64,000 nucleotides of DNA from Thermoplasmatota archaeon (GTDB taxonomy: Archaea; Thermoplasmatota; Penumbrarchaeia; Penumbrarchaeales; Penumbrarchaeaceae): contig JARVGK010000007.1 in NCBI GenBank assembly GCA_029762535.1, positions 44,190 through 108,189 of the forward strand, read 5' to 3'. The notes below the pieces were generated by a model. It did no database searches. It was given only the letters and a program-made list of their open reading frames with translations, and was not told the origin of the DNA. The position numbers were made by a program, and so were the translations under genes. Below, one piece after another: positions 1-64,000 of this stretch; the first letter of the stretch is position 1; the number at the start of each line of letters is the position of its first letter.

Positions 1-537
1 CGTGAGATGCTATATGTCGCATCTGGCCTGGACCTTAGCTATGCCCAGGAGGATATTAAGCAGATAGGTCATTGCATCGAGTTCAGGATCAATGCAGAGG
101 ACCCCCTCAACCAGTTCGCCCCCTGCCCCGGGAAGATCACCAGGTACGCGGAGCCGAGCGGGATCGGGGTCCGGGTGGATTCCGGGGTCTATCAGGGTTT
201 CACGATACCGCCGTTCTACGACTCGATGGTGGCGAAGCTTATCGTCTGGGGAGAGGATCGGAACTACTGCATCGAGAGGTCAAAGAGGGCACTGTTCGAG
301 ATGCAGGTGGGCGGCGTCAGAACGAACATCCCCTTCCATGAGGTCGTTCTCGAGCACCCTGCCTTCGTATCCGGAGATTACAACACCTCCTTCATCCCCA
401 GGTACAACATCATGGAGCAGGTGGTGGAATACTACAAGCTAAAGAAGATGGGGCAGGGCAACGCGCAGAAGGCGGCCGCTATGGCCGCTGTAGAGGCTGT
501 CATTGTCGCGGCCGCGCAGTCGAACGTATCGAAATGA
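1..537 (+). CDS. accC: Biotin carboxylase subunit (acetyl/propionyl-CoA or pyruvate carboxylase A), C-terminal part; gene begins before the window
   Basis: GHCIEFRINAEDP, GVRVDSG, PPFYDSMVAKLI and GVRTNI motifs of the biotin carboxylase C-terminal domain. Confidence 0.9.
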   Translation, partial: REMLYVASGLDLSYAQEDIKQIGHCIEFRINAEDPLNQFAPCPGKITRYAEPSGIGVRVDSGVYQGFTIPPFYDSMVAKLIVWGEDRNYCIERSKRALFEMQVGGVRTNIPFHEVVLEHPAFVSGDYNTSFIPRYNIMEQVVEYYKLKKMGQGNAQKAAAMAAVEAVIVAAAQSNVSK

Positions 538-543
538 TCGAGC

Positions 544-1059
544 TCATCTTCTTAGGATATAGGCCAGCGATGCCAGGGCAGCGAGGACAGCTATAGCCAA
601 TATCGTTACGGAACCGCATACGCTTCCTGCATCGATGTCCTGGTCATCCATGATCGTTTCAAGGAGGTCCATCTCCACTTGGACATTGACCGTTTCCTCT
701 TCATCCTCGTTCAGGACCAGCACGTATCTCATTTCGGTCGCGTCATCTCCATAATCATACTTCACGGTCTTTGAGGTCACTCCCTCGAACTTCTGTTCGT
801 ATGAGGAGAAGTCCCCGCTCATTCCGGCGGTCATGAACTGGGTCTGTGTCATAATGTATATGGTCACGGGTCCGTCGCTTGAAAAAATCAGGTTATAGCT
901 TCCTTTCGAGGTCATCGGGATCGGCATCCCATCGTAGTCTCCAGGCCCCAGATCGAAATCGCCGGTGGGATTTACGGCAAGGACCATAAGCGGCCCGGCC
1001 GCCAATGCGCATATCAGGAACATTGCCGATATTAGAAATAGATATTTTTGCATATTCAC
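544..1059 (-). CDS. Hypothetical exported protein with C-terminal membrane anchor
   Basis: N-terminal hydrophobic signal, beta-rich acidic core, C-terminal TM followed by RR. Confidence 0.7.
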   Translation of the reverse strand: MNMQKYLFLISAMFLICALAAGPLMVLAVNPTGDFDLGPGDYDGMPIPMTSKGSYNLIFSSDGPVTIYIMTQTQFMTAGMSGDFSSYEQKFEGVTSKTVKYDYGDDATEMRYVLVLNEDEEETVNVQVEMDLLETIMDDQDIDAGSVCGSVTILAIAVLAALASLAYILRR

Positions 1060-1212
1060 ACCCCGGGGATAATATGGTCAAGTTATAATATAAATCTTTC
1101 TTGATCTCGAGGGGCAGGGGGATCCCTTCGCCCCCCATTATTATCTTGGTACATTTTTGGATGTAGCTAACCTGCGAAGGGCTTATCTCATATTCCAACG
1201 ATAAGGGGATCG

Positions 1213-2823
1213 ATGTCCATATTCCTCAAGCCCGAACATCAAGGGTCGGAAGAGGAGATGATGAAGGACCCCGTCTGGAACGGGGTCCCACCTGTAGGTA
1301 AGAATCCGATCGGGAGCCGATCCCGCCTCCTGATGCTCGTCCTTGCGGTGTTCATGGTCAAGATAACGATCTGGACCGTCTATCGCTGGATGACCGGGAA
1401 CGTTTACCCGCTGACCGATCCCAGGGTCGAGGACTGGGTCAGCCTCTTTGCCAAACCCCTTCTACAGCTGGGGCCGGTCTTCATATTATGGTGGGTCCTC
1501 TTCAAGGAGAAGGGATCCCCCTTCAGGCTGACCAAGGTCAATCTGTTCTCATCCCTGATATGGGGGTTGATCGGAGGCGTTCTGTTCTATATGGTCGCCT
1601 CCCTCATTTACGTAGGGCAGATGAACTTCTTCGGCTTCGGAAGGGACTTCCATGTTGTCGCAGGATGGATGCTCAGGGACGTGGGTTGGTTCGGGGTGAT
1701 CTCGCTTCTATTCACATACATGCTCTCGACCGGCCCCGCCGAGGAGCTGTTCTCGCGGGGTTTCATACAGGACCAGACCGCCAGGGGCTTCTCGCTCTCT
1801 ACATCGATCATCATATCCGCATTCCTGTTCGCCATAGGTCATCTTCCCATATCCATAATGGTCCACAGGCTCTCCGCCACGGAGATCTTCTGGTACATGT
1901 GCGCCCTGATGCTCATGGGGATGTTCTTCTCCATCATCTATCAGATGTCCCGCAACATCGTGCTTGTGATCATCATACACGGGCTCTGGAACTGGTTCCT
2001 TACGCTCTTCGCTGTCAGGGGGGCCTACGACGCATCGTTCCTTGCGAACGCGGGGGCGAACTTCGGAAGGGCGGACCTTATCAACACATTCCTGACCATA
2101 TCGATCATGCTGCCTTTCTTCTATGCGTTGTACAGGATCTTCTGGAGAAAGCTGCGCTCCGGGGACAGGCCGGGGATCGAGGAGGCGCTGAGGGACATCC
2201 CAATAGTTAGGATGATAAGGGAGAGGGACAGGGGCGATTGGCCGAAAAGGCCCTGGATAATGACCGTCACCATCACGACCGTCTTCTGCCTTTCCATGAT
2301 CCCGATCGCCGCTGTTGTGGGAACCTACGATCCCTCCCTTGCATATGATAGGGTGACCCCTGAGAGCATGGATCCCATGGAGGTCCATAATGTATCCTCC
2401 GTCTTCAGCGAGAACTTCCTTCAGGAGGGGGATATGTTCTTATTCGATCTGGAGAGGAACATCACGATATACATGGTCAACGTGACCCTCAAGTGGACCG
2501 ACGAGCCTCCCGCGGGTCCAAGATATACCAATCTGGCGGATCATTTCAGGGTGGCCATTCTAGGTTCGGCCAGCGGAGAGCTGGATTCGGCCTCGGGATC
2601 GAGCGGGTTCATAGAGCTTCACTGGTCCACGGACCCTGAGATGGCCCTGGACGATATCACTGTCTCTGTGGAAATGATCGAAGCGGGCGATCAGGAGCCG
2701 ATGGTCTCCCTCATCGGCCTGCGTACGGTAAGTGACGACGGCAACTCGTTCCGGTTGGACGTATCATATCACACCGTCACATACCTACCAAGGACCGAAG
2801 AGAGCGGTGACGTGAGATGGTAA
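1213..2823 (+). CDS. CPBP/Abi (CAAX-protease-like) intramembrane glutamic metalloprotease with C-terminal extracellular domain
   Basis: EELFSRG, FAIGH and HGLWN motifs; multiple TMs; ~160-aa hydrophilic C-terminal domain. Confidence 0.85.
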   Translation: MSIFLKPEHQGSEEEMMKDPVWNGVPPVGKNPIGSRSRLLMLVLAVFMVKITIWTVYRWMTGNVYPLTDPRVEDWVSLFAKPLLQLGPVFILWWVLFKEKGSPFRLTKVNLFSSLIWGLIGGVLFYMVASLIYVGQMNFFGFGRDFHVVAGWMLRDVGWFGVISLLFTYMLSTGPAEELFSRGFIQDQTARGFSLSTSIIISAFLFAIGHLPISIMVHRLSATEIFWYMCALMLMGMFFSIIYQMSRNIVLVIIIHGLWNWFLTLFAVRGAYDASFLANAGANFGRADLINTFLTISIMLPFFYALYRIFWRKLRSGDRPGIEEALRDIPIVRMIRERDRGDWPKRPWIMTVTITTVFCLSMIPIAAVVGTYDPSLAYDRVTPESMDPMEVHNVSSVFSENFLQEGDMFLFDLERNITIYMVNVTLKWTDEPPAGPRYTNLADHFRVAILGSASGELDSASGSSGFIELHWSTDPEMALDDITVSVEMIEAGDQEPMVSLIGLRTVSDDGNSFRLDVSYHTVTYLPRTEESGDVRW

Positions 2824-2899
2824 AATAAAAAAGAACGGGGCCCCGGACCAACCGGAGACCCCCATCGCCATGCTGAAGATGTTCCTCTTCTATCGGAAC

Positions 2900-4426
2900 T
2901 CAACGATCCTTGTCTATGTAGTACGTCTCGTAGAAATCGGCGTCGTGTGCATCCTTCTTGCCGATGCTCTCCCTGCGCCTCATCGCCATAAGCCCTCCTA
3001 TGGACACGACCGCCACGACGACCACCAGAGCTACAGCGATGAAGAACACAATGCCAAGGACCATGACCCTGACGAAAGGCCTGTCCTGGTCCTGTTCATC
3101 AAGGGAGAGAACTCCCACTTCATAACCGGGGTCGTGGTATATGCTGGACCCGCCGGGGTAGGAAAACCCACCTACAACGCCGAAACCGGCGTAAAGAGCG
3201 CCGTTAGCGTTGATCCCCGCGAAAGCCCTTGCGAAATAGACCTGGAAGTGCATATCCGTCTCGTTCCCATCCACCGTGACGTTGGAGACCCAGGTCAGAC
3301 CGCCTATCCTGTCCCAGTTGTCCCGTATCCCAAGATGGTTCTTCTGGATGATACGGGGCCGCTCGATGCCCTGGTTCAGGACGGGATCATCGCCTGTTAT
3401 GCGCTTGATGTTCTTCGGTCCAAGGTTCTCGTATCCTGCGTTGGTGATGTATGAGGCGGACCCGTCCGCCTCCCCGAATCGCTCCCAGTACTGGTTCCTG
3501 AGATGCTCGGTGGCCTTTGGCGATATCGCGGTCAAAAAGAGTATCTCCGTCGAGAGCATCAAAGATCGATTGATATTCCTGCTGTGGAAATCCCATCCCT
3601 CGATGTAGTGGTCGTACTTCACATCGGCCGAGACCCTGCTCCCGCTGTAGGTTCGGTTGCCTTCTTCGGAGACGTCGCCCATGGACCAGTCCCCATTGCT
3701 CCTGCTGACCTCCACGCGATATACCGGTACATCATCGACGGCAACGTTGTTCCTCTGCGCGTATAGATGGAAGGTCAGCTCCACCTTCTCGAGCTTGTTC
3801 TGCCTGTCAACGGGGAGGCCCATAAGCGGCCCCTTGTAACCAAGGTCCTGCGCGGTGAGGGTCACTTCCCATTCCACGGAACCGTTCCCATTATCGGTCT
3901 TCTTCGTGTTCGAAGGGGTCCATCCAGTCCTCAGGGGCACCTTCTTGAATACCGGTTCAATGGTGTTTATATCGGAATCGTTCCCCTGATGACCCGAGGA
4001 CCTTCTCGAGTCCCAGATCCCGTCCCCGTCCCTGTCATCGAACTCGTATATCGTATCGAATCGCTGGGCATAGAGGGTCTTCACCGGGATCGGCTTTCCA
4101 GATCGCAGCAGGTCCCCGTCCTCGTCATATATATCGGCGACCCCCAGGTACCTGGTGAAGATCGATATAACGTACACGTGGTTGGGGTTCTCCTCCGTTC
4201 CATAGAGAAGGCCTATCATGGCGTCGTTGTCCTCGTTGTGTATTCCGATGAAGTCCCCGCCGCCAAGGACGTTCTCGATCCTCTTCTCCGTCACTTTCAG
4301 CTCCGGGAACTCGGTCCCGGCCTCCGCCTCGGGTGCGCCTGATGCGAAGCTCATACCTCCTGTGAGGATTAGGATCGCGAGGGACACCGCGAGCGCCATT
4401 GTCGTTCCTGCTTTCATTTTCTTCAC
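2900..4426 (-). CDS. Hypothetical secreted/surface protein with C-terminal TM anchor
   Basis: Signal peptide, DDRDGDG Ca-binding-like loop, C-terminal hydrophobic helix plus RRR. Confidence 0.75.
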   Translation of the reverse strand: MKKMKAGTTMALAVSLAILILTGGMSFASGAPEAEAGTEFPELKVTEKRIENVLGGGDFIGIHNEDNDAMIGLLYGTEENPNHVYVISIFTRYLGVADIYDEDGDLLRSGKPIPVKTLYAQRFDTIYEFDDRDGDGIWDSRRSSGHQGNDSDINTIEPVFKKVPLRTGWTPSNTKKTDNGNGSVEWEVTLTAQDLGYKGPLMGLPVDRQNKLEKVELTFHLYAQRNNVAVDDVPVYRVEVSRSNGDWSMGDVSEEGNRTYSGSRVSADVKYDHYIEGWDFHSRNINRSLMLSTEILFLTAISPKATEHLRNQYWERFGEADGSASYITNAGYENLGPKNIKRITGDDPVLNQGIERPRIIQKNHLGIRDNWDRIGGLTWVSNVTVDGNETDMHFQVYFARAFAGINANGALYAGFGVVGGFSYPGGSSIYHDPGYEVGVLSLDEQDQDRPFVRVMVLGIVFFIAVALVVVVAVVSIGGLMAMRRRESIGKKDAHDADFYETYYIDKDR

Positions 4427-4583
4427 CTCGAGGGCCCCTCTACGGGCCCATGACAGCCATATTCGCTTTTTTTAGGCATATAAGCAGCGCGTAATTGTCC
4501 CTACTTGTATCATGTAGTGCTCGCGTAAGACCGAATGAAAGTGGGATGACAACTATTGAATAACACCGGATCGATGATGTATC

Positions 4584-7160
4584 ATGGAGGACCTGCCCAA
4601 GCTCACGATCGAGGAGAGGATCCTTCTTGTGCTCGCCGATAACCTTCGATACGACGAGGCCTTCGAGGTGCCTTCCAGCATGACCCAGGAAGGGCTATCG
4701 GAACTGATAGGAGCGAACAGGCCCAACACATCCAGATCGCTGGGATCATTGTTGAAGAAGAGGATGGTCAGAGAGAGGCTGGCCCATGTCAAGGGCCACA
4801 GGCGCAGGAAGAAGGCCTACATGGCCATGGGCGAGGGGATCGATGAGGGGCATAGGGTTAGAGAGAACGTGTCCCGACTGAGTATCGGCGGGACCCCGGT
4901 ATCTGAGATCGCTGAACGGACGGGAAGGAACGTTTCCGAAACGTTCCTATACCTCTCGAAAGGCGGGGGCCAGGGGCCTGATCCCGTTGGAACCTTTCCA
5001 CGAAAGGACAGGGGATTCTTCGGTCGAAGAGAAGAGGCGATCTCCATCCAGAGATGGGCGAAGGACCCTGATAGCAACGTTCTCGTAATTTGGGGCTTGG
5101 CGGGCATCGGCAAGACCGCCTTGGTCAAAAAGGCGCTGTCCCGGCTAAGATTCGATATCGTATCGGTCCCGGTCGCGTCCACAGCCGAAGGGATACTGCA
5201 TCAGATAGAGATCGCCCTGTCGACCGATCTTCCCAGAAAGAGAGGACCTGCAGAAATTGCCGAAAGGATCTTAAAAGCGATCTCGGGAAAGGAGATACTT
5301 GTCCTCGATGACCTTCAAAATTCCGATGCCGCTTTCCTGAGAGTGATGTCCCATGTGGCGGTCAGCCCGTATAAGTTCAAGATGGTCATGATCACCAGGA
5401 CCAAGGGCTCCTTCTACACCCCGAAACACGTCCTGGAAGGCAGGATCGCTGAGATGGAGATCCAGGGCTTGAAAAAGGATGATGCACTTGATCTGCTCCG
5501 CTCCAGGGGCTTGGACCCCGAGGTCTCGAAGGATATGTTCGAAAGGTTCGGAGGGCATCCTCTCGCTCTGATGCTCGTATCGGAGAATGAGGGACTCAAG
5601 GCCTATTCCGACATATCAGATATGATAGAAAAGGAGGTGATCTCCTCCCTCTCTGAGGAGGAGCTTTCGCTTTTGAGGGCGATATGCGTTCACCGATCCC
5701 CTCTTAACGACATCATGGGGCTCATAAGGGCAGGGGACCTTTCCCCATCCGCTCTCAGGACACTGTTGGAAAATGGCCTGCTGGAGACCCAGGGAGAAAC
5801 GGTCAGCGTCCATTCCCTTATCAAGAACGTCGTGGGCGAGGGAATGGGACCGGACCATTGGAAACGCTTCAACTCGATCGCCTCGGACCTATACCTTCGA
5901 AGCATCGATAGATACCCCTCTTACATAGAAGCGATGTACCACCTGAGCCAGTCGGATAGAAAATCCGAATTCGTGGAATTGTTGAGGGATCGGGGTTCCA
6001 GGGCTCTGGACGCGGGTTTCCTGGAGCTCTTATTGGTCCTGGATGATGTCAACCCCGCCTCCTTCGATGATACAGGGAGGGGATACATACACGCTTTGAA
6101 GGGAGAGGGTTTGGGCCTTCTCGGGGACCTCGAAAAGGCCAGGCATGAAATGGAGCTTGCCATATCCGCCGGTTCCAAGGACCCTTCCCTTGAAGCGTTC
6201 ATACTTGAGAGGTTGGGAAACACACTCAGGATGTCCGGTGATGAGAGAGGGGCTATCGGTTACCTCGAGCGGGCGGAGAGGGCCCTCTTCCGGATGGCAG
6301 AAAAGAGTTCGATGGACATATCAAGACATATCTCGGCGCTCAACGGCCTGGGTCTATCATATCGGGCCGTGGGTGAGAAAAGATCGGGCATCGATATTTT
6401 TCGCCGCTCGATAGAGATCGCCTCGGCATGCGATCCTTTCGGTTCCAAACCCGCACTCTACCTGAACCTCGGCAGGTCCCTGATGGAGGACGGTGAGAGG
6501 TCCAAGGCCTTGATCGAGCTTGAAAAAGGTTTGGGATCCGCCCGGGATCTGGGGGACGAACATACCGCTTCCCTCATACTGGGAACCATGGGAGAGATAG
6601 AGGCGGCACAGGGGAGGCAGCAGGAGGCGATGGAGCTCTTCCAGAAGGCGCTGTCCACAACGCCAGACCCGTTCGAACTCGAGGACATGGCATCATCTTA
6701 TCTCAGCCGGTCCGCCAAGGAGAAGGACGGAATGGACATGCTGAAGAGGATCGGTTCTCTCCTGAGCGTTAGGCGTTCCTCAGAGGATGCCGACCTGTCG
6801 CGTTTGTATTCCATGATCTGCAGGGTCGGCGGGGAGAGGGGGATCGCGATCCCCTCGGGCATACATGAAAAGGCCTACGATATGTTCATTGACAGAGGTA
6901 TGCGTCCAGAGGCATACAAAGCCCTGAACAATCTTGGGGTCACCCTTTCAAGGTCCGGCGAACATGCCAGGGCCGTGGATACGTTGATGATGACGCTGGA
7001 GCTTGCACAGGAGGCGCGATCGAGGATAATGACCCTTTACAACCTCTCCAGGGCCCTGAAAAGGCTTAACAGGAACGCAGAGGCATCGTCCAGGATGCTC
7101 GAAGCCAAGAGGCTCGCGGAACAGGCCAGGCAGACGGACCTTATGGAATTGTTAGAATGA
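4584..7160 (+). CDS. Winged-HTH + STAND/NB-ARC-like ATPase + TPR-repeat regulator
   Basis: N-terminal MTQEGLSE..RPNTSRSL HTH; FFGRREE; Walker A GLAGIGKT; Walker B LVLDD; GGHPLAL; C-terminal TPR-like repeats (ALNGLG, YLNLG, ALNNLG). Confidence 0.85.
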   Translation: MEDLPKLTIEERILLVLADNLRYDEAFEVPSSMTQEGLSELIGANRPNTSRSLGSLLKKRMVRERLAHVKGHRRRKKAYMAMGEGIDEGHRVRENVSRLSIGGTPVSEIAERTGRNVSETFLYLSKGGGQGPDPVGTFPRKDRGFFGRREEAISIQRWAKDPDSNVLVIWGLAGIGKTALVKKALSRLRFDIVSVPVASTAEGILHQIEIALSTDLPRKRGPAEIAERILKAISGKEILVLDDLQNSDAAFLRVMSHVAVSPYKFKMVMITRTKGSFYTPKHVLEGRIAEMEIQGLKKDDALDLLRSRGLDPEVSKDMFERFGGHPLALMLVSENEGLKAYSDISDMIEKEVISSLSEEELSLLRAICVHRSPLNDIMGLIRAGDLSPSALRTLLENGLLETQGETVSVHSLIKNVVGEGMGPDHWKRFNSIASDLYLRSIDRYPSYIEAMYHLSQSDRKSEFVELLRDRGSRALDAGFLELLLVLDDVNPASFDDTGRGYIHALKGEGLGLLGDLEKARHEMELAISAGSKDPSLEAFILERLGNTLRMSGDERGAIGYLERAERALFRMAEKSSMDISRHISALNGLGLSYRAVGEKRSGIDIFRRSIEIASACDPFGSKPALYLNLGRSLMEDGERSKALIELEKGLGSARDLGDEHTASLILGTMGEIEAAQGRQQEAMELFQKALSTTPDPFELEDMASSYLSRSAKEKDGMDMLKRIGSLLSVRRSSEDADLSRLYSMICRVGGERGIAIPSGIHEKAYDMFIDRGMRPEAYKALNNLGVTLSRSGEHARAVDTLMMTLELAQEARSRIMTLYNLSRALKRLNRNAEASSRMLEAKRLAEQARQTDLMELLE

Positions 7161-7169
7161 TCGGCATAA

Positions 7170-7250
7170 AAAATATATATTCTATATATGAATATATAGC
7201 CTATATCCTCTAATATAGTTTACGTATGTAAATCATATATATACTATGCA
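7170..7250 (+). promoter_or_regulatory. AT-rich promoter region of pst operon 1 with ~10-bp phased ATATA motifs (candidate archaeal Pho-box array)
   Basis: aaatatatat tctatatatg aatatatagc ctatatcctc taatatagtt directly upstream of pstS. Confidence 0.5.
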
Positions 7251-7274
7251 CTTTGTCTGCCTCGGTGGTAATTA

Positions 7275-8294
7275 GTGAAAGGTTATAGAAAATACATTAC
7301 CGGGGGCATTGCCGTTTTCGCCGTGGCCTTGATGGCCATAGTGGCGGGATGCCTGGAAGGAAGCAGTGGAAAGGAAAACCTGATCCAGACGGGTTCGAGC
7401 ACGGTATTGCCTCTGGCCACGAAGTGGGCTGAGGAATACGATGGGGCCAACATAGCGGTCTCGGGCGGCGGTTCAAGCCATGGTTTGAACGCCCTCCTGA
7501 ACGGCGAGGCCGATCTCGGCGATGCCAGCCGTCTGATGAAGGGGAGCGATTACGAGAAGGTCGGCGGAAACGCCGGTGACGTCAACTCCGACGGGACCGC
7601 CAAGAAGGCCGCCCCTACCGGCGTATGGCCCTACAAATGGGTAGTCGCCTATGACGTTCTCGCTACCGTTGTGAACAATGACAACACATGGGCGACAGAG
7701 CTCACTTTCGATCAGCTCTATCACATATTCACCACGGATAACACAGCGATATACTGGGACGATCCGATCCTCAACCTGACCGGAGCCCCGCACGAGAAGA
7801 TCGAGATATACGCTCCAGATGAGGCCTCGGGAACATACGACTACTTCTTCGAGTCCCTCATCTCCGATTGGGGCAAGGACACCAGGACGGTCAAGACCAG
7901 GCTCGAGGCTGGCGATGGGGTCTATCATCCCAGCGCCGATGACAACGTGATCATGAACGCTATAAAGGCGAACAAGAACGCGATCGGTTTCTTCGGGTTC
8001 GCATACCTCATCGAGAACCCGAACGTCGTGAAGCCCGTCAAGATAGCGGAGACGGATACCTTCGTGGAGCCCTCCTTCGCCACAGTGAGCACCTATCCGA
8101 TGGCCAGGCCTCTGTTCATCTACACGAACGGCATCCCCAAACAGGACAACGATAAGGGAAAGGCGATCTATGAGTACCTGGAGTTCATCCTTTCCGAGGA
8201 AGGCCAGAGAATGGTACCCGAGGTAGGATACGTCAGGCTATCCCTTGTGGACCCCTCTCTCGCAGCGAACCAGCTGGCAGACCTGAAGGCTTGA
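7275..8294 (+). CDS. pstS: Phosphate ABC transporter substrate-binding lipoprotein PstS (copy 1)
   Basis: Lipobox IVAGC; TGSSTV, GGGSSHG, DASR, SGTYDYF and YPMARPLF motifs; first gene of pst operon. Confidence 0.93.
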   Translation: MKGYRKYITGGIAVFAVALMAIVAGCLEGSSGKENLIQTGSSTVLPLATKWAEEYDGANIAVSGGGSSHGLNALLNGEADLGDASRLMKGSDYEKVGGNAGDVNSDGTAKKAAPTGVWPYKWVVAYDVLATVVNNDNTWATELTFDQLYHIFTTDNTAIYWDDPILNLTGAPHEKIEIYAPDEASGTYDYFFESLISDWGKDTRTVKTRLEAGDGVYHPSADDNVIMNAIKANKNAIGFFGFAYLIENPNVVKPVKIAETDTFVEPSFATVSTYPMARPLFIYTNGIPKQDNDKGKAIYEYLEFILSEEGQRMVPEVGYVRLSLVDPSLAANQLADLKA

Positions 8295-8295
8295 A

Positions 8296-10179
8296 GTGGT
8301 GAATATGGAGCCGTCGACGGAAAAGGGCGGGAACCCTTACAGAAAGAGGTTCCGCCCGGGGGAGGACCTCATATCATGGTTCCTCCTGGGGATGGCGAGC
8401 CTGGCGATCATCGTCAGCCTGGCCATAATCTACACCCTCGTCGACGGCTCTTACGGTTTTTTTATAGACGCCCGTGTTGACATCATCGATTTCTTCACGG
8501 GAAAGAACTGGTCCCCGCACGGGGCAACCCCAAGCTTCGGCATGGGGCCGCTGATCCAGGGGACGGTGATGATCGCGGGTGGCGCACTTATCCTGGGAGG
8601 GCCTCTCGGCATCATGGCGGCTTTATATCTTTCAGAGTTCGCCCATAACAGGATCAGGGCCGTGGCGAAACCGTTCCTGGAGATCCTTGCCGGGATCCCC
8701 TCGATCGTTTATGGTTTCTTCGCCCTCCTGGTCATAAGCCAGGTGTTCAGGGATTACTTCGAAGCGGATTATTTCAACGCCGCGTCCGCGATAGTCGTGA
8801 TGGCCGTCATGATCCTGCCCATCGTCGTCAGCGTCTCCGATGACTCGATGAAGGCCGTACCCCGTGAGATGAGGGAAGCGAGCCTGGCAATGGGCGCCAC
8901 GAAATGGGAGACCGCCACGAAGGTGGTCATGCCCGCGGCATCATCGGGCATAATGGCCTCGGTACTCCTCGGACTCGCCAGGGCGATAGGCGAGACCATG
9001 GTCGTGGTCCTCGCGGCAGGAAGCATCGCGAAGTTCTCATGGTCAATATTCCACGAGCACATGACCATGACCGCCTACATCGCCCAGGTGGCAACGGGCG
9101 ACATACCTCCCGGCATCGGGATCCAGGCGGCCTTCGCCGTCGGTCTTGTGCTCTTCGCCATCACTTTCTTGATCAACTGGCTGGCATCCAAGGTCGTGAT
9201 CAGCATCAAGAAAGGCGGGTCCGGGGGCCTGAGGAGAAAAAAACTCGGCCTCCTCAGCAGCGCACTCCATCTACTTCCCAATCTGACCAACGATCTATTG
9301 GATAAGGTAAGATCGGACAGGATGTCGAAGAACATGACGATGCGTTATGTCAAGGAGCGGGTCGGAAAGGTGGTCCTGGGATCCTCTCTCTTGGTCGCGC
9401 TTGTGTTTCTCGTATTCCTGCTCTATTCGATACTGGAGCAGGGGTTGTCAGGTCTTACCCCGCATTTCTTCACGAATTTCCCGAGCTCCGACCCCGCAAA
9501 GGCGGGGATATGGCCCGTTATACAGGGATCGGTTTACCTCGTGCTTCTGACCATGCTCTTCGCGATGCCGGTGGGGATCGGGGCCGCGATATACCTAAAC
9601 GAGTTCGCGAAGGAGAACTGGTTCAATTTGTTCCTGAGGAGGATCATCCAGAACCTCGCGGGGGTCCCGTCGATCGTCTTCGGGCTAGTGGGCCTCACCA
9701 TCTTCGTCAGGTTCTTCAGTTTCGGGCTCAGCCTTCTGTCAGGAGCTCTGACCCTGGCCATAATGGTTCTGCCTATAGTGATCGTGACGTCCGAGGAGGC
9801 GCTCAGGTCAGTTCCCCAGACCTTCAGGGAAGCGGCAAGGGGTTTAGGCGCCACGAAGTGGCAGACTGTCTGGCATCACGTCCTTCCCAATGCGATCCCC
9901 GGCGTGCTCACCGGGAGCATCCTGTCCCTCTCAAGAGCGCTGGGGGAGACCGCACCCATACTCTTTATCGCAAGTTTCTTCTCCAAGGTGGCGCCGAACT
10001 CCATCATGGACGGTTTCTTGGCCCTTCCGATCACGATATTCTACTGGACCAAACATCCCAAGCAGGAGTTCCAGGACCTCGCAGCGACCACGATCATCGT
10101 CCTGTTGTTGATACTCCTTACCATGAACGCGGTCGCCATATTCATCAGACAGAGATCACAATCCAAAAGGAAGTGGTAG
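8296..10179 (+). CDS. pstC: Fused phosphate ABC permease PstC-PstA (copy 1)
   Basis: Two permease halves, LAGIPSIVYG/EASLAMGATKWET/ARAIGET and LAGVPSIVFG/EAARGLGATKWQT/SRALGETAP, in one ORF. Confidence 0.92.
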   Translation: MVNMEPSTEKGGNPYRKRFRPGEDLISWFLLGMASLAIIVSLAIIYTLVDGSYGFFIDARVDIIDFFTGKNWSPHGATPSFGMGPLIQGTVMIAGGALILGGPLGIMAALYLSEFAHNRIRAVAKPFLEILAGIPSIVYGFFALLVISQVFRDYFEADYFNAASAIVVMAVMILPIVVSVSDDSMKAVPREMREASLAMGATKWETATKVVMPAASSGIMASVLLGLARAIGETMVVVLAAGSIAKFSWSIFHEHMTMTAYIAQVATGDIPPGIGIQAAFAVGLVLFAITFLINWLASKVVISIKKGGSGGLRRKKLGLLSSALHLLPNLTNDLLDKVRSDRMSKNMTMRYVKERVGKVVLGSSLLVALVFLVFLLYSILEQGLSGLTPHFFTNFPSSDPAKAGIWPVIQGSVYLVLLTMLFAMPVGIGAAIYLNEFAKENWFNLFLRRIIQNLAGVPSIVFGLVGLTIFVRFFSFGLSLLSGALTLAIMVLPIVIVTSEEALRSVPQTFREAARGLGATKWQTVWHHVLPNAIPGVLTGSILSLSRALGETAPILFIASFFSKVAPNSIMDGFLALPITIFYWTKHPKQEFQDLAATTIIVLLLILLTMNAVAIFIRQRSQSKRKW

Positions 10180-10182
10180 GAC

Positions 10183-11004
10183 TTGTTCGCATTCCTGAAT
10201 AAGAAAAAGAAAGAAGAATGTGTTTGCCCCATACCCGGGAAAGAAGCCAAGGAAGCCTACATCGATATGAAGGGCGTCAATATATTCTACGGGTCCAATC
10301 GCGCGGTCAAGGACGTTTCGATGAGGATCAAACACCGCAAGGTCACGGCATTCATCGGACCCTCAGGGTGCGGAAAGAGCACGCTTTTAAGGGCCTTGAA
10401 CCGCATGAACGATGAGATCGACGGATGCAAGATGACCGGTTCCATATTCATGAACGGAGTGGACATACTCGGAAAGAAGGTGGACCCGGTTTCCCTGAGG
10501 ACCAACGTCGGCATGGTCTTCCAGAAGCCAAACCCGTTCCCCAAATCCATCTTCGACAACGTCGCCTACGGACCGCGGATCCACGGGATCAGGAAGAAGA
10601 GCACTCTCGACTGCATAGTCGAGAAGAGCCTGAGGGACGCCGCCCTCTGGGAAGAGGTAGGGGATAGGCTCGCGGAGTCCGCAATAGGACTATCAGGCGG
10701 CCAGCAGCAGAGGCTGTGCATCGCCAGGGCTCTTGCCGTGAACCCCGAAATGATACTGATGGACGAGCCCTGCTCGGCTTTGGACCCCATCGCGACCTCG
10801 AAGATCGAGGACCTTATTTTCGAGCTGAAGAAGAGCTATACTGTCGTGATAGTGACGCACAACATGCAGCAGGCCGCGAGGGTCAGCGACGACACCGGTT
10901 TCATGTACCTGGGGGAGCTCATAGAGTTCGGACCGACGAAACAGATCTTCCAGAGGCCGAAGCAGAAGCTGACTGAAAATTATATTACGGGAAGGTTCGG
11001 TTAG
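10183..11004 (+). CDS. pstB: Phosphate ABC transporter ATPase PstB (copy 1)
   Basis: [49 protein letters not shown]. Confidence 0.96.
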
Positions 11005-11012
11005 GTGATGTC

Positions 11013-11663
11013 ATGCCAGAAAAACTTGACGATGATATGCAGAAGTTGATGTCGGATATAACCGAGATGGCGAGTCTCTCCAAAGGCATGCTGATCGATT
11101 CCGTCCGAGCGCTCAAGGACCTTGACGGTGATCTCGCCAATGACATCATATCGAGAAAGGACAGGCTCTACGAGTACGATGACCGCATCGAGGAGCGGGC
11201 GTTGAAGATGCTCACGTTATACAGCCCCATGGCCTCGGACCTCAGAAGGATAGCCACCGTTTTCAAGATGATAACGTATCTGACAAGGATAGGCAGATAC
11301 GGATACGACATATCAAAGATAACCCTGCATCTGGTGGGCAAGCCCCACGTGAAGAAACTCATAGATATCCCGCGCATGGCCGAGATCGTGGCGGGGATGA
11401 TCGATGATGTCATAGGCGCATTCCACACGGGCGACCTTGATAGGATCGCGGACCTGGCAGAGAGGGACAATATCGTGGATGAGACGAGGTATTCGATATT
11501 CAGGGAGTGCCTCACATACATGATGGAGGACCCATCGACCATAACCCGATGCACGGATTACATAATGATCGCGAGATACCTTGAGAGATGCGGCGATCAC
11601 GCATGCAAGATCGGTGAGAAGGTTCATTACATGATAACTGGCGAAAGGGTCGAGATCTCATAA
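11013..11663 (+). CDS. phoU: Phosphate signalling/uptake regulator PhoU
   Basis: PMASDLRRI and LERCGDHACKI motifs; follows pstB. Confidence 0.93.
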   Translation: MPEKLDDDMQKLMSDITEMASLSKGMLIDSVRALKDLDGDLANDIISRKDRLYEYDDRIEERALKMLTLYSPMASDLRRIATVFKMITYLTRIGRYGYDISKITLHLVGKPHVKKLIDIPRMAEIVAGMIDDVIGAFHTGDLDRIADLAERDNIVDETRYSIFRECLTYMMEDPSTITRCTDYIMIARYLERCGDHACKIGEKVHYMITGERVEIS

Positions 11664-11675
11664 GGAGGATCCTCC

Positions 11676-12080
11676 TTGAAGAAGAGCGTTCTGATAATCT
11701 GCACTCAGAACTCGGCGAGGTCCCAGATGGCCGAGGCCATACTCAGGCATCTGAAAAGCGATGAATATGATGCTTTTAGCGCCGGGACGGATCCAACTTT
11801 CGTCCATCCCGGGGCCATCGATACCTTGAAGGAGGCGGGGATCGACACCACCCGTTTGAGATCGAAATCCGCCCTGGAATATCTCGGACGTGATTTCGAT
11901 CTGGTGGTGACCGTCTGCGACAGGGCCAAGGAGAAATGCCCGTTCTTCCCGGGGGCCAAAGAGACCGAGCACAGCGGCTTCACGGATCCCGCCGATCTTA
12001 TGGCCCAGGGCCTGTCCCAGCGCGAGGCCTTTGCAGAGGTCCGGGACAGGATCCGCCGGTGGATAGAGGATAGGTTCTGA
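11676..12080 (+). CDS. arsC: Arsenate reductase ArsC (LMW-PTP fold, thioredoxin type)
   Basis: P-loop CTQNSARSQMAE; redox Cys pair VTVCDRAKEKCP; DP motif. Confidence 0.9.
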   Translation: MKKSVLIICTQNSARSQMAEAILRHLKSDEYDAFSAGTDPTFVHPGAIDTLKEAGIDTTRLRSKSALEYLGRDFDLVVTVCDRAKEKCPFFPGAKETEHSGFTDPADLMAQGLSQREAFAEVRDRIRRWIEDRF

Positions 12081-12195
12081 AATATATAAAATATATATCT
12101 TTCCGGGCTTTATATACAAGATATAGGGAATATTAATATCCTCTTCTTTGATTCCCGCGCTTGTAGAACGCGATAAAGCTTTGAAAGGTTGCGGG

Positions 12196-13269
12196 ATGGG
12201 AAATATGCTGTTCGATGGACCCGTGCGGAGAATGGAGAGGATATACTCCGGTTCACCTGGCAAAAGGATCGATGACTCGGACAGGATAGTGATATTCTCC
12301 GACATGCACATGGGGAACAAGGGAAGGGCGGACGATTTCAAGGACAATGCCCACATCTTCAAAACGGCCATGACCTCCCTCTATGTACCTGAGGATTTCG
12401 ATCTGATCATGAACGGGGACATAGAGGAGCTGCACAAGTTCAGGCCCAGGAGCGTCATGGATAGCTGGAAGGGCATATACGAAATGTTCAACGGCGCACT
12501 CGACAGAGGCGGTCTGGACAAGATATCGGGGAACCACGACCATAGGATCTGGCATACGGGGGTCCCGAACAGGGTCTCGGATATCATGACCGACGGATTG
12601 AAGCTCAGGTTCGGGTCCGACACTATTTTCGTCATGCACGGGCACCAGGCCTCGCTCAGGGCCGAGTCGCTGGAGAGATGGGTCCACTACGGGCTCAGGT
12701 ACGGGGCCTCCCCCATAGGATTGAAGAACTATTCCTTCCCCCACGAGAGCGAACTCAAGTTCAGGATAGAGGAGAGGGTATATGATTTCTCGAAGAGGAA
12801 GAGGATTATGACGATAATAGGGCACACACACCGCCCCCTCTTCGAATCCATGTCCAGGGCGGACTCGTTGAAGTTCAAGCTGGAGAGGCTGCTCAGGGAT
12901 TACACTGACTCCACCGGGGATGAAAAGGCCAGGATCGAGAGGAACATACACATATACCATGCCGAGCTCGAGCGTCTCCTGCACAAGAACCCGAGGCCCG
13001 CCATGAGGGAGAGCCTCTACAACAGGGGCGTTCTGGTCCCGAACCTGTTCAACTCGGGATCATGCATAGGCAGGAAAGGGATAACGGCCCTTGAGATAGA
13101 GAACGGGAGGATCTCGCTCGTGTACTGGTTCGATGCCGATAGGTCCACGAAATATTTCAACTACAACGGATTCAAACCCCAACGGGCGGAAGGATCCTCC
13201 ATCTACAGGGTCGTTCTGAAGGAAGAGGACCTCTCCTACATATTCTCCAGGATCAATCTGCTCTCTTGA
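12196..13269 (+). CDS. Calcineurin-like metallophosphoesterase (LpxH/PlcP-like family)
   Basis: SDMHMG, GDIEE, GNHD, HGH, GHTH and NSG motifs; ATG 12196 preferred over TTG 12148. Confidence 0.85.
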   Translation: MGNMLFDGPVRRMERIYSGSPGKRIDDSDRIVIFSDMHMGNKGRADDFKDNAHIFKTAMTSLYVPEDFDLIMNGDIEELHKFRPRSVMDSWKGIYEMFNGALDRGGLDKISGNHDHRIWHTGVPNRVSDIMTDGLKLRFGSDTIFVMHGHQASLRAESLERWVHYGLRYGASPIGLKNYSFPHESELKFRIEERVYDFSKRKRIMTIIGHTHRPLFESMSRADSLKFKLERLLRDYTDSTGDEKARIERNIHIYHAELERLLHKNPRPAMRESLYNRGVLVPNLFNSGSCIGRKGITALEIENGRISLVYWFDADRSTKYFNYNGFKPQRAEGSSIYRVVLKEEDLSYIFSRINLLS

Positions 13270-13273
13270 GATC

Positions 13274-13696
13274 TCAATGGCAGTAAGGGGTGAGGTCGCA
13301 GAGCTTCGAAGCGTTCACCTGCTTGAGCTTGCTCCTTTTACCCTTCTGGTACGGAAGCTCGTCCTGAACATCGATATGGATGGAGGGGGAGTTCCTTTCC
13401 ATTGTCACAGGGTCGATCTTCCGTCCTATCCTCTGAACCTCTCCGTTCTTGCATATGCAGGTGTGGACGTCCCTTAGACGGTCTATCAGATAGCAGAACT
13501 CGCTCTCGTCGAGCTTCGAACCGGTCTTCTTCTGGTCATCCTTGAAGACGTAACCCAGCCCCTCGATGAAGACCGTCCCGTCATCGATGATCTCCTCCTC
13601 CCATTCCTCGTACTTGCCCAGGGACCTGAAGAAGAGAAATCCCAGACCGGCCAGGAATAGCGTTATGGCGGATAGCGTCAGCCCGGAGATGATCAT
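13274..13696 (-). CDS. Hypothetical single-pass membrane protein
   Basis: N-terminal TM helix followed by a charged region. Confidence 0.6.
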   Translation of the reverse strand: MIISGLTLSAITLFLAGLGFLFFRSLGKYEEWEEEIIDDGTVFIEGLGYVFKDDQKKTGSKLDESEFCYLIDRLRDVHTCICKNGEVQRIGRKIDPVTMERNSPSIHIDVQDELPYQKGKRSKLKQVNASKLCDLTPYCH

Positions 13697-13849
13697 GAGT
13701 ATGGTCTGCGTGATATCGCCTCTTATATGCTGTTTATACGAATCTGGATAACGTTTTTTATCCTTGCCTATGTACTAGATAGACACTATTTAGCCGGATA
13801 TAGTCTATAGATAATATGGCGCGGCATTCTCACAAGTGGTACTTCCGGG

Positions 13850-14668
13850 TCACCAATCGTATGTGGAAGAGGTTGTGGACCTCATCCCGAACTGATCGGC
13901 CACATCGAGCCGTATCGAGTAGGTCATCGGTGACATCGGGAACGTGACCCTGGCCATCCTTCCGTTGAGGGGGAATTCCAGGTCGGGAGTTCCCGGGAGA
14001 CCATCATGGTCATATGAGATCGTCCAGTCCCAGCTCAATATCTCTCCGCCCACCCCCGGATGATCGGAAAGCGAACCGTCGAGGACCGGGACCGATATGT
14101 ACGATGCCGACCCCGCATCCCATTCCGTCTGGGTCCTTACAACGAAGACAGGGGACGGAGGGAGGAAGTTCCTGTTGAACGAGTTCCCGTAGCTGGTGGA
14201 TATCTTGATGTTCAGATAGGACGTGAGCGCTATGTCCTTGTCCCCGCCGAAGAAGTAAGTGTCCGGATATACGATAATCGTCACCTGCTCAGTCGAATCC
14301 AATTTGCCCCAGGAGGCGTAATCCGTCCCGGTCTCGAGGAGAACTCCGTTCTTCATGATATCGAACTTCTCGACGACGTGTTCGTTTATGCTTATCATCC
14401 TGATGTAGGAGGTGCCCTCATGGAAGCTGGCGATGATCAATCCGATCTCGAACCACTCCGTTCCGGCAAGGTTCTCCTGAAGCGATATGGAGGATATGCC
14501 TATCTTCTCATTATCGCTGAGGTCCTGTATCCTCTGGTTCCTCTGGTACGCGTCCTGGCGGTCAGCCACGAAAACGGCGAACGATGTGGCGGCGACGACG
14601 ACGATCAGAACGAGTATCAACGCTCCGACCACCTCGGAGACTCCCGAACCGCCCTTGATCTTCTTCAT
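13850..14668 (-). CDS. Archaeal type IV pilin-like protein (class III signal peptide) with C-terminal PKD-like module
   Basis: MKKIKGGSG|VSEVVGALILVLIVVVAATSFAVFV N-terminus; LDGSLSDHP..SWDW..YSIRLDVAD C-terminus. Confidence 0.85.
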   Translation of the reverse strand: MKKIKGGSGVSEVVGALILVLIVVVAATSFAVFVADRQDAYQRNQRIQDLSDNEKIGISSISLQENLAGTEWFEIGLIIASFHEGTSYIRMISINEHVVEKFDIMKNGVLLETGTDYASWGKLDSTEQVTIIVYPDTYFFGGDKDIALTSYLNIKISTSYGNSFNRNFLPPSPVFVVRTQTEWDAGSASYISVPVLDGSLSDHPGVGGEILSWDWTISYDHDGLPGTPDLEFPLNGRMARVTFPMSPMTYSIRLDVADQFGMRSTTSSTYDW

Positions 14669-14844
14669 CCTCGATGCTATGAGGGACTATCTAGATAAAA
14701 TGCATCAATGTATAGCCGATATTATATGGAGTGGAATATAGGACTATGAAGATACATTACTTCTATATGGGTCAGGTTTAAACGAGACGGGGTTCTACAG
14801 CGTTACCCGGGTAAAAGAGAACCTGGCAGTATGGATGTTTCGAG

Positions 14845-15459
14845 ATGGCATTGAAGATACCCGTTCCCGGAATGGACCAGTTCCTATGCGACATACCGGA
14901 CGGTTCGATGCTCGTGATGTCCGGGGGCTTCGAGGGCACACAGTCATTCCTCGCACAGTCCATCGGGTACGGGGCCTACAAATCCGGAAGGGAGGTGACC
15001 TACGTCACCTCGAGGGCGATCCCGGACATCATGGGCGAGGTAATGAGATTCGAACCGGGAGTGGTCCCTTTCTACCTTATAGAGAACGTGCCTCTAAATG
15101 ATTGGAGAACGTTCATATCCTCAAAATGCGTCCTGATAGTGGACTCATACTCCCTGCTCGTTATGAACGTGGAACTCCCTCAACTGAGGGACGGGCTGAT
15201 GGAGATCAAGACGATTGCGAAGGAGCGCGGGGCCACGTTGGTCCTTGTGGCCCACCCTCCTCTCATCGATGAAAGGAGAACGTCCGTCACGGAATACTTC
15301 GCCGACTCTCTTGTCGAGTTCAGGTCCCAGGAGGAGGACGAGTTCGTACGAAGATACCTGAGGGTCCACAAATGGTACGGTACGATACTGGAGCAGCTTA
15401 TCTACTACAGGATCGATGAAGGGCGAATGGAGATAGACCTCAGGGCCAGGATAGTGTGA
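14845..15459 (+). CDS. RecA-superfamily KaiC/RAD55/ArlH-like protein with degenerate Walker A
   Basis: IPVPGMDQFL..IPDGS, VTYVT, LIVDSYS, ADSLVEF and RYLRVHK pattern; P-loop position reads SGGFEGTQS. Confidence 0.75.
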   Translation: MALKIPVPGMDQFLCDIPDGSMLVMSGGFEGTQSFLAQSIGYGAYKSGREVTYVTSRAIPDIMGEVMRFEPGVVPFYLIENVPLNDWRTFISSKCVLIVDSYSLLVMNVELPQLRDGLMEIKTIAKERGATLVLVAHPPLIDERRTSVTEYFADSLVEFRSQEEDEFVRRYLRVHKWYGTILEQLIYYRIDEGRMEIDLRARIV

Positions 15460-15469
15460 GGACGTTCTT

Positions 15470-16984
15470 ATGATACAATCCAAGGGATACGAGAGATTCG
15501 GCCTAACGGGCAACCCTTTCCGGGACCTTGCCTCCGAGACGCTCGAGACCATCGACATCTTCCACGTCAGACAGGAGATGGACGATCATCTGCGAATGAT
15601 AATCGACGAGATCTTCGAGAAGCAGTCCAAGGCGGTCGTGGCCATACTCGGAGCCCTGGGCATGGGCAAGACCCAGAGGCTTCTCCTGATCCAGAGCTGG
15701 GCCAGGGATAAGAAGGCCTACTGCGTGTTCAGGTCCATCAATCCCCAGGCAAAGCTCGTCATAAGCGATGTCATAAAGACCTTGATCGATACGGTCCCCC
15801 TGACATTCTTCGAGAGGAACATCTCCGCGCCCAGATTCTATTCGGACCTGAAGAAGGCATACAGGTCCTCCCGGAAGAAGTTCGACCCGGAACTGATCGG
15901 CAGGGCCATCGCCGGAGCCCTCAACGCCCGTTCCCCTTCGATACTTATACTTAACGACCTTCACAACGTCGATCCAACGGCCGAGCTGCCGGATTTCCTT
16001 CAGGTGCTGTATTCCATAGTCAACAACCTGGACGAGGGCGTCATGATAGCGATAGGGTCCAACTCCGCATATTTCGACGGGATAATGAAGAGGCATCAGT
16101 CCCTCGAGGAGAGGATAAACTACAAGCTGGAGGTGCAGCCCCTCATAGACACGGAGGCCCAGGAGATGGTGGCGAAGAGGCTGACGGCGAAGAGGCTCGT
16201 CGAGGACCTAAACCCCATATACCCCTTCAACAACGATTCCATATCGATATTGAACTCGGAATCACATGGAAATCCCCGGCAGGTCCTCAAGCTCTCGGAC
16301 AGGATCATCGACCAGGCCGCGACCGAGAGGGTCATACAGATAGACGCCCAGTATGCGATGGATATACTCGAGGGATCGAGACAGAAGAGGTCCCTTCCTC
16401 CGGCCCCCCATGAGATCCTCAAGAAGCTGAGGGAGGAGGCCAGGGTCAAGAGGCCGGCCATCCCGTCTCGGACCCCCCCGGGCATCTCAACAGAGTTCGA
16501 GAAGAAGGTCAAGGAATACGAGCATGCCCTGGAGAAGATGGAGAAGGCCCTGGAGAGGAAAGAACCCCTGCCTGAAAAAGAGAAGAGGATGCCCGGGGCA
16601 GCGGTCAAGGTCGATCTCCCGGTCGATGCTCCTCTGGAGGTCGCTCCATCGATGCCCGATCCGATCGGGACGGTGCCCCCGGTCAAGGTCGATCTCCCCG
16701 TCGATACTCCTCTGGAGGTCGCTCCCCCGATGACCGGTCCTACCACGATCGTGCCCAAGCCCTCCCTGGACGAGGAGCTGCCGCTCATCATCAAGAAGAA
16801 GGTGACGATGAGAAAATTGGAGACCGTCACCGAGGACGGCATTCCGGCGCCTCCGAAGAGCATCTTCATAATTGAGGAGAGGGAAATGCCCGGTCCTCCC
16901 AGGAAAGAGAAGGGTTCCAAGGGCGAACCGTCCGAGGATGCCGTTCTCTCCAGGTACAGGTCGGTTCCTCCGACGCGGAGTTAA
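15470..16984 (+). CDS. P-loop AAA-type ATPase with Pro-rich low-complexity C-terminal tail
   Basis: FGLTGNPF N-terminus, Walker A GALGMGKT, Walker B-like LILND, GNPRQV. Confidence 0.8.
   Translation: MIQSKGYERFGLTGNPFRDLASETLETIDIFHVRQEMDDHLRMIIDEIFEKQSKAVVAILGALGMGKTQRLLLIQSWARDKKAYCVFRSINPQAKLVISDVIKTLIDTVPLTFFERNISAPRFYSDLKKAYRSSRKKFDPELIGRAIAGALNARSPSILILNDLHNVDPTAELPDFLQVLYSIVNNLDEGVMIAIGSNSAYFDGIMKRHQSLEERINYKLEVQPLIDTEAQEMVAKRLTAKRLVEDLNPIYPFNNDSISILNSESHGNPRQVLKLSDRIIDQAATERVIQIDAQYAMDILEGSRQKRSLPPAPHEILKKLREEARVKRPAIPSRTPPGISTEFEKKVKEYEHALEKMEKALERKEPLPEKEKRMPGAAVKVDLPVDAPLEVAPSMPDPIGTVPPVKVDLPVDTPLEVAPPMTGPTTIVPKPSLDEELPLIIKKKVTMRKLETVTEDGIPAPPKSIFIIEEREMPGPPRKEKGSKGEPSEDAVLSRYRSVPPTRS
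16602..16740 (+). repeat. Intragenic tandem duplication with 78-bp period (VKVDLPVDxPLEVAPxMxxP)
   Basis: cggtcaaggtcgatctccc..gtcgat.ctcctctggaggtcgctcc occurs at 16602 and 16680. Confidence 0.85.
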
Positions 16985-17118
16985 TGCAGTAAGTATCCTA
17001 CTTTTATCTATGTAAACCACTGTCCCTAACGCCTGGTATATCATATTATTTAGAGTAAATTATTGCCGTAGGCAGGGCTTAAGGCATGTATCGGTCCTCG
17101 GTGTCCTCGGTGTAGGAC

Positions 17119-17376
17119 ATGATACGGGAACTAAGGCATCAAACGGTGGTCGAGGCCATCTGGAACAGAGGGGGCTGCGCCTCCATGAAGGACATCGAGA
17201 ACTTGATGTACCAGCATCTCAAGGGGCCTTACCACTCCGATCTGGGCTTCATGTATCTGGAGGACCGAACGGCGATCATGAGGCTCAAGATCGACGAGAT
17301 CCTCGACGACCTGCGCAGGAACGGGCTCGTTGAGATGATCGATGAGGACCTGTTCGCACTCACCGACGCCTCGTAG
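17119..17376 (+). CDS. Small hypothetical protein, possibly winged-helix
   Basis: 85 aa; ILDDLRRNGLVEM..LFALT wing-like ending. Confidence 0.55.
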   Translation: MIRELRHQTVVEAIWNRGGCASMKDIENLMYQHLKGPYHSDLGFMYLEDRTAIMRLKIDEILDDLRRNGLVEMIDEDLFALTDAS

Positions 17377-17436
17377 ATGTAGATGCATCTTCCATGGTCC
17401 GAACGAAGCGTGGGCGCAAGACCCGATCCGCTCAGG

Positions 17437-18840
17437 CTAGAACACGGCTATGGAGAATAGAAGGACCACGACCAGGGCGAGAACGAGCGAGTGTACCAGT
17501 CCGTAGCGGATCTTGCCCTCGGTTATCTTCCCTATTATCGTTCCAGATCCGATCCCCATTATGATCGCCAGATGGAAGAAGCGCCTCTTCAGCGTCAGAA
17601 GCCCCATCTTGACGACAGATGCGCCCCCTTCCGACCCTTCGAGTCCCTGGAAGCCGAAGACCATGGACATGTCCAGATTCTCGAACTTGGGATAGACGTC
17701 CATAAGCATGTATATGACCGTGAGGAGAACGCCCAAGGCCATGTATATTATAGTTATCTGAATGGTCATCTGCCTCCTTCTCTCGGCCTTGACCTTCACG
17801 AAATCGTCCAGATCCCTCGCAGCCCTGTGCACGACGACGGCTATGTTGCCCCCTATCTTCGTTGATTCGGCGATGAGCGTCGTGTACCTCTTCACCACCC
17901 TGCTGTTCGAGGGAGCGGCCACGATGTCCAGGGCCTCTTCGAACGCCCGCCCCGCCATGATGTTCTTCGAGGCGATCCTGAGGTATTTTGACATGACGCT
18001 CGAGTCGGTCTTCGCTATCTCGACTATCGCCCTGGCCGGGTCTATGCCGCCTCTCATTCCGTCCGCGATCCCGAACAGGAGCTGGGCGAACGCCGCCTCG
18101 TACCTGTTTATCCTCTTGAGCTCCCTCTGCGAGTCGATCGCGTACGGGGTCGTTCCGATGAAGAAACCGATTATCAGAACGATCTCGATCCCGAACCTTC
18201 CCAGGTCCGGATGGTCGTGGACGTAGAATAGTCCCAGTATGGTGAAGGTGATGGCGGTGAGGATCGGTACGTAGAGTATTAGATACTTCTGCTGCACCGG
18301 ATGCGTTATGAGGAACTTCTTGAGCCTGAATCTCCTCTTGGCCCTCAGATAGATATAACCGGATATGGCCAGTACCGCGAGGATGGCGAATATCACGCTG
18401 ATGAAAACGAGGACCTGCATCGAGGAGGGGAGGGTGAGTTCGAACCCGGGCTCCGGTTCGTCGCTGACGATGAAGACCGAATCGACCATCGCCTCGTTCC
18501 CCGCGTTGTCCCTGATGATGAAGGTGAGATTGTGCGGGCCGCTCGATAGGGTGTATATAGTGTCTATCTTGACCGTCATGTCGGTCTCGTTCACTATGAG
18601 GTCGAAGTAGGCGGAGACGTCGAAATCGTCGATGTAAAGAACCGCGCTTCCCGTGTCAATGCCCGAATAATCGGTGTACTTTATCTGTATCACCGGGTTG
18701 GGATCGTATATGGTCTGGTTCGCCGCGGGATAGACCAGGGTGACGATCGGCGGATCCGTGTCCTCTGCTGATGCATAGGACATGATGAGGACCAGGGGCA
18801 ACAGGAGAAGGACCGCTGCGGGGAACGTGAACGATCTCAT
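17437..18840 (-). CDS. Type IV filament platform protein (T2SS-F/TadC/ArlJ family) with N-terminal exported Ig-like domain
   Basis: Signal peptide plus DTDPPIVTL..HNLTFIIRDNAGN Ig-like domain, then TMs and the F domain (FAQLLFGIADGMRGG..GRAFEEAL..GGNI..GKITEG). Confidence 0.85.
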   Translation of the reverse strand: MRSFTFPAAVLLLLPLVLIMSYASAEDTDPPIVTLVYPAANQTIYDPNPVIQIKYTDYSGIDTGSAVLYIDDFDVSAYFDLIVNETDMTVKIDTIYTLSSGPHNLTFIIRDNAGNEAMVDSVFIVSDEPEPGFELTLPSSMQVLVFISVIFAILAVLAISGYIYLRAKRRFRLKKFLITHPVQQKYLILYVPILTAITFTILGLFYVHDHPDLGRFGIEIVLIIGFFIGTTPYAIDSQRELKRINRYEAAFAQLLFGIADGMRGGIDPARAIVEIAKTDSSVMSKYLRIASKNIMAGRAFEEALDIVAAPSNSRVVKRYTTLIAESTKIGGNIAVVVHRAARDLDDFVKVKAERRRQMTIQITIIYMALGVLLTVIYMLMDVYPKFENLDMSMVFGFQGLEGSEGGASVVKMGLLTLKRRFFHLAIIMGIGSGTIIGKITEGKIRYGLVHSLVLALVVVLLFSIAVF

Positions 18841-19749
18841 TCAATCCACCTTTGCATAGGATGCCGATATGAACAGGTTCATGGCGATCACGGAGAAGGG
18901 GATCAGGAAATATGTCATGATTATGAGAAGGGTGCTCGCGTCTATCCCGTTGAACGTCGATGCCAGCGTCTCCATGAGGAACGCCGCCACCCCGGCGAAC
19001 AATATTCCCATCAGCACCAGGCTGGTATAGATCTCCATCAGGGTGCCGAGGCCCTCTATGAACTCCTTCTGTATGTCCCTCTTGAGTTTGAGGCTCGCAT
19101 CGGCCTTGTTCCTGAGATACGTGTCCATGTCGCCGCCCTCGTGTATCATGTTCGAGAAGTCCCAGAGCATCTCCCTGAGATGCTGGGAGGGAGTCTCCTT
19201 GGCCGTCTCGCTTATGGCGGTGATTATGTCCTTCCCCTCCACGTCCAGGTGGTATATTATCTTCCTGAACTCCCTGGACATGTACTTCGAGTCCTTTCTC
19301 TGGGAGATCTTCCTCATTATCTGAACCGGGGAGAGGCCGGTGGATGCCAGGATGGAGAGCTCGCTCATGGTGAAGGGCAGCTCCTTGTCTATCTCCGACT
19401 TCTTCTTGGATATCCTCGAGGAGATGATAAGGGGATAGGAGAATATCGTGACGAGAAGGGAGACGGCAAAGAGCGAGGCCGTGAACAAGGGCCAGCCTTC
19501 CACGTTGAACATCACCCTGAAGACGAGTATGGATATGATAAGGACCGCCGCGGCCGAGAACAGCGTGGCGTATAACATCATGGAGAGGTACATCCCCGGG
19601 GACATGTTCACGTCCCCCTTGGACAGCCTGAGCTTGAGCCGGTTCATGTCGTATTTTAGATCCAATGTGCGACCAAGGGACTGATAGGAGAAACGCTTGT
19701 ACCTCTCCAGGAACCCCTCCCAGGCGGAGGGGTCATCCTTTCTTGACAT
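18841..19749 (-). CDS. Type IV filament platform protein (T2SS-F/TadB/ArlJ family)
   Basis: IDKELPF..LASTG, GKDIITAI, TPSQHLRE and GGDMDTYL motifs; overlaps the ATPase gene. Confidence 0.9.
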   Translation of the reverse strand: MSRKDDPSAWEGFLERYKRFSYQSLGRTLDLKYDMNRLKLRLSKGDVNMSPGMYLSMMLYATLFSAAAVLIISILVFRVMFNVEGWPLFTASLFAVSLLVTIFSYPLIISSRISKKKSEIDKELPFTMSELSILASTGLSPVQIMRKISQRKDSKYMSREFRKIIYHLDVEGKDIITAISETAKETPSQHLREMLWDFSNMIHEGGDMDTYLRNKADASLKLKRDIQKEFIEGLGTLMEIYTSLVLMGILFAGVAAFLMETLASTFNGIDASTLLIIMTYFLIPFSVIAMNLFISASYAKVD

Positions 19750-21484
19750 CGATGGCCCCCATCGATTCGAGGTTGACCATGGCCTTCGTGGGGTCCATGT
19801 AGAATTCGTTTATCGCCCTGCTCACGTCCTTGTAATACGTCAGGTTCTTCTGGTCCATCAGCTTGAGGTATTTCTCCTTGCGGTATATCTCGTCCATTAT
19901 GGACTGGAGCGTCTTTCCGGTCGATCTCGCTATGTCCTCTATCAGGAAGCTCCTCCCCGTGAACTTGAACGCATCGTTCGTGGGATCCCACGTGAAGGGG
20001 GCGTTCGTCAGAAGGTTCTTTGAGGATGGCTCGATGTCCAGGACCTCCGTCACGCCCTTGACGCGCCTGACCCTCCTGCCCCTGTACACGACCTGCCCCT
20101 GGAAAACGACGGCGTCGAGCGACATGAACAGGGACCTGGGTATGTCCATCGGGGGGTTCTCCACCCTGTGTATCAGCTCGTCGATGGAGCCGGCGTGTAT
20201 CGTCGCCATCGCGGCGTGCCCGACGGCTATGGCCTGGAACAGGGTGAACGCCTCCTTGCCCCTGACCTCCCCCACTATCACGTATTCCGGTCTCTGTCTC
20301 AGGGCCGCTACCAGCAGGTCGAACATCGATATGCTCCCCGAGGACCCTCCCGAGGCGCTGACCCCGAACCCCCCCCTTGATACGGACTGTATCCAGTTGG
20401 TGTGGTCGATGTGGATCTCGGGGGTGTCCTCTATGGAGACCACCTTGTCCTCCGGCTTCACGAACATGCACAGCGCGTTCATGAGCGTGGTCTTGCCCGA
20501 GGCCGTGCCTCCGGAGATGAGAAGCGACCTCTTATACTCGATTATCGTCCAGAAGTAGGCGAGCTGGAAGGCGGAGATCGATCCGAACCTCATGAGGTCC
20601 ACAGGTGAGATGGGATCGTGGGAGAACTTCCTTATCGTGAAGGTGGAACCTTTTCTCGTGACCTCGGAGCCCAGCGTCAGGTTGATCCTCGAGCCGTCGG
20701 TGAGGGTGGCGTCGAGTATGGGCTGATAGACGGAGACGTGCTTTCCGGCGACCTGGGCGAGTTTTACGACATAGCGGTTCAGCTCCACATCGGAGGGGAA
20801 TTGTATGTTGGTCTTCATTGACCCCATCCCCCTGTGGAATATGTAGATGGGGATGTTGGGTCCGTTGCAGGATATGTCCTCTATGAACGGGTCCTTGATG
20901 AGGGCGTCCGCCCTCCCCCAGCCGATGAGGTCCCTCTGGAGGTAGTAGAAGAGGACGCGCCTCCTCTTCTCGTCAAGGTCTATGTTGTAGAGGTCCAGAA
21001 CTGACTGGTAGAGGCCGAGTATGTAGTTCCTGAGCTGGTCGGAGCGTCCGTACTCGGAACCCTCGGAGATCGGGAGCTCGTCCTGGTCCATTGCGACCTC
21101 CATCTTCGACTTTATGCTCTGGATGAGGTCCTCCTCGCCCTCTTTGAGCCTGGGCTCCTTTATGAGGTACTTCATCTCGCCCTCTTTTCTGTCATATGTG
21201 ATGTTGACGAAGGAATAAGGAGGGTTCACCGGATAGGTCAGGTTGACCCCGAGCTTCTCCTTGTCCAGTTCCCGCCTCATGAAGTTGAGCTCGCGCTGGA
21301 TGATTATCTTCTCGGAGATCTCGCCTTTCTTCCTCAGCTGGGATTCGATCTCGCGGGCGCGCTTTCGAAGCTTTTCCCGGAACTCGGGATCCTCCATCCT
21401 GTCGTCCGTGAGCTTCTCCTTCTTCATGAAGGGCAGGTCCGCCGATGCGGTCCATTTTACAATTCTATCCATTAATCCTGTCAA
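19733..21484 (-). CDS. Type II/IV secretion (PilB/ArlI/VirB11-family) assembly ATPase
   Basis: DPFIEDISCNG, TIRKF, Walker A GGTASGKT, Asp box EDTPE, ALRQRPEYVIVGEVRG, His box GHAAMATIH. Confidence 0.95.
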   Translation of the reverse strand: MTGLMDRIVKWTASADLPFMKKEKLTDDRMEDPEFREKLRKRAREIESQLRKKGEISEKIIIQRELNFMRRELDKEKLGVNLTYPVNPPYSFVNITYDRKEGEMKYLIKEPRLKEGEEDLIQSIKSKMEVAMDQDELPISEGSEYGRSDQLRNYILGLYQSVLDLYNIDLDEKRRRVLFYYLQRDLIGWGRADALIKDPFIEDISCNGPNIPIYIFHRGMGSMKTNIQFPSDVELNRYVVKLAQVAGKHVSVYQPILDATLTDGSRINLTLGSEVTRKGSTFTIRKFSHDPISPVDLMRFGSISAFQLAYFWTIIEYKRSLLISGGTASGKTTLMNALCMFVKPEDKVVSIEDTPEIHIDHTNWIQSVSRGGFGVSASGGSSGSISMFDLLVAALRQRPEYVIVGEVRGKEAFTLFQAIAVGHAAMATIHAGSIDELIHRVENPPMDIPRSLFMSLDAVVFQGQVVYRGRRVRRVKGVTEVLDIEPSSKNLLTNAPFTWDPTNDAFKFTGRSFLIEDIARSTGKTLQSIMDEIYRKEKYLKLMDQKNLTYYKDVSRAINEFYMDPTKAMVNLESMGAIDVKKG

Positions 21485-21685
21485 GGCGCCTTGGCTACTC
21501 TTATTACGATATTAATTACTGTTTCACGTAAAGGACATACAATATATAGGGATACGGAGGGGATCTTTCCCCAATGGAGAGGAAGTTGGGATCGGTAAGA
21601 CAAGACAACTATTTGGAGAACGCCTATATGCCCTTCTTTGGGTCAGGGAAATGGGTCCCGAAGGGGATCCAAGTAGGTGAAAGAA

Positions 21686-22825
21686 ATGAAGCACATGAAA
21701 AACGACAAGGCAGGGGTCTCCCCGGTCATTGCCACGTTGATATTGGTGCTCATCGCCGTAGCGGCGGGAGTTGCCTTTTTCGCATGGCAGTCTGGCTGGC
21801 AGGAAGACGCCACAGGTAACATAAGCAATGCGAACGCACAGACGGAGATAACCATCGGTGGATCCTCCACCGTCTATCCTTTCACGGCAGTTGCGGCTGA
21901 GGCTTTCATGGAAGCCAACCCCACCGTGAAGATCTCCTACCAGTCCGGTGGATCCGGTGCAGGAACCGCTGGCGTCAGGGAGGGTGTCATCGATATCGGT
22001 GCCGCCTCCTCCGACAGGACCCAGGCCAAGCACTTCCCCGACCACCCCGACGTGGTCATCACCGCCGTCGGCTATGACGCCGTCGGTGTCGTCGTCGATG
22101 ATGGCAACACCAGGATAAACGATATCAACGCAACCGTCGCAATCGAGATCTTCACAATGGTCATCACCGACTGGAACCAGGTCCCTGTTGCATCTGGCGC
22201 GTCCGGAACTGGCACAACTGGTGCAGCTGGTTCTGAGACCACTGTAACAGTCTCCACCGGAACCCTTGCAATTGGCAGGTACAGGATGTGGTCTGCAACA
22301 ACTCTCGTGAGGACTGTCGATGTTATAGCTGCAAATACGCTCCCCTCAGATCTCTTCGGAGCATCCGCATCCATCTCCTGGCAGGTTATCACCTCCGCTA
22401 CCTCCGCTCCTATCGAAGTCTACGACAGGGCTGACAAGTCCGGAACCGAGGAGTGCTTCAACGAGAAGCTCCTCGGCCTCGATGGATCCTCCATCCCCGA
22501 AGGTGATCAGACCGGTGTCGCAGGCAATCAGGAAATGCTCGACCTCTTCGAGGCTGGCGCACCCAACGCTATCGGATTCATCTCCACCGGTGTCGCCACC
22601 TCCGATGTGAAGCTCGTCACCCTCGACGGCGTCGCCGCCACCGAGGAGAACATCGCTGACGGGTCCTACACCGCCCAGAGGCCCCTGAACTATATGTACA
22701 TCCCCTCCCAGCTCGGCGGAAAGCTCGCCATCGTTGAGGCGTACATAGACTTCTGCATGTCCCCCAAGAACAATATTGACTTCGCCCACTCCGTGGACTA
22801 CCTCTCCTGGTATGACCTCGAGTAA
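21686..22825 (+). CDS. pstS: Type IV pilin N-terminus fused to a PstS phosphate-binding domain (PstS copy 2)
   Basis: MKHMKNDKAG|VSPVIATLILVLIAVAAGVAFFAW class III signal; PstS motifs GGSSTV, SGGSGAG, IGAASS, YDAVGVVV, RADKSGT, IGF, QRPL; SD aggtga before ATG 21686. Confidence 0.9.
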   Translation: MKHMKNDKAGVSPVIATLILVLIAVAAGVAFFAWQSGWQEDATGNISNANAQTEITIGGSSTVYPFTAVAAEAFMEANPTVKISYQSGGSGAGTAGVREGVIDIGAASSDRTQAKHFPDHPDVVITAVGYDAVGVVVDDGNTRINDINATVAIEIFTMVITDWNQVPVASGASGTGTTGAAGSETTVTVSTGTLAIGRYRMWSATTLVRTVDVIAANTLPSDLFGASASISWQVITSATSAPIEVYDRADKSGTEECFNEKLLGLDGSSIPEGDQTGVAGNQEMLDLFEAGAPNAIGFISTGVATSDVKLVTLDGVAATEENIADGSYTAQRPLNYMYIPSQLGGKLAIVEAYIDFCMSPKNNIDFAHSVDYLSWYDLE

Positions 22826-22858
22826 TCGGGTTGATGGCAAAATATCAAATAACATCTC

Positions 22859-22891
22859 GGAGGGTTTTTTATTAAACCCTCCTTTTTTTTT
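22859..22891 (+). terminator. Hairpin plus poly-T terminator/attenuator after pilin-PstS
   Basis: GGAGGGTTT (22859-67) pairs with AAACCCTCC (22874-82), followed by T9. Confidence 0.75.
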
Positions 22892-22938
22892 ATTTTCTTT
22901 CTTTTTGAAATGTTTCGTCTCTAGGATAGGGTAGTAAA

Positions 22939-25900
22939 ATGGATCTCAAGGTTCCGAATTGGGCTGTTGCGATAGTTCAGGCATTGATATTCGTCATAAT
23001 CTTCTTCCCCGCCCTCTTCGCATTGGACTCATTCTATCTACAATTGCCTTTCTTCATCCTGGAATTGATCATGATCTTCATCGTTCTCACCAAGAAGGAT
23101 ATGAGATTCTTTTACATGTTCTGGCAGTTCCAGATATATCTCCTCATTCTATTCAAGGTGATATTCGATTACAATACAACGTTCAAGACGATCGATTCTG
23201 AACCATTGGCGATCATTGTCATCTCGTTCTTCATAACATTCCTGGAAGCATTGATCCTTGTGGGATTCATCCTTCGGGAAAAGGGCGTTAAGCCCATACT
23301 TGTGACACTGTCCTCAACGACCAGCATCGTTGTGCTGCTCATTATCATTTTTATTTTCAAGGAAGGTCTCCCGGCTTTTTCGGAGAACGATCCTATCGAG
23401 TTCTTGACAGGAAATAGCTGGACGGCAGATTATGAACCATCCTTGGAAGATACGATCCTGATCGAGGTCGTTGTTTCGGATTACGATCACGAAATATCGA
23501 TACCGGATGATAGGCTGTATCTCGCAATAGATGAGAACCATACTGTTCCCATCGATCTGAAGAACACCGGATCGAAGGATGATACCTATCTGTTAAGTTT
23601 GGAATATCCCTCCGGTCTATCGGTTCAGGATCATCAAAGAACTGTTTTTTTAAGATCTGGATCGGATCATACTTTCGATATCGATCTTTCTTCAAATATT
23701 TCCATGGACTTGGATCTGAGGATCATTGTGGGATCCATGAATGGAAGTATATCAAAGGAAAGGACAATAGACCTGGCTTTCGGAGACGTTGGGATCGATG
23801 CGGGGCCGGAGTACTTCCATTATCTGAATTCGGAGATGAATGTCCCTCGCACTCCTTTTTGGGTGAAGAATACCGGGAACGTAGTTGAGACCTATTCCGT
23901 GACATTGACCTTCGATGAAGAGATCATCAAACCTTTTGTGACCGGGACCGACAATGATTGGGACCACGATAACGATACAGTTGACATCACCCTGGACCCC
24001 ATGGAAACCGTTTCCTTCAACGTGATAACAAGGATCCTGAACCTTCGCCCGTTCAGGTCTACAATAACGATCGATGTCGTGTCAAGGACGGATCCCGGCA
24101 TATATGACAGCATAGTGATCGACTTCGAGTATCGGGACAGGAGCTATTTCGATCACGATCAAACTTCTTTCGTCGTATCCAAAGGCTCCGATGTCATCAT
24201 CCCGGTCTTCGTCAATATCACAAACCCGGCAAATTCCAATTTCTTCATACTGGTTGAAGATGGGAACGGGCCCCTGGAGACCTTCAGCCTATCGTATGAT
24301 TCCGTAAATATCGATGAAATCGATGAAAAGGTTCCGATCAACCTATCATCGGGTATGAAGACCCTTCTATTGACCGTCAGGTCCAATTCGAATATCGGAG
24401 GATCGGAGAATATCACCCTTAATATCACATTGGAGAGGGAAGGGACCTATCCTTCCTTCGGCATCGGCCCGATGATCGTCGGCACGTTCATCACCGTCCT
24501 TGTCGCATTGATCATAGCCGTTCCATTAGGACTGGGTACGGCGATCTTTTTGGCGGAATACTGCCCCAAGAAACTGCACATCTTCCTGCGTCCTATGTTC
24601 GAACTTTTGGCCGGGATCCCTTCGATAGTTTACGGCCTCTGGGGATATTTCACATTGGTACCCTTCTTCAGGGACAACATATACGGCCCGGTGAGTGGAT
24701 CTTTGGGATTGGCGATCCCCTTCCTAAGGATCACACCGGAGACCCCCAGTTCCGAGGGGACCGTGATCGTTGCCGGTTTCGTCCTATCAATTATGATACT
24801 TCCGATCATCATAACCCTTTCCGAAGATTCTATACGAGCCGTTGCCAGGAGCCTGAAGGAGGGATCGCTCTCATTGGCCACGACTAAATGGCAGACGATA
24901 AGAGGCGTGGTCCTGAAAAGAGCGAAAAGCGGGATCATATCCTCTATCATTTTGGCCATGGGAAGGGCCATAGGCGAGACCATGGCTGTTATAATGATAC
25001 TCAGGATAGCGACGAATTATCCGAGTTCGCTCTTCGAACGGGCAGGGTCAATGACCGCGGTCATCGCCGGGACCTTCGGATGGGCATTCGATCTCGATCT
25101 TTCAAGACATGCCGTCTTTGGGGTTGCGATCGTGCTGTTCATGATCGTCTTCGTTCTTAACCTGATAGTCTTCAGGATACAGAACGGTGAGAAGAAGGGA
25201 AGTATCGCTTTCCGGTGGGTAAATCGTATCGTCGAGAAGGCCATCAATTATTGTTTCAGGAAAAAAGAAGACATGAGGACCCTTCCGACCAAGGGACCGG
25301 TGTTCGATAAAAAGAATATGACATCACTTGGCTTTTTACGGTTCCAGGAATACCTGTTCAGGTCATTGTTCGCGCTATCGGCAATAGTGATCTTCATATT
25401 CCTCCTGCTTGTCCTAAGCAATGTTTTCATTACGGGAATATCATCGATGAAATTATACTATCTTTTCGAAAAGGAAGTCGCGGGAGGATTGGAGGACGGT
25501 GGATTCCTCAATGCCATTCTCGGTTCCCTTCAGCTGACGTTCTTGGCATTATTGATCTCCTCCATATTCTCGTTGGGAGCGGCCATATACATTACACAGT
25601 TCAGCAAACAGAACAATATCCTAACGAGGACCATACTCTTCTCTTCCGATACCCTTGCTGCGACGCCTTCGATCGTATTCGGGGCATTTGGGTTCATTTT
25701 CTTCTCCATCGAGCTCAAACTAGGCCTGTCGATGTTGTCGGCAGCGCTTACTCTGTCAATAATGGTGATCCCCCTCCTTTTAAGAAGTTCGATAGAAGCT
25801 CTCAACAGCATACCCAGAGAGCTTGGGGATGGTTCCCTGGCATTGGGAGCGAGTAAATGGCAGACGGTGTGGAACGTGATATTGCCGCCGGCATTGGGGG

Positions 25901-26184
25901 GAATATCAAGTGGCGTTATCCTTTCCATCGGCAGGGCCATCGGAGAGACGGCGGCCATCCTTTTCACGGCAGGTTATGCCCTGACCATAAACAACTCCAT
26001 AATGTCATCGGTTGCGACCATGCCGAATATGATCTACAATTACTATGGTCTCAGCTCCCACAATCCCGCCCTTCAGGATAAATTATATTCATGTGCCCTT
26101 GTCTTGATCGTCCTGGTATTGATCCTGAACTCCATCGCCCGTTTATCACAGATAAGAACGAACAAATTGAAGGGGAATTATTAG
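22939..26184 (+). CDS. pstC: Large PstC-PstA fusion permease (copy 2) with extra N-terminal TMs and extracellular Ig-like insertion
   Basis: FLTGNSW...PSFGIGPMIVGT split by a ~340-aa insert; ELLAGIPSIVYG, GRAIGETMAV, TLAATPSIVFG, GRAIGETAA. Confidence 0.9.
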   Translation: MDLKVPNWAVAIVQALIFVIIFFPALFALDSFYLQLPFFILELIMIFIVLTKKDMRFFYMFWQFQIYLLILFKVIFDYNTTFKTIDSEPLAIIVISFFITFLEALILVGFILREKGVKPILVTLSSTTSIVVLLIIIFIFKEGLPAFSENDPIEFLTGNSWTADYEPSLEDTILIEVVVSDYDHEISIPDDRLYLAIDENHTVPIDLKNTGSKDDTYLLSLEYPSGLSVQDHQRTVFLRSGSDHTFDIDLSSNISMDLDLRIIVGSMNGSISKERTIDLAFGDVGIDAGPEYFHYLNSEMNVPRTPFWVKNTGNVVETYSVTLTFDEEIIKPFVTGTDNDWDHDNDTVDITLDPMETVSFNVITRILNLRPFRSTITIDVVSRTDPGIYDSIVIDFEYRDRSYFDHDQTSFVVSKGSDVIIPVFVNITNPANSNFFILVEDGNGPLETFSLSYDSVNIDEIDEKVPINLSSGMKTLLLTVRSNSNIGGSENITLNITLEREGTYPSFGIGPMIVGTFITVLVALIIAVPLGLGTAIFLAEYCPKKLHIFLRPMFELLAGIPSIVYGLWGYFTLVPFFRDNIYGPVSGSLGLAIPFLRITPETPSSEGTVIVAGFVLSIMILPIIITLSEDSIRAVARSLKEGSLSLATTKWQTIRGVVLKRAKSGIISSIILAMGRAIGETMAVIMILRIATNYPSSLFERAGSMTAVIAGTFGWAFDLDLSRHAVFGVAIVLFMIVFVLNLIVFRIQNGEKKGSIAFRWVNRIVEKAINYCFRKKEDMRTLPTKGPVFDKKNMTSLGFLRFQEYLFRSLFALSAIVIFIFLLLVLSNVFITGISSMKLYYLFEKEVAGGLEDGGFLNAILGSLQLTFLALLISSIFSLGAAIYITQFSKQNNILTRTILFSSDTLAATPSIVFGAFGFIFFSIELKLGLSMLSAALTLSIMVIPLLLRSSIEALNSIPRELGDGSLALGASKWQTVWNVILPPALGGISSGVILSIGRAIGETAAILFTAGYALTINNSIMSSVATMPNMIYNYYGLSSHNPALQDKLYSCALVLIVLVLILNSIARLSQIRTNKLKGNY

Positions 26185-26185
26185 T

Positions 26186-26332
26186 TCACTGCTTCGGATA
26201 GTCGAAGATCTCGGGCGCGTCCTCGGCTATCACGTGCACTCTGGGCTTGACCTTCATGCTCATCTCGATCAATCTCTTCGTGGAGAGGACCAACGCCACG
26301 AAGATCACCGCAAAGGAGATCCCCGCTATGAT
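26186..26332 (-). pseudogene. Duplicated 3' fragment (147 bp) of the gene at 28891-29520
   Basis: Encodes IIAGISFAVIFVALVLSTKRLIEMSMKVKPRVHVIAEDAPEIFDYPKQ*; no ATG before the upstream in-frame TGA; 9 mismatches against 28891-29037 by manual count. Confidence 0.85.
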
Positions 26333-26787
26333 CGATGACGTTGGGAGAACAGTGATTATATCGCTTTCATTACATAGGGACCTGTACCTCGGTCAGGATC
26401 TCCGATCCCGATGTCTTGCCGGGATCGTTGCGAAAGGGCTCCCTTGCCTTCCATGCGGGAGGGATGCCCTTCTGCTCGAGATATTTGAACAGCATTCACC
26501 ACGCCGCTCCTACCTGATCGTAGGGGCCTTTGTGGATGGCGGACATCACTTTTTTTGCGGATATCCATTTCACATTCAGTTCCTTTTGCAGGGTCCACAT
26601 GATTGCAATCTCGGTCGGACCACCATTCAAACCTAGGTTGCGATCCTTTAACGGACCCTGGAATGAAAGGCCTATTTAGTATGTGATAGGATAACAGATA
26701 GTATTATATACAGAGCAGTTTTATACGTCTTTCTTGTGAAGTACCCGTAAAAAAGAGACTTAAAACTTAAAAAAGAGGCGGTCTAAA

Positions 26788-28014
26788 ATGTTGATAGAGT
26801 TCAAGCTCAGGAACTTCAGGTCCATCAGGGACGAGATGACCTTCAGCCTGCTGGCATCGAGCGACAGGACGCATTCCCAGAACTTAATCGTTCACGATGC
26901 ATTGAAAAAGGACCTTCTGCTTAAGAGCGCCGTGATCTACGGCGCCAACGCTTCGGGTAAGACCAACGTTCTTCTGGGTTTGAACACCCTAAGAGGACTT
27001 GTCGTCCATTCTCACAGCAACCAGATAGGTCAGGAGCTTCCTTACGAGCCGTTCAGATTGGACGAAAGGGCCGGGTCCGACGATACCTCCTTCCGGATCG
27101 CATACATTCATAAGGACATCAAGTACATCTACGAGCTCTCCTACAACAGGGAAAAGGTTGTTGATGAGGTTCTCTACAGCTATCCGCAGGGAAGAAGGTC
27201 GTTGCTCTTTTCAAGGACCGGAACGGATAATTACAGGTTCACCAAAGATGAAAAGGAGCAGACCCTGATCAAAGAAAGGACACCCCCGAACGTCCTCTAC
27301 CTTTCAAGGGCCGCACAGTTCAACTACCAACCTGCAATAGATGCGTTCGAATGGTTCAAGGAAAAGCTGAAATTTATAGGACCTTCCGACCATATCAATC
27401 TGATGAAGTTCACAAGCAAAATGCTGGAGGACCCCAAGAGCAAGGACATGATCCTTCAGGGGCTCAGGACCGCGGACCTCGGGATAGACGATGTCATCCT
27501 CAACAATGTCACTATCAGGGCCGAGGAGCTGCCCGGGGACCTCCCTTCGGAGCTAAAGGATAGGTTGGTAGGCTCCGAACGTACTAGGATATTGACATAT
27601 CATAAGGGTGTTCCGTTTGACCTTTCAGATGATGAGTCCGAAGGCACCAAGAGAATGTTCCATCTGATCGGACCCGTAATAAAAGCTCTCAACGATTCAC
27701 AGGTCCTCCTGATAGACGAGCTCGATACAAAGCTCCATCACCTTATGAACATCTTTTTGATAGAGCTGTTCCAGAATACCGACAACCCTTCATCCCAGCT
27801 CGTGTTCACAACACACAACACAACCCTTCTCGAATCCGAACTCTTCAGAAGGGACCAGATATGGTTCACCGAAAGACGGCCTGATGACGATTCGACCGAC
27901 CTCTACTCTCTCCTTGAGTTCCACCCCAGAAACGATGCGAACATAAAGATAGGATACCTGTCGGGAAGGTACGGTGCCATACCTCTCATCAAGAGCGAAA
28001 GGTTGTGCCCATGA
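26788..28014 (+). CDS. ABC-like AAA_21 ATPase (RloA/AbiLi type)
   Basis: NFRSI, GANASGKT, ESEGTK, LLIDE, FTTH, LFRRDQIWF, YLSGRYGAIP. Confidence 0.9.
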   Translation: MLIEFKLRNFRSIRDEMTFSLLASSDRTHSQNLIVHDALKKDLLLKSAVIYGANASGKTNVLLGLNTLRGLVVHSHSNQIGQELPYEPFRLDERAGSDDTSFRIAYIHKDIKYIYELSYNREKVVDEVLYSYPQGRRSLLFSRTGTDNYRFTKDEKEQTLIKERTPPNVLYLSRAAQFNYQPAIDAFEWFKEKLKFIGPSDHINLMKFTSKMLEDPKSKDMILQGLRTADLGIDDVILNNVTIRAEELPGDLPSELKDRLVGSERTRILTYHKGVPFDLSDDESEGTKRMFHLIGPVIKALNDSQVLLIDELDTKLHHLMNIFLIELFQNTDNPSSQLVFTTHNTTLLESELFRRDQIWFTERRPDDDSTDLYSLLEFHPRNDANIKIGYLSGRYGAIPLIKSERLCP

Positions 28015-28634
28015 CCGAAAGAGGCTATTCCAGGAGAAGGGACCGAACGCGGCGTTCCTTTAACACGGTCCTCGTTGTCTGTGAAGGGCTCAAGACGGAA
28101 AGGATATATCTGAAAGGATTGAACGAAAGGTACGGTCGTGTTCATATCCTACCTGTTCATTCCGGTTCGACCGATGTCAGGTCCATGGTAAGATTTGCTG
28201 TGGGAAAGAGAAGGGAATACCAGTTCCGGGAAGGGGACGGGAACGAGACCTGGTGCGTCTTCGACGTGGATGAGAAGGACGATGATGAGCTCCTTCAATG
28301 GATCCCATATGCAGAAAGGAACGGTGTGATGGTGGCTCTCTCCAATCCTTCTTTTGAGCTCTGGTACCTCCTTCATTTCGATTACAGGCCCGGTCCGACC
28401 GACAGGTACAAGGTCCTGGAGGACCTGAAAAGGTCCATACCTGATTACGAGAAGAGCGGTTGTTACAATCATATCCTTTACCCCCTGACCATGAATGCAA
28501 TAGATAATTCCAAACGATTGAACAAAGAACATTCAAGGATAGGAGTTGACCTTAACTCCAAAAAGGCCAACCCATCGACCCAGGTCTTCAAGCTTATCGA
28601 AGCGGTCAAACTTTTAAAAGAAAGGAATGGATAA
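28011..28634 (+). CDS. rloB: RloB-family (AbiLii-like, Toprim-fold) protein
   Basis: VVCEG.KTE..Y, WCVFDVD, SNPSFELWYLLHF, NPSTQV; ATGA coupling with the upstream ATPase. Confidence 0.9.
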   Translation: MTERGYSRRRDRTRRSFNTVLVVCEGLKTERIYLKGLNERYGRVHILPVHSGSTDVRSMVRFAVGKRREYQFREGDGNETWCVFDVDEKDDDELLQWIPYAERNGVMVALSNPSFELWYLLHFDYRPGPTDRYKVLEDLKRSIPDYEKSGCYNHILYPLTMNAIDNSKRLNKEHSRIGVDLNSKKANPSTQVFKLIEAVKLLKERNG

Positions 28635-28890
28635 AAGCGATCGATCATCTCATCATAGTTGTATTACCTTAATAAAAACTCATAAGGCATTCCAGGCTTT
28701 TGATGCTGTGTGAAGGATTTATCCTGTGAATGGCTTTATGGAGAGGACGTATTGACCCCGTCCAGTTCCCCGAGGTGAACGACAAGGTATATTCGCCGGC
28801 GTTCATACTCATAGTCATCGTTCTGATATTGAACTCCCTGGCCAGATCGATAGCTGAGGTCATCGAGGATGCAGGGAGAATAGAGAACGA

Positions 28891-29520
28891 TCACTGCTTC
28901 GGATAGTCGAAGATCTCCGGCGCGTCCTCGGCTATCACGTGCACTCTGGGCTTGACCTTCATGCTCATCTCGATGAGCCTCTTCGTGGAGAGGACCAAAG
29001 CAACGAAGATAACCGCGAAGGCGATCCCCGCTATGATGAACGGGATCGTCCTCGCGTTGAAGAGGGTCTCGGAATCGATCCGGATCACCTTAACAACGAC
29101 GTTGAGCCTGTACTCTCCCTTCCCGGAGATGAGAATGAATATCCTAGCATCCTCCGATCCCTCGTTGATGACATCAACGAATAGCTGCTCGCCCTTGTCG
29201 ATGGTCTGACGGAACGTCCCGTTGATGGGGTCCCTGTTCTCATCATACACCATGAACTTTATGAAGCCGGAGCTCTGCTGGAATATGCTTATGTTGACCT
29301 TCCTGTTCGCCGGGATCGAGTAGCTGAAATAATCGATATCCTCCACATCGCCTAAATTGACATAACCCCTGACGTAGTCGTTGCCGATCATCCTGTTCGC
29401 CCTGTCGAAGGAGTCGTTGGGCTCCCTCTCGTTGAAATCGGATCCCGAACAGATCCCCGAAAATAACACCGTCGATAAGATGAACACACTCAGAATGCGG
29501 AGGAAACGCAAGGAGATCAT
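28891..29520 (-). CDS. Membrane-anchored exported protein with PPC-like domain
   Basis: Signal peptide, EREPNDSF..A, DIDYF, C-terminal TM. Confidence 0.75.
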   Translation of the reverse strand: MISLRFLRILSVFILSTVLFSGICSGSDFNEREPNDSFDRANRMIGNDYVRGYVNLGDVEDIDYFSYSIPANRKVNISIFQQSSGFIKFMVYDENRDPINGTFRQTIDKGEQLFVDVINEGSEDARIFILISGKGEYRLNVVVKVIRIDSETLFNARTIPFIIAGIAFAVIFVALVLSTKRLIEMSMKVKPRVHVIAEDAPEIFDYPKQ

Positions 29521-29835
29521 TGGGCTCTGCTCCCGGCCATCATCATCAACAAGATAGATGAGAGTTTTGAACTTACTCTATGGATATTATATAAAATACA
29601 TATTTACCCGGGGCGGGAACCTTTCTCATTCATCACATGAGGCCTTCCCATTTTTCCTTGCACCTGTTGCGATACATCGGAGAATTATTAATCCGTTTCC
29701 TAAATAGAAAACGTCCCCAATATAGAGGATATAAATCGATCGGAATTCTCCCTCTCTATATCGCACTCATTACATCTACATAAAGAAAACACTATCGGTT
29801 CATCGACTTTATATCCGGCATGGCGTTTTCCCTTT

Positions 29836-30035
29836 TGTCTGCCCAAAGGGGCAGTCACCATCCGGAGTGTCACGGAAGCGATCCCTGAAAAGGGGATCCC
29901 GCCATCAGGGAACGAAAGGTTTTCTCATTAAACCCCCCCAGTAGAAAGATCCGATGGGTAATCCAAACTGAAGGGACTTACCACCAGCGGGATCCCCACT
30001 CCATCTATGTAGAGAACATATTCTACATAGACAGT
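29836..30035 (+). ncRNA. Candidate structured non-coding RNA or leader (family unassigned)
   Basis: Nested stems: CTGCCC/GGGCAG; GGAGT/ACTCC; GGGGATCCCGC/GCGGGATCCCC; GGTAA-TCC/GGA-C-TTACC; TCTATGTAGA/TCTACATAGA; TATA-like TTTATAT at ~29808. Confidence 0.4.
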
Positions 30036-30071
30036 CCTTCTATCCATCTACAGCGATGCCGGTGGCCGTCC

Positions 30072-30443
30072 ATGCAGGAGAACGAGCAGCGAAGGAGCGA
30101 ACTCATATCGAAGCTCTACGAGCGGGTCTGCCGATCCATTCTGGAGAGGCGCAGGCTGAGGATCATCATGAGGGATCCCCTTAAAAAGAGCATAGAGCTC
30201 ATTGTGGAGCCCCATTACTCGAACATCGACTGGGAGGGGGACCTGTTCATGATCGCAAAAAGGGTCCGCGGCCCCGCCCCTTATGCCGAGAGAAGGGGTT
30301 GGAATATAATATTCCTCAAGGAGATAAGCAGATACACCCTGCTCAAAGACGCGTTCGAACCCGACATCAAAATCCACGATTACATCGAGGAGTTCGCCCA
30401 TACCGTCATTCGCCCGAGCGAATATGAGCTATACATCGTCTAG
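30072..30443 (+). CDS. Standalone WYL-like domain protein
   Basis: Pattern SILERRRLRI..IVEPH..LFMIA..WNIIFLKEI..TLLKDAF resembles the WYL consensus. Confidence 0.55.
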   Translation: MQENEQRRSELISKLYERVCRSILERRRLRIIMRDPLKKSIELIVEPHYSNIDWEGDLFMIAKRVRGPAPYAERRGWNIIFLKEISRYTLLKDAFEPDIKIHDYIEEFAHTVIRPSEYELYIV

Positions 30444-30655
30444 CTCGGAGCCTTCACGGAGGAGTGGAAGCCCTTGAGGCCCAGAGCGAGAAGCACTGTG
30501 CCGAGAACGAACAGCGTCATCCAGTCGAAGAACAGATCGAACATCACGGGAACGTAGTAGGATCCCGGATGGAAGATGCCCTGATACAGCATCCTCGATC
30601 CCTGCCCCATCATCGCGATCCCGCATATCACGATCAATATCATCCTTGCCTTCAT
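30440..30655 (-). CDS. Small two-TM membrane protein
   Basis: 71 aa with two hydrophobic segments; AT-rich promoter-like region upstream. Confidence 0.55.
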   Translation of the reverse strand: MKARMILIVICGIAMMGQGSRMLYQGIFHPGSYYVPVMFDLFFDWMTLFVLGTVLLALGLKGFHSSVKAPS

Positions 30656-30766
30656 GAACGATCATCGATATGCCGTATATATATCAGGTATTGGAATATT
30701 ATCAATGATGAAAAACGCATTTGCATGCAAAAACTATATGTATCAAGATAACCAATATATACCCAA

Positions 30767-30864
30767 TTCGGGTCACGGGGATCAAGCTTCCCTTTCACCT
30801 ACTGGAACATCTTTCCCGTGACCCGAAAACCTTTTCCGAAGATGCATCCCTGCATCAGGGATGC
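30767..30864. repeat. Two inverted repeats (13 bp and 9 bp) in an intergenic region
   Basis: TTCGGGTCACGGG (30767) / CCCGTGACCCGAA (30815); GCATCCCTG (30844) / CAGGGATGC (30856). Confidence 0.7.
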
Positions 30865-30915
30865 CGTATATAACCCGAACCACAATAGATTACGGACCCT
30901 TTATAGACTATATCG

Positions 30916-31863
30916 TCACTTCATGAAGGAAGCGCGGTATGCGATCTCGGCTATCTCGTCGATGTAGGTTATTATCCTGTTGAACGAATCGGCCACTTCC
31001 GCCCAAGCGATCGCGTTCTCGGCCCCGTCGTGTACCCGGTCTACCCATCGAAGCTCCCTGCAGGAATGGATCACGCTCTCGGACACCTCGGCATCCTTCT
31101 CCAGAAACGCCTTGACGGACCGGTCCAGTATCTCCTGCAGCTGGAAGAACGCCGTATCGGGCGGGATCGGACCCTGCCCCGACGCGACCTTGGCCATATT
31201 CAATGCGTGGTCCGCGATCCTCTCGAGATTGTTGCTCACGGTCACGTAATTGCTGCCGTTGTCCCTGTATATTCCAAGCGTCTCCGAGTTCGATGAATCG
31301 TATAGAACAAGGTTGTAATGCCTCTTTATGAGCCAGTTGTAAAAGTTTACGCTGTGGTCCATATCCTCCATGTCGGGGATGCGGCCCTTGTCCCCCTCCA
31401 TGCTCTCCACCGAAAGCCGGAGCATGCTCCGCGTCATCTTGTGCATCCTCTCGAGCGCCCTGACGGTGTCGTACCTGGAATAATCCAGAAGGTCCCTGGC
31501 GACGAGGCGGTCGGCCTCCTCCTCGACGATCTCGAACCCGGTGATCCTGGACAGCACCGTTTTGATGTCGGACCTCAGCCTGTTCGGGTCCCTGTCCCCG
31601 AACCTGAAGTTTATGGCGGTGAACCCGGATATGTAAAGGCCGATTATCTTTCGGTAGAGGGTGTCGATATCGTCATCGACGACCATGTCATATTCCCTGG
31701 GATTGCGCGGCCTTCCGGGGATGTTGAGCACCATGGTCCCGTCCCCCCTCAACGAGAGCTTCATGCTCTCCCCCTTGGACAGGCCGCTCCTGACAACCCA
31801 ATCCTTCGGAAGGGATATCGTGAAGGTCGAGTGCCCTGTCTTCTGGATCTTTCTCGTATCCAT
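30916..31863 (-). CDS. AbrB-domain + PhoU-domain phosphate uptake regulator (paralog B)
   Basis: MDTRKIQKTGHSTFTISLPKDWV; LYISGF; G.EIVEE; LERIADHA; start ATG 31863. Confidence 0.88.
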   Translation of the reverse strand: MDTRKIQKTGHSTFTISLPKDWVVRSGLSKGESMKLSLRGDGTMVLNIPGRPRNPREYDMVVDDDIDTLYRKIIGLYISGFTAINFRFGDRDPNRLRSDIKTVLSRITGFEIVEEEADRLVARDLLDYSRYDTVRALERMHKMTRSMLRLSVESMEGDKGRIPDMEDMDHSVNFYNWLIKRHYNLVLYDSSNSETLGIYRDNGSNYVTVSNNLERIADHALNMAKVASGQGPIPPDTAFFQLQEILDRSVKAFLEKDAEVSESVIHSCRELRWVDRVHDGAENAIAWAEVADSFNRIITYIDEIAEIAYRASFMK

Positions 31864-31927
31864 GCGACCATATTCGCTATCAAGGTAGTTTATGATTGTC
31901 AATATATAATATATTGGACCATATATA

Positions 31928-32959
31928 CTATGTATTATGCGGGGCCGCGAATTCGCGCGAGAAGAGCTGATTGATGGATATCTCGCATATGTCCTGCATG
32001 TAAGATACGATCCTGTCCATCGAATCAAGGACGAAGGCGCAAGCGAGTGATGCCTGGGTCCTGTCGGCAGAAGCGAGAAGGGGGTCCCTTATCGCGCGGA
32101 TGTTCCTCTCGAGATCGGCGCATTTATTTACAAGGGAATCGGACATGGCCAGATCGCCCCTGTTGAACGCCTCCATGGCATTGTCCAGGATGCGCACCAT
32201 GGCCGCGTTGATCCGGTTCATCCCTGATAGGTCCATGCCTTCCCCCACCGCGTCCCAGTATTTACCGATCCTCAGGACATGCCGGCTTATCCTCTCCAGA
32301 CACCTCACAAGAAGAAGGTATCCCAGGGCCCCGTGGACCTTCATCTCCTCCTCGGTCTCGTCCCTGGATATCCTGGTGTAGTTCTTCATGATGAGGAGAT
32401 GGAACCTCTGTATCTCGGCATATCTCTCCTCGAGCTCTCCGACGTTCGGAGCGTCCCCTCCTTTGCGGTCCGGGATGTACTTCATCATGCCCCTGACGAT
32501 GAGATGGACCCTTCTCACCGACTGTTCGAAGGAGAATCTGCCCTTGACGGTGAGGTCCCTCACGATAACATGGTCCGAATCCTCCTCGATTATATCCAGA
32601 CCGGTGAAGCTGGATAATATGGACCTGATCGAGTCACGGGACACTAAATCGTTCTCCTCCATATCGAGCCTTATGGAATCATATCCCGCCAGATAGGCCG
32701 CGGTGAAGGCCCGCAGGACGTCCTCCGGATCCTTCCCGCGCATGTCGATCCTGTAAGGAGGGGTCCTGTCGACCGGGACAGAGATATCCAGGAGGGGCTT
32801 GAACAGTATCGTTCGGTCGGATACGGGAATTATGTTCATGTTGTCGCCGTTCTTGAGCCCCAATCTCTCGACCCATTTCTTAGGGAGAGTAATGAGGAAC
32901 GTGGAGTTGCCCGAGCACTGTATCCTTCTCATCTCGGATAATACCTCATCCATACGCAT
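31928..32959 (-). CDS. AbrB-domain + PhoU-domain phosphate uptake regulator (paralog A)
   Basis: RRIQCSGNSTFLITLPKKWV; AYLAGYD; LERISRH; start ATG 32959 coupled (TGATG) to the pstB stop. Confidence 0.88.
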   Translation of the reverse strand: MRMDEVLSEMRRIQCSGNSTFLITLPKKWVERLGLKNGDNMNIIPVSDRTILFKPLLDISVPVDRTPPYRIDMRGKDPEDVLRAFTAAYLAGYDSIRLDMEENDLVSRDSIRSILSSFTGLDIIEEDSDHVIVRDLTVKGRFSFEQSVRRVHLIVRGMMKYIPDRKGGDAPNVGELEERYAEIQRFHLLIMKNYTRISRDETEEEMKVHGALGYLLLVRCLERISRHVLRIGKYWDAVGEGMDLSGMNRINAAMVRILDNAMEAFNRGDLAMSDSLVNKCADLERNIRAIRDPLLASADRTQASLACAFVLDSMDRIVSYMQDICEISINQLFSREFAAPHNT

Positions 32960-33714
32960 CACCCGAACTTCCCCGATATGTAGTTCCTGGTGTTCTCCGA
33001 GCGCGGGTTCTTGAAGACCTGCGCGGTCCTGCCGTACTCTATCAACTTTCCCAGGTGCATATACGCGACGTGATCCGAGACGCGGGCTGCCTGCTCCATG
33101 TTGTGGGTCACTATCGCCACGCAGTACTCTTTGGAGAGCTCCCTGATGAGCTTCTCTATCTTCGATGTTGAAATAGGGTCCAGAGCCGAGCAGGGCTCGT
33201 CCATGAGCAGGATCTCCGGGTCCATGGCAAGGGCCCTGGCGATGCACAGCCTCTGCTGCTGCCCGCCAGATAGCTCCGTGGCGTCCTCGTCGAGCCTGTC
33301 GCCCAGCTCCTCATCGAGGGCGGACCTCTCCAGGGAACTCTTGACGATCGCATCGAGTATGCTCCTCTTCCTGATACCTGCCATCCTGGGTCCATATGCT
33401 ATGTTGTCATACACCGAGAATGGAAAGGGGTTTGGCTTCTGGAACACCATTCCCACCCTTCTCCTCAGGCTGACCAGGTCCGATCCCTTCGAATAGATGT
33501 CCTCGCCGTCAAGGATGATGGAGCCCTTGACCCTGCACCCTTCGATGTGGTCGTTCATCCTGTTCATGCATCTTATGAGCGTGGATTTCCCGCATCCGGA
33601 GGGGCCTATGATCGCGGTGACCTTTCTATCAAGAACAGGGAGATCGACATCGTACAGAGCCTGCTTCTTTCCATACCATAGAGAGAGGCCTCTGACCGCC
33701 ACCTTGCTGCTCAT
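32959..33714 (-). CDS. pstB: Phosphate ABC transporter ATPase PstB (copy 2)
   Basis: [40 protein letters not shown]. Confidence 0.95.
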
Positions 33715-33780
33715 GCGGAAAAGCCATATGGAACACGATATTTGTATATGTTCAATATATTTTATATGCCAAACTATATT

Positions 33781-34947
33781 CTATATATTCACAAGGGACT
33801 GATAGAGGTCCTCCATCCTTGCCGAAAGTCGCTCCATGGACCATTTGCGGGCATGTTCCAAAGCCTCGTTCGATACCCTATCCCAGAGATCAACATCGGT
33901 CAGCAGCTGCACCGTTCTCATCGAGAAATCCTCCACATCGTTCTCGACCATGAAACCCCCGTTGTCCCCTCCCATGAAGTATTTCGTCCCCATCTCCCCT
34001 ACCGCAACAACGGGAGTGCCGCAGCACATCGCCTCCCCTGTGACGAGGCCCTGCGTCTCGGTGAGCGACGGGAACACGAACACGTCAGCTATGGTCAGCA
34101 CGTTCTTCACAAGCTCCCGTGGAACGTATCCAGTGAAGGTGGCTTTCTTCTCGAGCCCCCTCCCCTTCACATCGGACCTCATCTCCTCGAGGTAAGGGCC
34201 GGATCCCGTCACGAGCAGATGGGCCTCGGGGACCTCCCCGACGACCTTCTCGAGCACCCCAACGAGCATGTCCACGTTCTTCTCCAGGCCCACCCTTCCG
34301 AGATAGGCCATGACCTTCTTTCCCTTCAGCTCCGGCCATTTCAAAAATAAGGGCGACCCCCTCTTCTCAGCCTCCTTGTCCGCACTCTGGAACTCATCGG
34401 CATCGATCCCCGTGGGAACGACGTGGATCTCCCCCTTTATACCGTAACCCTTGAGCACCTCCTTCATCTGAGGGGTGGGGGTTATCAGAAGGTCCGCCCT
34501 TTTAGACAGCCCTCTCATTATGGAGCGGGCGATCCCTCTGGAGACGGATGATGGCGCGAACGGCAGGTAGTGGCCGGCGTACTGCTCCCAGTGGGTGTGG
34601 AAGGTGACGGCCGTTGGCACCTTCCTCTTTTTGGCCCAGGCCATGGAGAGCCTTCCCATCTCGAACTCGGTCTGAACGTGGACGATGTCCGGACGGATCC
34701 CATCCAGCACCTTGAAGACACTTCTCCTCTCCCAGGGTAGGACAAGTCGGTCCTCCTTTGAAAAGAACAGCCCCGTGGATCGGAAGCGATGTGTGTTCCC
34801 ATCGTCTAGATGATCCCCCGGATAGCGGGGGGCCAGAACGTGGATATCATGCCCTCTCCTGCGGAGGTACTTCCCGAAGCGGTCTATGGATGTGGCCATG
34901 CCGCTGACGCGGGGATGATAGTTGTCGGTGGAATATACGATCTTCAT
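33781..34947 (-). CDS. GT4-family glycosyltransferase (diacylglycerol glucosyltransferase-like)
   Basis: TDNYHPRVSGMATS, DIVHVQTEF, TFHT, PTGID, GRVGLEKN, FPSLTETQGLV..EAM. Confidence 0.88.
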   Translation of the reverse strand: MKIVYSTDNYHPRVSGMATSIDRFGKYLRRRGHDIHVLAPRYPGDHLDDGNTHRFRSTGLFFSKEDRLVLPWERRSVFKVLDGIRPDIVHVQTEFEMGRLSMAWAKKRKVPTAVTFHTHWEQYAGHYLPFAPSSVSRGIARSIMRGLSKRADLLITPTPQMKEVLKGYGIKGEIHVVPTGIDADEFQSADKEAEKRGSPLFLKWPELKGKKVMAYLGRVGLEKNVDMLVGVLEKVVGEVPEAHLLVTGSGPYLEEMRSDVKGRGLEKKATFTGYVPRELVKNVLTIADVFVFPSLTETQGLVTGEAMCCGTPVVAVGEMGTKYFMGGDNGGFMVENDVEDFSMRTVQLLTDVDLWDRVSNEALEHARKWSMERLSARMEDLYQSLVNI

Positions 34948-34964
34948 TCATCCCCCTCGATTTT

Positions 34965-35819
34965 CTAAAGTTCATCGCTCTCTTCATCCTCAAAAAAAAC
35001 TTCAATGGGTCTTATATCGAGCCACTCGTTAATTTTATCTGAAAATCCCTTTCTCACCTGATGGTTATTAATATCCATTCGTATAATGAACTTATCATGA
35101 TCCATCTCAAGATAATTCTTTAAATGCGATCTCGAAAGATCCGTCATGATCCTTCTAACCTTTTCCCGCAATTGTGCCTTGCTTTTATCGCTAAAAGATT
35201 TATCGAGACACCCCAGAAGATTATGGACTATACTTTCATAGCTGATCCATTCCGATTTAACCGAAGCCCATTTCAAAATACCTGCTATTGGTTTTTTTAA
35301 CTCCTCTGGTGACGATTCCGGAACAGCCAACAATTGAAAGGAAGGTTCTACTGTCCTGAAACCTTGCCAATTTTTTAGTATTATCTCCAGATTTCTATCA
35401 TTTATCATTTCGATCTCAACATTAATGGGTGTTTCAACCTGGATCAGATTGTACCCTGGATATTTGTTTAATCCGAACTGGTCTGTTATCAAGAATGGAT
35501 ATCCGGCAGGGGACCTATCCCCTTCGATCGATAGCACCCGTTTGATATAATCCCTTGGTTTACAGTCTTTATACTTTTTCATGACGTCTCCCTTCGATTT
35601 CGAAGAGGACAGGTCACAGATGCAAAAAAATTCCTGAGAAAACCCGAATATATCAGGCGTCAAACCGTCATCTGTAGAACCCTCACACCAGTAATCCGAA
35701 TACCCTGCTTGATAGAAAGGTCCCTCTTCCTCGCTGGTCTTGTGAAAAAGAAATATCCCTCTCCTCCATAGGTTTATCCTTCGCTGAGCATCATCAGGCA
35801 AATATTTCCACTCCATCAT
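34965..35819 (-). CDS. Hypothetical protein (AT-rich; possible degenerate PD-(D/E)XK fold)
   Basis: 284-aa ORF; TPDIFG..ICDLS..K..KKY; overlaps the upstream partner gene. Confidence 0.65.
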   Translation of the reverse strand: MMEWKYLPDDAQRRINLWRRGIFLFHKTSEEEGPFYQAGYSDYWCEGSTDDGLTPDIFGFSQEFFCICDLSSSKSKGDVMKKYKDCKPRDYIKRVLSIEGDRSPAGYPFLITDQFGLNKYPGYNLIQVETPINVEIEMINDRNLEIILKNWQGFRTVEPSFQLLAVPESSPEELKKPIAGILKWASVKSEWISYESIVHNLLGCLDKSFSDKSKAQLREKVRRIMTDLSRSHLKNYLEMDHDKFIIRMDINNHQVRKGFSDKINEWLDIRPIEVFFEDEESDEL

Positions 35820-36819
35820 GGTAAAGAGTGGACATCGTGCTGAGATATCTGGAGGATAGAGTTCCGAAACGTGGAGCGATATTCATACAACCTTTTTGCT
35901 CTGTCGATATATAGGAGAACTTATCAGCCATGTCTATCTGGACGAAATCTCCGGTATGCAGGTCAACACCACTATATCTCGATAAGTCGTTTTCCATGCC
36001 ATACTGTTGAAGCCAAAGCTTCATTTCTCCTCTACCTGTCTGTGATATCGAATCAAATCCCTCGCGATCGATTTTTGATGAGAACGTTACTTCAACAAAA
36101 GTGGGACGTTCCATGTTCCGTTTCTCCAGGTCTCTGAGGCTGCCACTGTAATGGTCTCCGATCGTGCTGATCAGGAAAAATGTCTCCTCCATGTCATCGG
36201 AGGCGGAAATTGTCATATGGCCGTTGTAGAACAGTTCATATAATTGGCCGGGTCGTCCATGCTCGGACTTTCCGAATCTTGTCGAAGATATGGAAAATCG
36301 CTCTTTTATCCTTTCCAGAAGGTCATCCTGAACGTTGTTCTTTCCTATCCAAAATTTGGCTGAGAAATCCGTTCTATCGTTCCGTGGGGAAAAAATATCC
36401 CTGTACTTTATTCCAAAACCCCGGTTAACGAAACCTGTTCTCTTCTCTATACCCGTCATGAAACGTTGGGTGAACCAAGTCCTGTCCACACCAAGATTAT
36501 TCGTAAAGTTCCTTTTTATCATTGCATTGGTCGCTTCGGTCGTGGAAAGAGTGAATATCTCCCAGATCCTGCTGTTGCGGGTATCGATCCAGAATAGATC
36601 GTTGCGGTACTTGATCTCATATAGGTTGCGGTCAATCAGTTCCATACCCGATAGGTCGACAACATGAGGAAGGACCTTTTCGTCCACTTCCAACCAGAAC
36701 ACCTTTATCTGGGGGTTTGTCCAAGGGCCATATTTAGAATAAAAACTCACGTCCGAATTTCCGATAGAGGTTAGAAGGGAATACAGTTCCTTTCTATCCC
36801 TAACTCTTTTCATGGCCAC
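35794..36819 (-). CDS. Hypothetical protein (AT-rich)
   Basis: 341-aa ORF with GVDLHTG..GCMNIAPR C-terminal motif; no function recognised. Confidence 0.7.
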   Translation of the reverse strand: MAMKRVRDRKELYSLLTSIGNSDVSFYSKYGPWTNPQIKVFWLEVDEKVLPHVVDLSGMELIDRNLYEIKYRNDLFWIDTRNSRIWEIFTLSTTEATNAMIKRNFTNNLGVDRTWFTQRFMTGIEKRTGFVNRGFGIKYRDIFSPRNDRTDFSAKFWIGKNNVQDDLLERIKERFSISSTRFGKSEHGRPGQLYELFYNGHMTISASDDMEETFFLISTIGDHYSGSLRDLEKRNMERPTFVEVTFSSKIDREGFDSISQTGRGEMKLWLQQYGMENDLSRYSGVDLHTGDFVQIDMADKFSYISTEQKGCMNIAPRFGTLSSRYLSTMSTLYHDGVEIFA

Positions 36820-36832
36820 ATCCCTTTTTTAG

Positions 36833-36850
36833 TTATACATCGTTGTATAA
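36833..36850. promoter_or_regulatory. Palindromic operator-like site upstream of the AT-rich cassette
   Basis: TTATACA-tcgt-TGTATAA. Confidence 0.45.
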
Positions 36851-36882
36851 TCATTGGCCTATTTAAAGGATATCGGGTGGTT

Positions 36883-37572
36883 TTAGAACCTTCCCCTCGC
36901 CCCTCCCCCGCCGGATCGCCCGCCGCCGAAACCGCCCCCGCCCCTCCCCCCGAAGATCCAGAAGGGAAAGAGGAACACCCTGCCTTTGGTGAGGACGCTC
37001 ACGGCCACGAATATAACGACGACGATAAGGAGCTGCCACCAGAGCAAGGGCAGACAAGGTATGGGATACCACGGTTCCTTGACCTTCGGGGGTTCACCTC
37101 CATATTCATCGATTATGATCCGACCTATGGCAAGGGTCAGGTCGTATATGCCCTCGTAGTACATGCTCGCATTAAGGTAAGGAACGAAACCCTCCATTGC
37201 CAGCCGGTTCACCCTCGCGTCCGGGAGAACCCCCTCCAGGCCGTACCCCACCTCTACCCTCCACAGACCCTCGGAATAGGATATTAGTATCAGCAATCCA
37301 TTGTCCTTCCCCTCCTGACCCAGCCCCGTGGCCTCGAACGTTCTCACGGCGAAGAGGTCGATCCCGTCTGGCTGGGTTTCGTTGACTATCAGTATCGCCA
37401 TCTCCGCCCCCGTCCTTTTATAGACCTCGGAGCAGACGGATTCGATGTCGTATATCTCCTCATCAAAAAGCAGGCCTACCTGGTCGGTGACGTAGTATTC
37501 GAGAACCGGATAATCCCCAATGACGGATGGAAGGATGAGGATACTTATCAGGAACAGGGTGAGCGCTCTCAT
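36883..37572 (-). CDS. TPM-domain (DUF477/YgcG-like) membrane protein
   Basis: VTDQVGLL, GLGQEGKDNGLLILI, VEVGYGLEGVLPD, C-terminal GGFGGGRSGGGGA; start ATG 37572. Confidence 0.92.
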   Translation of the reverse strand: MRALTLFLISILILPSVIGDYPVLEYYVTDQVGLLFDEEIYDIESVCSEVYKRTGAEMAILIVNETQPDGIDLFAVRTFEATGLGQEGKDNGLLILISYSEGLWRVEVGYGLEGVLPDARVNRLAMEGFVPYLNASMYYEGIYDLTLAIGRIIIDEYGGEPPKVKEPWYPIPCLPLLWWQLLIVVVIFVAVSVLTKGRVFLFPFWIFGGRGGGGFGGGRSGGGGARGRF

Positions 37573-37582
37573 CGCGGACCCT

Positions 37583-38155
37583 TCATATCCCAGGCTGGTT
37601 GGGAGCGGCCCCGGATTCGAAGTACGAACGCTTCTCGAAGCCGAAAGAGTTCGCAACGATAAATGCAGGGAACTGCCGGATCTTGGTGTTGTAGTCCTTG
37701 ACGGCGTCGTTGTATCTCATCCTCTCGACGGTGATCCTGTTCTCGGTGCCCTCCAATTCCACGATGAGATCGCTGACCGCCTCTATGGATCCAAGGTAGG
37801 GGTAGGCCTCATAGGTCAGTATTATCGACCTCAACGCGGCATCCAGTTGGTTCGACGTCTCCACCTGCTCCTCGGTGGATCCCGCTTCCATCCACTGGGT
37901 CCTCAACGCCGTGACGTTCTGCAGGGTCCCGGATTCGAACTCCTGATAGCCCTCAACGGTCGCCACAAGATTCGGAATGAGATCGATCTTCCTCTGGTAC
38001 TGGTTCTCGACCTGCGCCCATTGGTTGTCTATCGATTCCTCCTTGCCCACGAGGTCGTTGTAGGTCCCCGCCGTCCAAACGACGGCGCCGATAAGGAAAA
38101 GGAATACGGCCCCCACGACCACGGCAGCGGCTATCAACCCCACTTTCGCGCTCAT
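37583..38155 (-). CDS. lemA: LemA family protein
   Basis: YNDLV..W.QVENQYQRKIDLIPNLV, EAYP, ELEGTENRITVERMRYN, FPA. Confidence 0.93.
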   Translation of the reverse strand: MSAKVGLIAAAVVVGAVFLFLIGAVVWTAGTYNDLVGKEESIDNQWAQVENQYQRKIDLIPNLVATVEGYQEFESGTLQNVTALRTQWMEAGSTEEQVETSNQLDAALRSIILTYEAYPYLGSIEAVSDLIVELEGTENRITVERMRYNDAVKDYNTKIRQFPAFIVANSFGFEKRSYFESGAAPNQPGI

Positions 38156-38289
38156 GATAACCACAATCAATAACTAATATAAAATCCCGAAGGCATAAAT
38201 GCTAGTTCCGCAGCATTTACACATGTGTACTGAAATGTTCAGGGAAATACCGAAAATTAATTAGCCGTAATGAAAAATCCAATCGGCAC

Positions 38290-41200
38290 ATGCAAATATC
38301 CGAAAAGGTGATGGAGATATGCAGCTCGAAGCTGACACGATCCCGGACGGTGAAAGGGCGGATGGAGTCCATGACCCATAGGACCGAAACTCGGCATGTT
38401 ACGGCGATGACCCTCAAGGTCCTCGCCATATCATTCGTAATGCTCTGCCCGATGTTCACCCACGGCAGCGCGGGGATCGATCCTCGACCCTCGTCCAGGA
38501 TCGAGATCGAACTAGAGCATTACATCTCTCACACCATGATCGAAGGCACCGCCCACAGGGAGATCCTCCTGATGGAAGGAGGGATCTCAAGGGCCGAGGG
38601 AGGATACCGGATCCCCTTCTATTCGCGAATGCTGAGCGTTCCCGGAACGATATTCGATATCGATGTCCGATTCGAGGACCCCAGCACCTTCGACATTCCG
38701 GCGGCCCCCTGGACCACACCTTCGATAATAGGCCAACGCTCTGAGATCGACCCGGAATGGGATCCGAACTCTCATCTGAAAAATGTGCAAAGCTACGAGC
38801 TCATAGACCTCGGACGGAGATCCCCGAACGGGGATAGGCTCTACTCCCTAAGGCTTTACCCGTTGAGATTCCAGGGCGACGGGTCCTCGATCCTTCACAG
38901 CAAGGTTTTGATATCCATCGATCACGCCCCCCTTAATCCCGGCGCGTTCAACGCCGAGAGGAAGCCTTTCGGACCGATCGAATACCTCATCATCACCCAC
39001 GAGGACCTCGAAGATGAGCTCATACCCTTCGCGGAATGGAAGTCGCAGAAAGGGCTGTTCACGAGGATACTCACAACAGAACACATCGGATCGGCATACG
39101 AGGGAGCGGACCTCGCCATGAAGATGAGGAACTGTGTGATGGACATGGAACAGAGGTATGACCTCGACTATCTCCTCATCGTCGGGGATTACGATAAGGT
39201 GCCGACGAGATACACCTACAACGATTATGCATACACCGCCTACGGAGAGCCTGGCTACTACGCCACGGACGGCTACTTCGCCTGCGTGGATGCGGGCACG
39301 ACCTGGAACAAGGACAATGATGCGAACTACGCTGAACCCGGAGAGATAGACGACCCGGTGCCGGACATGGCCGTGGCAAGGCTCGCCATAAACAGCCCAT
39401 CCGTGCTTAGGTCCGTCCTCTCTGACCTGATCCAAAGGGACAAGGAGCTGCCATACTCCTCTCACAACAACGTCCCGATATACATGGTTGGCAATCCCAA
39501 TCCGAACCCCGGAGACCCGGTCGATGTCATGGACCACTTCTGGGACACCTACGGTGAGGACGTTTTCGACGATAGGGAGACCATGCATTACGACGGCACG
39601 GGGACGATGAGCTTCTCCAAGTCCTCGGTGAAGATGGTGATGGACGACCGGCACCAGTTCATGGGATACTTCAGCCACGGAACGCCAACCGGCATCCCGA
39701 ACCTCTACGACCGCAGCGATGTCTCCGATCTCTCCGGGAACGGCCATGCGGGGGTATTCTTCGCCATGGCCTGCTCCACCGGATGGTTCGATAAGCCAGG
39801 CACCGGAGCCAATTACTTCACGGGGGACTGCCTGGCCGAGGCCCTGACGGAAACCCCCGGAAAGGGCGTCGCGGGCTACATCGGGTCCTCAAGGCTGGCC
39901 GTGGGCCACATCGACACCGCATATTCGGGGGACGCTCCAGGACTGATGGAGGACTACTGGAGGGGTGTTGGGGAGGCCATGAACGGCAACCTGAACTCAA
40001 CGTCAGGCGACATATACAGATACGCCATAACGCGGTTCGCCTCCAATTTCCATCCTTTCCCCGGCGGGGCCTCGGACGGGTCCCTTCGCACGTACCTCGA
40101 ATACAATCTCCTGGGCGAGCCCGACGCCCCGCTCATAATAAAGGAGCCCGAGCAACTCTCCCTCACCTTCGACCTCTCGCCGGACCTGACATACGTCAAG
40201 GCAAGGGTCAAGGACTCGGGAGGATCCCCCGTGGAAGGCGTCACCGTCACCATCAGCAGGCTCGGGGAGCTTGGGATCTCCGCATTGACGGACATACAAG
40301 GAGATGTCAACATCAGCATTCCGCCCTCGAACGGCGGCAACATATCGATCACGGCATACAGAAGGGGGGACCTCCCCTCCACCTCATATTTCGAGCTGCC
40401 AGACGAACTCCCTCCGATCGCGATCCTCGAAATATCCCCGGAAGCCCCGGACGGGCTTAACGGATATTACAAGACCACGCCCGACCTCTTCATTGGGGCC
40501 GATGAGGAGGTCGAGGTCGAATACATCCTCGACGGGCAAGGGTCGGTCTTCTGCCCCGGCAACGAGGCGATCCCCCTTCACGACGGGGAACACGAACTCG
40601 CATACAGGGTCAAGGACCTAGCAGGCCACAGATCGGACTGGGACACTATCTCTGTAAAGATCGACACCACCCCTCCCGAACTGCGGATCGATACCGACCC
40701 GCATCTTCCAGACGGCCAAGACGGCTGGTTCAAAACAACGCCGGCCTTATCCCTTAACGCGAACGAGGAAATATTCGACGTAGGCTTGAGCATCGACGAC
40801 GGTTTCTGGACCGGATACACACAGGACATATATCTGGACGACGGAGTGACAAAGGTAGCTATCCAGGCCCGGGACGTCGCCGGGAACTGGAACACGACAT
40901 CGAGGATACTAAAAATCGACAGCACGGCCCCGGTCTCATCCCTTTTCGTATCCCATTCACCTGACGGCCTGAACGGTTACTATGTCACCGCTCCCATGAT
41001 CGAATTGAGGGCCCACGACCCCAACTCCCCGCAGCTGGAATACCGATGGGACGGCGGCGAGTGGAACGTATATCAAGACCCATTCGAGGCCCCGGAAGGC
41101 ATACACGCTCTCGGCTACAGAGCAAGGGACGCCCCCGGGAACGTCGAAGAGTGGAGAACGGAGGAGTTCAAGGTCGATACGGTCGGACCTTCCATTGGGA

Positions 41201-42411
41201 TCGACATAGATCCCGAAGATACGAACGGGCTCAATGGATACTACATATCCTCGCCCATGGTAAACGCCACATGGAGCGAAGGCACATTGTTGTACGCCCT
41301 GAGGGAGGAGGGCTACGAGGTCTCATGGCCCCTTCACGGCAGGGATTGGACCGGACCTATCAAGATACCCGAGGGCAACTGGACGCTCCTTCTGAAATGC
41401 CAGGACGAGGCGGGGAACGAAATAGTGTCCGGCCCGCACTTCTTCAGCGTGGACCTTGCCCCGCCGTCTTTGAACATCAGCTTCTGGCCGGAGATGCCCG
41501 ATGGCAGGAACGGATGGTATGTCACGATCCCCTCGATAACGGCCAAAGCGGGCGCTGAGGACGATCTTTTCTACCGGACGCTCCCCGAAGAGGATTGGAC
41601 CAAATATAAGGAGACGCTCTTCATAGAGGCCCAGAATACAAGACTTGAGTTCAAGGCCAGGGACAGGGCGGGCAACGAGAACGTAGTTCAGGCCCCCCCC
41701 ATAAGATACGATCCGGAACCTCCATGGGTCTCGATAACGAGCCCCTCCTCCGGGGACGTCCTCGGGGGCGGTAGGGTTCTTTTAACTTGGACGGGCGGGG
41801 ACAACGTTATGAATGGAACTACCTACTGGCTCAGATCGGACGCCGACGAGTTCGTACCCCTGGGATACGCACTCTCGCACAACCTTTCGGGCCTATCCGA
41901 CGGAAAGCATCACGTCATCCTGAGAGCCATCGACGATGCGGGGAACCATGCGGAATCGTGGGTAATATTCAATGTGGACTCCACGCCCCCTACTGTCTCA
42001 GCATACGCCCCTGTGGGGGATGCAGTGGACGAGCTCTCGGACATCAGCGTCACCTTCTCCGAGGCCATGGACAGGGATTCCGTCGTCTTCGAGATCGAAG
42101 GGGTATCGGGAACCGTGAGATGGAGTCTGAACGAAGCCGTGTTCACACCGTCCGATCCCCTGTTGAAAGGAACCACATACAACATAACCGTTCGGGGAAG
42201 GGACCTCTACGGGAACGAACTCGCCCCGTTCTCATGGGAATTCACCACGTTGGAGGAGCCTGAGGTCCCCGTGGAGGATAAGGACACCCCCCTCGGACTG
42301 ATAGCTGCGGCAGCCATTTCCTCGATCATGGTCCTGGCCGCTATATCGGCCCTGTTCCTGCTCATCCAGCGAAGAAGGCGCAAGTATGATGAAATGGAAT
42401 TCTTCGAATGA
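38290..42411 (+). CDS. C25-family (gingipain-like) cysteine peptidase with multiple Ig-like repeats and C-terminal TM; true start probably 38362-38407
   Basis: YLIIT..WKSQKG, YLLIVGD, TDGYF, SHG and ACSTG catalytic motifs, YNLLGEP; repeated PDGxNGxY / D.AGN modules; VTFSEAMD Big_5-like domain. Confidence 0.88.
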   Translation: MQISEKVMEICSSKLTRSRTVKGRMESMTHRTETRHVTAMTLKVLAISFVMLCPMFTHGSAGIDPRPSSRIEIELEHYISHTMIEGTAHREILLMEGGISRAEGGYRIPFYSRMLSVPGTIFDIDVRFEDPSTFDIPAAPWTTPSIIGQRSEIDPEWDPNSHLKNVQSYELIDLGRRSPNGDRLYSLRLYPLRFQGDGSSILHSKVLISIDHAPLNPGAFNAERKPFGPIEYLIITHEDLEDELIPFAEWKSQKGLFTRILTTEHIGSAYEGADLAMKMRNCVMDMEQRYDLDYLLIVGDYDKVPTRYTYNDYAYTAYGEPGYYATDGYFACVDAGTTWNKDNDANYAEPGEIDDPVPDMAVARLAINSPSVLRSVLSDLIQRDKELPYSSHNNVPIYMVGNPNPNPGDPVDVMDHFWDTYGEDVFDDRETMHYDGTGTMSFSKSSVKMVMDDRHQFMGYFSHGTPTGIPNLYDRSDVSDLSGNGHAGVFFAMACSTGWFDKPGTGANYFTGDCLAEALTETPGKGVAGYIGSSRLAVGHIDTAYSGDAPGLMEDYWRGVGEAMNGNLNSTSGDIYRYAITRFASNFHPFPGGASDGSLRTYLEYNLLGEPDAPLIIKEPEQLSLTFDLSPDLTYVKARVKDSGGSPVEGVTVTISRLGELGISALTDIQGDVNISIPPSNGGNISITAYRRGDLPSTSYFELPDELPPIAILEISPEAPDGLNGYYKTTPDLFIGADEEVEVEYILDGQGSVFCPGNEAIPLHDGEHELAYRVKDLAGHRSDWDTISVKIDTTPPELRIDTDPHLPDGQDGWFKTTPALSLNANEEIFDVGLSIDDGFWTGYTQDIYLDDGVTKVAIQARDVAGNWNTTSRILKIDSTAPVSSLFVSHSPDGLNGYYVTAPMIELRAHDPNSPQLEYRWDGGEWNVYQDPFEAPEGIHALGYRARDAPGNVEEWRTEEFKVDTVGPSIGIDIDPEDTNGLNGYYISSPMVNATWSEGTLLYALREEGYEVSWPLHGRDWTGPIKIPEGNWTLLLKCQDEAGNEIVSGPHFFSVDLAPPSLNISFWPEMPDGRNGWYVTIPSITAKAGAEDDLFYRTLPEEDWTKYKETLFIEAQNTRLEFKARDRAGNENVVQAPPIRYDPEPPWVSITSPSSGDVLGGGRVLLTWTGGDNVMNGTTYWLRSDADEFVPLGYALSHNLSGLSDGKHHVILRAIDDAGNHAESWVIFNVDSTPPTVSAYAPVGDAVDELSDISVTFSEAMDRDSVVFEIEGVSGTVRWSLNEAVFTPSDPLLKGTTYNITVRGRDLYGNELAPFSWEFTTLEEPEVPVEDKDTPLGLIAAAAISSIMVLAAISALFLLIQRRRRKYDEMEFFE

Positions 42412-42412
42412 A

Positions 42413-43495
42413 TCAGATCCACTTCCTCTTCCTGAAGTATATCAGCATCACCAGAGGGATCGCCGCCATGAGCGTCAGGGCCAACGGGTATCCGAAATAC
42501 CATCTCAGTTCCGGCATGTTGAACGGTGAATAGTCCGGGTCGAAGTTCATTCCGTATATTCCGGCTATGAACGTGAGGGGGATGAATATCGTCGCTATTA
42601 TGGTCAGGACCTTCATGACCTCGTTCATTCGGTTGCTGACGCTCGAGAGGTATATGTCGAGCATGCTCGATGTTATATCCCGATGGCTCTCGATGGAGTC
42701 TATGACCTGTATCGTATGATCGTATAGGTCACGGAAATAGAGTTTTGTCTCATCCTTCACCATTCCTGAGGATTCCCTGTACAGAGATGACACCGACTCC
42801 CTCAGTGGCCAGGTCGACCTGCGCATCGTGATCAGCTGCCTCTTGAGCTCGTGTATGGCCTGCACGGTGCCCCTCTCCGGCCTCTCGATCACTTCGTCCT
42901 CGATGGACTCCACCTTCTCGCCCAAGTTCTCGATTACCAGGAAGTAGCTGTCAACGATCGAATCCATCAGGCAGTATGCCAGATAGTCCGATCCCAAGCT
43001 CCGGACCCGCCCCTTCCCCGTCCGGATCCTGTCCCTTATCGGATCGAAAACGTCCCCTCTTCTCTCCTGGAAGGACAGGATGTAGCCTTCCCCCAGTATT
43101 ATCGAGACCTGCTCGGATTCCACCTCCCCGCCATCCTTGGACGGGTATATCATCCTCAGGACGATGAAGATGTGGCTCTCATGATGCTCTGTCTTGGGCC
43201 TCTGCGAGGTGTTGAGCACGTCCTCTATGACCAGAGGGTGTATCCCGAACTCCCTTCCTATTCGCTCAAGAAGGGACGTGTCGTTGAGCCCGTCGATGTT
43301 TATCCATCGAACGCCATCGGCCTTGGCTTCCCTGGCGCATTCTCCAATATCGGCCATCTTCCTCTCGGAATACCCTTCGGGGCCGTATTCGAAAAGGGTG
43401 ATCACCGGTCTGTCCGACCTGCTCCTGCCCGTATATACGAGGGATCCAGGGGGCATCCCTATCTTATGTTTGGTCCGGGCCTTTTCCATCCTCAT
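42413..43495 (-). CDS. corA: Magnesium/cobalt transporter CorA
   Basis: GMPPGSL, HPLVIED, QRPK, AGIYGMNF, MPEL; start near 43495. Confidence 0.95.
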   Translation of the reverse strand: MRMEKARTKHKIGMPPGSLVYTGRSRSDRPVITLFEYGPEGYSERKMADIGECAREAKADGVRWINIDGLNDTSLLERIGREFGIHPLVIEDVLNTSQRPKTEHHESHIFIVLRMIYPSKDGGEVESEQVSIILGEGYILSFQERRGDVFDPIRDRIRTGKGRVRSLGSDYLAYCLMDSIVDSYFLVIENLGEKVESIEDEVIERPERGTVQAIHELKRQLITMRRSTWPLRESVSSLYRESSGMVKDETKLYFRDLYDHTIQVIDSIESHRDITSSMLDIYLSSVSNRMNEVMKVLTIIATIFIPLTFIAGIYGMNFDPDYSPFNMPELRWYFGYPLALTLMAAIPLVMLIYFRKRKWI

Positions 43496-43545
43496 TCGTC
43501 CACCCCATTCACCAATGGGAATGTTCCTATATAAATCAGGACCGT

Positions 43546-45102
43546 TCAGCGGACGGCAACGCTCCTCAGCCAATCCACATCGGAGAGGTACAGGTCCCTT
43601 ATGTCGGATATCCCGAGGACCATCATGGCGAGCCTTTCAAGACCCAGGCCCCATGCCAGGACAGGTTGTTCGACCCCCGTGGGAAGGGTGACCTCCGGTC
43701 TGAATATTCCTGAACCCCCAAGCTCCATCCACCTGCCCTCGTAGAACACATCGACCTCCATGGAGGGCTCCGTGTACGGAAAATACCCGGGCCTCATCCG
43801 TATCCGCTCGAAACCCATCCTCCTGTAGAATTCCTTCAAGAGGCCCACAAGCATGTCAAAGGACGCGCCCTTCTCGACCAGAACACCCTCTATCTGATAG
43901 AACTCGGGCAGGTGATGAGCGTCAATGGACTCGTTCCTGAACACCTTCTCAATGGAGAACACCTTCAAAGGTGGTTCGGGGTGGTCGTACAGGTACCTGA
44001 TGGTGCTGACCGTGGTGTGTGTCCTCAGGATCGGCTTCATGGCCTTATCCTCCGACCATGCGTACCCCCAACCTTTTGACCCGGTCCCACCACCTCTCTC
44101 ATGGACCTCTCGGAAAGTACCGATAGGATCCATCTCCTTGCTGTTGAACTCCATGGGAGCGAGAGGTCTTCCCAGCTCCAGGTAGAACGTGTCCTGCATC
44201 TCCCTTGCGGGATGGTCCTGAGGGATGAAGAGAGCGTCCATGTTCCACAGTTCAAGCTCGGCGTAGTTGCCGGTGATCTCGGTGAATCCCATGTCCAGGA
44301 ATATCCTTCTGACCCTCTCGATTATTCTCGTAAGCGGATGCGGCCTTCCCCCGGATGGTATGGGGGCCAACGCGTTCACGTCGTAGCGCCTGAAATCCAC
44401 CTTGGACCATCTTCCGTCCTTGAGCAATTCCGGAGTGAGCTGGGTCACCTCCCTTTTGAGCTCTATCCCCATCGAGGCCACCTCTTTGCCCAGGTCCGTG
44501 AGCTCCAGCCTCCTCTCGACGATCTCCCTCTCGGTTATGACGTCCTTACGCCCCTTGAGGTCCTTCAGCACCGCCGGATCGATCTCCGATCCCTCTATCT
44601 CCGAACGCGATAGGGCCTCGATCAATCTTTCGTCCTCACCCTTGACGCCTATCGCCTTCTTTCCGGCCTCCGTGATGACAAGGTATGTCTCCTCCCCCTC
44701 CTTCCTGACCTTGGCCCACCGCTTACGGTTCAGCCATCCTATGGCGATGTTGAGTTCAGCCCGGTTGACCTTTCCACTGGACACGATCTCGGATAGGCTC
44801 GCCACGCCCTCGGACCTTCCGAGTATCTCGAGCACCCGCCTCTCGGGCAGCCCCTGAACGGCATACGATCTGTGCCCCAGGGCTATCATCCTCCTGACGC
44901 TCTCGTGGATCAGGAGAAGGCCCTTCGACCGCAGCCAGGAGGCGGCGTTCATGATCTCCACCTCCTTCGAGAAGCCGCCCTTCCTCATGGCCTTGTCCAG
45001 TCTGAGAGATATCTCATCGGATAGGGCCATCACCAGCTTTTTCTCGTTGAGGCTGAGCTCGTCCCCTATGTCCTTTTTCTCCTTGCGGGTCAAATAACTC
45101 AC
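43546..45102 (-). CDS. pheS: Phenylalanyl-tRNA synthetase alpha subunit (archaeal long form)
   Basis: PQDHPAREMQDTF, LRTHTT, FRNE..D..HLPEF, YFPYTEPS, GSGIFRPE, AWGLGLERL. Confidence 0.97.
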   Translation of the reverse strand: MSYLTRKEKKDIGDELSLNEKKLVMALSDEISLRLDKAMRKGGFSKEVEIMNAASWLRSKGLLLIHESVRRMIALGHRSYAVQGLPERRVLEILGRSEGVASLSEIVSSGKVNRAELNIAIGWLNRKRWAKVRKEGEETYLVITEAGKKAIGVKGEDERLIEALSRSEIEGSEIDPAVLKDLKGRKDVITEREIVERRLELTDLGKEVASMGIELKREVTQLTPELLKDGRWSKVDFRRYDVNALAPIPSGGRPHPLTRIIERVRRIFLDMGFTEITGNYAELELWNMDALFIPQDHPAREMQDTFYLELGRPLAPMEFNSKEMDPIGTFREVHERGGGTGSKGWGYAWSEDKAMKPILRTHTTVSTIRYLYDHPEPPLKVFSIEKVFRNESIDAHHLPEFYQIEGVLVEKGASFDMLVGLLKEFYRRMGFERIRMRPGYFPYTEPSMEVDVFYEGRWMELGGSGIFRPEVTLPTGVEQPVLAWGLGLERLAMMVLGISDIRDLYLSDVDWLRSVAVR

Positions 45103-45139
45103 CGATCTCGTTACCGGAGGATTGCCGGATGATTTTAAT

Positions 45140-45706
45140 TTAACCCCCGAGGATCAGCTCGAGGTACGACCTTCGCTCGAAGGTCGAATACCCTAAAGAC
45201 CCCATCAAAGTAATGACCTTACCCTCCGCCTCTTCAAGGGTCTCCGACATGATCTCACCCTCGAGGAACACACCCAGACCCTCGACCGAGTCCACACAAA
45301 GTACCACACCGTCCATCTCGAGTATATGTCTGGTCTTATTTATGGTCCTGAGCGAGTCAAATCCCATGGAACCGAACAAATCCACCGCCTGGGCAAGGGA
45401 GCATCCTTGAGAGAAGGATAGCTCGATCTCTTTTCTGGATTTGGACCTGCCGGATAGCTTTGGCCCTTTGTATGTCAGCTTCAGGCTCTCCGATCCGTCC
45501 TTGACCTCGGACCGGATCCTCAGAGATTCGTCCGTACTTGCCAGATCACGGCAGGGATGAACGAGATAGATATCGCTCTGAACGACACTTCCCTTCGGAT
45601 CGGCCCCCAGGGTGATGAGGCGCCTCATCAGTGTCGAGCAGATCGCCTCCATCCTAACCGGGTCCTTCGTCATCTCCACGGGGGATTTCATCTCGACCTC
45701 GATCAT
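45140..45706 (-). CDS. cyaB: CYTH-family protein (class IV adenylate cyclase-like)
   Basis: IEVEMK, QSDIY, SLRIR, LTYKGP, K.R, LGVFLEGE, SYLEL. Confidence 0.88.
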   Translation of the reverse strand: MIEVEMKSPVEMTKDPVRMEAICSTLMRRLITLGADPKGSVVQSDIYLVHPCRDLASTDESLRIRSEVKDGSESLKLTYKGPKLSGRSKSRKEIELSFSQGCSLAQAVDLFGSMGFDSLRTINKTRHILEMDGVVLCVDSVEGLGVFLEGEIMSETLEEAEGKVITLMGSLGYSTFERRSYLELILGG

Positions 45707-45793
45707 AAGAGTTCATCTCCACACATTGGGGACGGATGATATCCCAGAACCATTATATTGATTTCCGACCCTACACCCCGGAAGGTGCAAACG

Positions 45794-47215
45794 ATGGCCA
45801 CATCAAAAGCGCGAAAGGACGATCTCTCCTACAGGAGGAGACCGGTCATGGAGACCGCTTCGGCGGATGAGAAAAGGTCCATAGAGGAGATCTGCCGCGA
45901 ATACATGGCATTCATAAGCAGGGCAAAGACCGAGAGGATGGTCGTGGACGAGATCGTCGCGCTGCTCGGATCGAACGGTTTCAAGAACATCGATACTGTC
46001 AAGAAATGGAGGGCCGGAACAAAGCTTTACATGACCAACAGGGGCAAGAACGTTGTCGCCGCCGTTCTGGGAAAGAGGCATCCGGTCGAGGGCGCTAACC
46101 TTGTAGCGGCCCATGGCGACGCCCCGAGGCTCGACCTCAAGCAGAAACCGCTCTACGAGGACGGTGAGACAAGGCTCGCGCTGTTCAAGACCCACTATTA
46201 CGGAGGGATCAAGAAATATCAATGGGTCAACATACCCCTCTCCCTGCACGGAAAGGTCGTCCTCTCCGATGGAAGGGAGATCGATCTTCACATAGGCGAG
46301 GACCCATCGGACCCGGTATTCACCATATGTGATCTCCTGCCCCATCTATATCGAAAGAAACAGGCGGAAAGAAAGCTTTCCGAGGGCATTACTGGCGAGG
46401 AGCTCAACGTCCTCCTCGCGTCCATGCCCGCCGATGAGAAGGATCCGAAGAAGAAGGTCAAGACATGGGTCCTGGAGCACCTGAACAAGGAGTATGGTAT
46501 GATAGAGGAGGATTTCGTATCCTCGGAACTGGAGATAGTTCCGGCAGGGCCTGCAAGGGAGATCGGTCTTGACCGCTCCATGATCGGGGCTTACGGACAG
46601 GACGACAGGATATGCGCCTATACGTGCATGAGGGCGCTTCTGGAGGTAAAGGGGAACGAGCGAACGGCCATCGGATTCGTTATGGACAAGGAGGAGATAG
46701 GCTCCGACGGGCCCACTTCGATCAAGAGCCGCTTCCTCGAGGATTTTTACTCGCGCCTCATGGACCTCAGGGACCCGGACCATCCGGACAGCGCACTTCG
46801 CCGGTCGCTGTCCAACACATTGGCCATATCCTCCGATGTGAACGGTGCGGTGAACCCTTCTTTCAAGGACGTGCACGAGCTGCAGAACGCGGCGAGGATG
46901 GGTTACGGCATATGCGTGACCAAATACACCGGTTCGGGCGGCAAGGTCGCCTCGAACGACGCATCCGCCGAATTCATGGGCGTCATAAGGAGGATACTCA
47001 ACAACGGAAAGGTGCCATGGCAGGTAGGAGAACTGGGCAAGGTGGATGAGGGCGGTGGCGGGACAGTGGCCAAGTTCCTCGCCGAGCACAACATGGACGT
47101 CGTGGATGCAGGGCCAGCACTAATATCGATGCATTCACCCATGGAGATATCCTCCAAAGGAGACGTATGGGCCACTTACAGGGCCTATAAGGAGTTCTTC
47201 GGATACTGTCCGTAG
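45794..47215 (+). CDS. M18-family aminopeptidase
   Basis: KTER, AHGDAPRLDLK, THYYGGIKKYQW, GQDDR, DKEEIGS, SSDV, SMHSPME. Confidence 0.92.
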   Translation: MATSKARKDDLSYRRRPVMETASADEKRSIEEICREYMAFISRAKTERMVVDEIVALLGSNGFKNIDTVKKWRAGTKLYMTNRGKNVVAAVLGKRHPVEGANLVAAHGDAPRLDLKQKPLYEDGETRLALFKTHYYGGIKKYQWVNIPLSLHGKVVLSDGREIDLHIGEDPSDPVFTICDLLPHLYRKKQAERKLSEGITGEELNVLLASMPADEKDPKKKVKTWVLEHLNKEYGMIEEDFVSSELEIVPAGPAREIGLDRSMIGAYGQDDRICAYTCMRALLEVKGNERTAIGFVMDKEEIGSDGPTSIKSRFLEDFYSRLMDLRDPDHPDSALRRSLSNTLAISSDVNGAVNPSFKDVHELQNAARMGYGICVTKYTGSGGKVASNDASAEFMGVIRRILNNGKVPWQVGELGKVDEGGGGTVAKFLAEHNMDVVDAGPALISMHSPMEISSKGDVWATYRAYKEFFGYCP

Positions 47216-47220
47216 ATCTT

Positions 47221-47391
47221 TCAGAGGGAGAGGGCATTCACCGGGCACACGCCGATGCAGGCACCGCAGTCCACGCAGAGTTCTGCGTCAACCTTCGCCT
47301 TGTCGCCTTCCATCGAGAGCGCCTGTACCGGGCAGGTCGCCACGCATGCTCCGCATCCTATGCACGTATCCGTATCCACTTTGACTGCCAT
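47221..47391 (-). CDS. 2x[4Fe-4S] ferredoxin
   Basis: Two CxxCxxCxxxCP motifs. Confidence 0.93.
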   Translation of the reverse strand: MAVKVDTDTCIGCGACVATCPVQALSMEGDKAKVDAELCVDCGACIGVCPVNALSL

Positions 47392-47470
47392 GAGTTCATT
47401 CCTCCATGATATCATCCCCCACCTGGGCGATGGGCGACATCTACAAGTAAAGGAAGAATGTATTTAACGA

Positions 47471-48571
47471 TTGTTGATGACGACTGACGGAGCAGGTGCT
47501 TCAGGCCCTGGCGGGGATCCCATACATATCGATCCAGATAATTGGCTTCCCAGGGACCTGGCCGGGAGATGCGCTCGCTGCGGGACCGGGCCGGAATTGG
47601 AGGGATTTTTCAGATCCGTTGTCTTCCCTGAACTGGATATGGGATATTGGATATCCGAAATGATCAGAGGTATCGGACCTGGAGAGGTCACAACCTTCGG
47701 AGCCATCGCCAGGGGTCTGGGGGATCCCGCCGCCGCAAGGGCGGTCGGGGCCCTGATATCGGAAGGTGTGATCGAAGGCCCCGTTCACAGGGTGATCTTC
47801 TCCGACGGGAGGGTCCCAAGAGGCTCCATGGACCCGTTGTCGTCCGAGATCGGGGATCCGGTCCTGATCAAGCTCGAACGGCCTGTCGAATTCGAGCTGT
47901 CCCGCCCGCCTCTGATCGTCCTTTCCGACATACAGAAGGCGCTTGCAATAAGGGCGGAAAGGGGCACACGGAACGTGAACAGCGTTTGCGGCCTCGACGT
48001 CTCTTACGGATCGATCAATGTATGCGCCCTCTCCAAGTTCACCCTTTCCGGGAAGCATGAAGGGGATATGACGACGGAGGTGGAACCCGGGCTCCCATAC
48101 ATTCCAGGGTATCTGTTCTACCGTGAGGGGCCCTGCATGATAGAAGCCGTCTCCAAGGCCAGAGAGGAGGGAATGATCGATGGGGAGACCCTTCTAATGA
48201 TCGATGGGAATGGGATGCTGCATCCGAGGAGAATGGGTATCGCACGCCAGCTTGGCATGGTCCTGGACCTTCCGACATGCGGGGCTTCGAAGAGGCTGAT
48301 GATGGGCAGGGTCGGGGAGTATCGAAATGCCATAAAAGGGATATCGATAGCGAAAGTGACGGATGACGAAGAGGTTATCGGAGCATCCATCAAAGCGGGG
48401 GAAAAAAAAGCGTTCTACCTATCTGCAGGGCATCTTACGGACCTTCGAACCTGCATACCCCTGGTATCGAGGATGTTGTCGGGGCGTCATCCGGCACCGG
48501 TCAAGAGAGCTCATGACCTTGCCAACGAGACGCGTAAGCGTTCTCTTAAAAACCCCATCGGGCTATCTTAA
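47471..48571 (+). CDS. nfi: Alkyltransferase-like (MGMT-fold) domain fused to endonuclease V
   Basis: IGPGEVTTFGAIA..AARAVG..GPVHRV; GLDVSY, PYIPGYLFYRE, DGNGMLHPRRMGIA, AHDLA. Confidence 0.85.
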   Translation: MLMTTDGAGASGPGGDPIHIDPDNWLPRDLAGRCARCGTGPELEGFFRSVVFPELDMGYWISEMIRGIGPGEVTTFGAIARGLGDPAAARAVGALISEGVIEGPVHRVIFSDGRVPRGSMDPLSSEIGDPVLIKLERPVEFELSRPPLIVLSDIQKALAIRAERGTRNVNSVCGLDVSYGSINVCALSKFTLSGKHEGDMTTEVEPGLPYIPGYLFYREGPCMIEAVSKAREEGMIDGETLLMIDGNGMLHPRRMGIARQLGMVLDLPTCGASKRLMMGRVGEYRNAIKGISIAKVTDDEEVIGASIKAGEKKAFYLSAGHLTDLRTCIPLVSRMLSGRHPAPVKRAHDLANETRKRSLKNPIGLS

Positions 48572-49088
48572 GGTCCTTCCTCTTCCTCTCCAGAAAGCTG
48601 TATACCGATGAATGCTCAGAACCCTGAAGGATCATGGTGATCGCTTTCTTGGCGACCCTGAGGCCTTCTAAGTCGCCGATTATGGCAACGGTGTTCCCCT
48701 TTATCGAGAGGAAGCAGTCCGTCAGCTCCTCCACGAGGGTCCGCGTCTTTCCGCCGCTGCCGATGAGCCGGGCCCTGACCTGCATGACCCTCCTGGGGGA
48801 TTTTCCCGAGAACTCCCTGATGTCGATCTCCTCGTAGTAAAGATCGTCATCGAGCAGGCTCTGGGCCTTCTCCGGGGAGAACCCGCGCCCGATAGCTCGG
48901 ATGACATCCCTCATTCTGAAGGCCTTGTAGGTGTCCGCCGTCTCTTCATCGTACAGGGTTGCCTCCCCGTTCTCAGAATCGACCTCGATCCTTGTCCCGC
49001 AGATATCCTGCAGTTGACGCAGCGTCTCCCCGTCTTTGCCTATCAAGACGCCTATCCTGTCCTGGGGAACCTTCAACTTGAACGGCAT
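48546..49088 (-). CDS. KH-domain rRNA-processing protein Dim2/Pno1
   Basis: RIGVLIGKDG, AIGRGFSPE, RLIGSGGKTR, GSEHSSVY; start ATG 49088. Confidence 0.92.
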   Translation of the reverse strand: MPFKLKVPQDRIGVLIGKDGETLRQLQDICGTRIEVDSENGEATLYDEETADTYKAFRMRDVIRAIGRGFSPEKAQSLLDDDLYYEEIDIREFSGKSPRRVMQVRARLIGSGGKTRTLVEELTDCFLSIKGNTVAIIGDLEGLRVAKKAITMILQGSEHSSVYSFLERKRKDLKIARWGF

Positions 49089-49311
49089 CGGCCATACCTG
49101 GACTGCGATTCTGCTGATGATATAAAAGGATGCCCCCATCCCATGCTGGATGCTCATTTCCTTTCCGGGACTCGAACGGGAAAAAGGTTTTATAAACCAT
49201 GTAGGATATTAATCCGCTGCAGGAGCATTGGGTGCCTGATGGGCTGCGGTCTTTCCTGACAGCGGCGATCGTGGCCGTTCGATCGGGCAGTATCGCAATA
49301 GAGGATCGGAC

Positions 49312-50499
49312 ATGGAAGGACTTGAGAAGAAGGACGCCGGGAGCGATGACGCCCTATGGCAGGTGGAGATGGCCAAACAGCGCGGGCTGCAGACCACGAA
49401 GGGCGTCAACTTCCTCAACCTGTCCAAAGAAGCTAGGACCTACGGTAACGATAAACTTGCCCTGAGCATGCTATCTAGGGCGAGGGATATCCTGTTCAAC
49501 GATTATCTCTCATCGATCATGCAGGAGGTCGAGGGGCATAGCGAGACCGTGAAGATGAACCGACTCGAGGAGGCGATAAAACGTTCGAAGACCGCTTTCT
49601 CTTCGGGAAGGACGCGGGAGGCGTACCAGATCATCCTGGACTCGATGAAGGATGAGGAAAAGACCGCCGAGTCCGCCCAGAAGGAGGCTTTCGAGGATCC
49701 CGATCTCTATTCCGAAGCCCTTGGCGACCTTCAGAAGGTCTGGCTGAAGATGAAGCACGAGGAGGGTAAGGGCAAGGACATCTCCAAGGCCAACAAAATG
49801 ATGAAGCAGGCGAAAACACTCCTCTCCAAGCGAAACTACGGCAGGGTCATCGAGATATGCGATGAGATCACCAGGGAGATACAGACCCCGCAGGAAAGAT
49901 TGACGGAGGAGGCCGATCAGAACATAGACGACATCACCAAGACCCTCAAGGCCCTGTTCCCCAACGATCCCCGTTCTCCCAAGGAGCGTTTCTTCAAGAG
50001 GCAGATCGAGGAGCTCATTGCACAGGCCCGCTCCAGCCTCAAAGCGGGTTCTGTCATAGACGGGATCAACTACTCGAAGAAGGCAAGGGAGATACTGACG
50101 CGGCTCGAGCAGGAGACAATAAAAGGAGAGATCCCCCGTCAGATAATAGAATTGAGGGCGTCCCTGGACGAGCTGAGAAGGTTCAACATCGACGTATCGT
50201 ACGAGGACTTCCTCCTCAAACAGGTCGAGGAGACCTTCTGGAACGGGCATTTCATCGAATCGAGAAAGACCGCGAACAAACTATTGAACATCCTGAACAA
50301 CGCGAGGATCAACTACAGGATGAACGAGCTCAATACCAAATACAGGTCGCTCAACGACAGGTTGAAGGAGATGGTCGGACGGGAAGGCTATCTCGAGGCG
50401 AAGGAATACCTCGAAAAGGCAAGGTCCCTGATGGACCAGAAGGCATTCGACATGGCCGTTTCGTTCCTCGACAAGGCCCACCACGTTCTCGAGCCTTGA
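49312..50499 (+). CDS. Hypothetical all-alpha helical-repeat protein
   Basis: 395 aa, charged, with helical hairpin-like repeats. Confidence 0.7.
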   Translation: MEGLEKKDAGSDDALWQVEMAKQRGLQTTKGVNFLNLSKEARTYGNDKLALSMLSRARDILFNDYLSSIMQEVEGHSETVKMNRLEEAIKRSKTAFSSGRTREAYQIILDSMKDEEKTAESAQKEAFEDPDLYSEALGDLQKVWLKMKHEEGKGKDISKANKMMKQAKTLLSKRNYGRVIEICDEITREIQTPQERLTEEADQNIDDITKTLKALFPNDPRSPKERFFKRQIEELIAQARSSLKAGSVIDGINYSKKAREILTRLEQETIKGEIPRQIIELRASLDELRRFNIDVSYEDFLLKQVEETFWNGHFIESRKTANKLLNILNNARINYRMNELNTKYRSLNDRLKEMVGREGYLEAKEYLEKARSLMDQKAFDMAVSFLDKAHHVLEP

Positions 50500-50542
50500 G
50501 CCCGGGATAAGATAGTAATAGGGATTCGTTTCTCACGCTGCC

Positions 50543-51664
50543 GTGTTCAAGAGGATAGCCGCCATCCAGATCCTCACGGGAGGGGCGTCCATGGCATCAT
50601 TTACCTATATCTCCCTCTATGCCAGGGAGATCTCCCTGTCCAACCTCGAGATCACGATAATAGCGGCGCTTTTCGCGACCGCCTCTTTCCTCTCAGCATA
50701 TCTTTTCGGAAGGGCCGCCGACCGCTACGGCAGGAGGAGGACGCTGATAATTGGCCTCTCATGCGCATCTTTCTTCGTTCTGCTTCAGGCGGTGGGAATG
50801 AACTTCCCTGTCCTAGCAGGCGGCAGGTTGCTCGCCGGAATAGGTTTCGGAATGTTCCCTGCAGCCCTTGCTGTCTATGCCTACGAGGCCGACATCAGGA
50901 TGGGGAAGTTCTCCTCCTTCGCCTCTCTAGGATGGGGCTTGGCCCTTCCTATATCGGGAGCCATAGCCAAGCATGTCTCGATAACGGCGGTGTTCGTATT
51001 CGCATCGGCATTGGTACTGGCCTCACTTATCATATCGCTGAACCTACCCAGGATAAGGGAGGCGCGGTTCCTCGCCCCTCTTCTTCCGTTCAAGATGATA
51101 CTGAAGAATCACAGGGTGCTCCTACCGTTGATCATAAGGCACTCGTCCGCATCGGCGATATGGGTCCTGTGGCCCCTCTTTCTGAGGGATAGGATCGGGC
51201 TTGACCTCTTCGAGATAGGCCTGATCCAGGCCACGAACGCGTTCACGCAGTTCACTACCTTTTACCTGATCGGGGACAAAGTTCCCCCCAAACCCTCCAT
51301 GGTGGGGGGCTTGATCATGACCGCCATCGCTGCCACCTCTTTCATTCTCATCCAGAGCTTTCCACTTTTTCTCATCACGCAGGTATTCCTGGGCATGTCG
51401 TGGTCCCTCATGTATATCGGGGCACTTCGCATAATGCTGCGGGAGAACGATGAGAGGGCCACGGCCACAGGCCTTTTGAACTCTTCGATAAGCATTTCAG
51501 CTCTTTTCGGTCCGGGGATCTCCCTCATCATCGTTGCGGTCCTACCACATGCGAGCTACGAGGGGCCCATGGTCCTCGCGGCCGTCGCATCGGCCCTGGC
51601 CGCACTTTACTTCGCGTCCCTATCCCTTTTACAGGGCAGGGACAAAGCTCAGTCCAATAGATAG
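50543..51664 (+). CDS. MFS transporter
   Basis: Motif A GRAADRYGRRR; about 12 TMs. Confidence 0.9.
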   Translation: MFKRIAAIQILTGGASMASFTYISLYAREISLSNLEITIIAALFATASFLSAYLFGRAADRYGRRRTLIIGLSCASFFVLLQAVGMNFPVLAGGRLLAGIGFGMFPAALAVYAYEADIRMGKFSSFASLGWGLALPISGAIAKHVSITAVFVFASALVLASLIISLNLPRIREARFLAPLLPFKMILKNHRVLLPLIIRHSSASAIWVLWPLFLRDRIGLDLFEIGLIQATNAFTQFTTFYLIGDKVPPKPSMVGGLIMTAIAATSFILIQSFPLFLITQVFLGMSWSLMYIGALRIMLRENDERATATGLLNSSISISALFGPGISLIIVAVLPHASYEGPMVLAAVASALAALYFASLSLLQGRDKAQSNR

Positions 51665-51696
51665 CTTTTAAAACAACTTCGTCATTTTGCCGGGCC

Positions 51697-52737
51697 ATGG
51701 ACGCGTCCGAACGCGGTGTCCCGGTCTATCATCATCCGGACTACGAGGCCAATATCCAGCCGGTCGGCCACCCGGAATCACCGGACCGTATCGCTTCGAT
51801 CTTGAACCTCCTTAACAAGGTGGGCCTAAAGGTGGATAGAAGAACACCAGAGCCCGTGTCCGAGGAGGACCTTCTTCTGGCCCATACTCCGCGACATGTG
51901 GGACTGGTCCGCGATTTCGGCGTGGGTTACATGGACCCCGACACCTTTCACGACGACAGCACATTCAGATACGCCTTGATGGCCTGTGGGGGAACTTACA
52001 TGGCGGCCAGGGACTGCATATCGGAGGGGGTGCCCACATTCTCCCTTGCCAGGCCGCCCGGACATCATGCCGGATCAGATTTCAACATGGGTTTCTGCTA
52101 CTTCAACAACGTTGCCATCGCCGCCAGGAAGCTGTTGAAGGAGAACGCTTCGTTGGACAGGATAGCGATAGTCGACATAGACGCTCATCACGGGAACGGG
52201 ACGCATGACATCTTCTACAAGGACCCAGACGTTCTATATATTTCGACCCATCATTGGGGGATATTCCCGGGAACGGGGTTCACAGACGAGGTCGGGATCG
52301 GAGAGGGAGAGGGGAGAACGGTGAACCTTCCCCTTCGTGGAGGGACCGGGGACCACACTTTCGAAGAGATCACCAGGGAGGTCGTCGCACCTATCCTTCG
52401 GCAGTTCTCACCCGGAGCGATACTCGTTTCACTGGGCGTTGACTCCCATCAGATGGACCCGCTTGCAGGCCTCTCGCTATCGACCCCCGGATATCTGAGG
52501 GTGGTCAAGGAATTGATCGAGGCCTCGAAGGAAATATGCGGGAGAAGGATATGCTTCGAGCTGGAGGGGGGCTATCACATCGGATCATTATCAGAGACGG
52601 TGGTCGGATGCATGAACCTTTGCAGCGTCGAACCTATCGATATGAGGGTCCGGTTCGATGAGACCAGGGAAAGCGTCCCGGACATGCTCAAGGTCCGTGA
52701 GTTCAAGGACGTACATGCATCCTACTGGAACATCTGA
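51697..52737 (+). CDS. Histone deacetylase-family (class II-like) Zn deacetylase
   Basis: HPESPDR, RPPGHHA, GFCYFNN, DIDAHHGNGT, FPGTG, LEGGY. Confidence 0.95.
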   Translation: MDASERGVPVYHHPDYEANIQPVGHPESPDRIASILNLLNKVGLKVDRRTPEPVSEEDLLLAHTPRHVGLVRDFGVGYMDPDTFHDDSTFRYALMACGGTYMAARDCISEGVPTFSLARPPGHHAGSDFNMGFCYFNNVAIAARKLLKENASLDRIAIVDIDAHHGNGTHDIFYKDPDVLYISTHHWGIFPGTGFTDEVGIGEGEGRTVNLPLRGGTGDHTFEEITREVVAPILRQFSPGAILVSLGVDSHQMDPLAGLSLSTPGYLRVVKELIEASKEICGRRICFELEGGYHIGSLSETVVGCMNLCSVEPIDMRVRFDETRESVPDMLKVREFKDVHASYWNI

Positions 52738-53853
52738 TCAGCGTACCCGCTTGTCCTTTGTTTTCTTTACATGCTTCTCCACCGAGGAGAGGGCGGATTC
52801 CAGTGAGAAGCCCAGATCATAGTCGTATCCCTCCCTGACGACGATACCTTCCGGCATCGTCACCTTCACGTTCACAGTATATTTGTCCTCGTCGCTGGTG
52901 TAATGATGCTGCTTGATCCTGACGGTCACCGCGTTGACGGATGATACCTTGTCTATCTTGGCGATATATCTCTTTATGATATCGTTGAGATCCGATGCGT
53001 CCATCAATCGGGATTCCTCCATTCCCGCTATCTGGATGAGAGGGCCCGTCCTGCGGTCCTCCCTGAGTATGAGTTCCATGATGTCCACTTCGCTGACCGA
53101 TCCCGCTATCTCATCGCCATCCACGATATAGATGACAGGGCTGTTCGATTCGATCATCAACGATCCAGCTTCCTTCACGCTCGAACGTCTCTGAAGGGTC
53201 TTTGGCATCGAGGCCATCGAACCCACTTCCCGGTTCCTCGTCACTTTCTGTCCAATGGAGCCCTTCTGCTGCCTGACGGGCGGCAGTTCTTTCATCGTGG
53301 CAAGAGTTGTCGAGAGTACCTCCCCTTGGAACCTGCCCTTCTCATCCAGAACGGCCGCGGAGGATTCGCCGGTCATCTCCATCTTGGATATCGCATTGAA
53401 AACGCTCTCGGAATAATCCAACGTCAGCGGCGCGAAGTTCATTATCGACTCGACGGGGATCGAATCCATCGAAGGGTCTCTCATCATGCCCTTTATTATG
53501 TCCCTTCTGGAAATAACCCCCTTCAGGACTGAATTGACGGTCACGGGCATGGAGCCGTAATCCCTGGTAATGAGCTTCTCGACGGTCTGGTTTATCCTGT
53601 CCTTGGGCTTGGCCCTGGGAGGAGATACCATGAAGCTTCTCGTCACCGCGTTCAACGGGATCTTCCTTCTCTTGGCCAGACTTCTCATCTTTATGTAACC
53701 TTTGAGCCTGTCACCCTCGACCACCGGTAGTTCCAGCACCTTGTGCTTCTTCATCTTTCCCAATGCCTCGGATATAGGGTCGTTCGGCCTTACCGTCCAT
53801 TCCACCTTGGACATCACATCCTCAACTCTGATCCTTAAAAGATCCCTGCTCAT
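52738..53853 (-). CDS. Four-CBS-domain protein with C-terminal HPF/RaiA-like domain (candidate ribosome hibernation factor)
   Basis: Two CBS pairs, then [46 protein letters not shown]; SD aggaggtg before ATG 53853. Confidence 0.75.
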
Positions 53854-53990
53854 CAAAGTCCACACCTCCTTATCGACCTATGTGGTGCCTTCACCATGTC
53901 ATTGGACCGTTTACCCCACATGTCATATATATTTTCTCCCTGCGCCCCCCCATGATAAACCCTTATATCCCACTAGTCATTACGGAATGC

Positions 53991-54509
53991 ATGCCTGACG
54001 ATAAAGGAAAGAAGAGGGCCCTCATGACGGGTCCGGATCGCGCCCGTGTCCATATACTCATGGGGTCCTCTTCGGACATGCCAGTTGCCTCAAAGTCGAT
54101 GGACATCCTGAAGAGGCTGGAGATACCTTATGCTGTGACCGTGGCATCGGCCCACCGCACCCCGGACCTGGTCCAGAGAACCGTGGAGGGTTCTGCCGCA
54201 GCCGTATTCATCGCGATCGCGGGACTGTCCGCCGCACTGCCTGGAGTTGTCGCATCCCACACGATGAGACCTGTCATCGGAGTACCGGTCTCCGGCAAGC
54301 TGAACATGGATTCCATACTTTCGATAGTCCAGATGCCGCCCGGAGTCCCAGTTGGGGGCGTGGGTCTGGACCGAGGCGACAACGCTGCGCTTCTGGCCGC
54401 AAGGATGATCGCGATATCCGATCCCGCTCTTCTCTCAAGGCTGAAGGAGCATTGGGAGGATATGAGGAATAAGGTGATCTCCTCACAGGGAGAAGTGCTG
54501 TCCGGATGA
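53991..54509 (+). CDS. purE: AIR carboxylase / N5-CAIR mutase PurE
   Basis: [38 protein letters not shown]. Confidence 0.95.
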
Positions 54510-56338
54510 CGGAAGAACATGACACCATATGCATCGTAGACAACGGGGGTCAGTTCGCACATCTGATCGCCTCCAGGATACGGGACCATCTGAAGGTGAA
54601 GACCGTTATCATGGACCCGCAGACCGACGCGAACGAGATACTGGGAGCTTTGGGGATCATACTCTCGGGGGGGCCGGATTCCATACACGAGGAGGGAGCG
54701 GTCAAGCTGAACCCCGACATCATGGAGATCGAGGCCCCTATACTCGGCCTCTGCTACGGTATGCACCAGATTGCCGTCCATTACGGTGGGAACGTCAGCA
54801 GGTCCGATCTGAAGGAGTATGGATATGCAAGGCTCGGATCGGAAGATGATCCCATCTTCGAGGGGATCCCTCAGAACGACCGGGTCTGGATGAGCCATGG
54901 GGACAAGGTCACTGAGCTGCCCGTTGGGTTTTCAACGATCGGGAGGACCGACAACTGCCCAATTTCGGCAATGTCGGACCCCGCCAGGAGGAGATGGGGG
55001 TTCCAGTTCCACCCCGAGGTCGAGGACACCGCCCACGGGATGGAGATGCTGGGAAACTTCGTGCTCAAGATATGCGGCGCCCGCCCAACGTGGAGGACAG
55101 GGGATATCATCTCCGAGATAGTGGATCGGATCAAGGAGGAGGCGGGGAGCCGAAAGGTCCTGACACTGGTCTCCGGAGGCGTTGACTCCTCTGTGGTGGC
55201 GGCTCTTCTGAACAGGGCGCTTCCTCCGGAGCAGCTGAGATTCATACATATCGACACGGGTTTGATGAGACATGACGAATCCCGGATGGTAGAGGCCGCA
55301 TTGAGGGAACAGGGTCTCGAGAACCTCAAAGTTATCAACTCGAAGGAGGCCTATTTCGACGCCCTTGACGGCCTCGTCGATCCAGAGGAGAAGAGAAAGG
55401 TCATCGGACGCCTTTTCGTCGAGATAGTGAACAGGGAGGCCGTCTTCGCCCGAGATTCGGACTGGGTACTCGCCCAGGGAACGCTGTACCCGGACACCAT
55501 CGAGAGCGGAGGGACGAGGAACGCCGACATCATAAAGACCCATCACAACAGAGTGGACCTCATAATGGAGATGATCGACGAGGGCAGGGTCATAGAGCCG
55601 GTAAGGGAGCTGTACAAGGCGGAGGTCCGGCAGGTCGGGGAACTACTGGGATTGCCGCCCGAGATGGTGCACAGGCATCCGTTCCCGGGTCCCGGGCTCG
55701 GGATAAGGGCGCTCTGTCAGGACGAATCGGTCATCGAGGCCGACCTCAAGGGGATCGGCTCGATCCAGAGGGATGTGGAGATGGCCATAAGAAGGGACGT
55801 TTGGGCCTCGGAAAGGCTTTCCGCCCTTGTCCTGCCCATCAGGTCAGTAGGGGTAAAGGGGGATGCCAGGTCCTATGAGCATCCGGTCGCAATGTGGTGC
55901 CTCTCGGATTTTGAGTGGGGGGACCTCAAGACCTTCGCCACGCGATTGGTCAACGGGACCAGGGGCATAAACAGATGTATCATCATTCTCCATCCGGAAA
56001 CGTTCAGAACGCCCGTTCCAGTACCCAGATACCTGACGGAAAAACGGGTGGACCTCCTCAGGGAGGCGGACAGGATCGTCATGGAGGGGCTAGTTAACCA
56101 CGACCTCTACGACCGCGTCTGGCAATGTCCGACCGTCCTGGTGCCCCTTTCCTTTGGAAGGGGGGAGTTGATCGTCATCCGACCGGTTTGGTCCAGCAGG
56201 GCGATGACGGCCGAGGTCGCCGAACTCCCGGACGAATTCTATACGGACGTGATGCACGGTCTGCTATCTCTCACCGGGATCGAGAGCGTAGCGGTGGACG
56301 TGACGTCCAAACCCCCTGGAACCATCGAATGGGAGTGA
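54506..56338 (+). CDS. guaA: GMP synthase (glutamine-hydrolysing), single-chain
   Basis: [48 protein letters not shown]. Confidence 0.97.
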
Positions 56339-56345
56339 TGTTCGT

Positions 56346-56930
56346 ATGATCGTCCTCGCCTCTTCCTCGCCGAGGAGAAGGGACCTGCTCCTCGAGGCGG
56401 GGATCGAACATATAGTGAAAGAGCCTTCCGCACCGGAGGCGGCCGAAGGCGATCCCGCCCAGATCGTCGTTGAGAACGCCAGACGAAAGGCCGTATCCGT
56501 CGAAGGCCGCCCTGGGGACCTGATCATAGGATGTGATACGCTCGTTCTCTGTTCGAGGAGCATCCTCGGGAAACCTGTGGATAAAAAGGATGCAAAACGA
56601 ATGGTCCTTCTGCAGATATCGTCCCCGGCCCAGGTATTCTCCGGAATATGCCTGTACGAAGCCGGGAAAAAGAAGGAACTCTACGGATATGAAGTTAGCA
56701 CCGTGGTCCTTGAAGGAGATGTCGAAAAGGTGGACGAATACCTCGACACTGGAATGTGGACGGGAAAGGCGGGCGCTTTCGGGATACAGGATAGGGGGCC
56801 GATAAATGCAAGGTTGATCTCCGGGGAGGAGGACAACGTCATGGGGCTGCCCATGACGCTGCTCCGGAGGCTTCTGGCCCTGGCCGAATGCGAATATCCT
56901 GCCGATGCGCCCTCAGTTGTGGGTCGATGA
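56346..56930 (+). CDS. maf: Maf-family nucleoside triphosphate pyrophosphatase
   Basis: LASSSPRR, IGCDT, GKP, KAGAFGIQ, NVMGLP. Confidence 0.93.
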   Translation: MIVLASSSPRRRDLLLEAGIEHIVKEPSAPEAAEGDPAQIVVENARRKAVSVEGRPGDLIIGCDTLVLCSRSILGKPVDKKDAKRMVLLQISSPAQVFSGICLYEAGKKKELYGYEVSTVVLEGDVEKVDEYLDTGMWTGKAGAFGIQDRGPINARLISGEEDNVMGLPMTLLRRLLALAECEYPADAPSVVGR

Positions 56931-56934
56931 CGGT

Positions 56935-57357
56935 TCACTCGATACTCTTGCCATTTATCTCTATGTCATGATGTATCCTGACGGACGATCTCAGCATCGC
57001 CGATACGGCACAGTAGCGGTCCATCGAAAGGGAGACCGCCTTTTTTACCTTTTCCGGATCCACTTCCTCCCCCTCTATCGCGTAGACCAGATGTATGCTC
57101 GTGTAGACCTTGGGATGCTCCAGGGACCTCTCGTGCTCCTCCCTGACCTCGAATGAGGTAAAGGTCACCTTCATCTTCTCGAGAATGGACACAACGTCCA
57201 TGCCCGTGCAGCCCATCAATGCCTGGAGCACCATCTCCATGGGTGCGGGCCCGCCGGTGATCCCGCCCACCTGCTCCGATGTGTCCATCGTCACCCATTT
57301 ACCGCTGTCCGTCAGGCCTGCAAAGGCCAATCCCTTGACTCTGATCGAGGATGCCAT
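56935..57357 (-). CDS. OsmC/YhfA-family protein
   Basis: PMEMVLQALMGCTGMDV; LSMDRYCAV. Confidence 0.9.
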   Translation of the reverse strand: MASSIRVKGLAFAGLTDSGKWVTMDTSEQVGGITGGPAPMEMVLQALMGCTGMDVVSILEKMKVTFTSFEVREEHERSLEHPKVYTSIHLVYAIEGEEVDPEKVKKAVSLSMDRYCAVSAMLRSSVRIHHDIEINGKSIE

Positions 57358-57533
57358 TTTCTTCCCTCCATCGCTACCAGAGGCTCGCTGTTTAAATAAC
57401 TAACCCTTCAAGGGTTAGGAGCAGGAAGTTTTTAAATAATGGAGGTATAGACCATACCTCCTTCGTGGGGTCCATACCATGCCTCACCCGGAGAGGCGCA
57501 TCTCGGGACCAGATACCACATGGGGTTGAGAAA

Positions 57534-60500
57534 ATGAGCGAAGAGAACGAGAACGAAAGAACATCCGGCCTCTCATCCTCCGTATCCCTGGAGGAGAGCG
57601 TGCTCTGCCACTGGAGGGAACACGAGGTTACCGGAAGGCTTCTGGAGCACAATAAGGGCGGGCAATACTTTCGATTCCTGGAAGGCCCCCCCACCGCGAA
57701 TGCACCTCCGGGCGTTCATCATATATTCGCGAGGACCGTCAAGGACACCGTTTGCAGGTACAGGAACATGAAGGGGTCCTTCGTACCTCGTATGGGTGGC
57801 TGGGACTGCCACGGCCTACCTGTCGAGATCGCGGTCGAGAAACAGCTCGGCATAGAGAACAAGGACCAGATAGAGAAGTATGGCATCGAGCCGTTCATAA
57901 AGAAATGCCGGGAATCCGTTTTCTCGTACATAGACGACTGGTCCCGAATGACGGAGCGCCTCGGTTACGTCCTCGATCTGGACCACCCTTACATAACCAT
58001 GACCGATCAGTATATCGAATCCGTCTGGTGGTCGCTAAAGGAGATCTGGAAGAAGGGGCTTCTGAGCGAGGGGCACACCATCGTCCCATACTGCCCCAGA
58101 TGCGGAACCTCGCTCTCCTCCCACGAGGTCGCCCAGGGATACCGGGAGGTCGAGGACCCTTCGATATTCATCAAGTTCAAGGTGATGGGGCAGGATAACA
58201 CGTACATCCTGGCGTGGACCACCACTCCGTGGACGTTGATATCCAATGTCGCCCTGGCGGTCCATCCGGACGAATTCTACCTCGTCATAGAACACAAGGG
58301 TGCGAATCTGATACTGGCCGAGCAGCGGGCGAGGGTCCTTTTGAAGGAGGGAGAGTATTCTATCATCCGGAGGCTCATGGGATCGGACCTGGAGGGGACC
58401 AGGTACGAGCCTCTGTATTCCTTCGTAAAGCCCGATAGACCGGGACACTTCGTGTGCACGGCGGATTTCGTCACCATGGAGGATGGGACCGGCGTCGTTC
58501 ACATCGCGCCCGCCTTCGGCGAGGACGATCACAACCTCGGGAAGGCCTATGACCTTCCCATGGTCCAACCGGTCGAGGCCGATGGGACGTTCTCCGAGGC
58601 GGTCACCCCATGGAAGGGCATGTTCGTCAAAGACGCTGATCCCCTCATCATCGAGGACCTCACCCAAAGGGGGCTCCTGGAGGGCACGCATCTCTACGCT
58701 CACCAGTATCCCTTCTGCTGGAGATGCGACACCCCGCTCCTCTACTATGCCAGGAAAGGGTATTTCATCAGGATGACCCAACTGAGGGAGGGCCTGCAGC
58801 GGAACAACCGGTCCATAACATGGTATCCCGACAACATCAAGAACGGCCGGTTCGGGAACTTCCTCGAAGAGGTCAAGGACTGGAACCTCTCCAGGGAGAG
58901 GTACTGGGGGACTCCCCTGCCGATCTGGAAGTGCCCGAAAGGGCATGATCATGCCGTCGGGTCGATCGAGGAGCTGAAGGGTCTCTCCGGCATGGAACAC
59001 ATCCCCGAGCTTCATCGGCCATATGTGGATGCAGTGACCTTCCCATGTCCGAAGTGCGGTGAGACCATGAACAGGGTCAGCTACGTCATCGACTGCTGGT
59101 ACGATTCGGGATCGGCCCCTCACGCCTCATTACACTATCCCTTCGAGAACACGGAAGAGTTCCATAACCAGTTCCCGAGGGATTTCATCGCGGAAGGCAT
59201 AGACCAGACCAGAGGATGGTTCTATTCTCTGCTTGCCGTGTCCACGGCTGTCTTCGACAAGCCGGCGTACCTCTCCTGCATCTGCCACGCCCACGTCCTT
59301 GACGCGGAGGGAAAGAAGATGAGCAAGTCCAAGGGCAACGTCGTGGATCCCTGGTCGATCTTCGCCTCGGACGGCGCCGATGCCATCAGGTGGTATCTTT
59401 TGTCGAACTCGGCCCCCTGGAAGCCGAAGCTCTTTTCCGTGGACGGGGTGAAGGAGACCAACAGGGCATTCCTCTCGACGGTCCGCAACGTAACCGGATT
59501 CTACAGGACCTACGCGGACCTGGACGGTTATGAGCCTAAGGACAGGACCGAACCGCATTCGCGGCCAACGATAGACAGGTGGCTCCTTTCGAGGCTGAAC
59601 AGGCTGTTCGCAGAACTCAATTCGTACATGGACGACAACAACCTCTTCCAGGCATCGAACGCGATCCAGGCCTTTGCGGTGGAGGACCTATCCAACTGGT
59701 ACGTCAGGGTCAACAGGCGCAGGTTCTGGGGAGAGGAGGACACCGCTATCAAGAAGACAGCTTACGACACGCTGGCCGAGTCCTTGCAGGGGATCGCCCT
59801 CTCGATGGCGCCTTTTGCCCCGTTCCACGCCGAGAAGGTCTACCTGACGACGGGGATGGAACTCGGCCCCTCCGTGCATCTCCTTCCATATCCTGCCCCC
59901 GATATCACCATGGCCGACGAGGATCTGGAGAAGGAGATGGCCAACCTCCGCCGGGCCGTCGAGCTGGGCAGGTCCGCCAGGAACGCCAAGAACGTCAAGG
60001 TGAGGCAGCCCCTCAGCCGCTGCGTCATCAAGGGAGCGGGGCCGTTCAATCCCGAGCTGACCTCGATCATTGCCTCCGAGCTCAACGTGAAGGAGGTCAT
60101 CTACGAGTCTGACCTATCCCATTACTTCGACATGACGGCGGATCCGGACCCGAAAGCGCTCGGGATGAGGTTCAAGGCACAGTCAGCGATCATAAAGGAG
60201 CAGCTCCTGGCGATCGATACAAAGGACCTCGCTTCCAGGGTAAAGCAGGGCACGATCTCTGTGAACCTCCCCGAGGGATCTCAGGAACTGGATTCATCCT
60301 TCTTCAGGTTCCACGAGATCCTCCCCGAGAGATGGGTCCAGGGGATCGAGGGAGAGATCGAGGTGCTCCTCGACACCGAGATCGACGAACCCCTCCTCCT
60401 GGAGGGGATCTCCAGAGAGGTCGTGAGGAGGATCCAGACCATGAGAAAGGATATGGACCTACCCTACGATGCGAGGATCGAACTCAAACTCAGCGGGGAT

Positions 60501-60644
60501 CCGTTGGTGATCCGGGGGATCGAAGCCTACAGGAAGTATATAGTGGACGAGACCCTGGCGGACTCCCTAACGATGGAGGAAACTCCCGAGGCCAAGGATT
60601 GGGATCTGGACCAGGGGAAGCTGCGGATCGCGATCCGCGCTTGA
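57534..60644 (+). CDS. ileS: Isoleucyl-tRNA synthetase (type 2)
   Basis: EGPPTAN..GVHH, GWDCHGLP, WTTTPWTL, SRERYWGTP, EGIDQTRGWF, KMSKS; start ATG 57534. Confidence 0.97.
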   Translation: MSEENENERTSGLSSSVSLEESVLCHWREHEVTGRLLEHNKGGQYFRFLEGPPTANAPPGVHHIFARTVKDTVCRYRNMKGSFVPRMGGWDCHGLPVEIAVEKQLGIENKDQIEKYGIEPFIKKCRESVFSYIDDWSRMTERLGYVLDLDHPYITMTDQYIESVWWSLKEIWKKGLLSEGHTIVPYCPRCGTSLSSHEVAQGYREVEDPSIFIKFKVMGQDNTYILAWTTTPWTLISNVALAVHPDEFYLVIEHKGANLILAEQRARVLLKEGEYSIIRRLMGSDLEGTRYEPLYSFVKPDRPGHFVCTADFVTMEDGTGVVHIAPAFGEDDHNLGKAYDLPMVQPVEADGTFSEAVTPWKGMFVKDADPLIIEDLTQRGLLEGTHLYAHQYPFCWRCDTPLLYYARKGYFIRMTQLREGLQRNNRSITWYPDNIKNGRFGNFLEEVKDWNLSRERYWGTPLPIWKCPKGHDHAVGSIEELKGLSGMEHIPELHRPYVDAVTFPCPKCGETMNRVSYVIDCWYDSGSAPHASLHYPFENTEEFHNQFPRDFIAEGIDQTRGWFYSLLAVSTAVFDKPAYLSCICHAHVLDAEGKKMSKSKGNVVDPWSIFASDGADAIRWYLLSNSAPWKPKLFSVDGVKETNRAFLSTVRNVTGFYRTYADLDGYEPKDRTEPHSRPTIDRWLLSRLNRLFAELNSYMDDNNLFQASNAIQAFAVEDLSNWYVRVNRRRFWGEEDTAIKKTAYDTLAESLQGIALSMAPFAPFHAEKVYLTTGMELGPSVHLLPYPAPDITMADEDLEKEMANLRRAVELGRSARNAKNVKVRQPLSRCVIKGAGPFNPELTSIIASELNVKEVIYESDLSHYFDMTADPDPKALGMRFKAQSAIIKEQLLAIDTKDLASRVKQGTISVNLPEGSQELDSSFFRFHEILPERWVQGIEGEIEVLLDTEIDEPLLLEGISREVVRRIQTMRKDMDLPYDARIELKLSGDPLVIRGIEAYRKYIVDETLADSLTMEETPEAKDWDLDQGKLRIAIRA
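60591..60623 (+). repeat. Direct repeat copy 1 (33 bp) within the ileS 3' end
   Basis: gccaaggattgggatctggaccaggggaagctg; one mismatch against 62327-62359. Confidence 0.85.
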
Positions 60645-60649
60645 TCCCC

Positions 60650-60714
60650 CATAACTGAATTATGCATAACAGTCTTATGCATAACTTTATTATGCAAAAC
60701 TGAGTTATGTAGTC
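60650..60714. repeat. 15-bp-period array of the palindromic core TTATGCATAA(C) upstream of the ATPase gene
   Basis: Units at 60660 ttatgcataac, 60675 ttatgcataac, 60690 ttatgcaaaac, 60705 ttatgtagtc, plus a partial cataac at 60650. Confidence 0.8.
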
Positions 60715-62241
60715 ATGTTCGTCAACCGCCTGAGAGAACTCTCCGAGATGAACACCTACCTGGACATGATCCTCTCGGGTCAGAAGCTCAACCTGGCCCT
60801 GTTCGCCCAGAGAAGGTGCGGCAAGACGGAGCTGCTCAAAAGGTTCCGGAGGGAAGCCCGGGACCTGACCATCGCCCCCTACCTCAGCATGGAAAGGATC
60901 TCCCCAAGCATAGAACATTTCAGCCTGCATTTCCTAACGGAGCTGGTCAGGACAGCGACGGGTGAAGAACCCGTCCTGACATGGCCCTCACTGATGATCG
61001 CCTCACAATCACTGGGCAAGGAGGTCCAGAACGGCATCGCCACGCTCAGCACCATGATGGACCGGGCCGAGAAGGACATCTCGGCCATTTCAGAGATCCT
61101 GTTCAGGCTGCCTCAGATGGTTTCGGATGCGAAGAGCCTCCCAGTGATCTATATCCTTGACGAGTTCCAGGAGATAAAGAACATCGACGACAGGATCCTC
61201 CATCTGATGAGGGCCAATACCGAGAAGCAAAGATCGGTCAACTACTGGGTGGCAGGTTCGGTATTCACCGCCTTTGACGATCTGTTCCAGGGGGACAGCC
61301 CGTTCTACGGGCAATTCACGAGGATGGAACTGTCCCGTTTCGACGAAGGGTCCACTTTCGAGCTGATCGACGGGCTCCTTCCCTTCTTCACCTCCATTGA
61401 GAACAAAAAGGCGATCCATAGGTCCACCGGCGGGCACCCGTTCTACACGACAGCCATATGCAGGAGGTTCCACCTGATGCGGGACCTGACCGATCAGGAT
61501 GACATGGCGACCCTCAGGACCAGCATACTGATGGAGGTATTTGACAAGACGGGGGCGATCAACGCGCATCTGGAATACCTCCTCGACGTGTCCCTTGCAA
61601 AGTTCAGGAACATCTCCGTCCACCGGAACATCCTGCTTCATCTCTCGGAAGGGCCGGACAACCTATCCGGGATCTCCACGTTCACGGGGAAGCTCACGGG
61701 AGAGGTCTCGAACTACATGAAGGGTCTTTTAAGGACGGACCTTGTCACCAAGGAAGGCGATACCTACACCTTGACGGACCCTCTAATGGGCGCCTGGATA
61801 AAGAACAGGGATCGCTATCCAGGAGAGATGCCCCTGATCGACATCTCGGTGAGGGACAAGGTGTTCGCGGACCTGCTCGAAAGATATTCTCAGGTATCGA
61901 CCGAACTGGGAAAGGCGAAGGAGGTCGAGCTGAGAGAGATACTGGAGTCCATTTATGAGATCAAACTTCGCCCATATTCCACTCCCGACGGCCAGATCGA
62001 GTTCGATCTTATCGGAGAGAAAGACCGCATTCACATATTCGAGATCAAGTGGAGGAACCGCCCGTTGGATATCGGAGTGATCAAAAGGTTCCTTTCAAAG
62101 GTGGATCGGAGCATTTTCTCCGCCCAGAAACCTTACCTTCACATCATATCCAAAGGCGGCTTCGACACCAAGGCCTTAAAGGAAGCAAAAAAGTACAGAA
62201 TAGAATGTTTGGATCGATCCTTGAAAGAGGTGACAAAATAA
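60715..62241 (+). CDS. Archaeal AAA ATPase (ATPase_2-like) with wHTH and C-terminal PD-(D/E)XK nuclease-like domain
   Basis: FVNRLREL, QRRCGKT, ILDEFQ, TGGHPFY; C-terminal EFDLIG..IFEIKW..ISKGGF. Confidence 0.85.
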   Translation: MFVNRLRELSEMNTYLDMILSGQKLNLALFAQRRCGKTELLKRFRREARDLTIAPYLSMERISPSIEHFSLHFLTELVRTATGEEPVLTWPSLMIASQSLGKEVQNGIATLSTMMDRAEKDISAISEILFRLPQMVSDAKSLPVIYILDEFQEIKNIDDRILHLMRANTEKQRSVNYWVAGSVFTAFDDLFQGDSPFYGQFTRMELSRFDEGSTFELIDGLLPFFTSIENKKAIHRSTGGHPFYTTAICRRFHLMRDLTDQDDMATLRTSILMEVFDKTGAINAHLEYLLDVSLAKFRNISVHRNILLHLSEGPDNLSGISTFTGKLTGEVSNYMKGLLRTDLVTKEGDTYTLTDPLMGAWIKNRDRYPGEMPLIDISVRDKVFADLLERYSQVSTELGKAKEVELREILESIYEIKLRPYSTPDGQIEFDLIGEKDRIHIFEIKWRNRPLDIGVIKRFLSKVDRSIFSAQKPYLHIISKGGFDTKALKEAKKYRIECLDRSLKEVTK

Positions 62242-62271
62242 CGTGATAGTAGTCTTTCCACTAGGTCCCCC

Positions 62272-62383
62272 CGATACATCAGAGCGAGACTCTGACCTCC
62301 GATCAGGGTCTATGGACGATCCCTCCGCCAAGGATCGGGATCTGGACCAGGGGAAGCTGAAAGTAGCGATCGAACGGGTCTGA
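62272..62383 (+). pseudogene. Decayed duplicate of the ileS 3' end (contains direct repeat copy 2, 62327-62359)
   Basis: Reads RYI..ETL..AKDRDLDQGKLKVAIERV* against ileS KYIVDETL..AKDWDLDQGKLRIAIRA*; followed by a T-tract. Confidence 0.7.
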
Positions 62384-62566
62384 TTTTAGCTGCCCTGATT
62401 TTTTTTAGCTTCATGCCTGTCGTGGTAGGAACAGCGATCGGGATCGGACAAATCATCATTCTCGAATGGCTCAGTACTTTTCAAATTATATCCTTCATTC
62501 TTCACGAAGGTTCTCTATTTAGGTTATCAGTGAAACATAATGACGGCTCGAGTATAGAACCCGTAG

Positions 62567-64000
62567 TTAAGCATTGGAATTAATTAACTTCTCTATCTCC
62601 TCTGACCCGATCCCTTCGAAGGGATCGCCCACGGCTTCCGCCGGGGCTTGTTCTTCCTCATTGTCCTCTTCCATGATAGGAGGCGACTGAGTGAATTCGG
62701 AGAGGGTGGGATCCATCGGAGGTACGATCGGTGGAGAGTCCTCATTGATCTCCTTGACAGCGAACTCGTCCTTCTCCTCAGACACCGCTTGGGGTTCAGA
62801 CTCTGGCTTCTTCTTCCTGAGAACGAAGAACAGTATAAGACCGATGACCAAGACGAGAACGATCACGACGGGGACGATGAACATGATAGGACCGATCCCC
62901 GCATCCTCTTTCTTCTCCATGGCTGGGATCTCCAGATTGCTATCGGAGAGTAGTCCGACGGTCCCTGAACCTTCCAGTTCTTTATATCCGTCGTAAAGGA
63001 TCCTCCACGTGAACGATCCATGCGGGATCTCGATGTAGAACGATCCGTTCGCCAGGGTCTCGGCCGTGTATCTGTTCCCATCGGAGGCGACAATCTCGAC
63101 TATGGCTCCTTTTACAGGGGTGCCTTTGGTGTCCAGGACGATCCCTCGGACATATCCGTAGTTCACAACTTTGATCTCGACTTCATCCGATCCGATGTTG
63201 TTGGACTGATCGAAAACCTTCAGGGTCACGATATAGGTCCCGAGAACGTCGAAGGTGAAGATCGATACCATCCCTTCGAGTTTCTTTTCCTTACCCTGAT
63301 ATTCGAAGATCCACTCGTATCGGACCATCCTACCATCGTCAGTGGAACCGGATCCGTCCAGGGTAACTTGACGGCCTACTCCGACGATCATGTCCGGACC
63401 CGCATCAGCTAAAGGTGATGCGATATCCAAGACATCGATCGTGACATTGGTCGAAGCGTAGTTGTTCCATTCGTCAAACACGGTCAGGGTGACTTCGTGG
63501 AAGCCCTTGAGCGAGAATCGATGGTTGATCGTAGGTCCTTCATACTCCACGGGAGCTCCATCCTCGAATGTCCATAGATACTTGGCTATCCTCCCGTTGT
63601 CTGTCGATTGGAGACCGTTGAGGATCATGCTCTCACCTTCCAGGATCTGGGTATTGCCAGATATTCTCGGCACAGGTGGGATCGTGTCAATTACGGTCAC
63701 TATCAGAGTATCCTCGGCATTATTCCCGAACTCGTCCTCGATCCGAAGCGTCACCTGGTAGATCCCGGGGACCATAAACTTATGGATTACGGACTGTCCC
63801 TGGAGTAATACCTGGGTCTCGTTGTATTCGAATGTCCAATTGTAGTACTTGATCATTCCGTTGTCTGAACAAAGGGATCCGTCGAATACTGCTTCTTGAC
63901 CGTTCTCTATAGTCAGGTCCAGTCCAGCATCTGCGATCGGATCGGTCAGATCCACGATGGTCACGTTGAAAATGCTCTCTCCAACGTGACCTGCATTATC
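62567..64000 (-). CDS. Multi-PKD-domain surface protein with carboxypeptidase-regulatory-like domain, TM and acidic tail; 5' part lies outside the window
   Basis: Three PxADAG..DGS.S.D.G.I..Y.W.F-type PKD repeats; PVKGAIV..T..NGSF domain; TM plus RKKK. Confidence 0.88.
   Translation of the reverse strand, partial: DNAGHVGESIFNVTIVDLTDPIADAGLDLTIENGQEAVFDGSLCSDNGMIKYYNWTFEYNETQVLLQGQSVIHKFMVPGIYQVTLRIEDEFGNNAEDTLIVTVIDTIPPVPRISGNTQILEGESMILNGLQSTDNGRIAKYLWTFEDGAPVEYEGPTINHRFSLKGFHEVTLTVFDEWNNYASTNVTIDVLDIASPLADAGPDMIVGVGRQVTLDGSGSTDDGRMVRYEWIFEYQGKEKKLEGMVSIFTFDVLGTYIVTLKVFDQSNNIGSDEVEIKVVNYGYVRGIVLDTKGTPVKGAIVEIVASDGNRYTAETLANGSFYIEIPHGSFTWRILYDGYKELEGSGTVGLLSDSNLEIPAMEKKEDAGIGPIMFIVPVVIVLVLVIGLILFFVLRKKKPESEPQAVSEEKDEFAVKEINEDSPPIVPPMDPTLSEFTQSPPIMEEDNEEEQAPAEAVGDPFEGIGSEEIEKLINSNA

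Follow-up and report, generated by a model that had tools for sequence, protein, structure and literature searches.

The locus described here lies in a 64,000-nt window of DNA from a sediment archaeon of the phylum Thermoplasmatota (GCA_029762535.1, JARVGK010000007.1:44190-108189), to which all coordinates refer. Besides a canonical operon of lipoprotein pstS, fused pstCA (627 aa), pstB, and phoU (7275..11663, plus strand), the window carries genes for type IV filament assembly, a much larger PstC-PstA permease, and a gene in which a pilin N-terminus is joined to the phosphate-binding protein PstS. An earlier, sequence-only reading had interpreted the latter genes as a candidate “phosphate bindosome,” that is, pilus assembly machinery linked to a dedicated Pst transporter, and every gene that it named was found at the position assigned to it.

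A pilin N-terminus joined to a PstS domain

The fusion gene (21686..22825, plus strand) encodes a protein of 379 aa, here called pilin-PstS, with a class III leader, a pilin helix (residues 13-44), a PstS fold, and nine phosphate-ligand positions. Its N-terminus matches the archaellin/pilin N-domain model TIGR02537 (22.5 bits; cut-off, 20) and displays the features of a class III signal peptide, namely, Gly/Ala at position -1, a charged leader, and a hydrophobic +1 stretch. From sequence alone, we infer that the predicted leader peptide (21686..21715, plus strand) is removed after Gly10, between K-A-G and V-S-P. All 206 homologues have G or A at -1, which was not presupposed in the analysis, and in 204 of them K or R occurs within the eight residues before it. 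The classical FlaFind pattern has K/R at -2, and the Ala at this position of pilin-PstS falls outside it; K or R is found there in 103/206 homologues and is also absent from the archaellin of this genome and from two of its three stand-alone pilins. The genome encodes a class III signal peptidase (G000:C14, 310 aa) with a match to PF01478 over the cut-off and a weak match to PF06847.

The mature N-terminus, whose alignment to mature Iho670 begins at V11, is identical to the Iho670 filament core in 18/26 residues. The stalk between +1 and the first ligand motif has a fixed length in the homologue set (45-55 residues, mode 47), and the tethers of lipoprotein PstS are shorter (mostly 10-18 residues). 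It is likely, although inferred from sequence alone and with neither cleavage nor polymerization shown, that this N-terminus resembles that of a filament-forming pilin more than a generic anchor. A rough packing estimate permits a 13-16 nm homopolymer of pilin-PstS. In addition, no gene for a small major pilin turned up in the conserved locus, from which we infer that the PstS fusion stands in for PilA in the four-part scheme of PMC4858521.

The opposite view would be that the helix is an anchor only, tethering PstS beside the permease, while the machine builds a co-regulated pilus from other pilins, either the second pilin of the locus or stand-alone pilins elsewhere. In favor of this, an unassembled subunit could, by inference, reach the permease by means of the ~25 residues that lie outside the membrane, three stand-alone pilins are present in the genome, and 1376 class III binding proteins have been reported for genomes without a T4F locus (PMC13705601). 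However, the fixed length and near-invariant, Iho670-like sequence of the helix go beyond what a mere tether would require, and the dedicated ATPase clade (below) was seen without pilin-PstS only at two contig ends. We therefore regard the anchor explanation as unlikely.

The C-terminal part of pilin-PstS gives a PBP_like_2/PstS match, and its fold is structurally closest to 4gd5 (E 6e-20) and 4q8r (E 4e-19), with a TM score of 0.87 by target. All nine ligand positions of Clostridium perfringens PBP-1 (S11, T12, S13, S41, S59, R125, S129, G130, and T131) are retained, with Ser/Thr swaps, as S60, S61, T62, S90, S108, R248, S252, G253, and T254, and the set is near invariant over the 206 homologues. 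The PstS domain had been called intact, which held for these positions and has to be refined for the second lobe, where a variable, beta-rich insertion of ~70 residues is located (22184..22399, plus strand; residues ~167-238); the matching span measures 6-225 residues among homologues. This insertion is the likely reason why the TIGR02136 score (145) stays under the cut-off of 207. Phosphate binding is thus inferred from sequence and the structure match, without binding data. A search of genome contigs with the pilin-PstS protein alone returned distant bacterial PstS only. Codon bias, considered as a sign of high copy number, placed the gene at the 84th percentile relative to a ribosomal-protein reference, but this value is dominated by GC3 and uninformative. 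A PBP_like_2 gene beside an ATPase on contig C33 was considered as a second copy and rejected, as it encodes a lipoprotein without the PstS motif.

A dedicated and conserved assembly machine

Divergent from pilin-PstS lies the gene of a type IV filament assembly ATPase (19733..21484, minus strand), a T2SSE match (PF00437, 112 bits) in which Walker A, Walker B, and the His box are intact. It is accompanied by two T2SSF/TadC platform genes, each over the PF00482 cut-off, encoding proteins of 302 aa (18841..19749, minus strand) and 467 aa (17437..18840, minus strand). The start of the second platform protein resembles a signal peptide, and an extracellular Ig-like domain is predicted, seen as a weak Big_3_2 match ahead of the T2SSF part; the topology of this protein is the same across Thermoplasmatota-type homologues. 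A second pilin of 272 aa (13850..14668, minus strand) scores over the cut-off of Pilin_N (PF07790) and is likely, by inference, a minor or priming pilin. The KaiC/ArlH-like protein (14845..15459, plus strand) and the AAA_22-like ATPase (15470..16984, plus strand), which had been proposed to complete the cluster, are both present. The latter matches its profile below the cut-off, keeps its Walker A intact, and has a variable tail of low complexity; the former is a family match, but its Walker A is degenerate in the aligned homologues inspected and in the consensus of 37, so that it is likely not an active ATPase. No retraction ATPase was found in the locus. The ATPase, platform proteins, class III pilins, and class III signal peptidase expected of an archaeal type IV filament system are present, while filament assembly itself is not shown.

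The sequence-only reading had named a lack of conserved synteny as grounds for refutation and ATPase phylogeny as a check. Synteny is conserved, and this refutation failed. A divergent type IV filament ATPase lies upstream in 50/50 distinct Thermoplasmatota-type homologues, counting only those with sufficient upstream DNA, which places the linkage of pilin-PstS and ATPase far above chance, and the gene order is held down to ~27% PstS identity. In the 24 long loci of types A and B, both platforms and the KaiC-like and AAA genes are always present (24/24), each locus has pst or phoU no farther than 11 kb away (24/24), and the second pilin was detected in 21. Dozens of related archaea retain the arrangement of cargo and machine. 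A related version was also seen in the methanogen-like loci L096 and L097.

As for the phylogeny, the pst-linked ATPases form one dedicated clade (SH-aLRT 99), whose sister is the methanogen-type pst-linked ATPase (96); in our local tree the filament ATPase groups with other Thermoplasmatota pilus ATPases, apart from ArlI. Of 401 Thermoplasmatota genomes, 10 carry pilin-PstS and 12 a member of the ATPase clade, the latter being the same 10 plus two in which the contig stops at the ATPase start. The ATPase identities are bimodal, with 57-64% in the 12 genomes and at most 49% in the other listed matches. That the machine handles the PstS-pilin is, on these sequence-based inferences, likely. An assignment to the archaellum was rejected, given an NF058587 score of 410 against a cut-off of 550 and the degenerate Walker A of the ArlH-like protein; the archaellum of the genome is found on contig C14 (686 bits), with archaellin and ArlCDE.

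Permease, regulators, and candidate promoter motif

Pilin-PstS is followed by a fused PstC-PstA permease of 1081 aa (22939..26184, plus strand) that exceeds the cut-offs of both the PstC and PstA models (TIGR02138 and TIGR00974) and carries four extra N-terminal membrane helices. Its transport residues, a conserved Arg/Glu site, are retained: R676/E680 and R999 match the motifs of E. coli PstC R237/E241 and PstA R220 (motifs at 675 and 998). The P1 loop of PstC, which in E. coli faces PstS, holds three Ig-like beta-sandwich domains in tandem (23416..24453, plus strand; residues ~181-282, 285-399, and 410-500), the first two of which reach Z 10-12.6 against Ig-like domains in structure comparison. 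Their position recalls the P2 loop of MalF, which grips maltose-binding protein. The idea that this Ig stalk is a pilin-specific adaptor was rejected because two cases with an ordinary lipoprotein PstS carry the same stalk. Complex prediction pairing the PstC ectodomain with the PstS domain returned a score of 0.00, which speaks neither for nor against docking; a word-based search with the permease ectodomain returned only itself, and the atlas matches were all <0.9.

The permeases linked to the pilin form one clade (support 100/99) apart from the lipoprotein-linked ones, which identifies the 1081-aa protein as a separate, dedicated paralogue. A permease of >900 aa lies downstream in 15/16 informative type A loci, but in the soil sub-lineage a permease does so in only 2/24 informative loci. 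The proposed link to a dedicated Pst transporter therefore held in part, i.e., in the type A sub-lineage and mostly not in the soil one, and with most soil loci lacking an adjacent permease, the dedicated permease is not essential to the module.

This distribution bears on a possible alternative, in which the locus encodes an adhesion pilus of phosphate starvation. Here, the machine would assemble the PstS-pilin, whose PstS heads would attach as adhesins to phosphate minerals, to phosphorylated surfaces, or to other cells, with uptake as a side benefit or carried out by unassembled subunits. Apart from the mostly absent soil permease, this explanation is supported by the variable PstS insertion, which looks like a diversifying surface decoration, and by the PstS-rich appendages of Pseudomonas aeruginosa, which phosphate limitation induces and which confer adherence (PMC2242829). 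Against it speak the near-invariant buried-anion ligand set and the separate permease lineage that accompanies pilin-PstS in type A and the methanogen type. On balance, we lean toward phosphate acquisition as the purpose of the module and regard adhesion as less likely.

The window contains two PstB genes. The second (32959..33714, minus strand; TIGR00972, 385 bits versus a cut-off of 343) is likely the motor of the large permease, and a PstB also lies within ~5 kb downstream of the large permease in loci L032, L034, and L041. Two AbrB-PhoU fusion regulators are encoded at 30916..33247 (minus strand), and in most of the long loci, too, members of this family flank the module. This likely PstB of the module and the two regulators (30916-33714) fall outside the range covered by the sequence-only reading.

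Regulation was approached through a candidate promoter dyad, TATAG-N-CTAT, for which the training set consisted solely of T4F promoters from other genomes. The learned motif ranks the upstream region of the canonical pstS of this genome 1st or 2nd of 455 intergenic regions, with the caveat that the motif window was picked after the ranking in this genome was known. The best site (7193..7206, plus strand) is suggestive only; further sites lie at 13798-13811, 14709-14722, 21537-21550, and 33773-33786, and the motif is weak at the ATPase/pstS promoter of the module itself (21537-21550; p ~0.1). In mostly module-free genomes, the motif was found upstream of canonical pstS in 1/11 cases (some starts being mis-called), without enrichment; non-training type A promoters gave 0/10, and plain TATAG counts did not discriminate. 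No RNA data set for a carrier was among the sequencing runs listed. Co-regulation of the filament genes with pst, which rests on this motif, remains no more than possible.

A further alternative is a Bas-like role in the envelope without any free filament. In its positioning form, single subunits or small oligomers would be pushed into the wall layer; in its sensing form, a chain of PstS, permease, and PhoU would signal phosphate status to control the machine. Such behavior has been observed for Bas itself (PMC3047682), the predicted extracellular Ig domains on platform and permease suggest a wall-spanning scaffold, and AbrB-PhoU and the degenerate KaiC-like protein are stable neighbors. Conversely, the helix of pilin-PstS is closest to a true filament core, the packing estimate allows a homopolymer, and the permease keeps its transport residues, which makes this explanation unlikely.

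Proposed function and comparison with known systems

Sequence evidence establishes which parts are present and that their linkage is conserved, that the ATPase and the permease each belong to a dedicated lineage, and that pilin-PstS has a pilin helix and the phosphate-ligand positions. The phosphate bindosome reading is supported by these findings on genomic and structural grounds only. In our estimation, it is as likely to be right as wrong that a machine of their own builds phosphate-binding pilins into a filament or pseudopilus feeding this permease; the hand-over is inferred, and no experiment exists. According to this model, the prepilin peptidase of the genome would cut off the 10-residue leader, and the ATPase and the two platforms, primed by the second pilin, would build the PstS-pilin as the main subunit into a filament or a short pseudopilus crossing the cell wall. 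The PstS heads would capture phosphate outside. Upon disassembly, loaded subunits would rejoin the membrane pool, where they would dock on the co-inherited PstC-PstA, a permease that PstB would power and whose P1-loop Ig stalk would act as docking arm or wall-spanning spacer. The AbrB-PhoU regulators would turn the module on together with the ordinary pst operon. For hand-over by extension and retraction specifically, the balance tips against.

It is tempting to speculate further that a dynamic filament has the PstS fusion as its major pilin and works as a nutrient conveyor, polymerized through the wall so that every subunit loads phosphate and depolymerized so that each loaded subunit reaches the co-evolved permease, although we would sooner doubt this bolder reading than accept it. 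If true, an ABC binding protein would here double as the structural subunit of a type IV filament. More generally, the proposed function would be new for type IV filaments and would give sediment and soil archaea an extra phosphate-scavenging route.

The transport parts resemble E. coli PstSCAB (PMC12976172) and C. perfringens PBP-1 (PMC5381212) in the PBP-1-type fold and ligands, the PstC/PstA residues, PstB, and PhoU. They differ in the fusion of PstC with PstA, in the four added helices and three P1-loop Ig-like domains of the fused protein, and in PstS being a pilin. The P. aeruginosa PstS appendages with Hxc (PMC2242829) resemble the proposed filament in surface PstS, induction by phosphate limitation, and the link to a type II secretion-type machine; there, PstS is an Hxc-dependent surface cargo with adhesion shown, whereas here PstS itself bears the pilin helix. 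The Iho670 fiber of Ignicoccus hospitalis (PDB 5kyh, 3j1r) shares the filament core (18/26) and a large subunit (303 aa), but it is an adhesion filament, and the match does not reach into the PstS domain. The machine also resembles euryarchaeal clade 2/system 2 T4P (Makarova 2016, PMC4858521), which has an ATPase, often a pair of tadC-like genes, a minor and a PilA-type pilin, and KaiC-like neighbors; a placement of the ATPase in that clade is putative, our local tree being without the published reference sequences. In contrast to that system, the PilA-type N-terminus here bears a whole PstS, an extracellular Ig domain is predicted for one platform, and the locus lies among pst genes.

The sequence-only reading knew of no characterized phosphate equivalent of the bindosome, and no description of a pilin-PstS system was found in the literature searched, which left out most subscription papers. 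Class III binding proteins that functionalize archaeal T4F have been proposed in a 2026 survey that screened 4397 candidates (Sivabalasarma and Albers 2026, PMC13705601). This kind of device is predicted there, phosphate being absent from the main text though PstS may be among the candidates, and the link of such binding proteins to a particular machine is, according to that survey, still unvalidated.

Since 2007, the bindosome idea has rested on one Sulfolobus system, Bas, for which no ordinary filament was seen and whose complexes formed without BasEF (PMC3047682). The label fits the present locus only by analogy, as membership in Bas failed: the ATPase scores 193 bits with NF053672 (BasE; cut-off, 1000), no better than unrelated paralogues of the genome, the NF053673 score is 40 bits (BasF; cut-off, 1300) with two separate platform genes in place of a single one, and subsystem 4I has three small BasABC pilins and is confined to Sulfolobales, as opposed to one 272-aa pilin in Thermoplasmatota. 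With Bas of Saccharolobus solfataricus (BasEF, BasABC; GlcS, AraS, and TreS; PMC3047682), pilin-PstS shares the class III binding protein. However, Bas cargoes bind sugars and are encoded in separate ABC loci (PMC13705601), whereas here the ligand is inferred to be phosphate, with one cargo per machine, two platform genes, and an unrelated ATPase clade. Cargo, machine, permease, and regulators are united in one conserved locus with its own ATPase and permease lineages, which offers a one-cargo, one-machine test with phosphate limitation as a simple inducing condition.

Pilin-PstS: predicted leader, helix and phosphate site

The gene at 21686-22825(+) encodes a 379-residue protein, pilin-PstS, in which a short basic leader ending in K-A-G is followed by a helix that shares 18 of its first 26 residues with the Iho670 filament core, the alignment beginning at the first residue of the mature fibre subunit. 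We collected 206 distinct homologues with a pattern that excludes the cleavage site; residue -1 is Gly or Ala in every one of them, and a basic residue stands just ahead of it in 204. Where measurable, +1 and the first ligand motif are separated by 45-55 residues (mode 47), whereas the tethers of lipoprotein PstS proteins mostly span 10-18. Residue -2 of pilin-PstS is Ala instead of the classical Lys/Arg, which is likewise missing in the host archaellin and in 2/3 of the host's stand-alone pilins; a prepilin peptidase is encoded in the host genome. In the predicted structure (pLDDT 86), a short linker joins a 32-residue helix to a PstS fold, whose closest structural matches are those of C. perfringens PBP-1. 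All nine phosphate-contact positions defined in PBP-1 (PMC5381212) are retained, with Ser/Thr swaps, and these positions are near invariant across the family. About 70 residues, rich in beta structure, are inserted in the second lobe, and this insertion differs greatly in length between homologues. Several related proteins from a representative search (e.g. P0088, P0129 and P0140) have long extensions ahead of the PstS part, and at two soil-type loci, L038 (12924-16882) and L084 (5692-6912), extra PstS-like genes with different N-termini lie close to pilin-PstS.

The assembly machine and its conservation

The sequence-only reading had placed a pilus ATPase, two platform proteins, a second pilin, a KaiC/ArlH-like gene and an AAA gene around a pilin-PstS and its permease; all its gene positions held, and family matches confirmed the families. 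The host belongs to the Thermoplasmatota, and mud is its likely source. Among 103 pilin-PstS loci collected from assemblies, metagenomes and genomes, we counted 78 distinct Thermoplasmatota-type proteins, 50 of them informative in having at least 1.5 kb upstream; the ATPase gene (19733-21484(-) in the window) is divergent and upstream in 50/50. Twenty-four clusters reach 9 kb upstream and served for counting accessory genes: both platforms (18841-19749(-) and 17437-18840(-)), the KaiC-like gene (14845-15459(+)) and the AAA gene (15470-16984(+)) are present in all 24, each of which also has a pst or phoU gene no more than 11 kb away, and the second pilin (13850-14668(-)) was detected in 21. Related loci are not independent, though PstS identity spans down to 27%.

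Because the loci had been selected by PstS, we ran the reverse test, starting from the ATPase. It occurs at 57-64% identity in 12 of 401 Thermoplasmatota genomes, other listed matches reaching at most 49%; pilin-PstS was found in 10 of the 401, all within those 12, and in the remaining two the contig stops at the ATPase start. In the ATPase tree, the pst-linked ATPases form a single clade (SH-aLRT 99), with a methanogen-type pst-linked ATPase as its sister (96; long branch) and the host's four other secretion ATPases, including the archaellum motor, outside it. The distribution is patchy, the module being present in 2/24 genomes of the host's family. Taken together, synteny, reverse co-occurrence and the ATPase clade support a machine dedicated to pilin-PstS. 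A rival reading is that of a plain anchor, in which PstS is merely tethered alongside a co-regulated pilus.

Throughout Thermoplasmatota-type loci, the larger platform starts with a signal-peptide-like helix and has a predicted Ig-like domain. The lysine motif of Walker A is gone from the KaiC/ArlH-like protein, which is more likely an adaptor than an active ATPase. In the AAA protein Walker A is intact, and a weak resemblance to ExeA-type ATPases is a possible lead and no more; one family of AAA proteins (loci L053, L054, L144-L148 and L151) ends in a zinc-ribbon motif missing from the window's copy. Between the AAA and large platform genes, an 85-residue ORF (17119-17376) could encode a small winged-helix protein.

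Other arrangements were also observed. At the methanogen-type L096 (9821-16885), pilin-PstS, ordinary split pstC and pstA, the ATPase and two platforms all share one strand. At L043 (2732-6468), which carries a pilin-PstS of another archaeal type, a prepilin peptidase gene lies 2 kb downstream and the ATPase is absent from the 6.7-kb contig. Elsewhere in the host genome, a fourth pilus-type ATPase (600 aa; G000:C33, L137:12571-17007), with no T2SSF neighbour detected, is flanked by a lipoprotein PBP_like_2 gene without the PstS motif and a 547-aa gene of no assigned family, and a pilin N-terminal motif match (G000:C69:100480-100563) falls within a 2538-aa open frame, conceivably a giant pilin-like adhesin.

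The large permease and a candidate promoter element

The 1081-aa permease (22939-26184(+)) comprises four extra N-terminal helices, a PstC with an insert of about 340 residues in its first outer loop, and a PstA; the Arg/Glu transport site is conserved. The insert is predicted to form three beta-sandwich domains, the first two of which match Ig-like domains at Z 10-12.6. In E. coli, this outer loop of PstC (P1) extends into the PstS cleft (PMC12976172). Such a permease follows pilin-PstS in 15/16 informative type A loci, and in a 16-row tree seven pilin-linked type A permeases form one clade (100/99), separate from lipoprotein-linked permeases and grouping with moderate support (89/90) with those after methanogen-type pilin-PstS. 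The tie between permease and module is limited by the soil sub-lineage, where a permease lies downstream in just 2/24 loci, and the Ig-bearing permease also occurs behind ordinary lipoprotein PstS in genome G029 and locus L156. Such fused PstCA genes were seen at L156:6001-9909 and L153:604-3492, the former adjoining a pilin module, so that this genome has two Ig-bearing permeases. The probable PstB of the large permease and two AbrB-PhoU regulators (30916-33714) are nearer the permease in relatives; here a RloA/RloB-like pair (AAA_21 plus RloB; 26788-28634) intervenes in a lower-GC stretch and is probably a defence or toxin-antitoxin element that was inserted there.

From the intergenic regions between ATPase and pstS at 15 further loci we derived a dyad, TATAG-N-CTAT. 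When the host genome was scanned, the region upstream of canonical pstS (operon 7275-11663(+)) took first or second place among 455 intergenic regions, and pstB2 (32959-33714(-)) also scored highly. Three genomes with the module were examined upstream of canonical pstS, and the dyad passed a shuffle test in each (p 0.01, 0.044 and 0.002), against a pass in 8/100 control regions. It is weak at the host's own divergent ATPase/pilin-PstS promoter (p about 0.1), it failed to generalise to other promoter sets, and its search window was tuned after the fact; a shared promoter element is thus no more than suggested. One of the genome's strongest copies lies upstream of the gene for a 140-aa membrane-anchored protein (13274-13696), directly downstream of the second pilin and not found in related loci. 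Nearby, an 858-aa STAND-type protein (HTH, NB-ARC-like, TPR; 4584-7160) is encoded immediately upstream of canonical pstS, and phoU is followed by a low-molecular-weight phosphatase/ArsC-like gene and a calcineurin-like phosphoesterase (11676-13269), plausibly partners in arsenate detoxification and phosphate release.

Proposed mechanism and comparison with known systems

On the reading that we consider most likely, the peptidase would mature the PstS-pilin, the dedicated motor would assemble it into a filament or pseudopilus whose PstS heads bind phosphate beyond the wall, and loaded subunits would meet the dedicated permease when back in the membrane. We give this about an even chance. Every step beyond gene content, including cleavage, assembly, phosphate binding and hand-over, is inference. 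The phosphate bindosome proposed by the sequence-only reading is accordingly supported at the genomic level, its mechanism remaining unproven and evenly poised. A small major pilin was looked for in the locus and none was found, from which we infer that the PstS fusion takes the place of PilA in the four-part model (PMC4858521). By volume, a homopolymer of PstS-pilin is estimated at 13-16 nm, so size is no bar to one. Alternatively, the locus may specify an adhesion pilus made in response to phosphate starvation, for which there is, by analogy, a Pseudomonas parallel (PMC2242829), or PstS may be positioned in the wall as in Bas, without a free filament (PMC3047682).

The general idea that class III binding proteins serve type IV filaments is already published: Sivabalasarma and Albers (PMC13705601) describe thousands of such proteins and propose that they functionalise these machines. 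Phosphate is mentioned nowhere in their main text, which states that the tie of binding proteins to particular loci needs validation. No description of a PstS-pilin module was found in the literature searched, coverage of which was limited; the dedicated phosphate locus is apparently unpublished. The locus was rejected as an archaellum, and membership of Bas was rejected on scores of 193 of 1000 bits for BasE and 40 of 1300 for BasF. The PstS-pilin module would work like a bindosome without being a member of that system.

Follow-up and report, generated by a model that had tools for sequence, protein, structure and literature searches.

Why would an archaeon with a conventional phosphate importer encode a second PstS-family protein that begins like a pilin, next to the motor genes of a type IV filament? 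Sulfolobus has been known for some twenty years to have binding proteins with pilin-type signals. We analyzed a 64,000-nucleotide stretch of a Thermoplasmatota genome (the window; Table 1) together with related loci. On genomic evidence, the pstS2 module is a fixed link of a pilin-type binding protein, a dedicated clade of filament ATPases and an enlarged Pst permease, for an essential nutrient. The host is an uncultured sediment archaeon.

Table 1. Features of the pst1 operon and the pstS2 module, by position in the window
Feature	Position	Strand	Support
Conventional pst1 operon: lipobox PstS1 (7275-8294), 627-aa PstCA1, PstB1, PhoU	7275-11663	+	
Pilin-like protein, 272 aa, MKKIKGGSG/VSEVVGALILVL..., candidate structural pilin	13850-14668	-	PF07790 Pilin_N 27 bits (cut-off 25.2)
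KaiC/ArlH-like ATPase, 204 aa	14845-15459	+	PF06745 32.6 bits (cut-off 26.6); in 14/14 loci
AAA-type NTPase, 504 aa, conserved module member	15470-16984	+	weak AAA_22 match; homologue in 14/14 loci
Platform protein, second half (T2SSF-like), 467 aa	17437-18840	-	PF00482 E 2e-11; kept in 14/14 loci
Platform protein, first half (T2SSF/ArlJ/TadC-like), 302 aa	18841-19749	-	PF00482 E 4e-13; kept in 14/14 loci
ArlI/PilB3-like assembly ATPase of a type IV filament, encoded divergently from pstS2	19733-21484	-	PF00437 E 3e-32
pstS2, predicted phosphate-binding protein of the PstS family; class III (prepilin-type) signal peptide	21686-22825	+	379 aa
PstS2 leader peptide, residues 1-10, MKHMKNDKAG	21686-21715	+	predicted prepilin-peptidase cut after Gly10
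PstS2 pilin-like alpha-1 helix, residues 11-44, with family motif W34-x3-W38-Q39	21716-21817	+	AF2 helix 13-44
Beta-rich insertion of ~72 aa in the PstS2 fold, residues 167-238	22184-22399	+	gap between 4gd5 residues 146 and 149
Terminator-like hairpin, 9 bp, then T-run, between pstS2 and pstCA2	22859-22882	+	pattern match only
pstCA2, giant fused PstC-PstA permease, 1081 aa	22939-26184	+	TIGR02138, TIGR00974
Insertion of ~345 aa, residues 160-505, first extracytoplasmic PstC loop; three tandem Ig-like beta-sandwich domains	23416-24453	+	alignment with 627-aa PstCA1
AbrB-PhoU regulator B, ~315 aa from ATG at 31863	30916-31863	-	PhoU 51 bits, MazE_antitoxin 27 bits
AbrB(MazE-fold)-PhoU regulator A, ~343 aa from ATG at 32959, overlaps pstB2 stop codon	31928-32959	-	PhoU and MazE_antitoxin domains
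pstB2, second phosphate ABC ATPase	32959-33714	-	TIGR00972 385 bits (cut-off 343)

PstS2, a phosphate-binding protein with a pilin-like start

The first ten residues of PstS2 are short and charged with a terminal Gly, and a 24-residue hydrophobic stretch (residues 11-34, VSPVIATLILVLIAVAAGVAFFAW) begins directly after KAG (MKHMKNDKAG/VSPVIATL...). The initial annotation had read KNDKAG/VSPVIATLILVLIAVAAGVAFFAW as an archaeal pilin cleavage site followed by its h-domain, and the NCBIfam model for the archaellin/type IV pilin N-terminal domain (TIGR02537) bears this out, with 22.5 bits for the whole protein and 28.0 bits for residues 1-60 (cut-off 20). PF07790 Pilin_N, the sole Pfam match at the N-terminus, reaches 15.7 bits, under its cut-off of 25.2. 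A Sec/SPI-like signal, which the annotation had named as the competing possibility, was not found: the hydrophobic stretch exceeds the length of a Sec/SPI h-region and is followed by no A-x-A site.

Across the family, S12, P13, A16, L18 and L20 are invariant, and conservation is at least 90% at W34, W38 and Q39 (alignment of 25 members). Among the best 150 cluster representatives at 50% identity, drawn from 1.84 billion proteins, the N-terminus of PstS2 ([A/G]/[VI]SP..A.L, where the second slash marks the predicted cut) recurs in 114; of the 113 representatives scored, 94 have Ala and 19 have Gly directly before this cut. Hence, the pilin N-terminus of PstS2 is not a chance resemblance. An A24-family prepilin peptidase ORF lies on contig 14 of the same genome (PF01478, 28.6 bits; cut-off 26.5), with a weak Arc_PepC_II match (24 bits) and just 35 bits with the FlaK model. 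Taken by itself, the PstS2 signal would fit a cleaved and an uncleaved membrane anchor equally well. A small hairpin in the 5'-UTR of pstS2 is kept in the four closest loci, where it shows no compensatory changes.

After the helix comes a predicted PstS head. PF12849 PBP_like_2 matches at E 2e-24 (87.2 bits; cut-off 27). The PstS model TIGR02136 gives 144.8 bits against a cut-off of 206.6, because the insertion of 72 aa splits the match in two. The AF2 model (pLDDT 84) has a helix at residues 13-44, a low-confidence and probably flexible linker at about residues 45-52, and a type II periplasmic-binding-protein fold that does not pack against the helix. In a Foldseek search of the PDB, ranks 1-41 are all PstS/phosphate-binding proteins (best 4gd5_A, E 7e-21, target TM 0.89).

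The binding motifs listed by the annotation (GSST, GSG, ASS and R..SGT) are present in the ORF as GSST at 59-62, GGSGAG at 88-93, ASS at 107-109 and R248...S252-G253-T254; G59, S60, G89, G93, G105, S108, R248, G253 and T254 are invariant across the 25 members, and by alignment with phosphate-bound 4gd5 these columns are the PstS ligand loops. One ligand position is altered relative to 4gd5, the nearest solved PstS, where the Arg of ASR becomes Ser109. The PstS2 insertion is modeled with strands at 173-234 (pLDDT 76-91), and its site varies by lineage, other family members having no insertion or a different one. The head, at 330 aa, is big for a major pilin.

The pst1 operon of the window encodes the other copy. 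PstS1 starts with MKGYRKYITGGIAVFAVALMAIVAGC, which contains the lipobox (IVAGC) that the annotation had described, and is only 25% identical to PstS2; its ATPase PstB1 scores 409 bits with TIGR00972 (cut-off 343). From the two signals the annotation had proposed two delivery modes for the same solute, one membrane-tethered and one filament-borne. The two copies do have distinct anchoring signals, PstS1 a lipobox and PstS2 a class III signal, and both proteins are wired to phosphate permeases; the filament-borne part had been drawn from the signal peptide alone. A shared solute is partly supported, by the conserved ligand loops with one position changed. For filament display, the dedicated machine adjoining pstS2 and an ATPase clade restricted to pilin-type pstS are much stronger support than the signal peptide.

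Filament machine, giant permease and their conservation

The genes of a putative type IV filament machine lie on the other side of the pstS2 promoter region. The module ATPase scores 410 bits with the FlaI model NF058587, under the cut-off of 550, and module ATPases have weak PilB3_C and PilB3_N Pfam matches. The KaiC/ArlH-like ATPase reaches 43 bits with the ArlH model NF052589, far under cut-off. The 272-aa pilin has a homologue in 12 of 14 loci, and it and PstS2 have the only class III-type N-termini within the window. An archaellum was considered as the identity of the machine and rejected, given that the ArlI model falls under cut-off and that the locus has no class III gene, archaellin-type or other, beyond those for the 272-aa pilin and PstS2.

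We compared 14 loci with pilin-type pstS, whose PstS proteins share 26-66% identity; since most come from one family, the loci are not independent. In all 14, pstS has within 9 kb a T2SSE gene, a pair of T2SSF genes and the genes for the KaiC-like and AAA proteins, and we found no pilin-type pstS with assembled flanks that lacked the machine. Near conventional pstS genes, filament genes were found at 0 of 25 loci in a sample from the same phylum. Set against 29 paralogues encoded by the same six genomes, the ATPases of the module (15 sequences) group as a single clade (SH-aLRT 99.9). Searching 401 Thermoplasmatota genomes, we found orthologues of the module ATPase (57-64% identity) in 12, all other matches being at most 49% identical. 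Pilin-type pstS adjoins the ATPase in 10 of these 12 genomes, and in the other two the contig ends at the 5' end of the ATPase gene; nowhere in the 401 genomes was this clade seen beside anything but pilin-type pstS. Judged by this comparison, the filament-machine gene set and pilin-type pstS are inherited as one unit.

The permease gene pstCA2 encodes both permease subunits, with TIGR02138 PstC at 418 bits (cut-off 196) and TIGR00974 PstA at 375 bits (cut-off 193). In 11 of 14 loci, a homologue of 964-1126 aa comes directly after the pilin-type pstS. The insertion in the PstC loop of PstCA2 is modeled with strands at 169-500 (pLDDT ~80-93); it has no Pfam match, and Foldseek returned generic tandem Ig/ASH folds only, with no functional lead. 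Measured from the start of pstS, the PstC core lies 2244-4733 nt away in 11 module loci and 788-1275 nt away in 20 controls. Hence, the enlarged permease is specific to the module.

The idea of a second Pst system without its own ATPase subunit was ruled out by pstB2, 6.8 kb downstream of pstCA2. A pstB gene is also found near the module in L028, L030 and L025 and in five GTDB loci (L071, L073, L074 and L076; others by position). Genes of the AbrB-PhoU type of regulator A occur in L025, L027 and L028 as well. The 9-mer AATATATAG has 4 copies in the window versus 0.19 expected, three of them in the promoter regions of pstS1, of the ATPase/pstS2 intergenic region and of pstB2-phoU.

What the locus may do

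The pilin-like start, the adjoining motor and the oversized permease together suggest that the cell mounts a phosphate scavenger on a surface fiber. We consider it probable, though well short of settled, that the locus is a phosphate-specific, bindosome-like module in which a second Pst importer is linked to a dedicated type IV filament machine, with display on a filament as our inference. The importer would consist of PstS2, the giant PstCA2 and PstB2 along with the two AbrB-PhoU regulators, genetically fused to a filament set of ATPase, split platform, ArlH/KaiC-like ATPase, AAA protein and 272-aa pilin. Prepilin peptidase would cleave PstS2 after Gly10, the machine would pull its hydrophobic helix out of the membrane, and PstS2, with or on the 272-aa pilin, would become part of a short surface pseudopilus or pilus. 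The flexibly tethered head could then catch phosphate beyond the plane of the membrane and pass it to PstCA2. There the three-Ig tower of PstC loop 1, missing from PstCA1, may offer added reach or a docking surface. Ordinary import at membrane level would fall to the lipoprotein PstS1 system.

A bolder form of this proposal is a phosphate-harvesting filament, in which an ArlH/ArlI/ArlJ-like motor polymerizes the PstS heads or mounts them at the tip on the 272-aa pilin, and in which assembly and disassembly, or movement, of the filament ferries loaded binding protein from beyond the envelope to the three-Ig tower as a hand-over station. We put this forward tentatively and with some doubt; if true, it would be the first nutrient-uptake organelle of such a kind with a fixed gene link of motor, cargo and transporter. 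The module is relevant to the competition of sediment and soil archaea for scarce phosphate.

The class III-like N-terminus, cut or uncut, might instead merely tether PstS2 to the membrane, while the machine makes from the 272-aa pilin a separate pilus that is merely regulated together with the Pho regulon and might, for instance, adhere to phosphate-bearing particles. We regard this as unlikely but deserving of serious weight. The locus does have its own conventional-looking pilin, over the Pilin_N cut-off and widely kept, and archaeal binding proteins with an N-terminal transmembrane anchor are known, for example in T. tenax (PMC3189178). The PstS2 head on its flexible linker, unpacked against the helix, would suit such a tether, and the gene linkage, which we read as functional coupling, does not by itself make PstS2 a substrate of the machine. 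However, the five invariant positions and the W-x3-W-Q motif extend the conservation of the [A/G]/[VI]SP motif and helix far beyond the need of an anchor. The restriction of the ATPase clade to pilin-type pstS and the presence of a machine wherever the flanks are assembled also speak against a mere tether, which would moreover leave the module-specific Ig tower of PstC unexplained.

It is quite improbable, in our view, that PstS2 is a minor pilin at the filament tip for adhesion or phosphate sensing, with PstCA2 mainly in signaling. Large bacterial pilin-like proteins are usually minor pilins located at the tip (CofB, TcpB), which counts for this reading, as do the two AbrB-PhoU regulators that go with the module. 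The outer-surface appendages of P. aeruginosa, which contain PstS and have an adhesion phenotype, offer a parallel (PMC2242829, PMC3949141). However, the importer is complete, with PstC, PstA and PstB2 all over their equivalog cut-offs, and a permease gene directly after the pstS is the normal order for a binding protein that serves transport.

That a miscalled start or an assembly fusion joined a pilin N-terminus to a normal PstS, as a metagenome-assembled genome of 102 contigs might allow, is effectively refuted by family-wide conservation: the architecture recurs in independent JGI, ENA, Logan and NCBI assemblies and in the 114 cluster representatives, a Shine-Dalgarno-like box (GGTGA) stands 6 nt 5' of the ATG, and the 379 codons translate without stops or frameshifts.

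Relation to known systems

The proposed bindosome-like module has its closest counterpart in the bindosome of Saccharolobus/Sulfolobus solfataricus, in which the binding proteins for sugars (GlcS, AraS and TreS) have class III signal peptides and BasEF and BasABC form the machine (PMC3047682; PMC13705601). In both, an ABC binding protein has a prepilin-type signal, and in Sulfolobus a type IV filament-type ATPase, a platform and pilin-like proteins have been proposed or shown to be necessary for surface display. According to PMC3047682, the Sulfolobus binding proteins depend on the Bas machine and a long filament of them has never been seen, which counts against filament display.

The two systems differ in solute and lineage, sugar in Sulfolobales versus phosphate (by the PstS fold) in Thermoplasmatota, and the ATPase and platform of the module are not Bas orthologues (BasE model NF053672, 193 bits versus a cut-off of 1000; BasF model NF053673, 40 versus 1300). 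With its FlaI/ArlI score, split platform and ArlH/KaiC-like partner, the machine is nearer the ArlI/PilB3 type, within a superfamily that it has in common with Bas. Three small pilin-like proteins, BasABC, are encoded beside basEF, whereas the pstS2 locus has one other class III-type protein, the 272-aa pilin. Sulfolobus binding-protein genes lie with their transporters and apart from basEF (PMC13705601), whereas here binding protein, permease and machine share one locus, and the three-Ig extracytoplasmic tower of the permease is an extra feature relative to the Sulfolobus bindosome.

A 2026 survey proposes that type IV filament machines are functionalized with substrate-binding proteins for scavenging and that bindosomes are widespread, a group in which PstS2 would fall. 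Its authors state that outside Sulfolobales a link between any binding protein and a specific filament machine has still to be made; the main text contains neither 'phosphate' nor PstS, and 'phosphate' is absent from the preprint. Our literature search found no paper on a pilin-type pstS/filament locus. The pstS2 module turns the general bindosome idea into specific experiments.

Two other systems share parts of this arrangement. In P. aeruginosa, a phosphate-binding protein is found on filamentous surface structures under phosphate limitation (PMC2242829, PMC3949141), but the signal peptide of this bacterial PstS is ordinary, its N-terminus is not that of a pilin, adherence and virulence are the functions shown, and the display route is non-homologous. 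Euryarchaeal 'system 2' (clade 2) type IV pili, such as Haloferax PilB3-PilC3, likewise have two tadC-like platform genes and a KaiC-family ATPase (Makarova 2016, PMC4858521; PMC13705601). These pili serve adhesion and are built of small pilins, with no binding-protein cargo or transporter genes described, and their likeness to the module lies in gene content and weak Pfam matches.

The three Ig-like domains in the PstC loop may show how a transporter takes cargo from a filament-mounted binding protein. In the E. coli maltose transporter, the outer P2 loop of the permease subunit MalF holds an Ig-like extracytoplasmic domain that contacts the binding protein. MalF has one such domain, whereas PstCA2 has three, in a different loop and protein family, and their contact with PstS2 is hypothetical.

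PstS2 and its pilin-type N-terminus

Judged by sequence, both Pst systems in the window are complete, and genes of a type IV filament machine are interleaved with those of the second.

Features of the two Pst systems and their surroundings (window positions)
Feature	Position	Remark
STAND NTPase, 858 aa	4584-7160	HTH, NB-ARC, TPR repeats; upstream of and adjoining the pst1 operon
PstS1	7275-8294	pst1 operon
Calcineurin-like phosphoesterase; TPM-domain phosphatase-like; CYTH (triphosphate tunnel)	12148-13269, 36883-37656, 45140-45706	further phosphorus-related genes
272-aa protein	13850-14668	Pilin_N N-terminus above cut-off
KaiC/ArlH-like ATPase	14845-15459	past platform genes
AAA protein	15470-16984	past platform genes
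Two T2SSF/ArlJ-type platform genes	17437-19749	upstream of and divergent from pstS2
ArlI/PilB-type ATPase	19733-21484	upstream of and divergent from pstS2
Hairpin GGGTCCC-GAAG-GGGATCC	21655-21672	small, GC-rich; ~10 nt ahead of the pstS2 Shine-Dalgarno box
pstS2	21686-22825 (+)	379 residues
PstCA2, 1081-aa PstC-PstA fusion		directly downstream of pstS2; both halves above equivalog cut-offs
Insertion in PstC	23416-24453	~345 residues
AAA_21 (AbiEii/OLD-like ATPase, 408 aa) and RloB-like (209 aa) pair	26788-28634	between pstCA2 and the pstB2-phoU genes
pstB2	32959-33714	385 bits, cut-off 343
Two AbrB-PhoU regulators		with pstB2, beyond the AAA_21/RloB pair; first translationally coupled to pstB2
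C25-family (gingipain-like) peptidase, 1373 aa	38290-42411	secreted type; several bacterial Ig-like domains
AATATATAG, 9-mer	7191, 21541, 33781(-), 52234(-)	4 copies

The pstS2 frame is open on translation, with a GGTGA box six bases before its ATG. The product starts MKHMKNDKAG; a hydrophobic stretch of 24 residues comes next, opening VSPVIATL. The initial annotation had assigned this N-terminus to the type IV pilin class, and the HMM check agreed: the NCBIfam archaellin/type IV pilin N-terminal model TIGR02537 covers residues 10-34 at 22.5 bits for the whole protein and 28.0 bits for residues 1-60 (cut-off 20). The sole Pfam match there is Pilin_N, at 15.7 bits under its cut-off of 25.2. PBP_like_2 matches the remainder (E 2e-24), and the PstS subfamily model TIGR02136 matches in two stretches (145 bits, under its cut-off of 207). 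The lipobox claimed for the other copy was likewise found, as the N-terminus of PstS1 (MKGYRKYITGGIAVFAVALMAIVAGC), which is only 25% identical to PstS2. The hairpin ahead of pstS2 also lies upstream of pstS in the homologous loci L025, L026 and L070; it is kept in the four closest loci, among which we found no compensatory changes.

The AlphaFold2 model of PstS2, with the family alignment as input (pLDDT 84, pTM 0.71), has a helix at 13-44, a low-confidence linker, and a two-lobed binding-protein fold at 53-379 that bears a small beta-rich insertion (~167-238). Using Foldseek against the PDB, we found that the 41 best matches are all phosphate-binding proteins, the best being phosphate-bound 4gd5_A (E 7e-21, target TM 0.89). 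On sequence alignment, the insertion falls between 4gd5 residues 146 and 149, and the ligand loops line up with a single change: in PstS2, Ser109 replaces the ASR-loop Arg. Hence, from its predicted fold and aligned loops, PstS2 likely binds phosphate.

A word-indexed search of JGI, ENA, Logan and NCBI assemblies found ~36 clusters with the pilin-type PstS architecture, several annotated 'flagellin-like protein' by JGI. Among 25 aligned members, both the pilin helix (S12, P13, A16, L18, L20) and the ligand loops (G59, S60, G89, G93, G105, S108, R248, G253, T254) have invariant columns, and right behind the helix comes a W-x3-W-Q motif conserved to 90% or more. Searching 1.84 billion cluster representatives with a profile, we obtained 546 matches at E ≤ 1e-30; in the best 150 of these, the strict [VIAL]SP..A.L motif stands near the N-terminus in 114, and ~8 more are variants or truncated. 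Directly before the predicted cut, 94 family representatives among these 150 have Ala and 19 have Gly. By these alignments and searches, pilin-type PstS is a family and no one-off. A longer, Cys-rich subfamily (460-600 aa) includes locus L027 (ENA contig_132937, 12924-16882), where the machine is present and, instead of a giant PstCA, several further PBP_like_2 genes (one of 604 aa) lie downstream of pstS.

Co-inheritance with a filament machine and an enlarged permease

Gene-order and tree comparisons show common inheritance of pilin-type pstS, an enlarged Pst permease and a dedicated filament machine. We compared 14 loci, five on metagenome contigs (family members of 27-66% identity) and nine taken from genomes that represent species of the same phylum. 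Within 9 kb, 14/14 have the ATPase, the two platform genes, and the KaiC-like and AAA genes, and 12 also have the 272-aa pilin; since most of the carriers come from a single family (f21), the loci are not independent. None of 25 conventional pstS loci, some from the same genomes, carries any filament-module gene; they carry pstSCAB-phoU instead. In the tree, the 15 module ATPases make up a single clade (SH-aLRT 99.9), set against 29 paralogues encoded by the same six genomes.

For the reverse test, we searched a sample of 401 genomes of the phylum and found orthologues of the window's ATPase (57-64% identity) in 12, every other match being at most 49% identical. Pilin-type pstS lies beside the ATPase in 10 of these genomes; in the remaining two, the contig stops within 130-370 bases of the ATPase 5' end, at the place expected for pstS. 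Of the 10 genomes with pilin-type pstS, at least 8 have a conventional pstS as well.

In 11 of the 14 loci, pilin-type pstS is followed by a giant PstCA gene (964-1126 aa). Relative to the 627-aa PstCA1, PstCA2 has ~110 extra N-terminal residues (1-110) with three more membrane helices; its other addition, the insertion, sits in PstC's first outer loop, with the conserved motifs W-x-P and SFG on either side. AlphaFold2 predicts this insertion as three tandem Ig-like beta-sandwich domains (169-281, 286-398 and 410-500; pLDDT ~80-93); Foldseek returned only generic tandem Ig/ASH folds, and no Pfam family was found for the insertion or the extra helices. From the start of pstS to the PstC core, module loci measure 2244-4733 nt and 20 control loci 788-1275 nt. 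Both additions are specific to permeases following pilin-type pstS. Locus L070 (G013:C61), the sole further carrier in the family to which the window belongs, has ~1.9 kb of extra sequence between pstS and the giant pstCA (4620-6510); its distance to the PstC core is 4733 nt versus ~2770 nt elsewhere.

Proposed function and regulation

We propose that prepilin peptidase would cleave PstS2 after Gly10, and that the filament machine would extract it and assemble it, by itself or together with the 272-aa pilin, into a pilus or pseudopilus. PstS2 would then capture phosphate at a distance from the membrane and hand it over at the Ig tower of PstC. The genome has a prepilin peptidase gene of the A24 family, and four further T2SSE ATPase genes. 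That the adjacent machine takes PstS2 as a processed substrate seems somewhat probable to us; the full picture of a harvesting filament is rather unlikely. Less probable, though still plausible, is the chief rival: the N-terminus would only anchor PstS2, and the pilus built by the machine would be a separate, co-regulated one. This leaves unexplained both the strict reciprocal linkage and the module-specific Ig tower.

The four copies of AATATATAG compare with 0.19 expected by shuffling, and three are in promoter regions (pstS1, the ATPase/pstS2 intergenic region and pstB2-phoU); the longer word TATATTCTATATAT is common to the pstS1 and pstB2 upstream regions. At the level of pattern, the shared copies hint at common Pho control, and the two words are candidates for a Pho operator, or for a TATA/BRE variant that these regions share. 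After pstS2, a pattern match found a hairpin with a T-run, a hint that would fit expression of the binding protein above the permease.

Known systems and gene neighbourhood

The closest functional analogue of the module is the Sulfolobus bindosome (PMC3047682). Its Bas proteins have no orthologues in the module ATPase and platform (193 bits versus a cut-off of 1000, and 40 versus 1300); unlike the bindosome, the cargo here is predicted, by sequence and fold, to be phosphate-specific, and one locus holds cargo, transporter and machine. An October 2026 PLoS Genetics survey of 4397 class III binding proteins proposed widespread bindosomes, noting that the genes usually adjoin transporters, not filament loci, and that any link to a specific locus needs validation; its main text does not mention phosphate or PstS (PMC13705601). 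Nor is PstS mentioned by Makarova et al. 2016, whose euryarchaeal clade 2, with two tadC-like genes and KaiC-family ATPases, resembles the module machine (PMC4858521). Pseudomonas aeruginosa also shows PstS on surface appendages, but by an unrelated route (PMC2242829, PMC3949141).

The scattered phosphorus genes around both pst systems suggest a phosphate-stress island. The AAA_21/RloB pair looks like a defence-type insertion in it; in locus L025 the pair's place is taken by four small, unrelated genes. A STAND NTPase and a C25-family peptidase are also encoded in the window; secreted C25-type peptidases with Ig-like domains are typical of sediment archaea that degrade protein.
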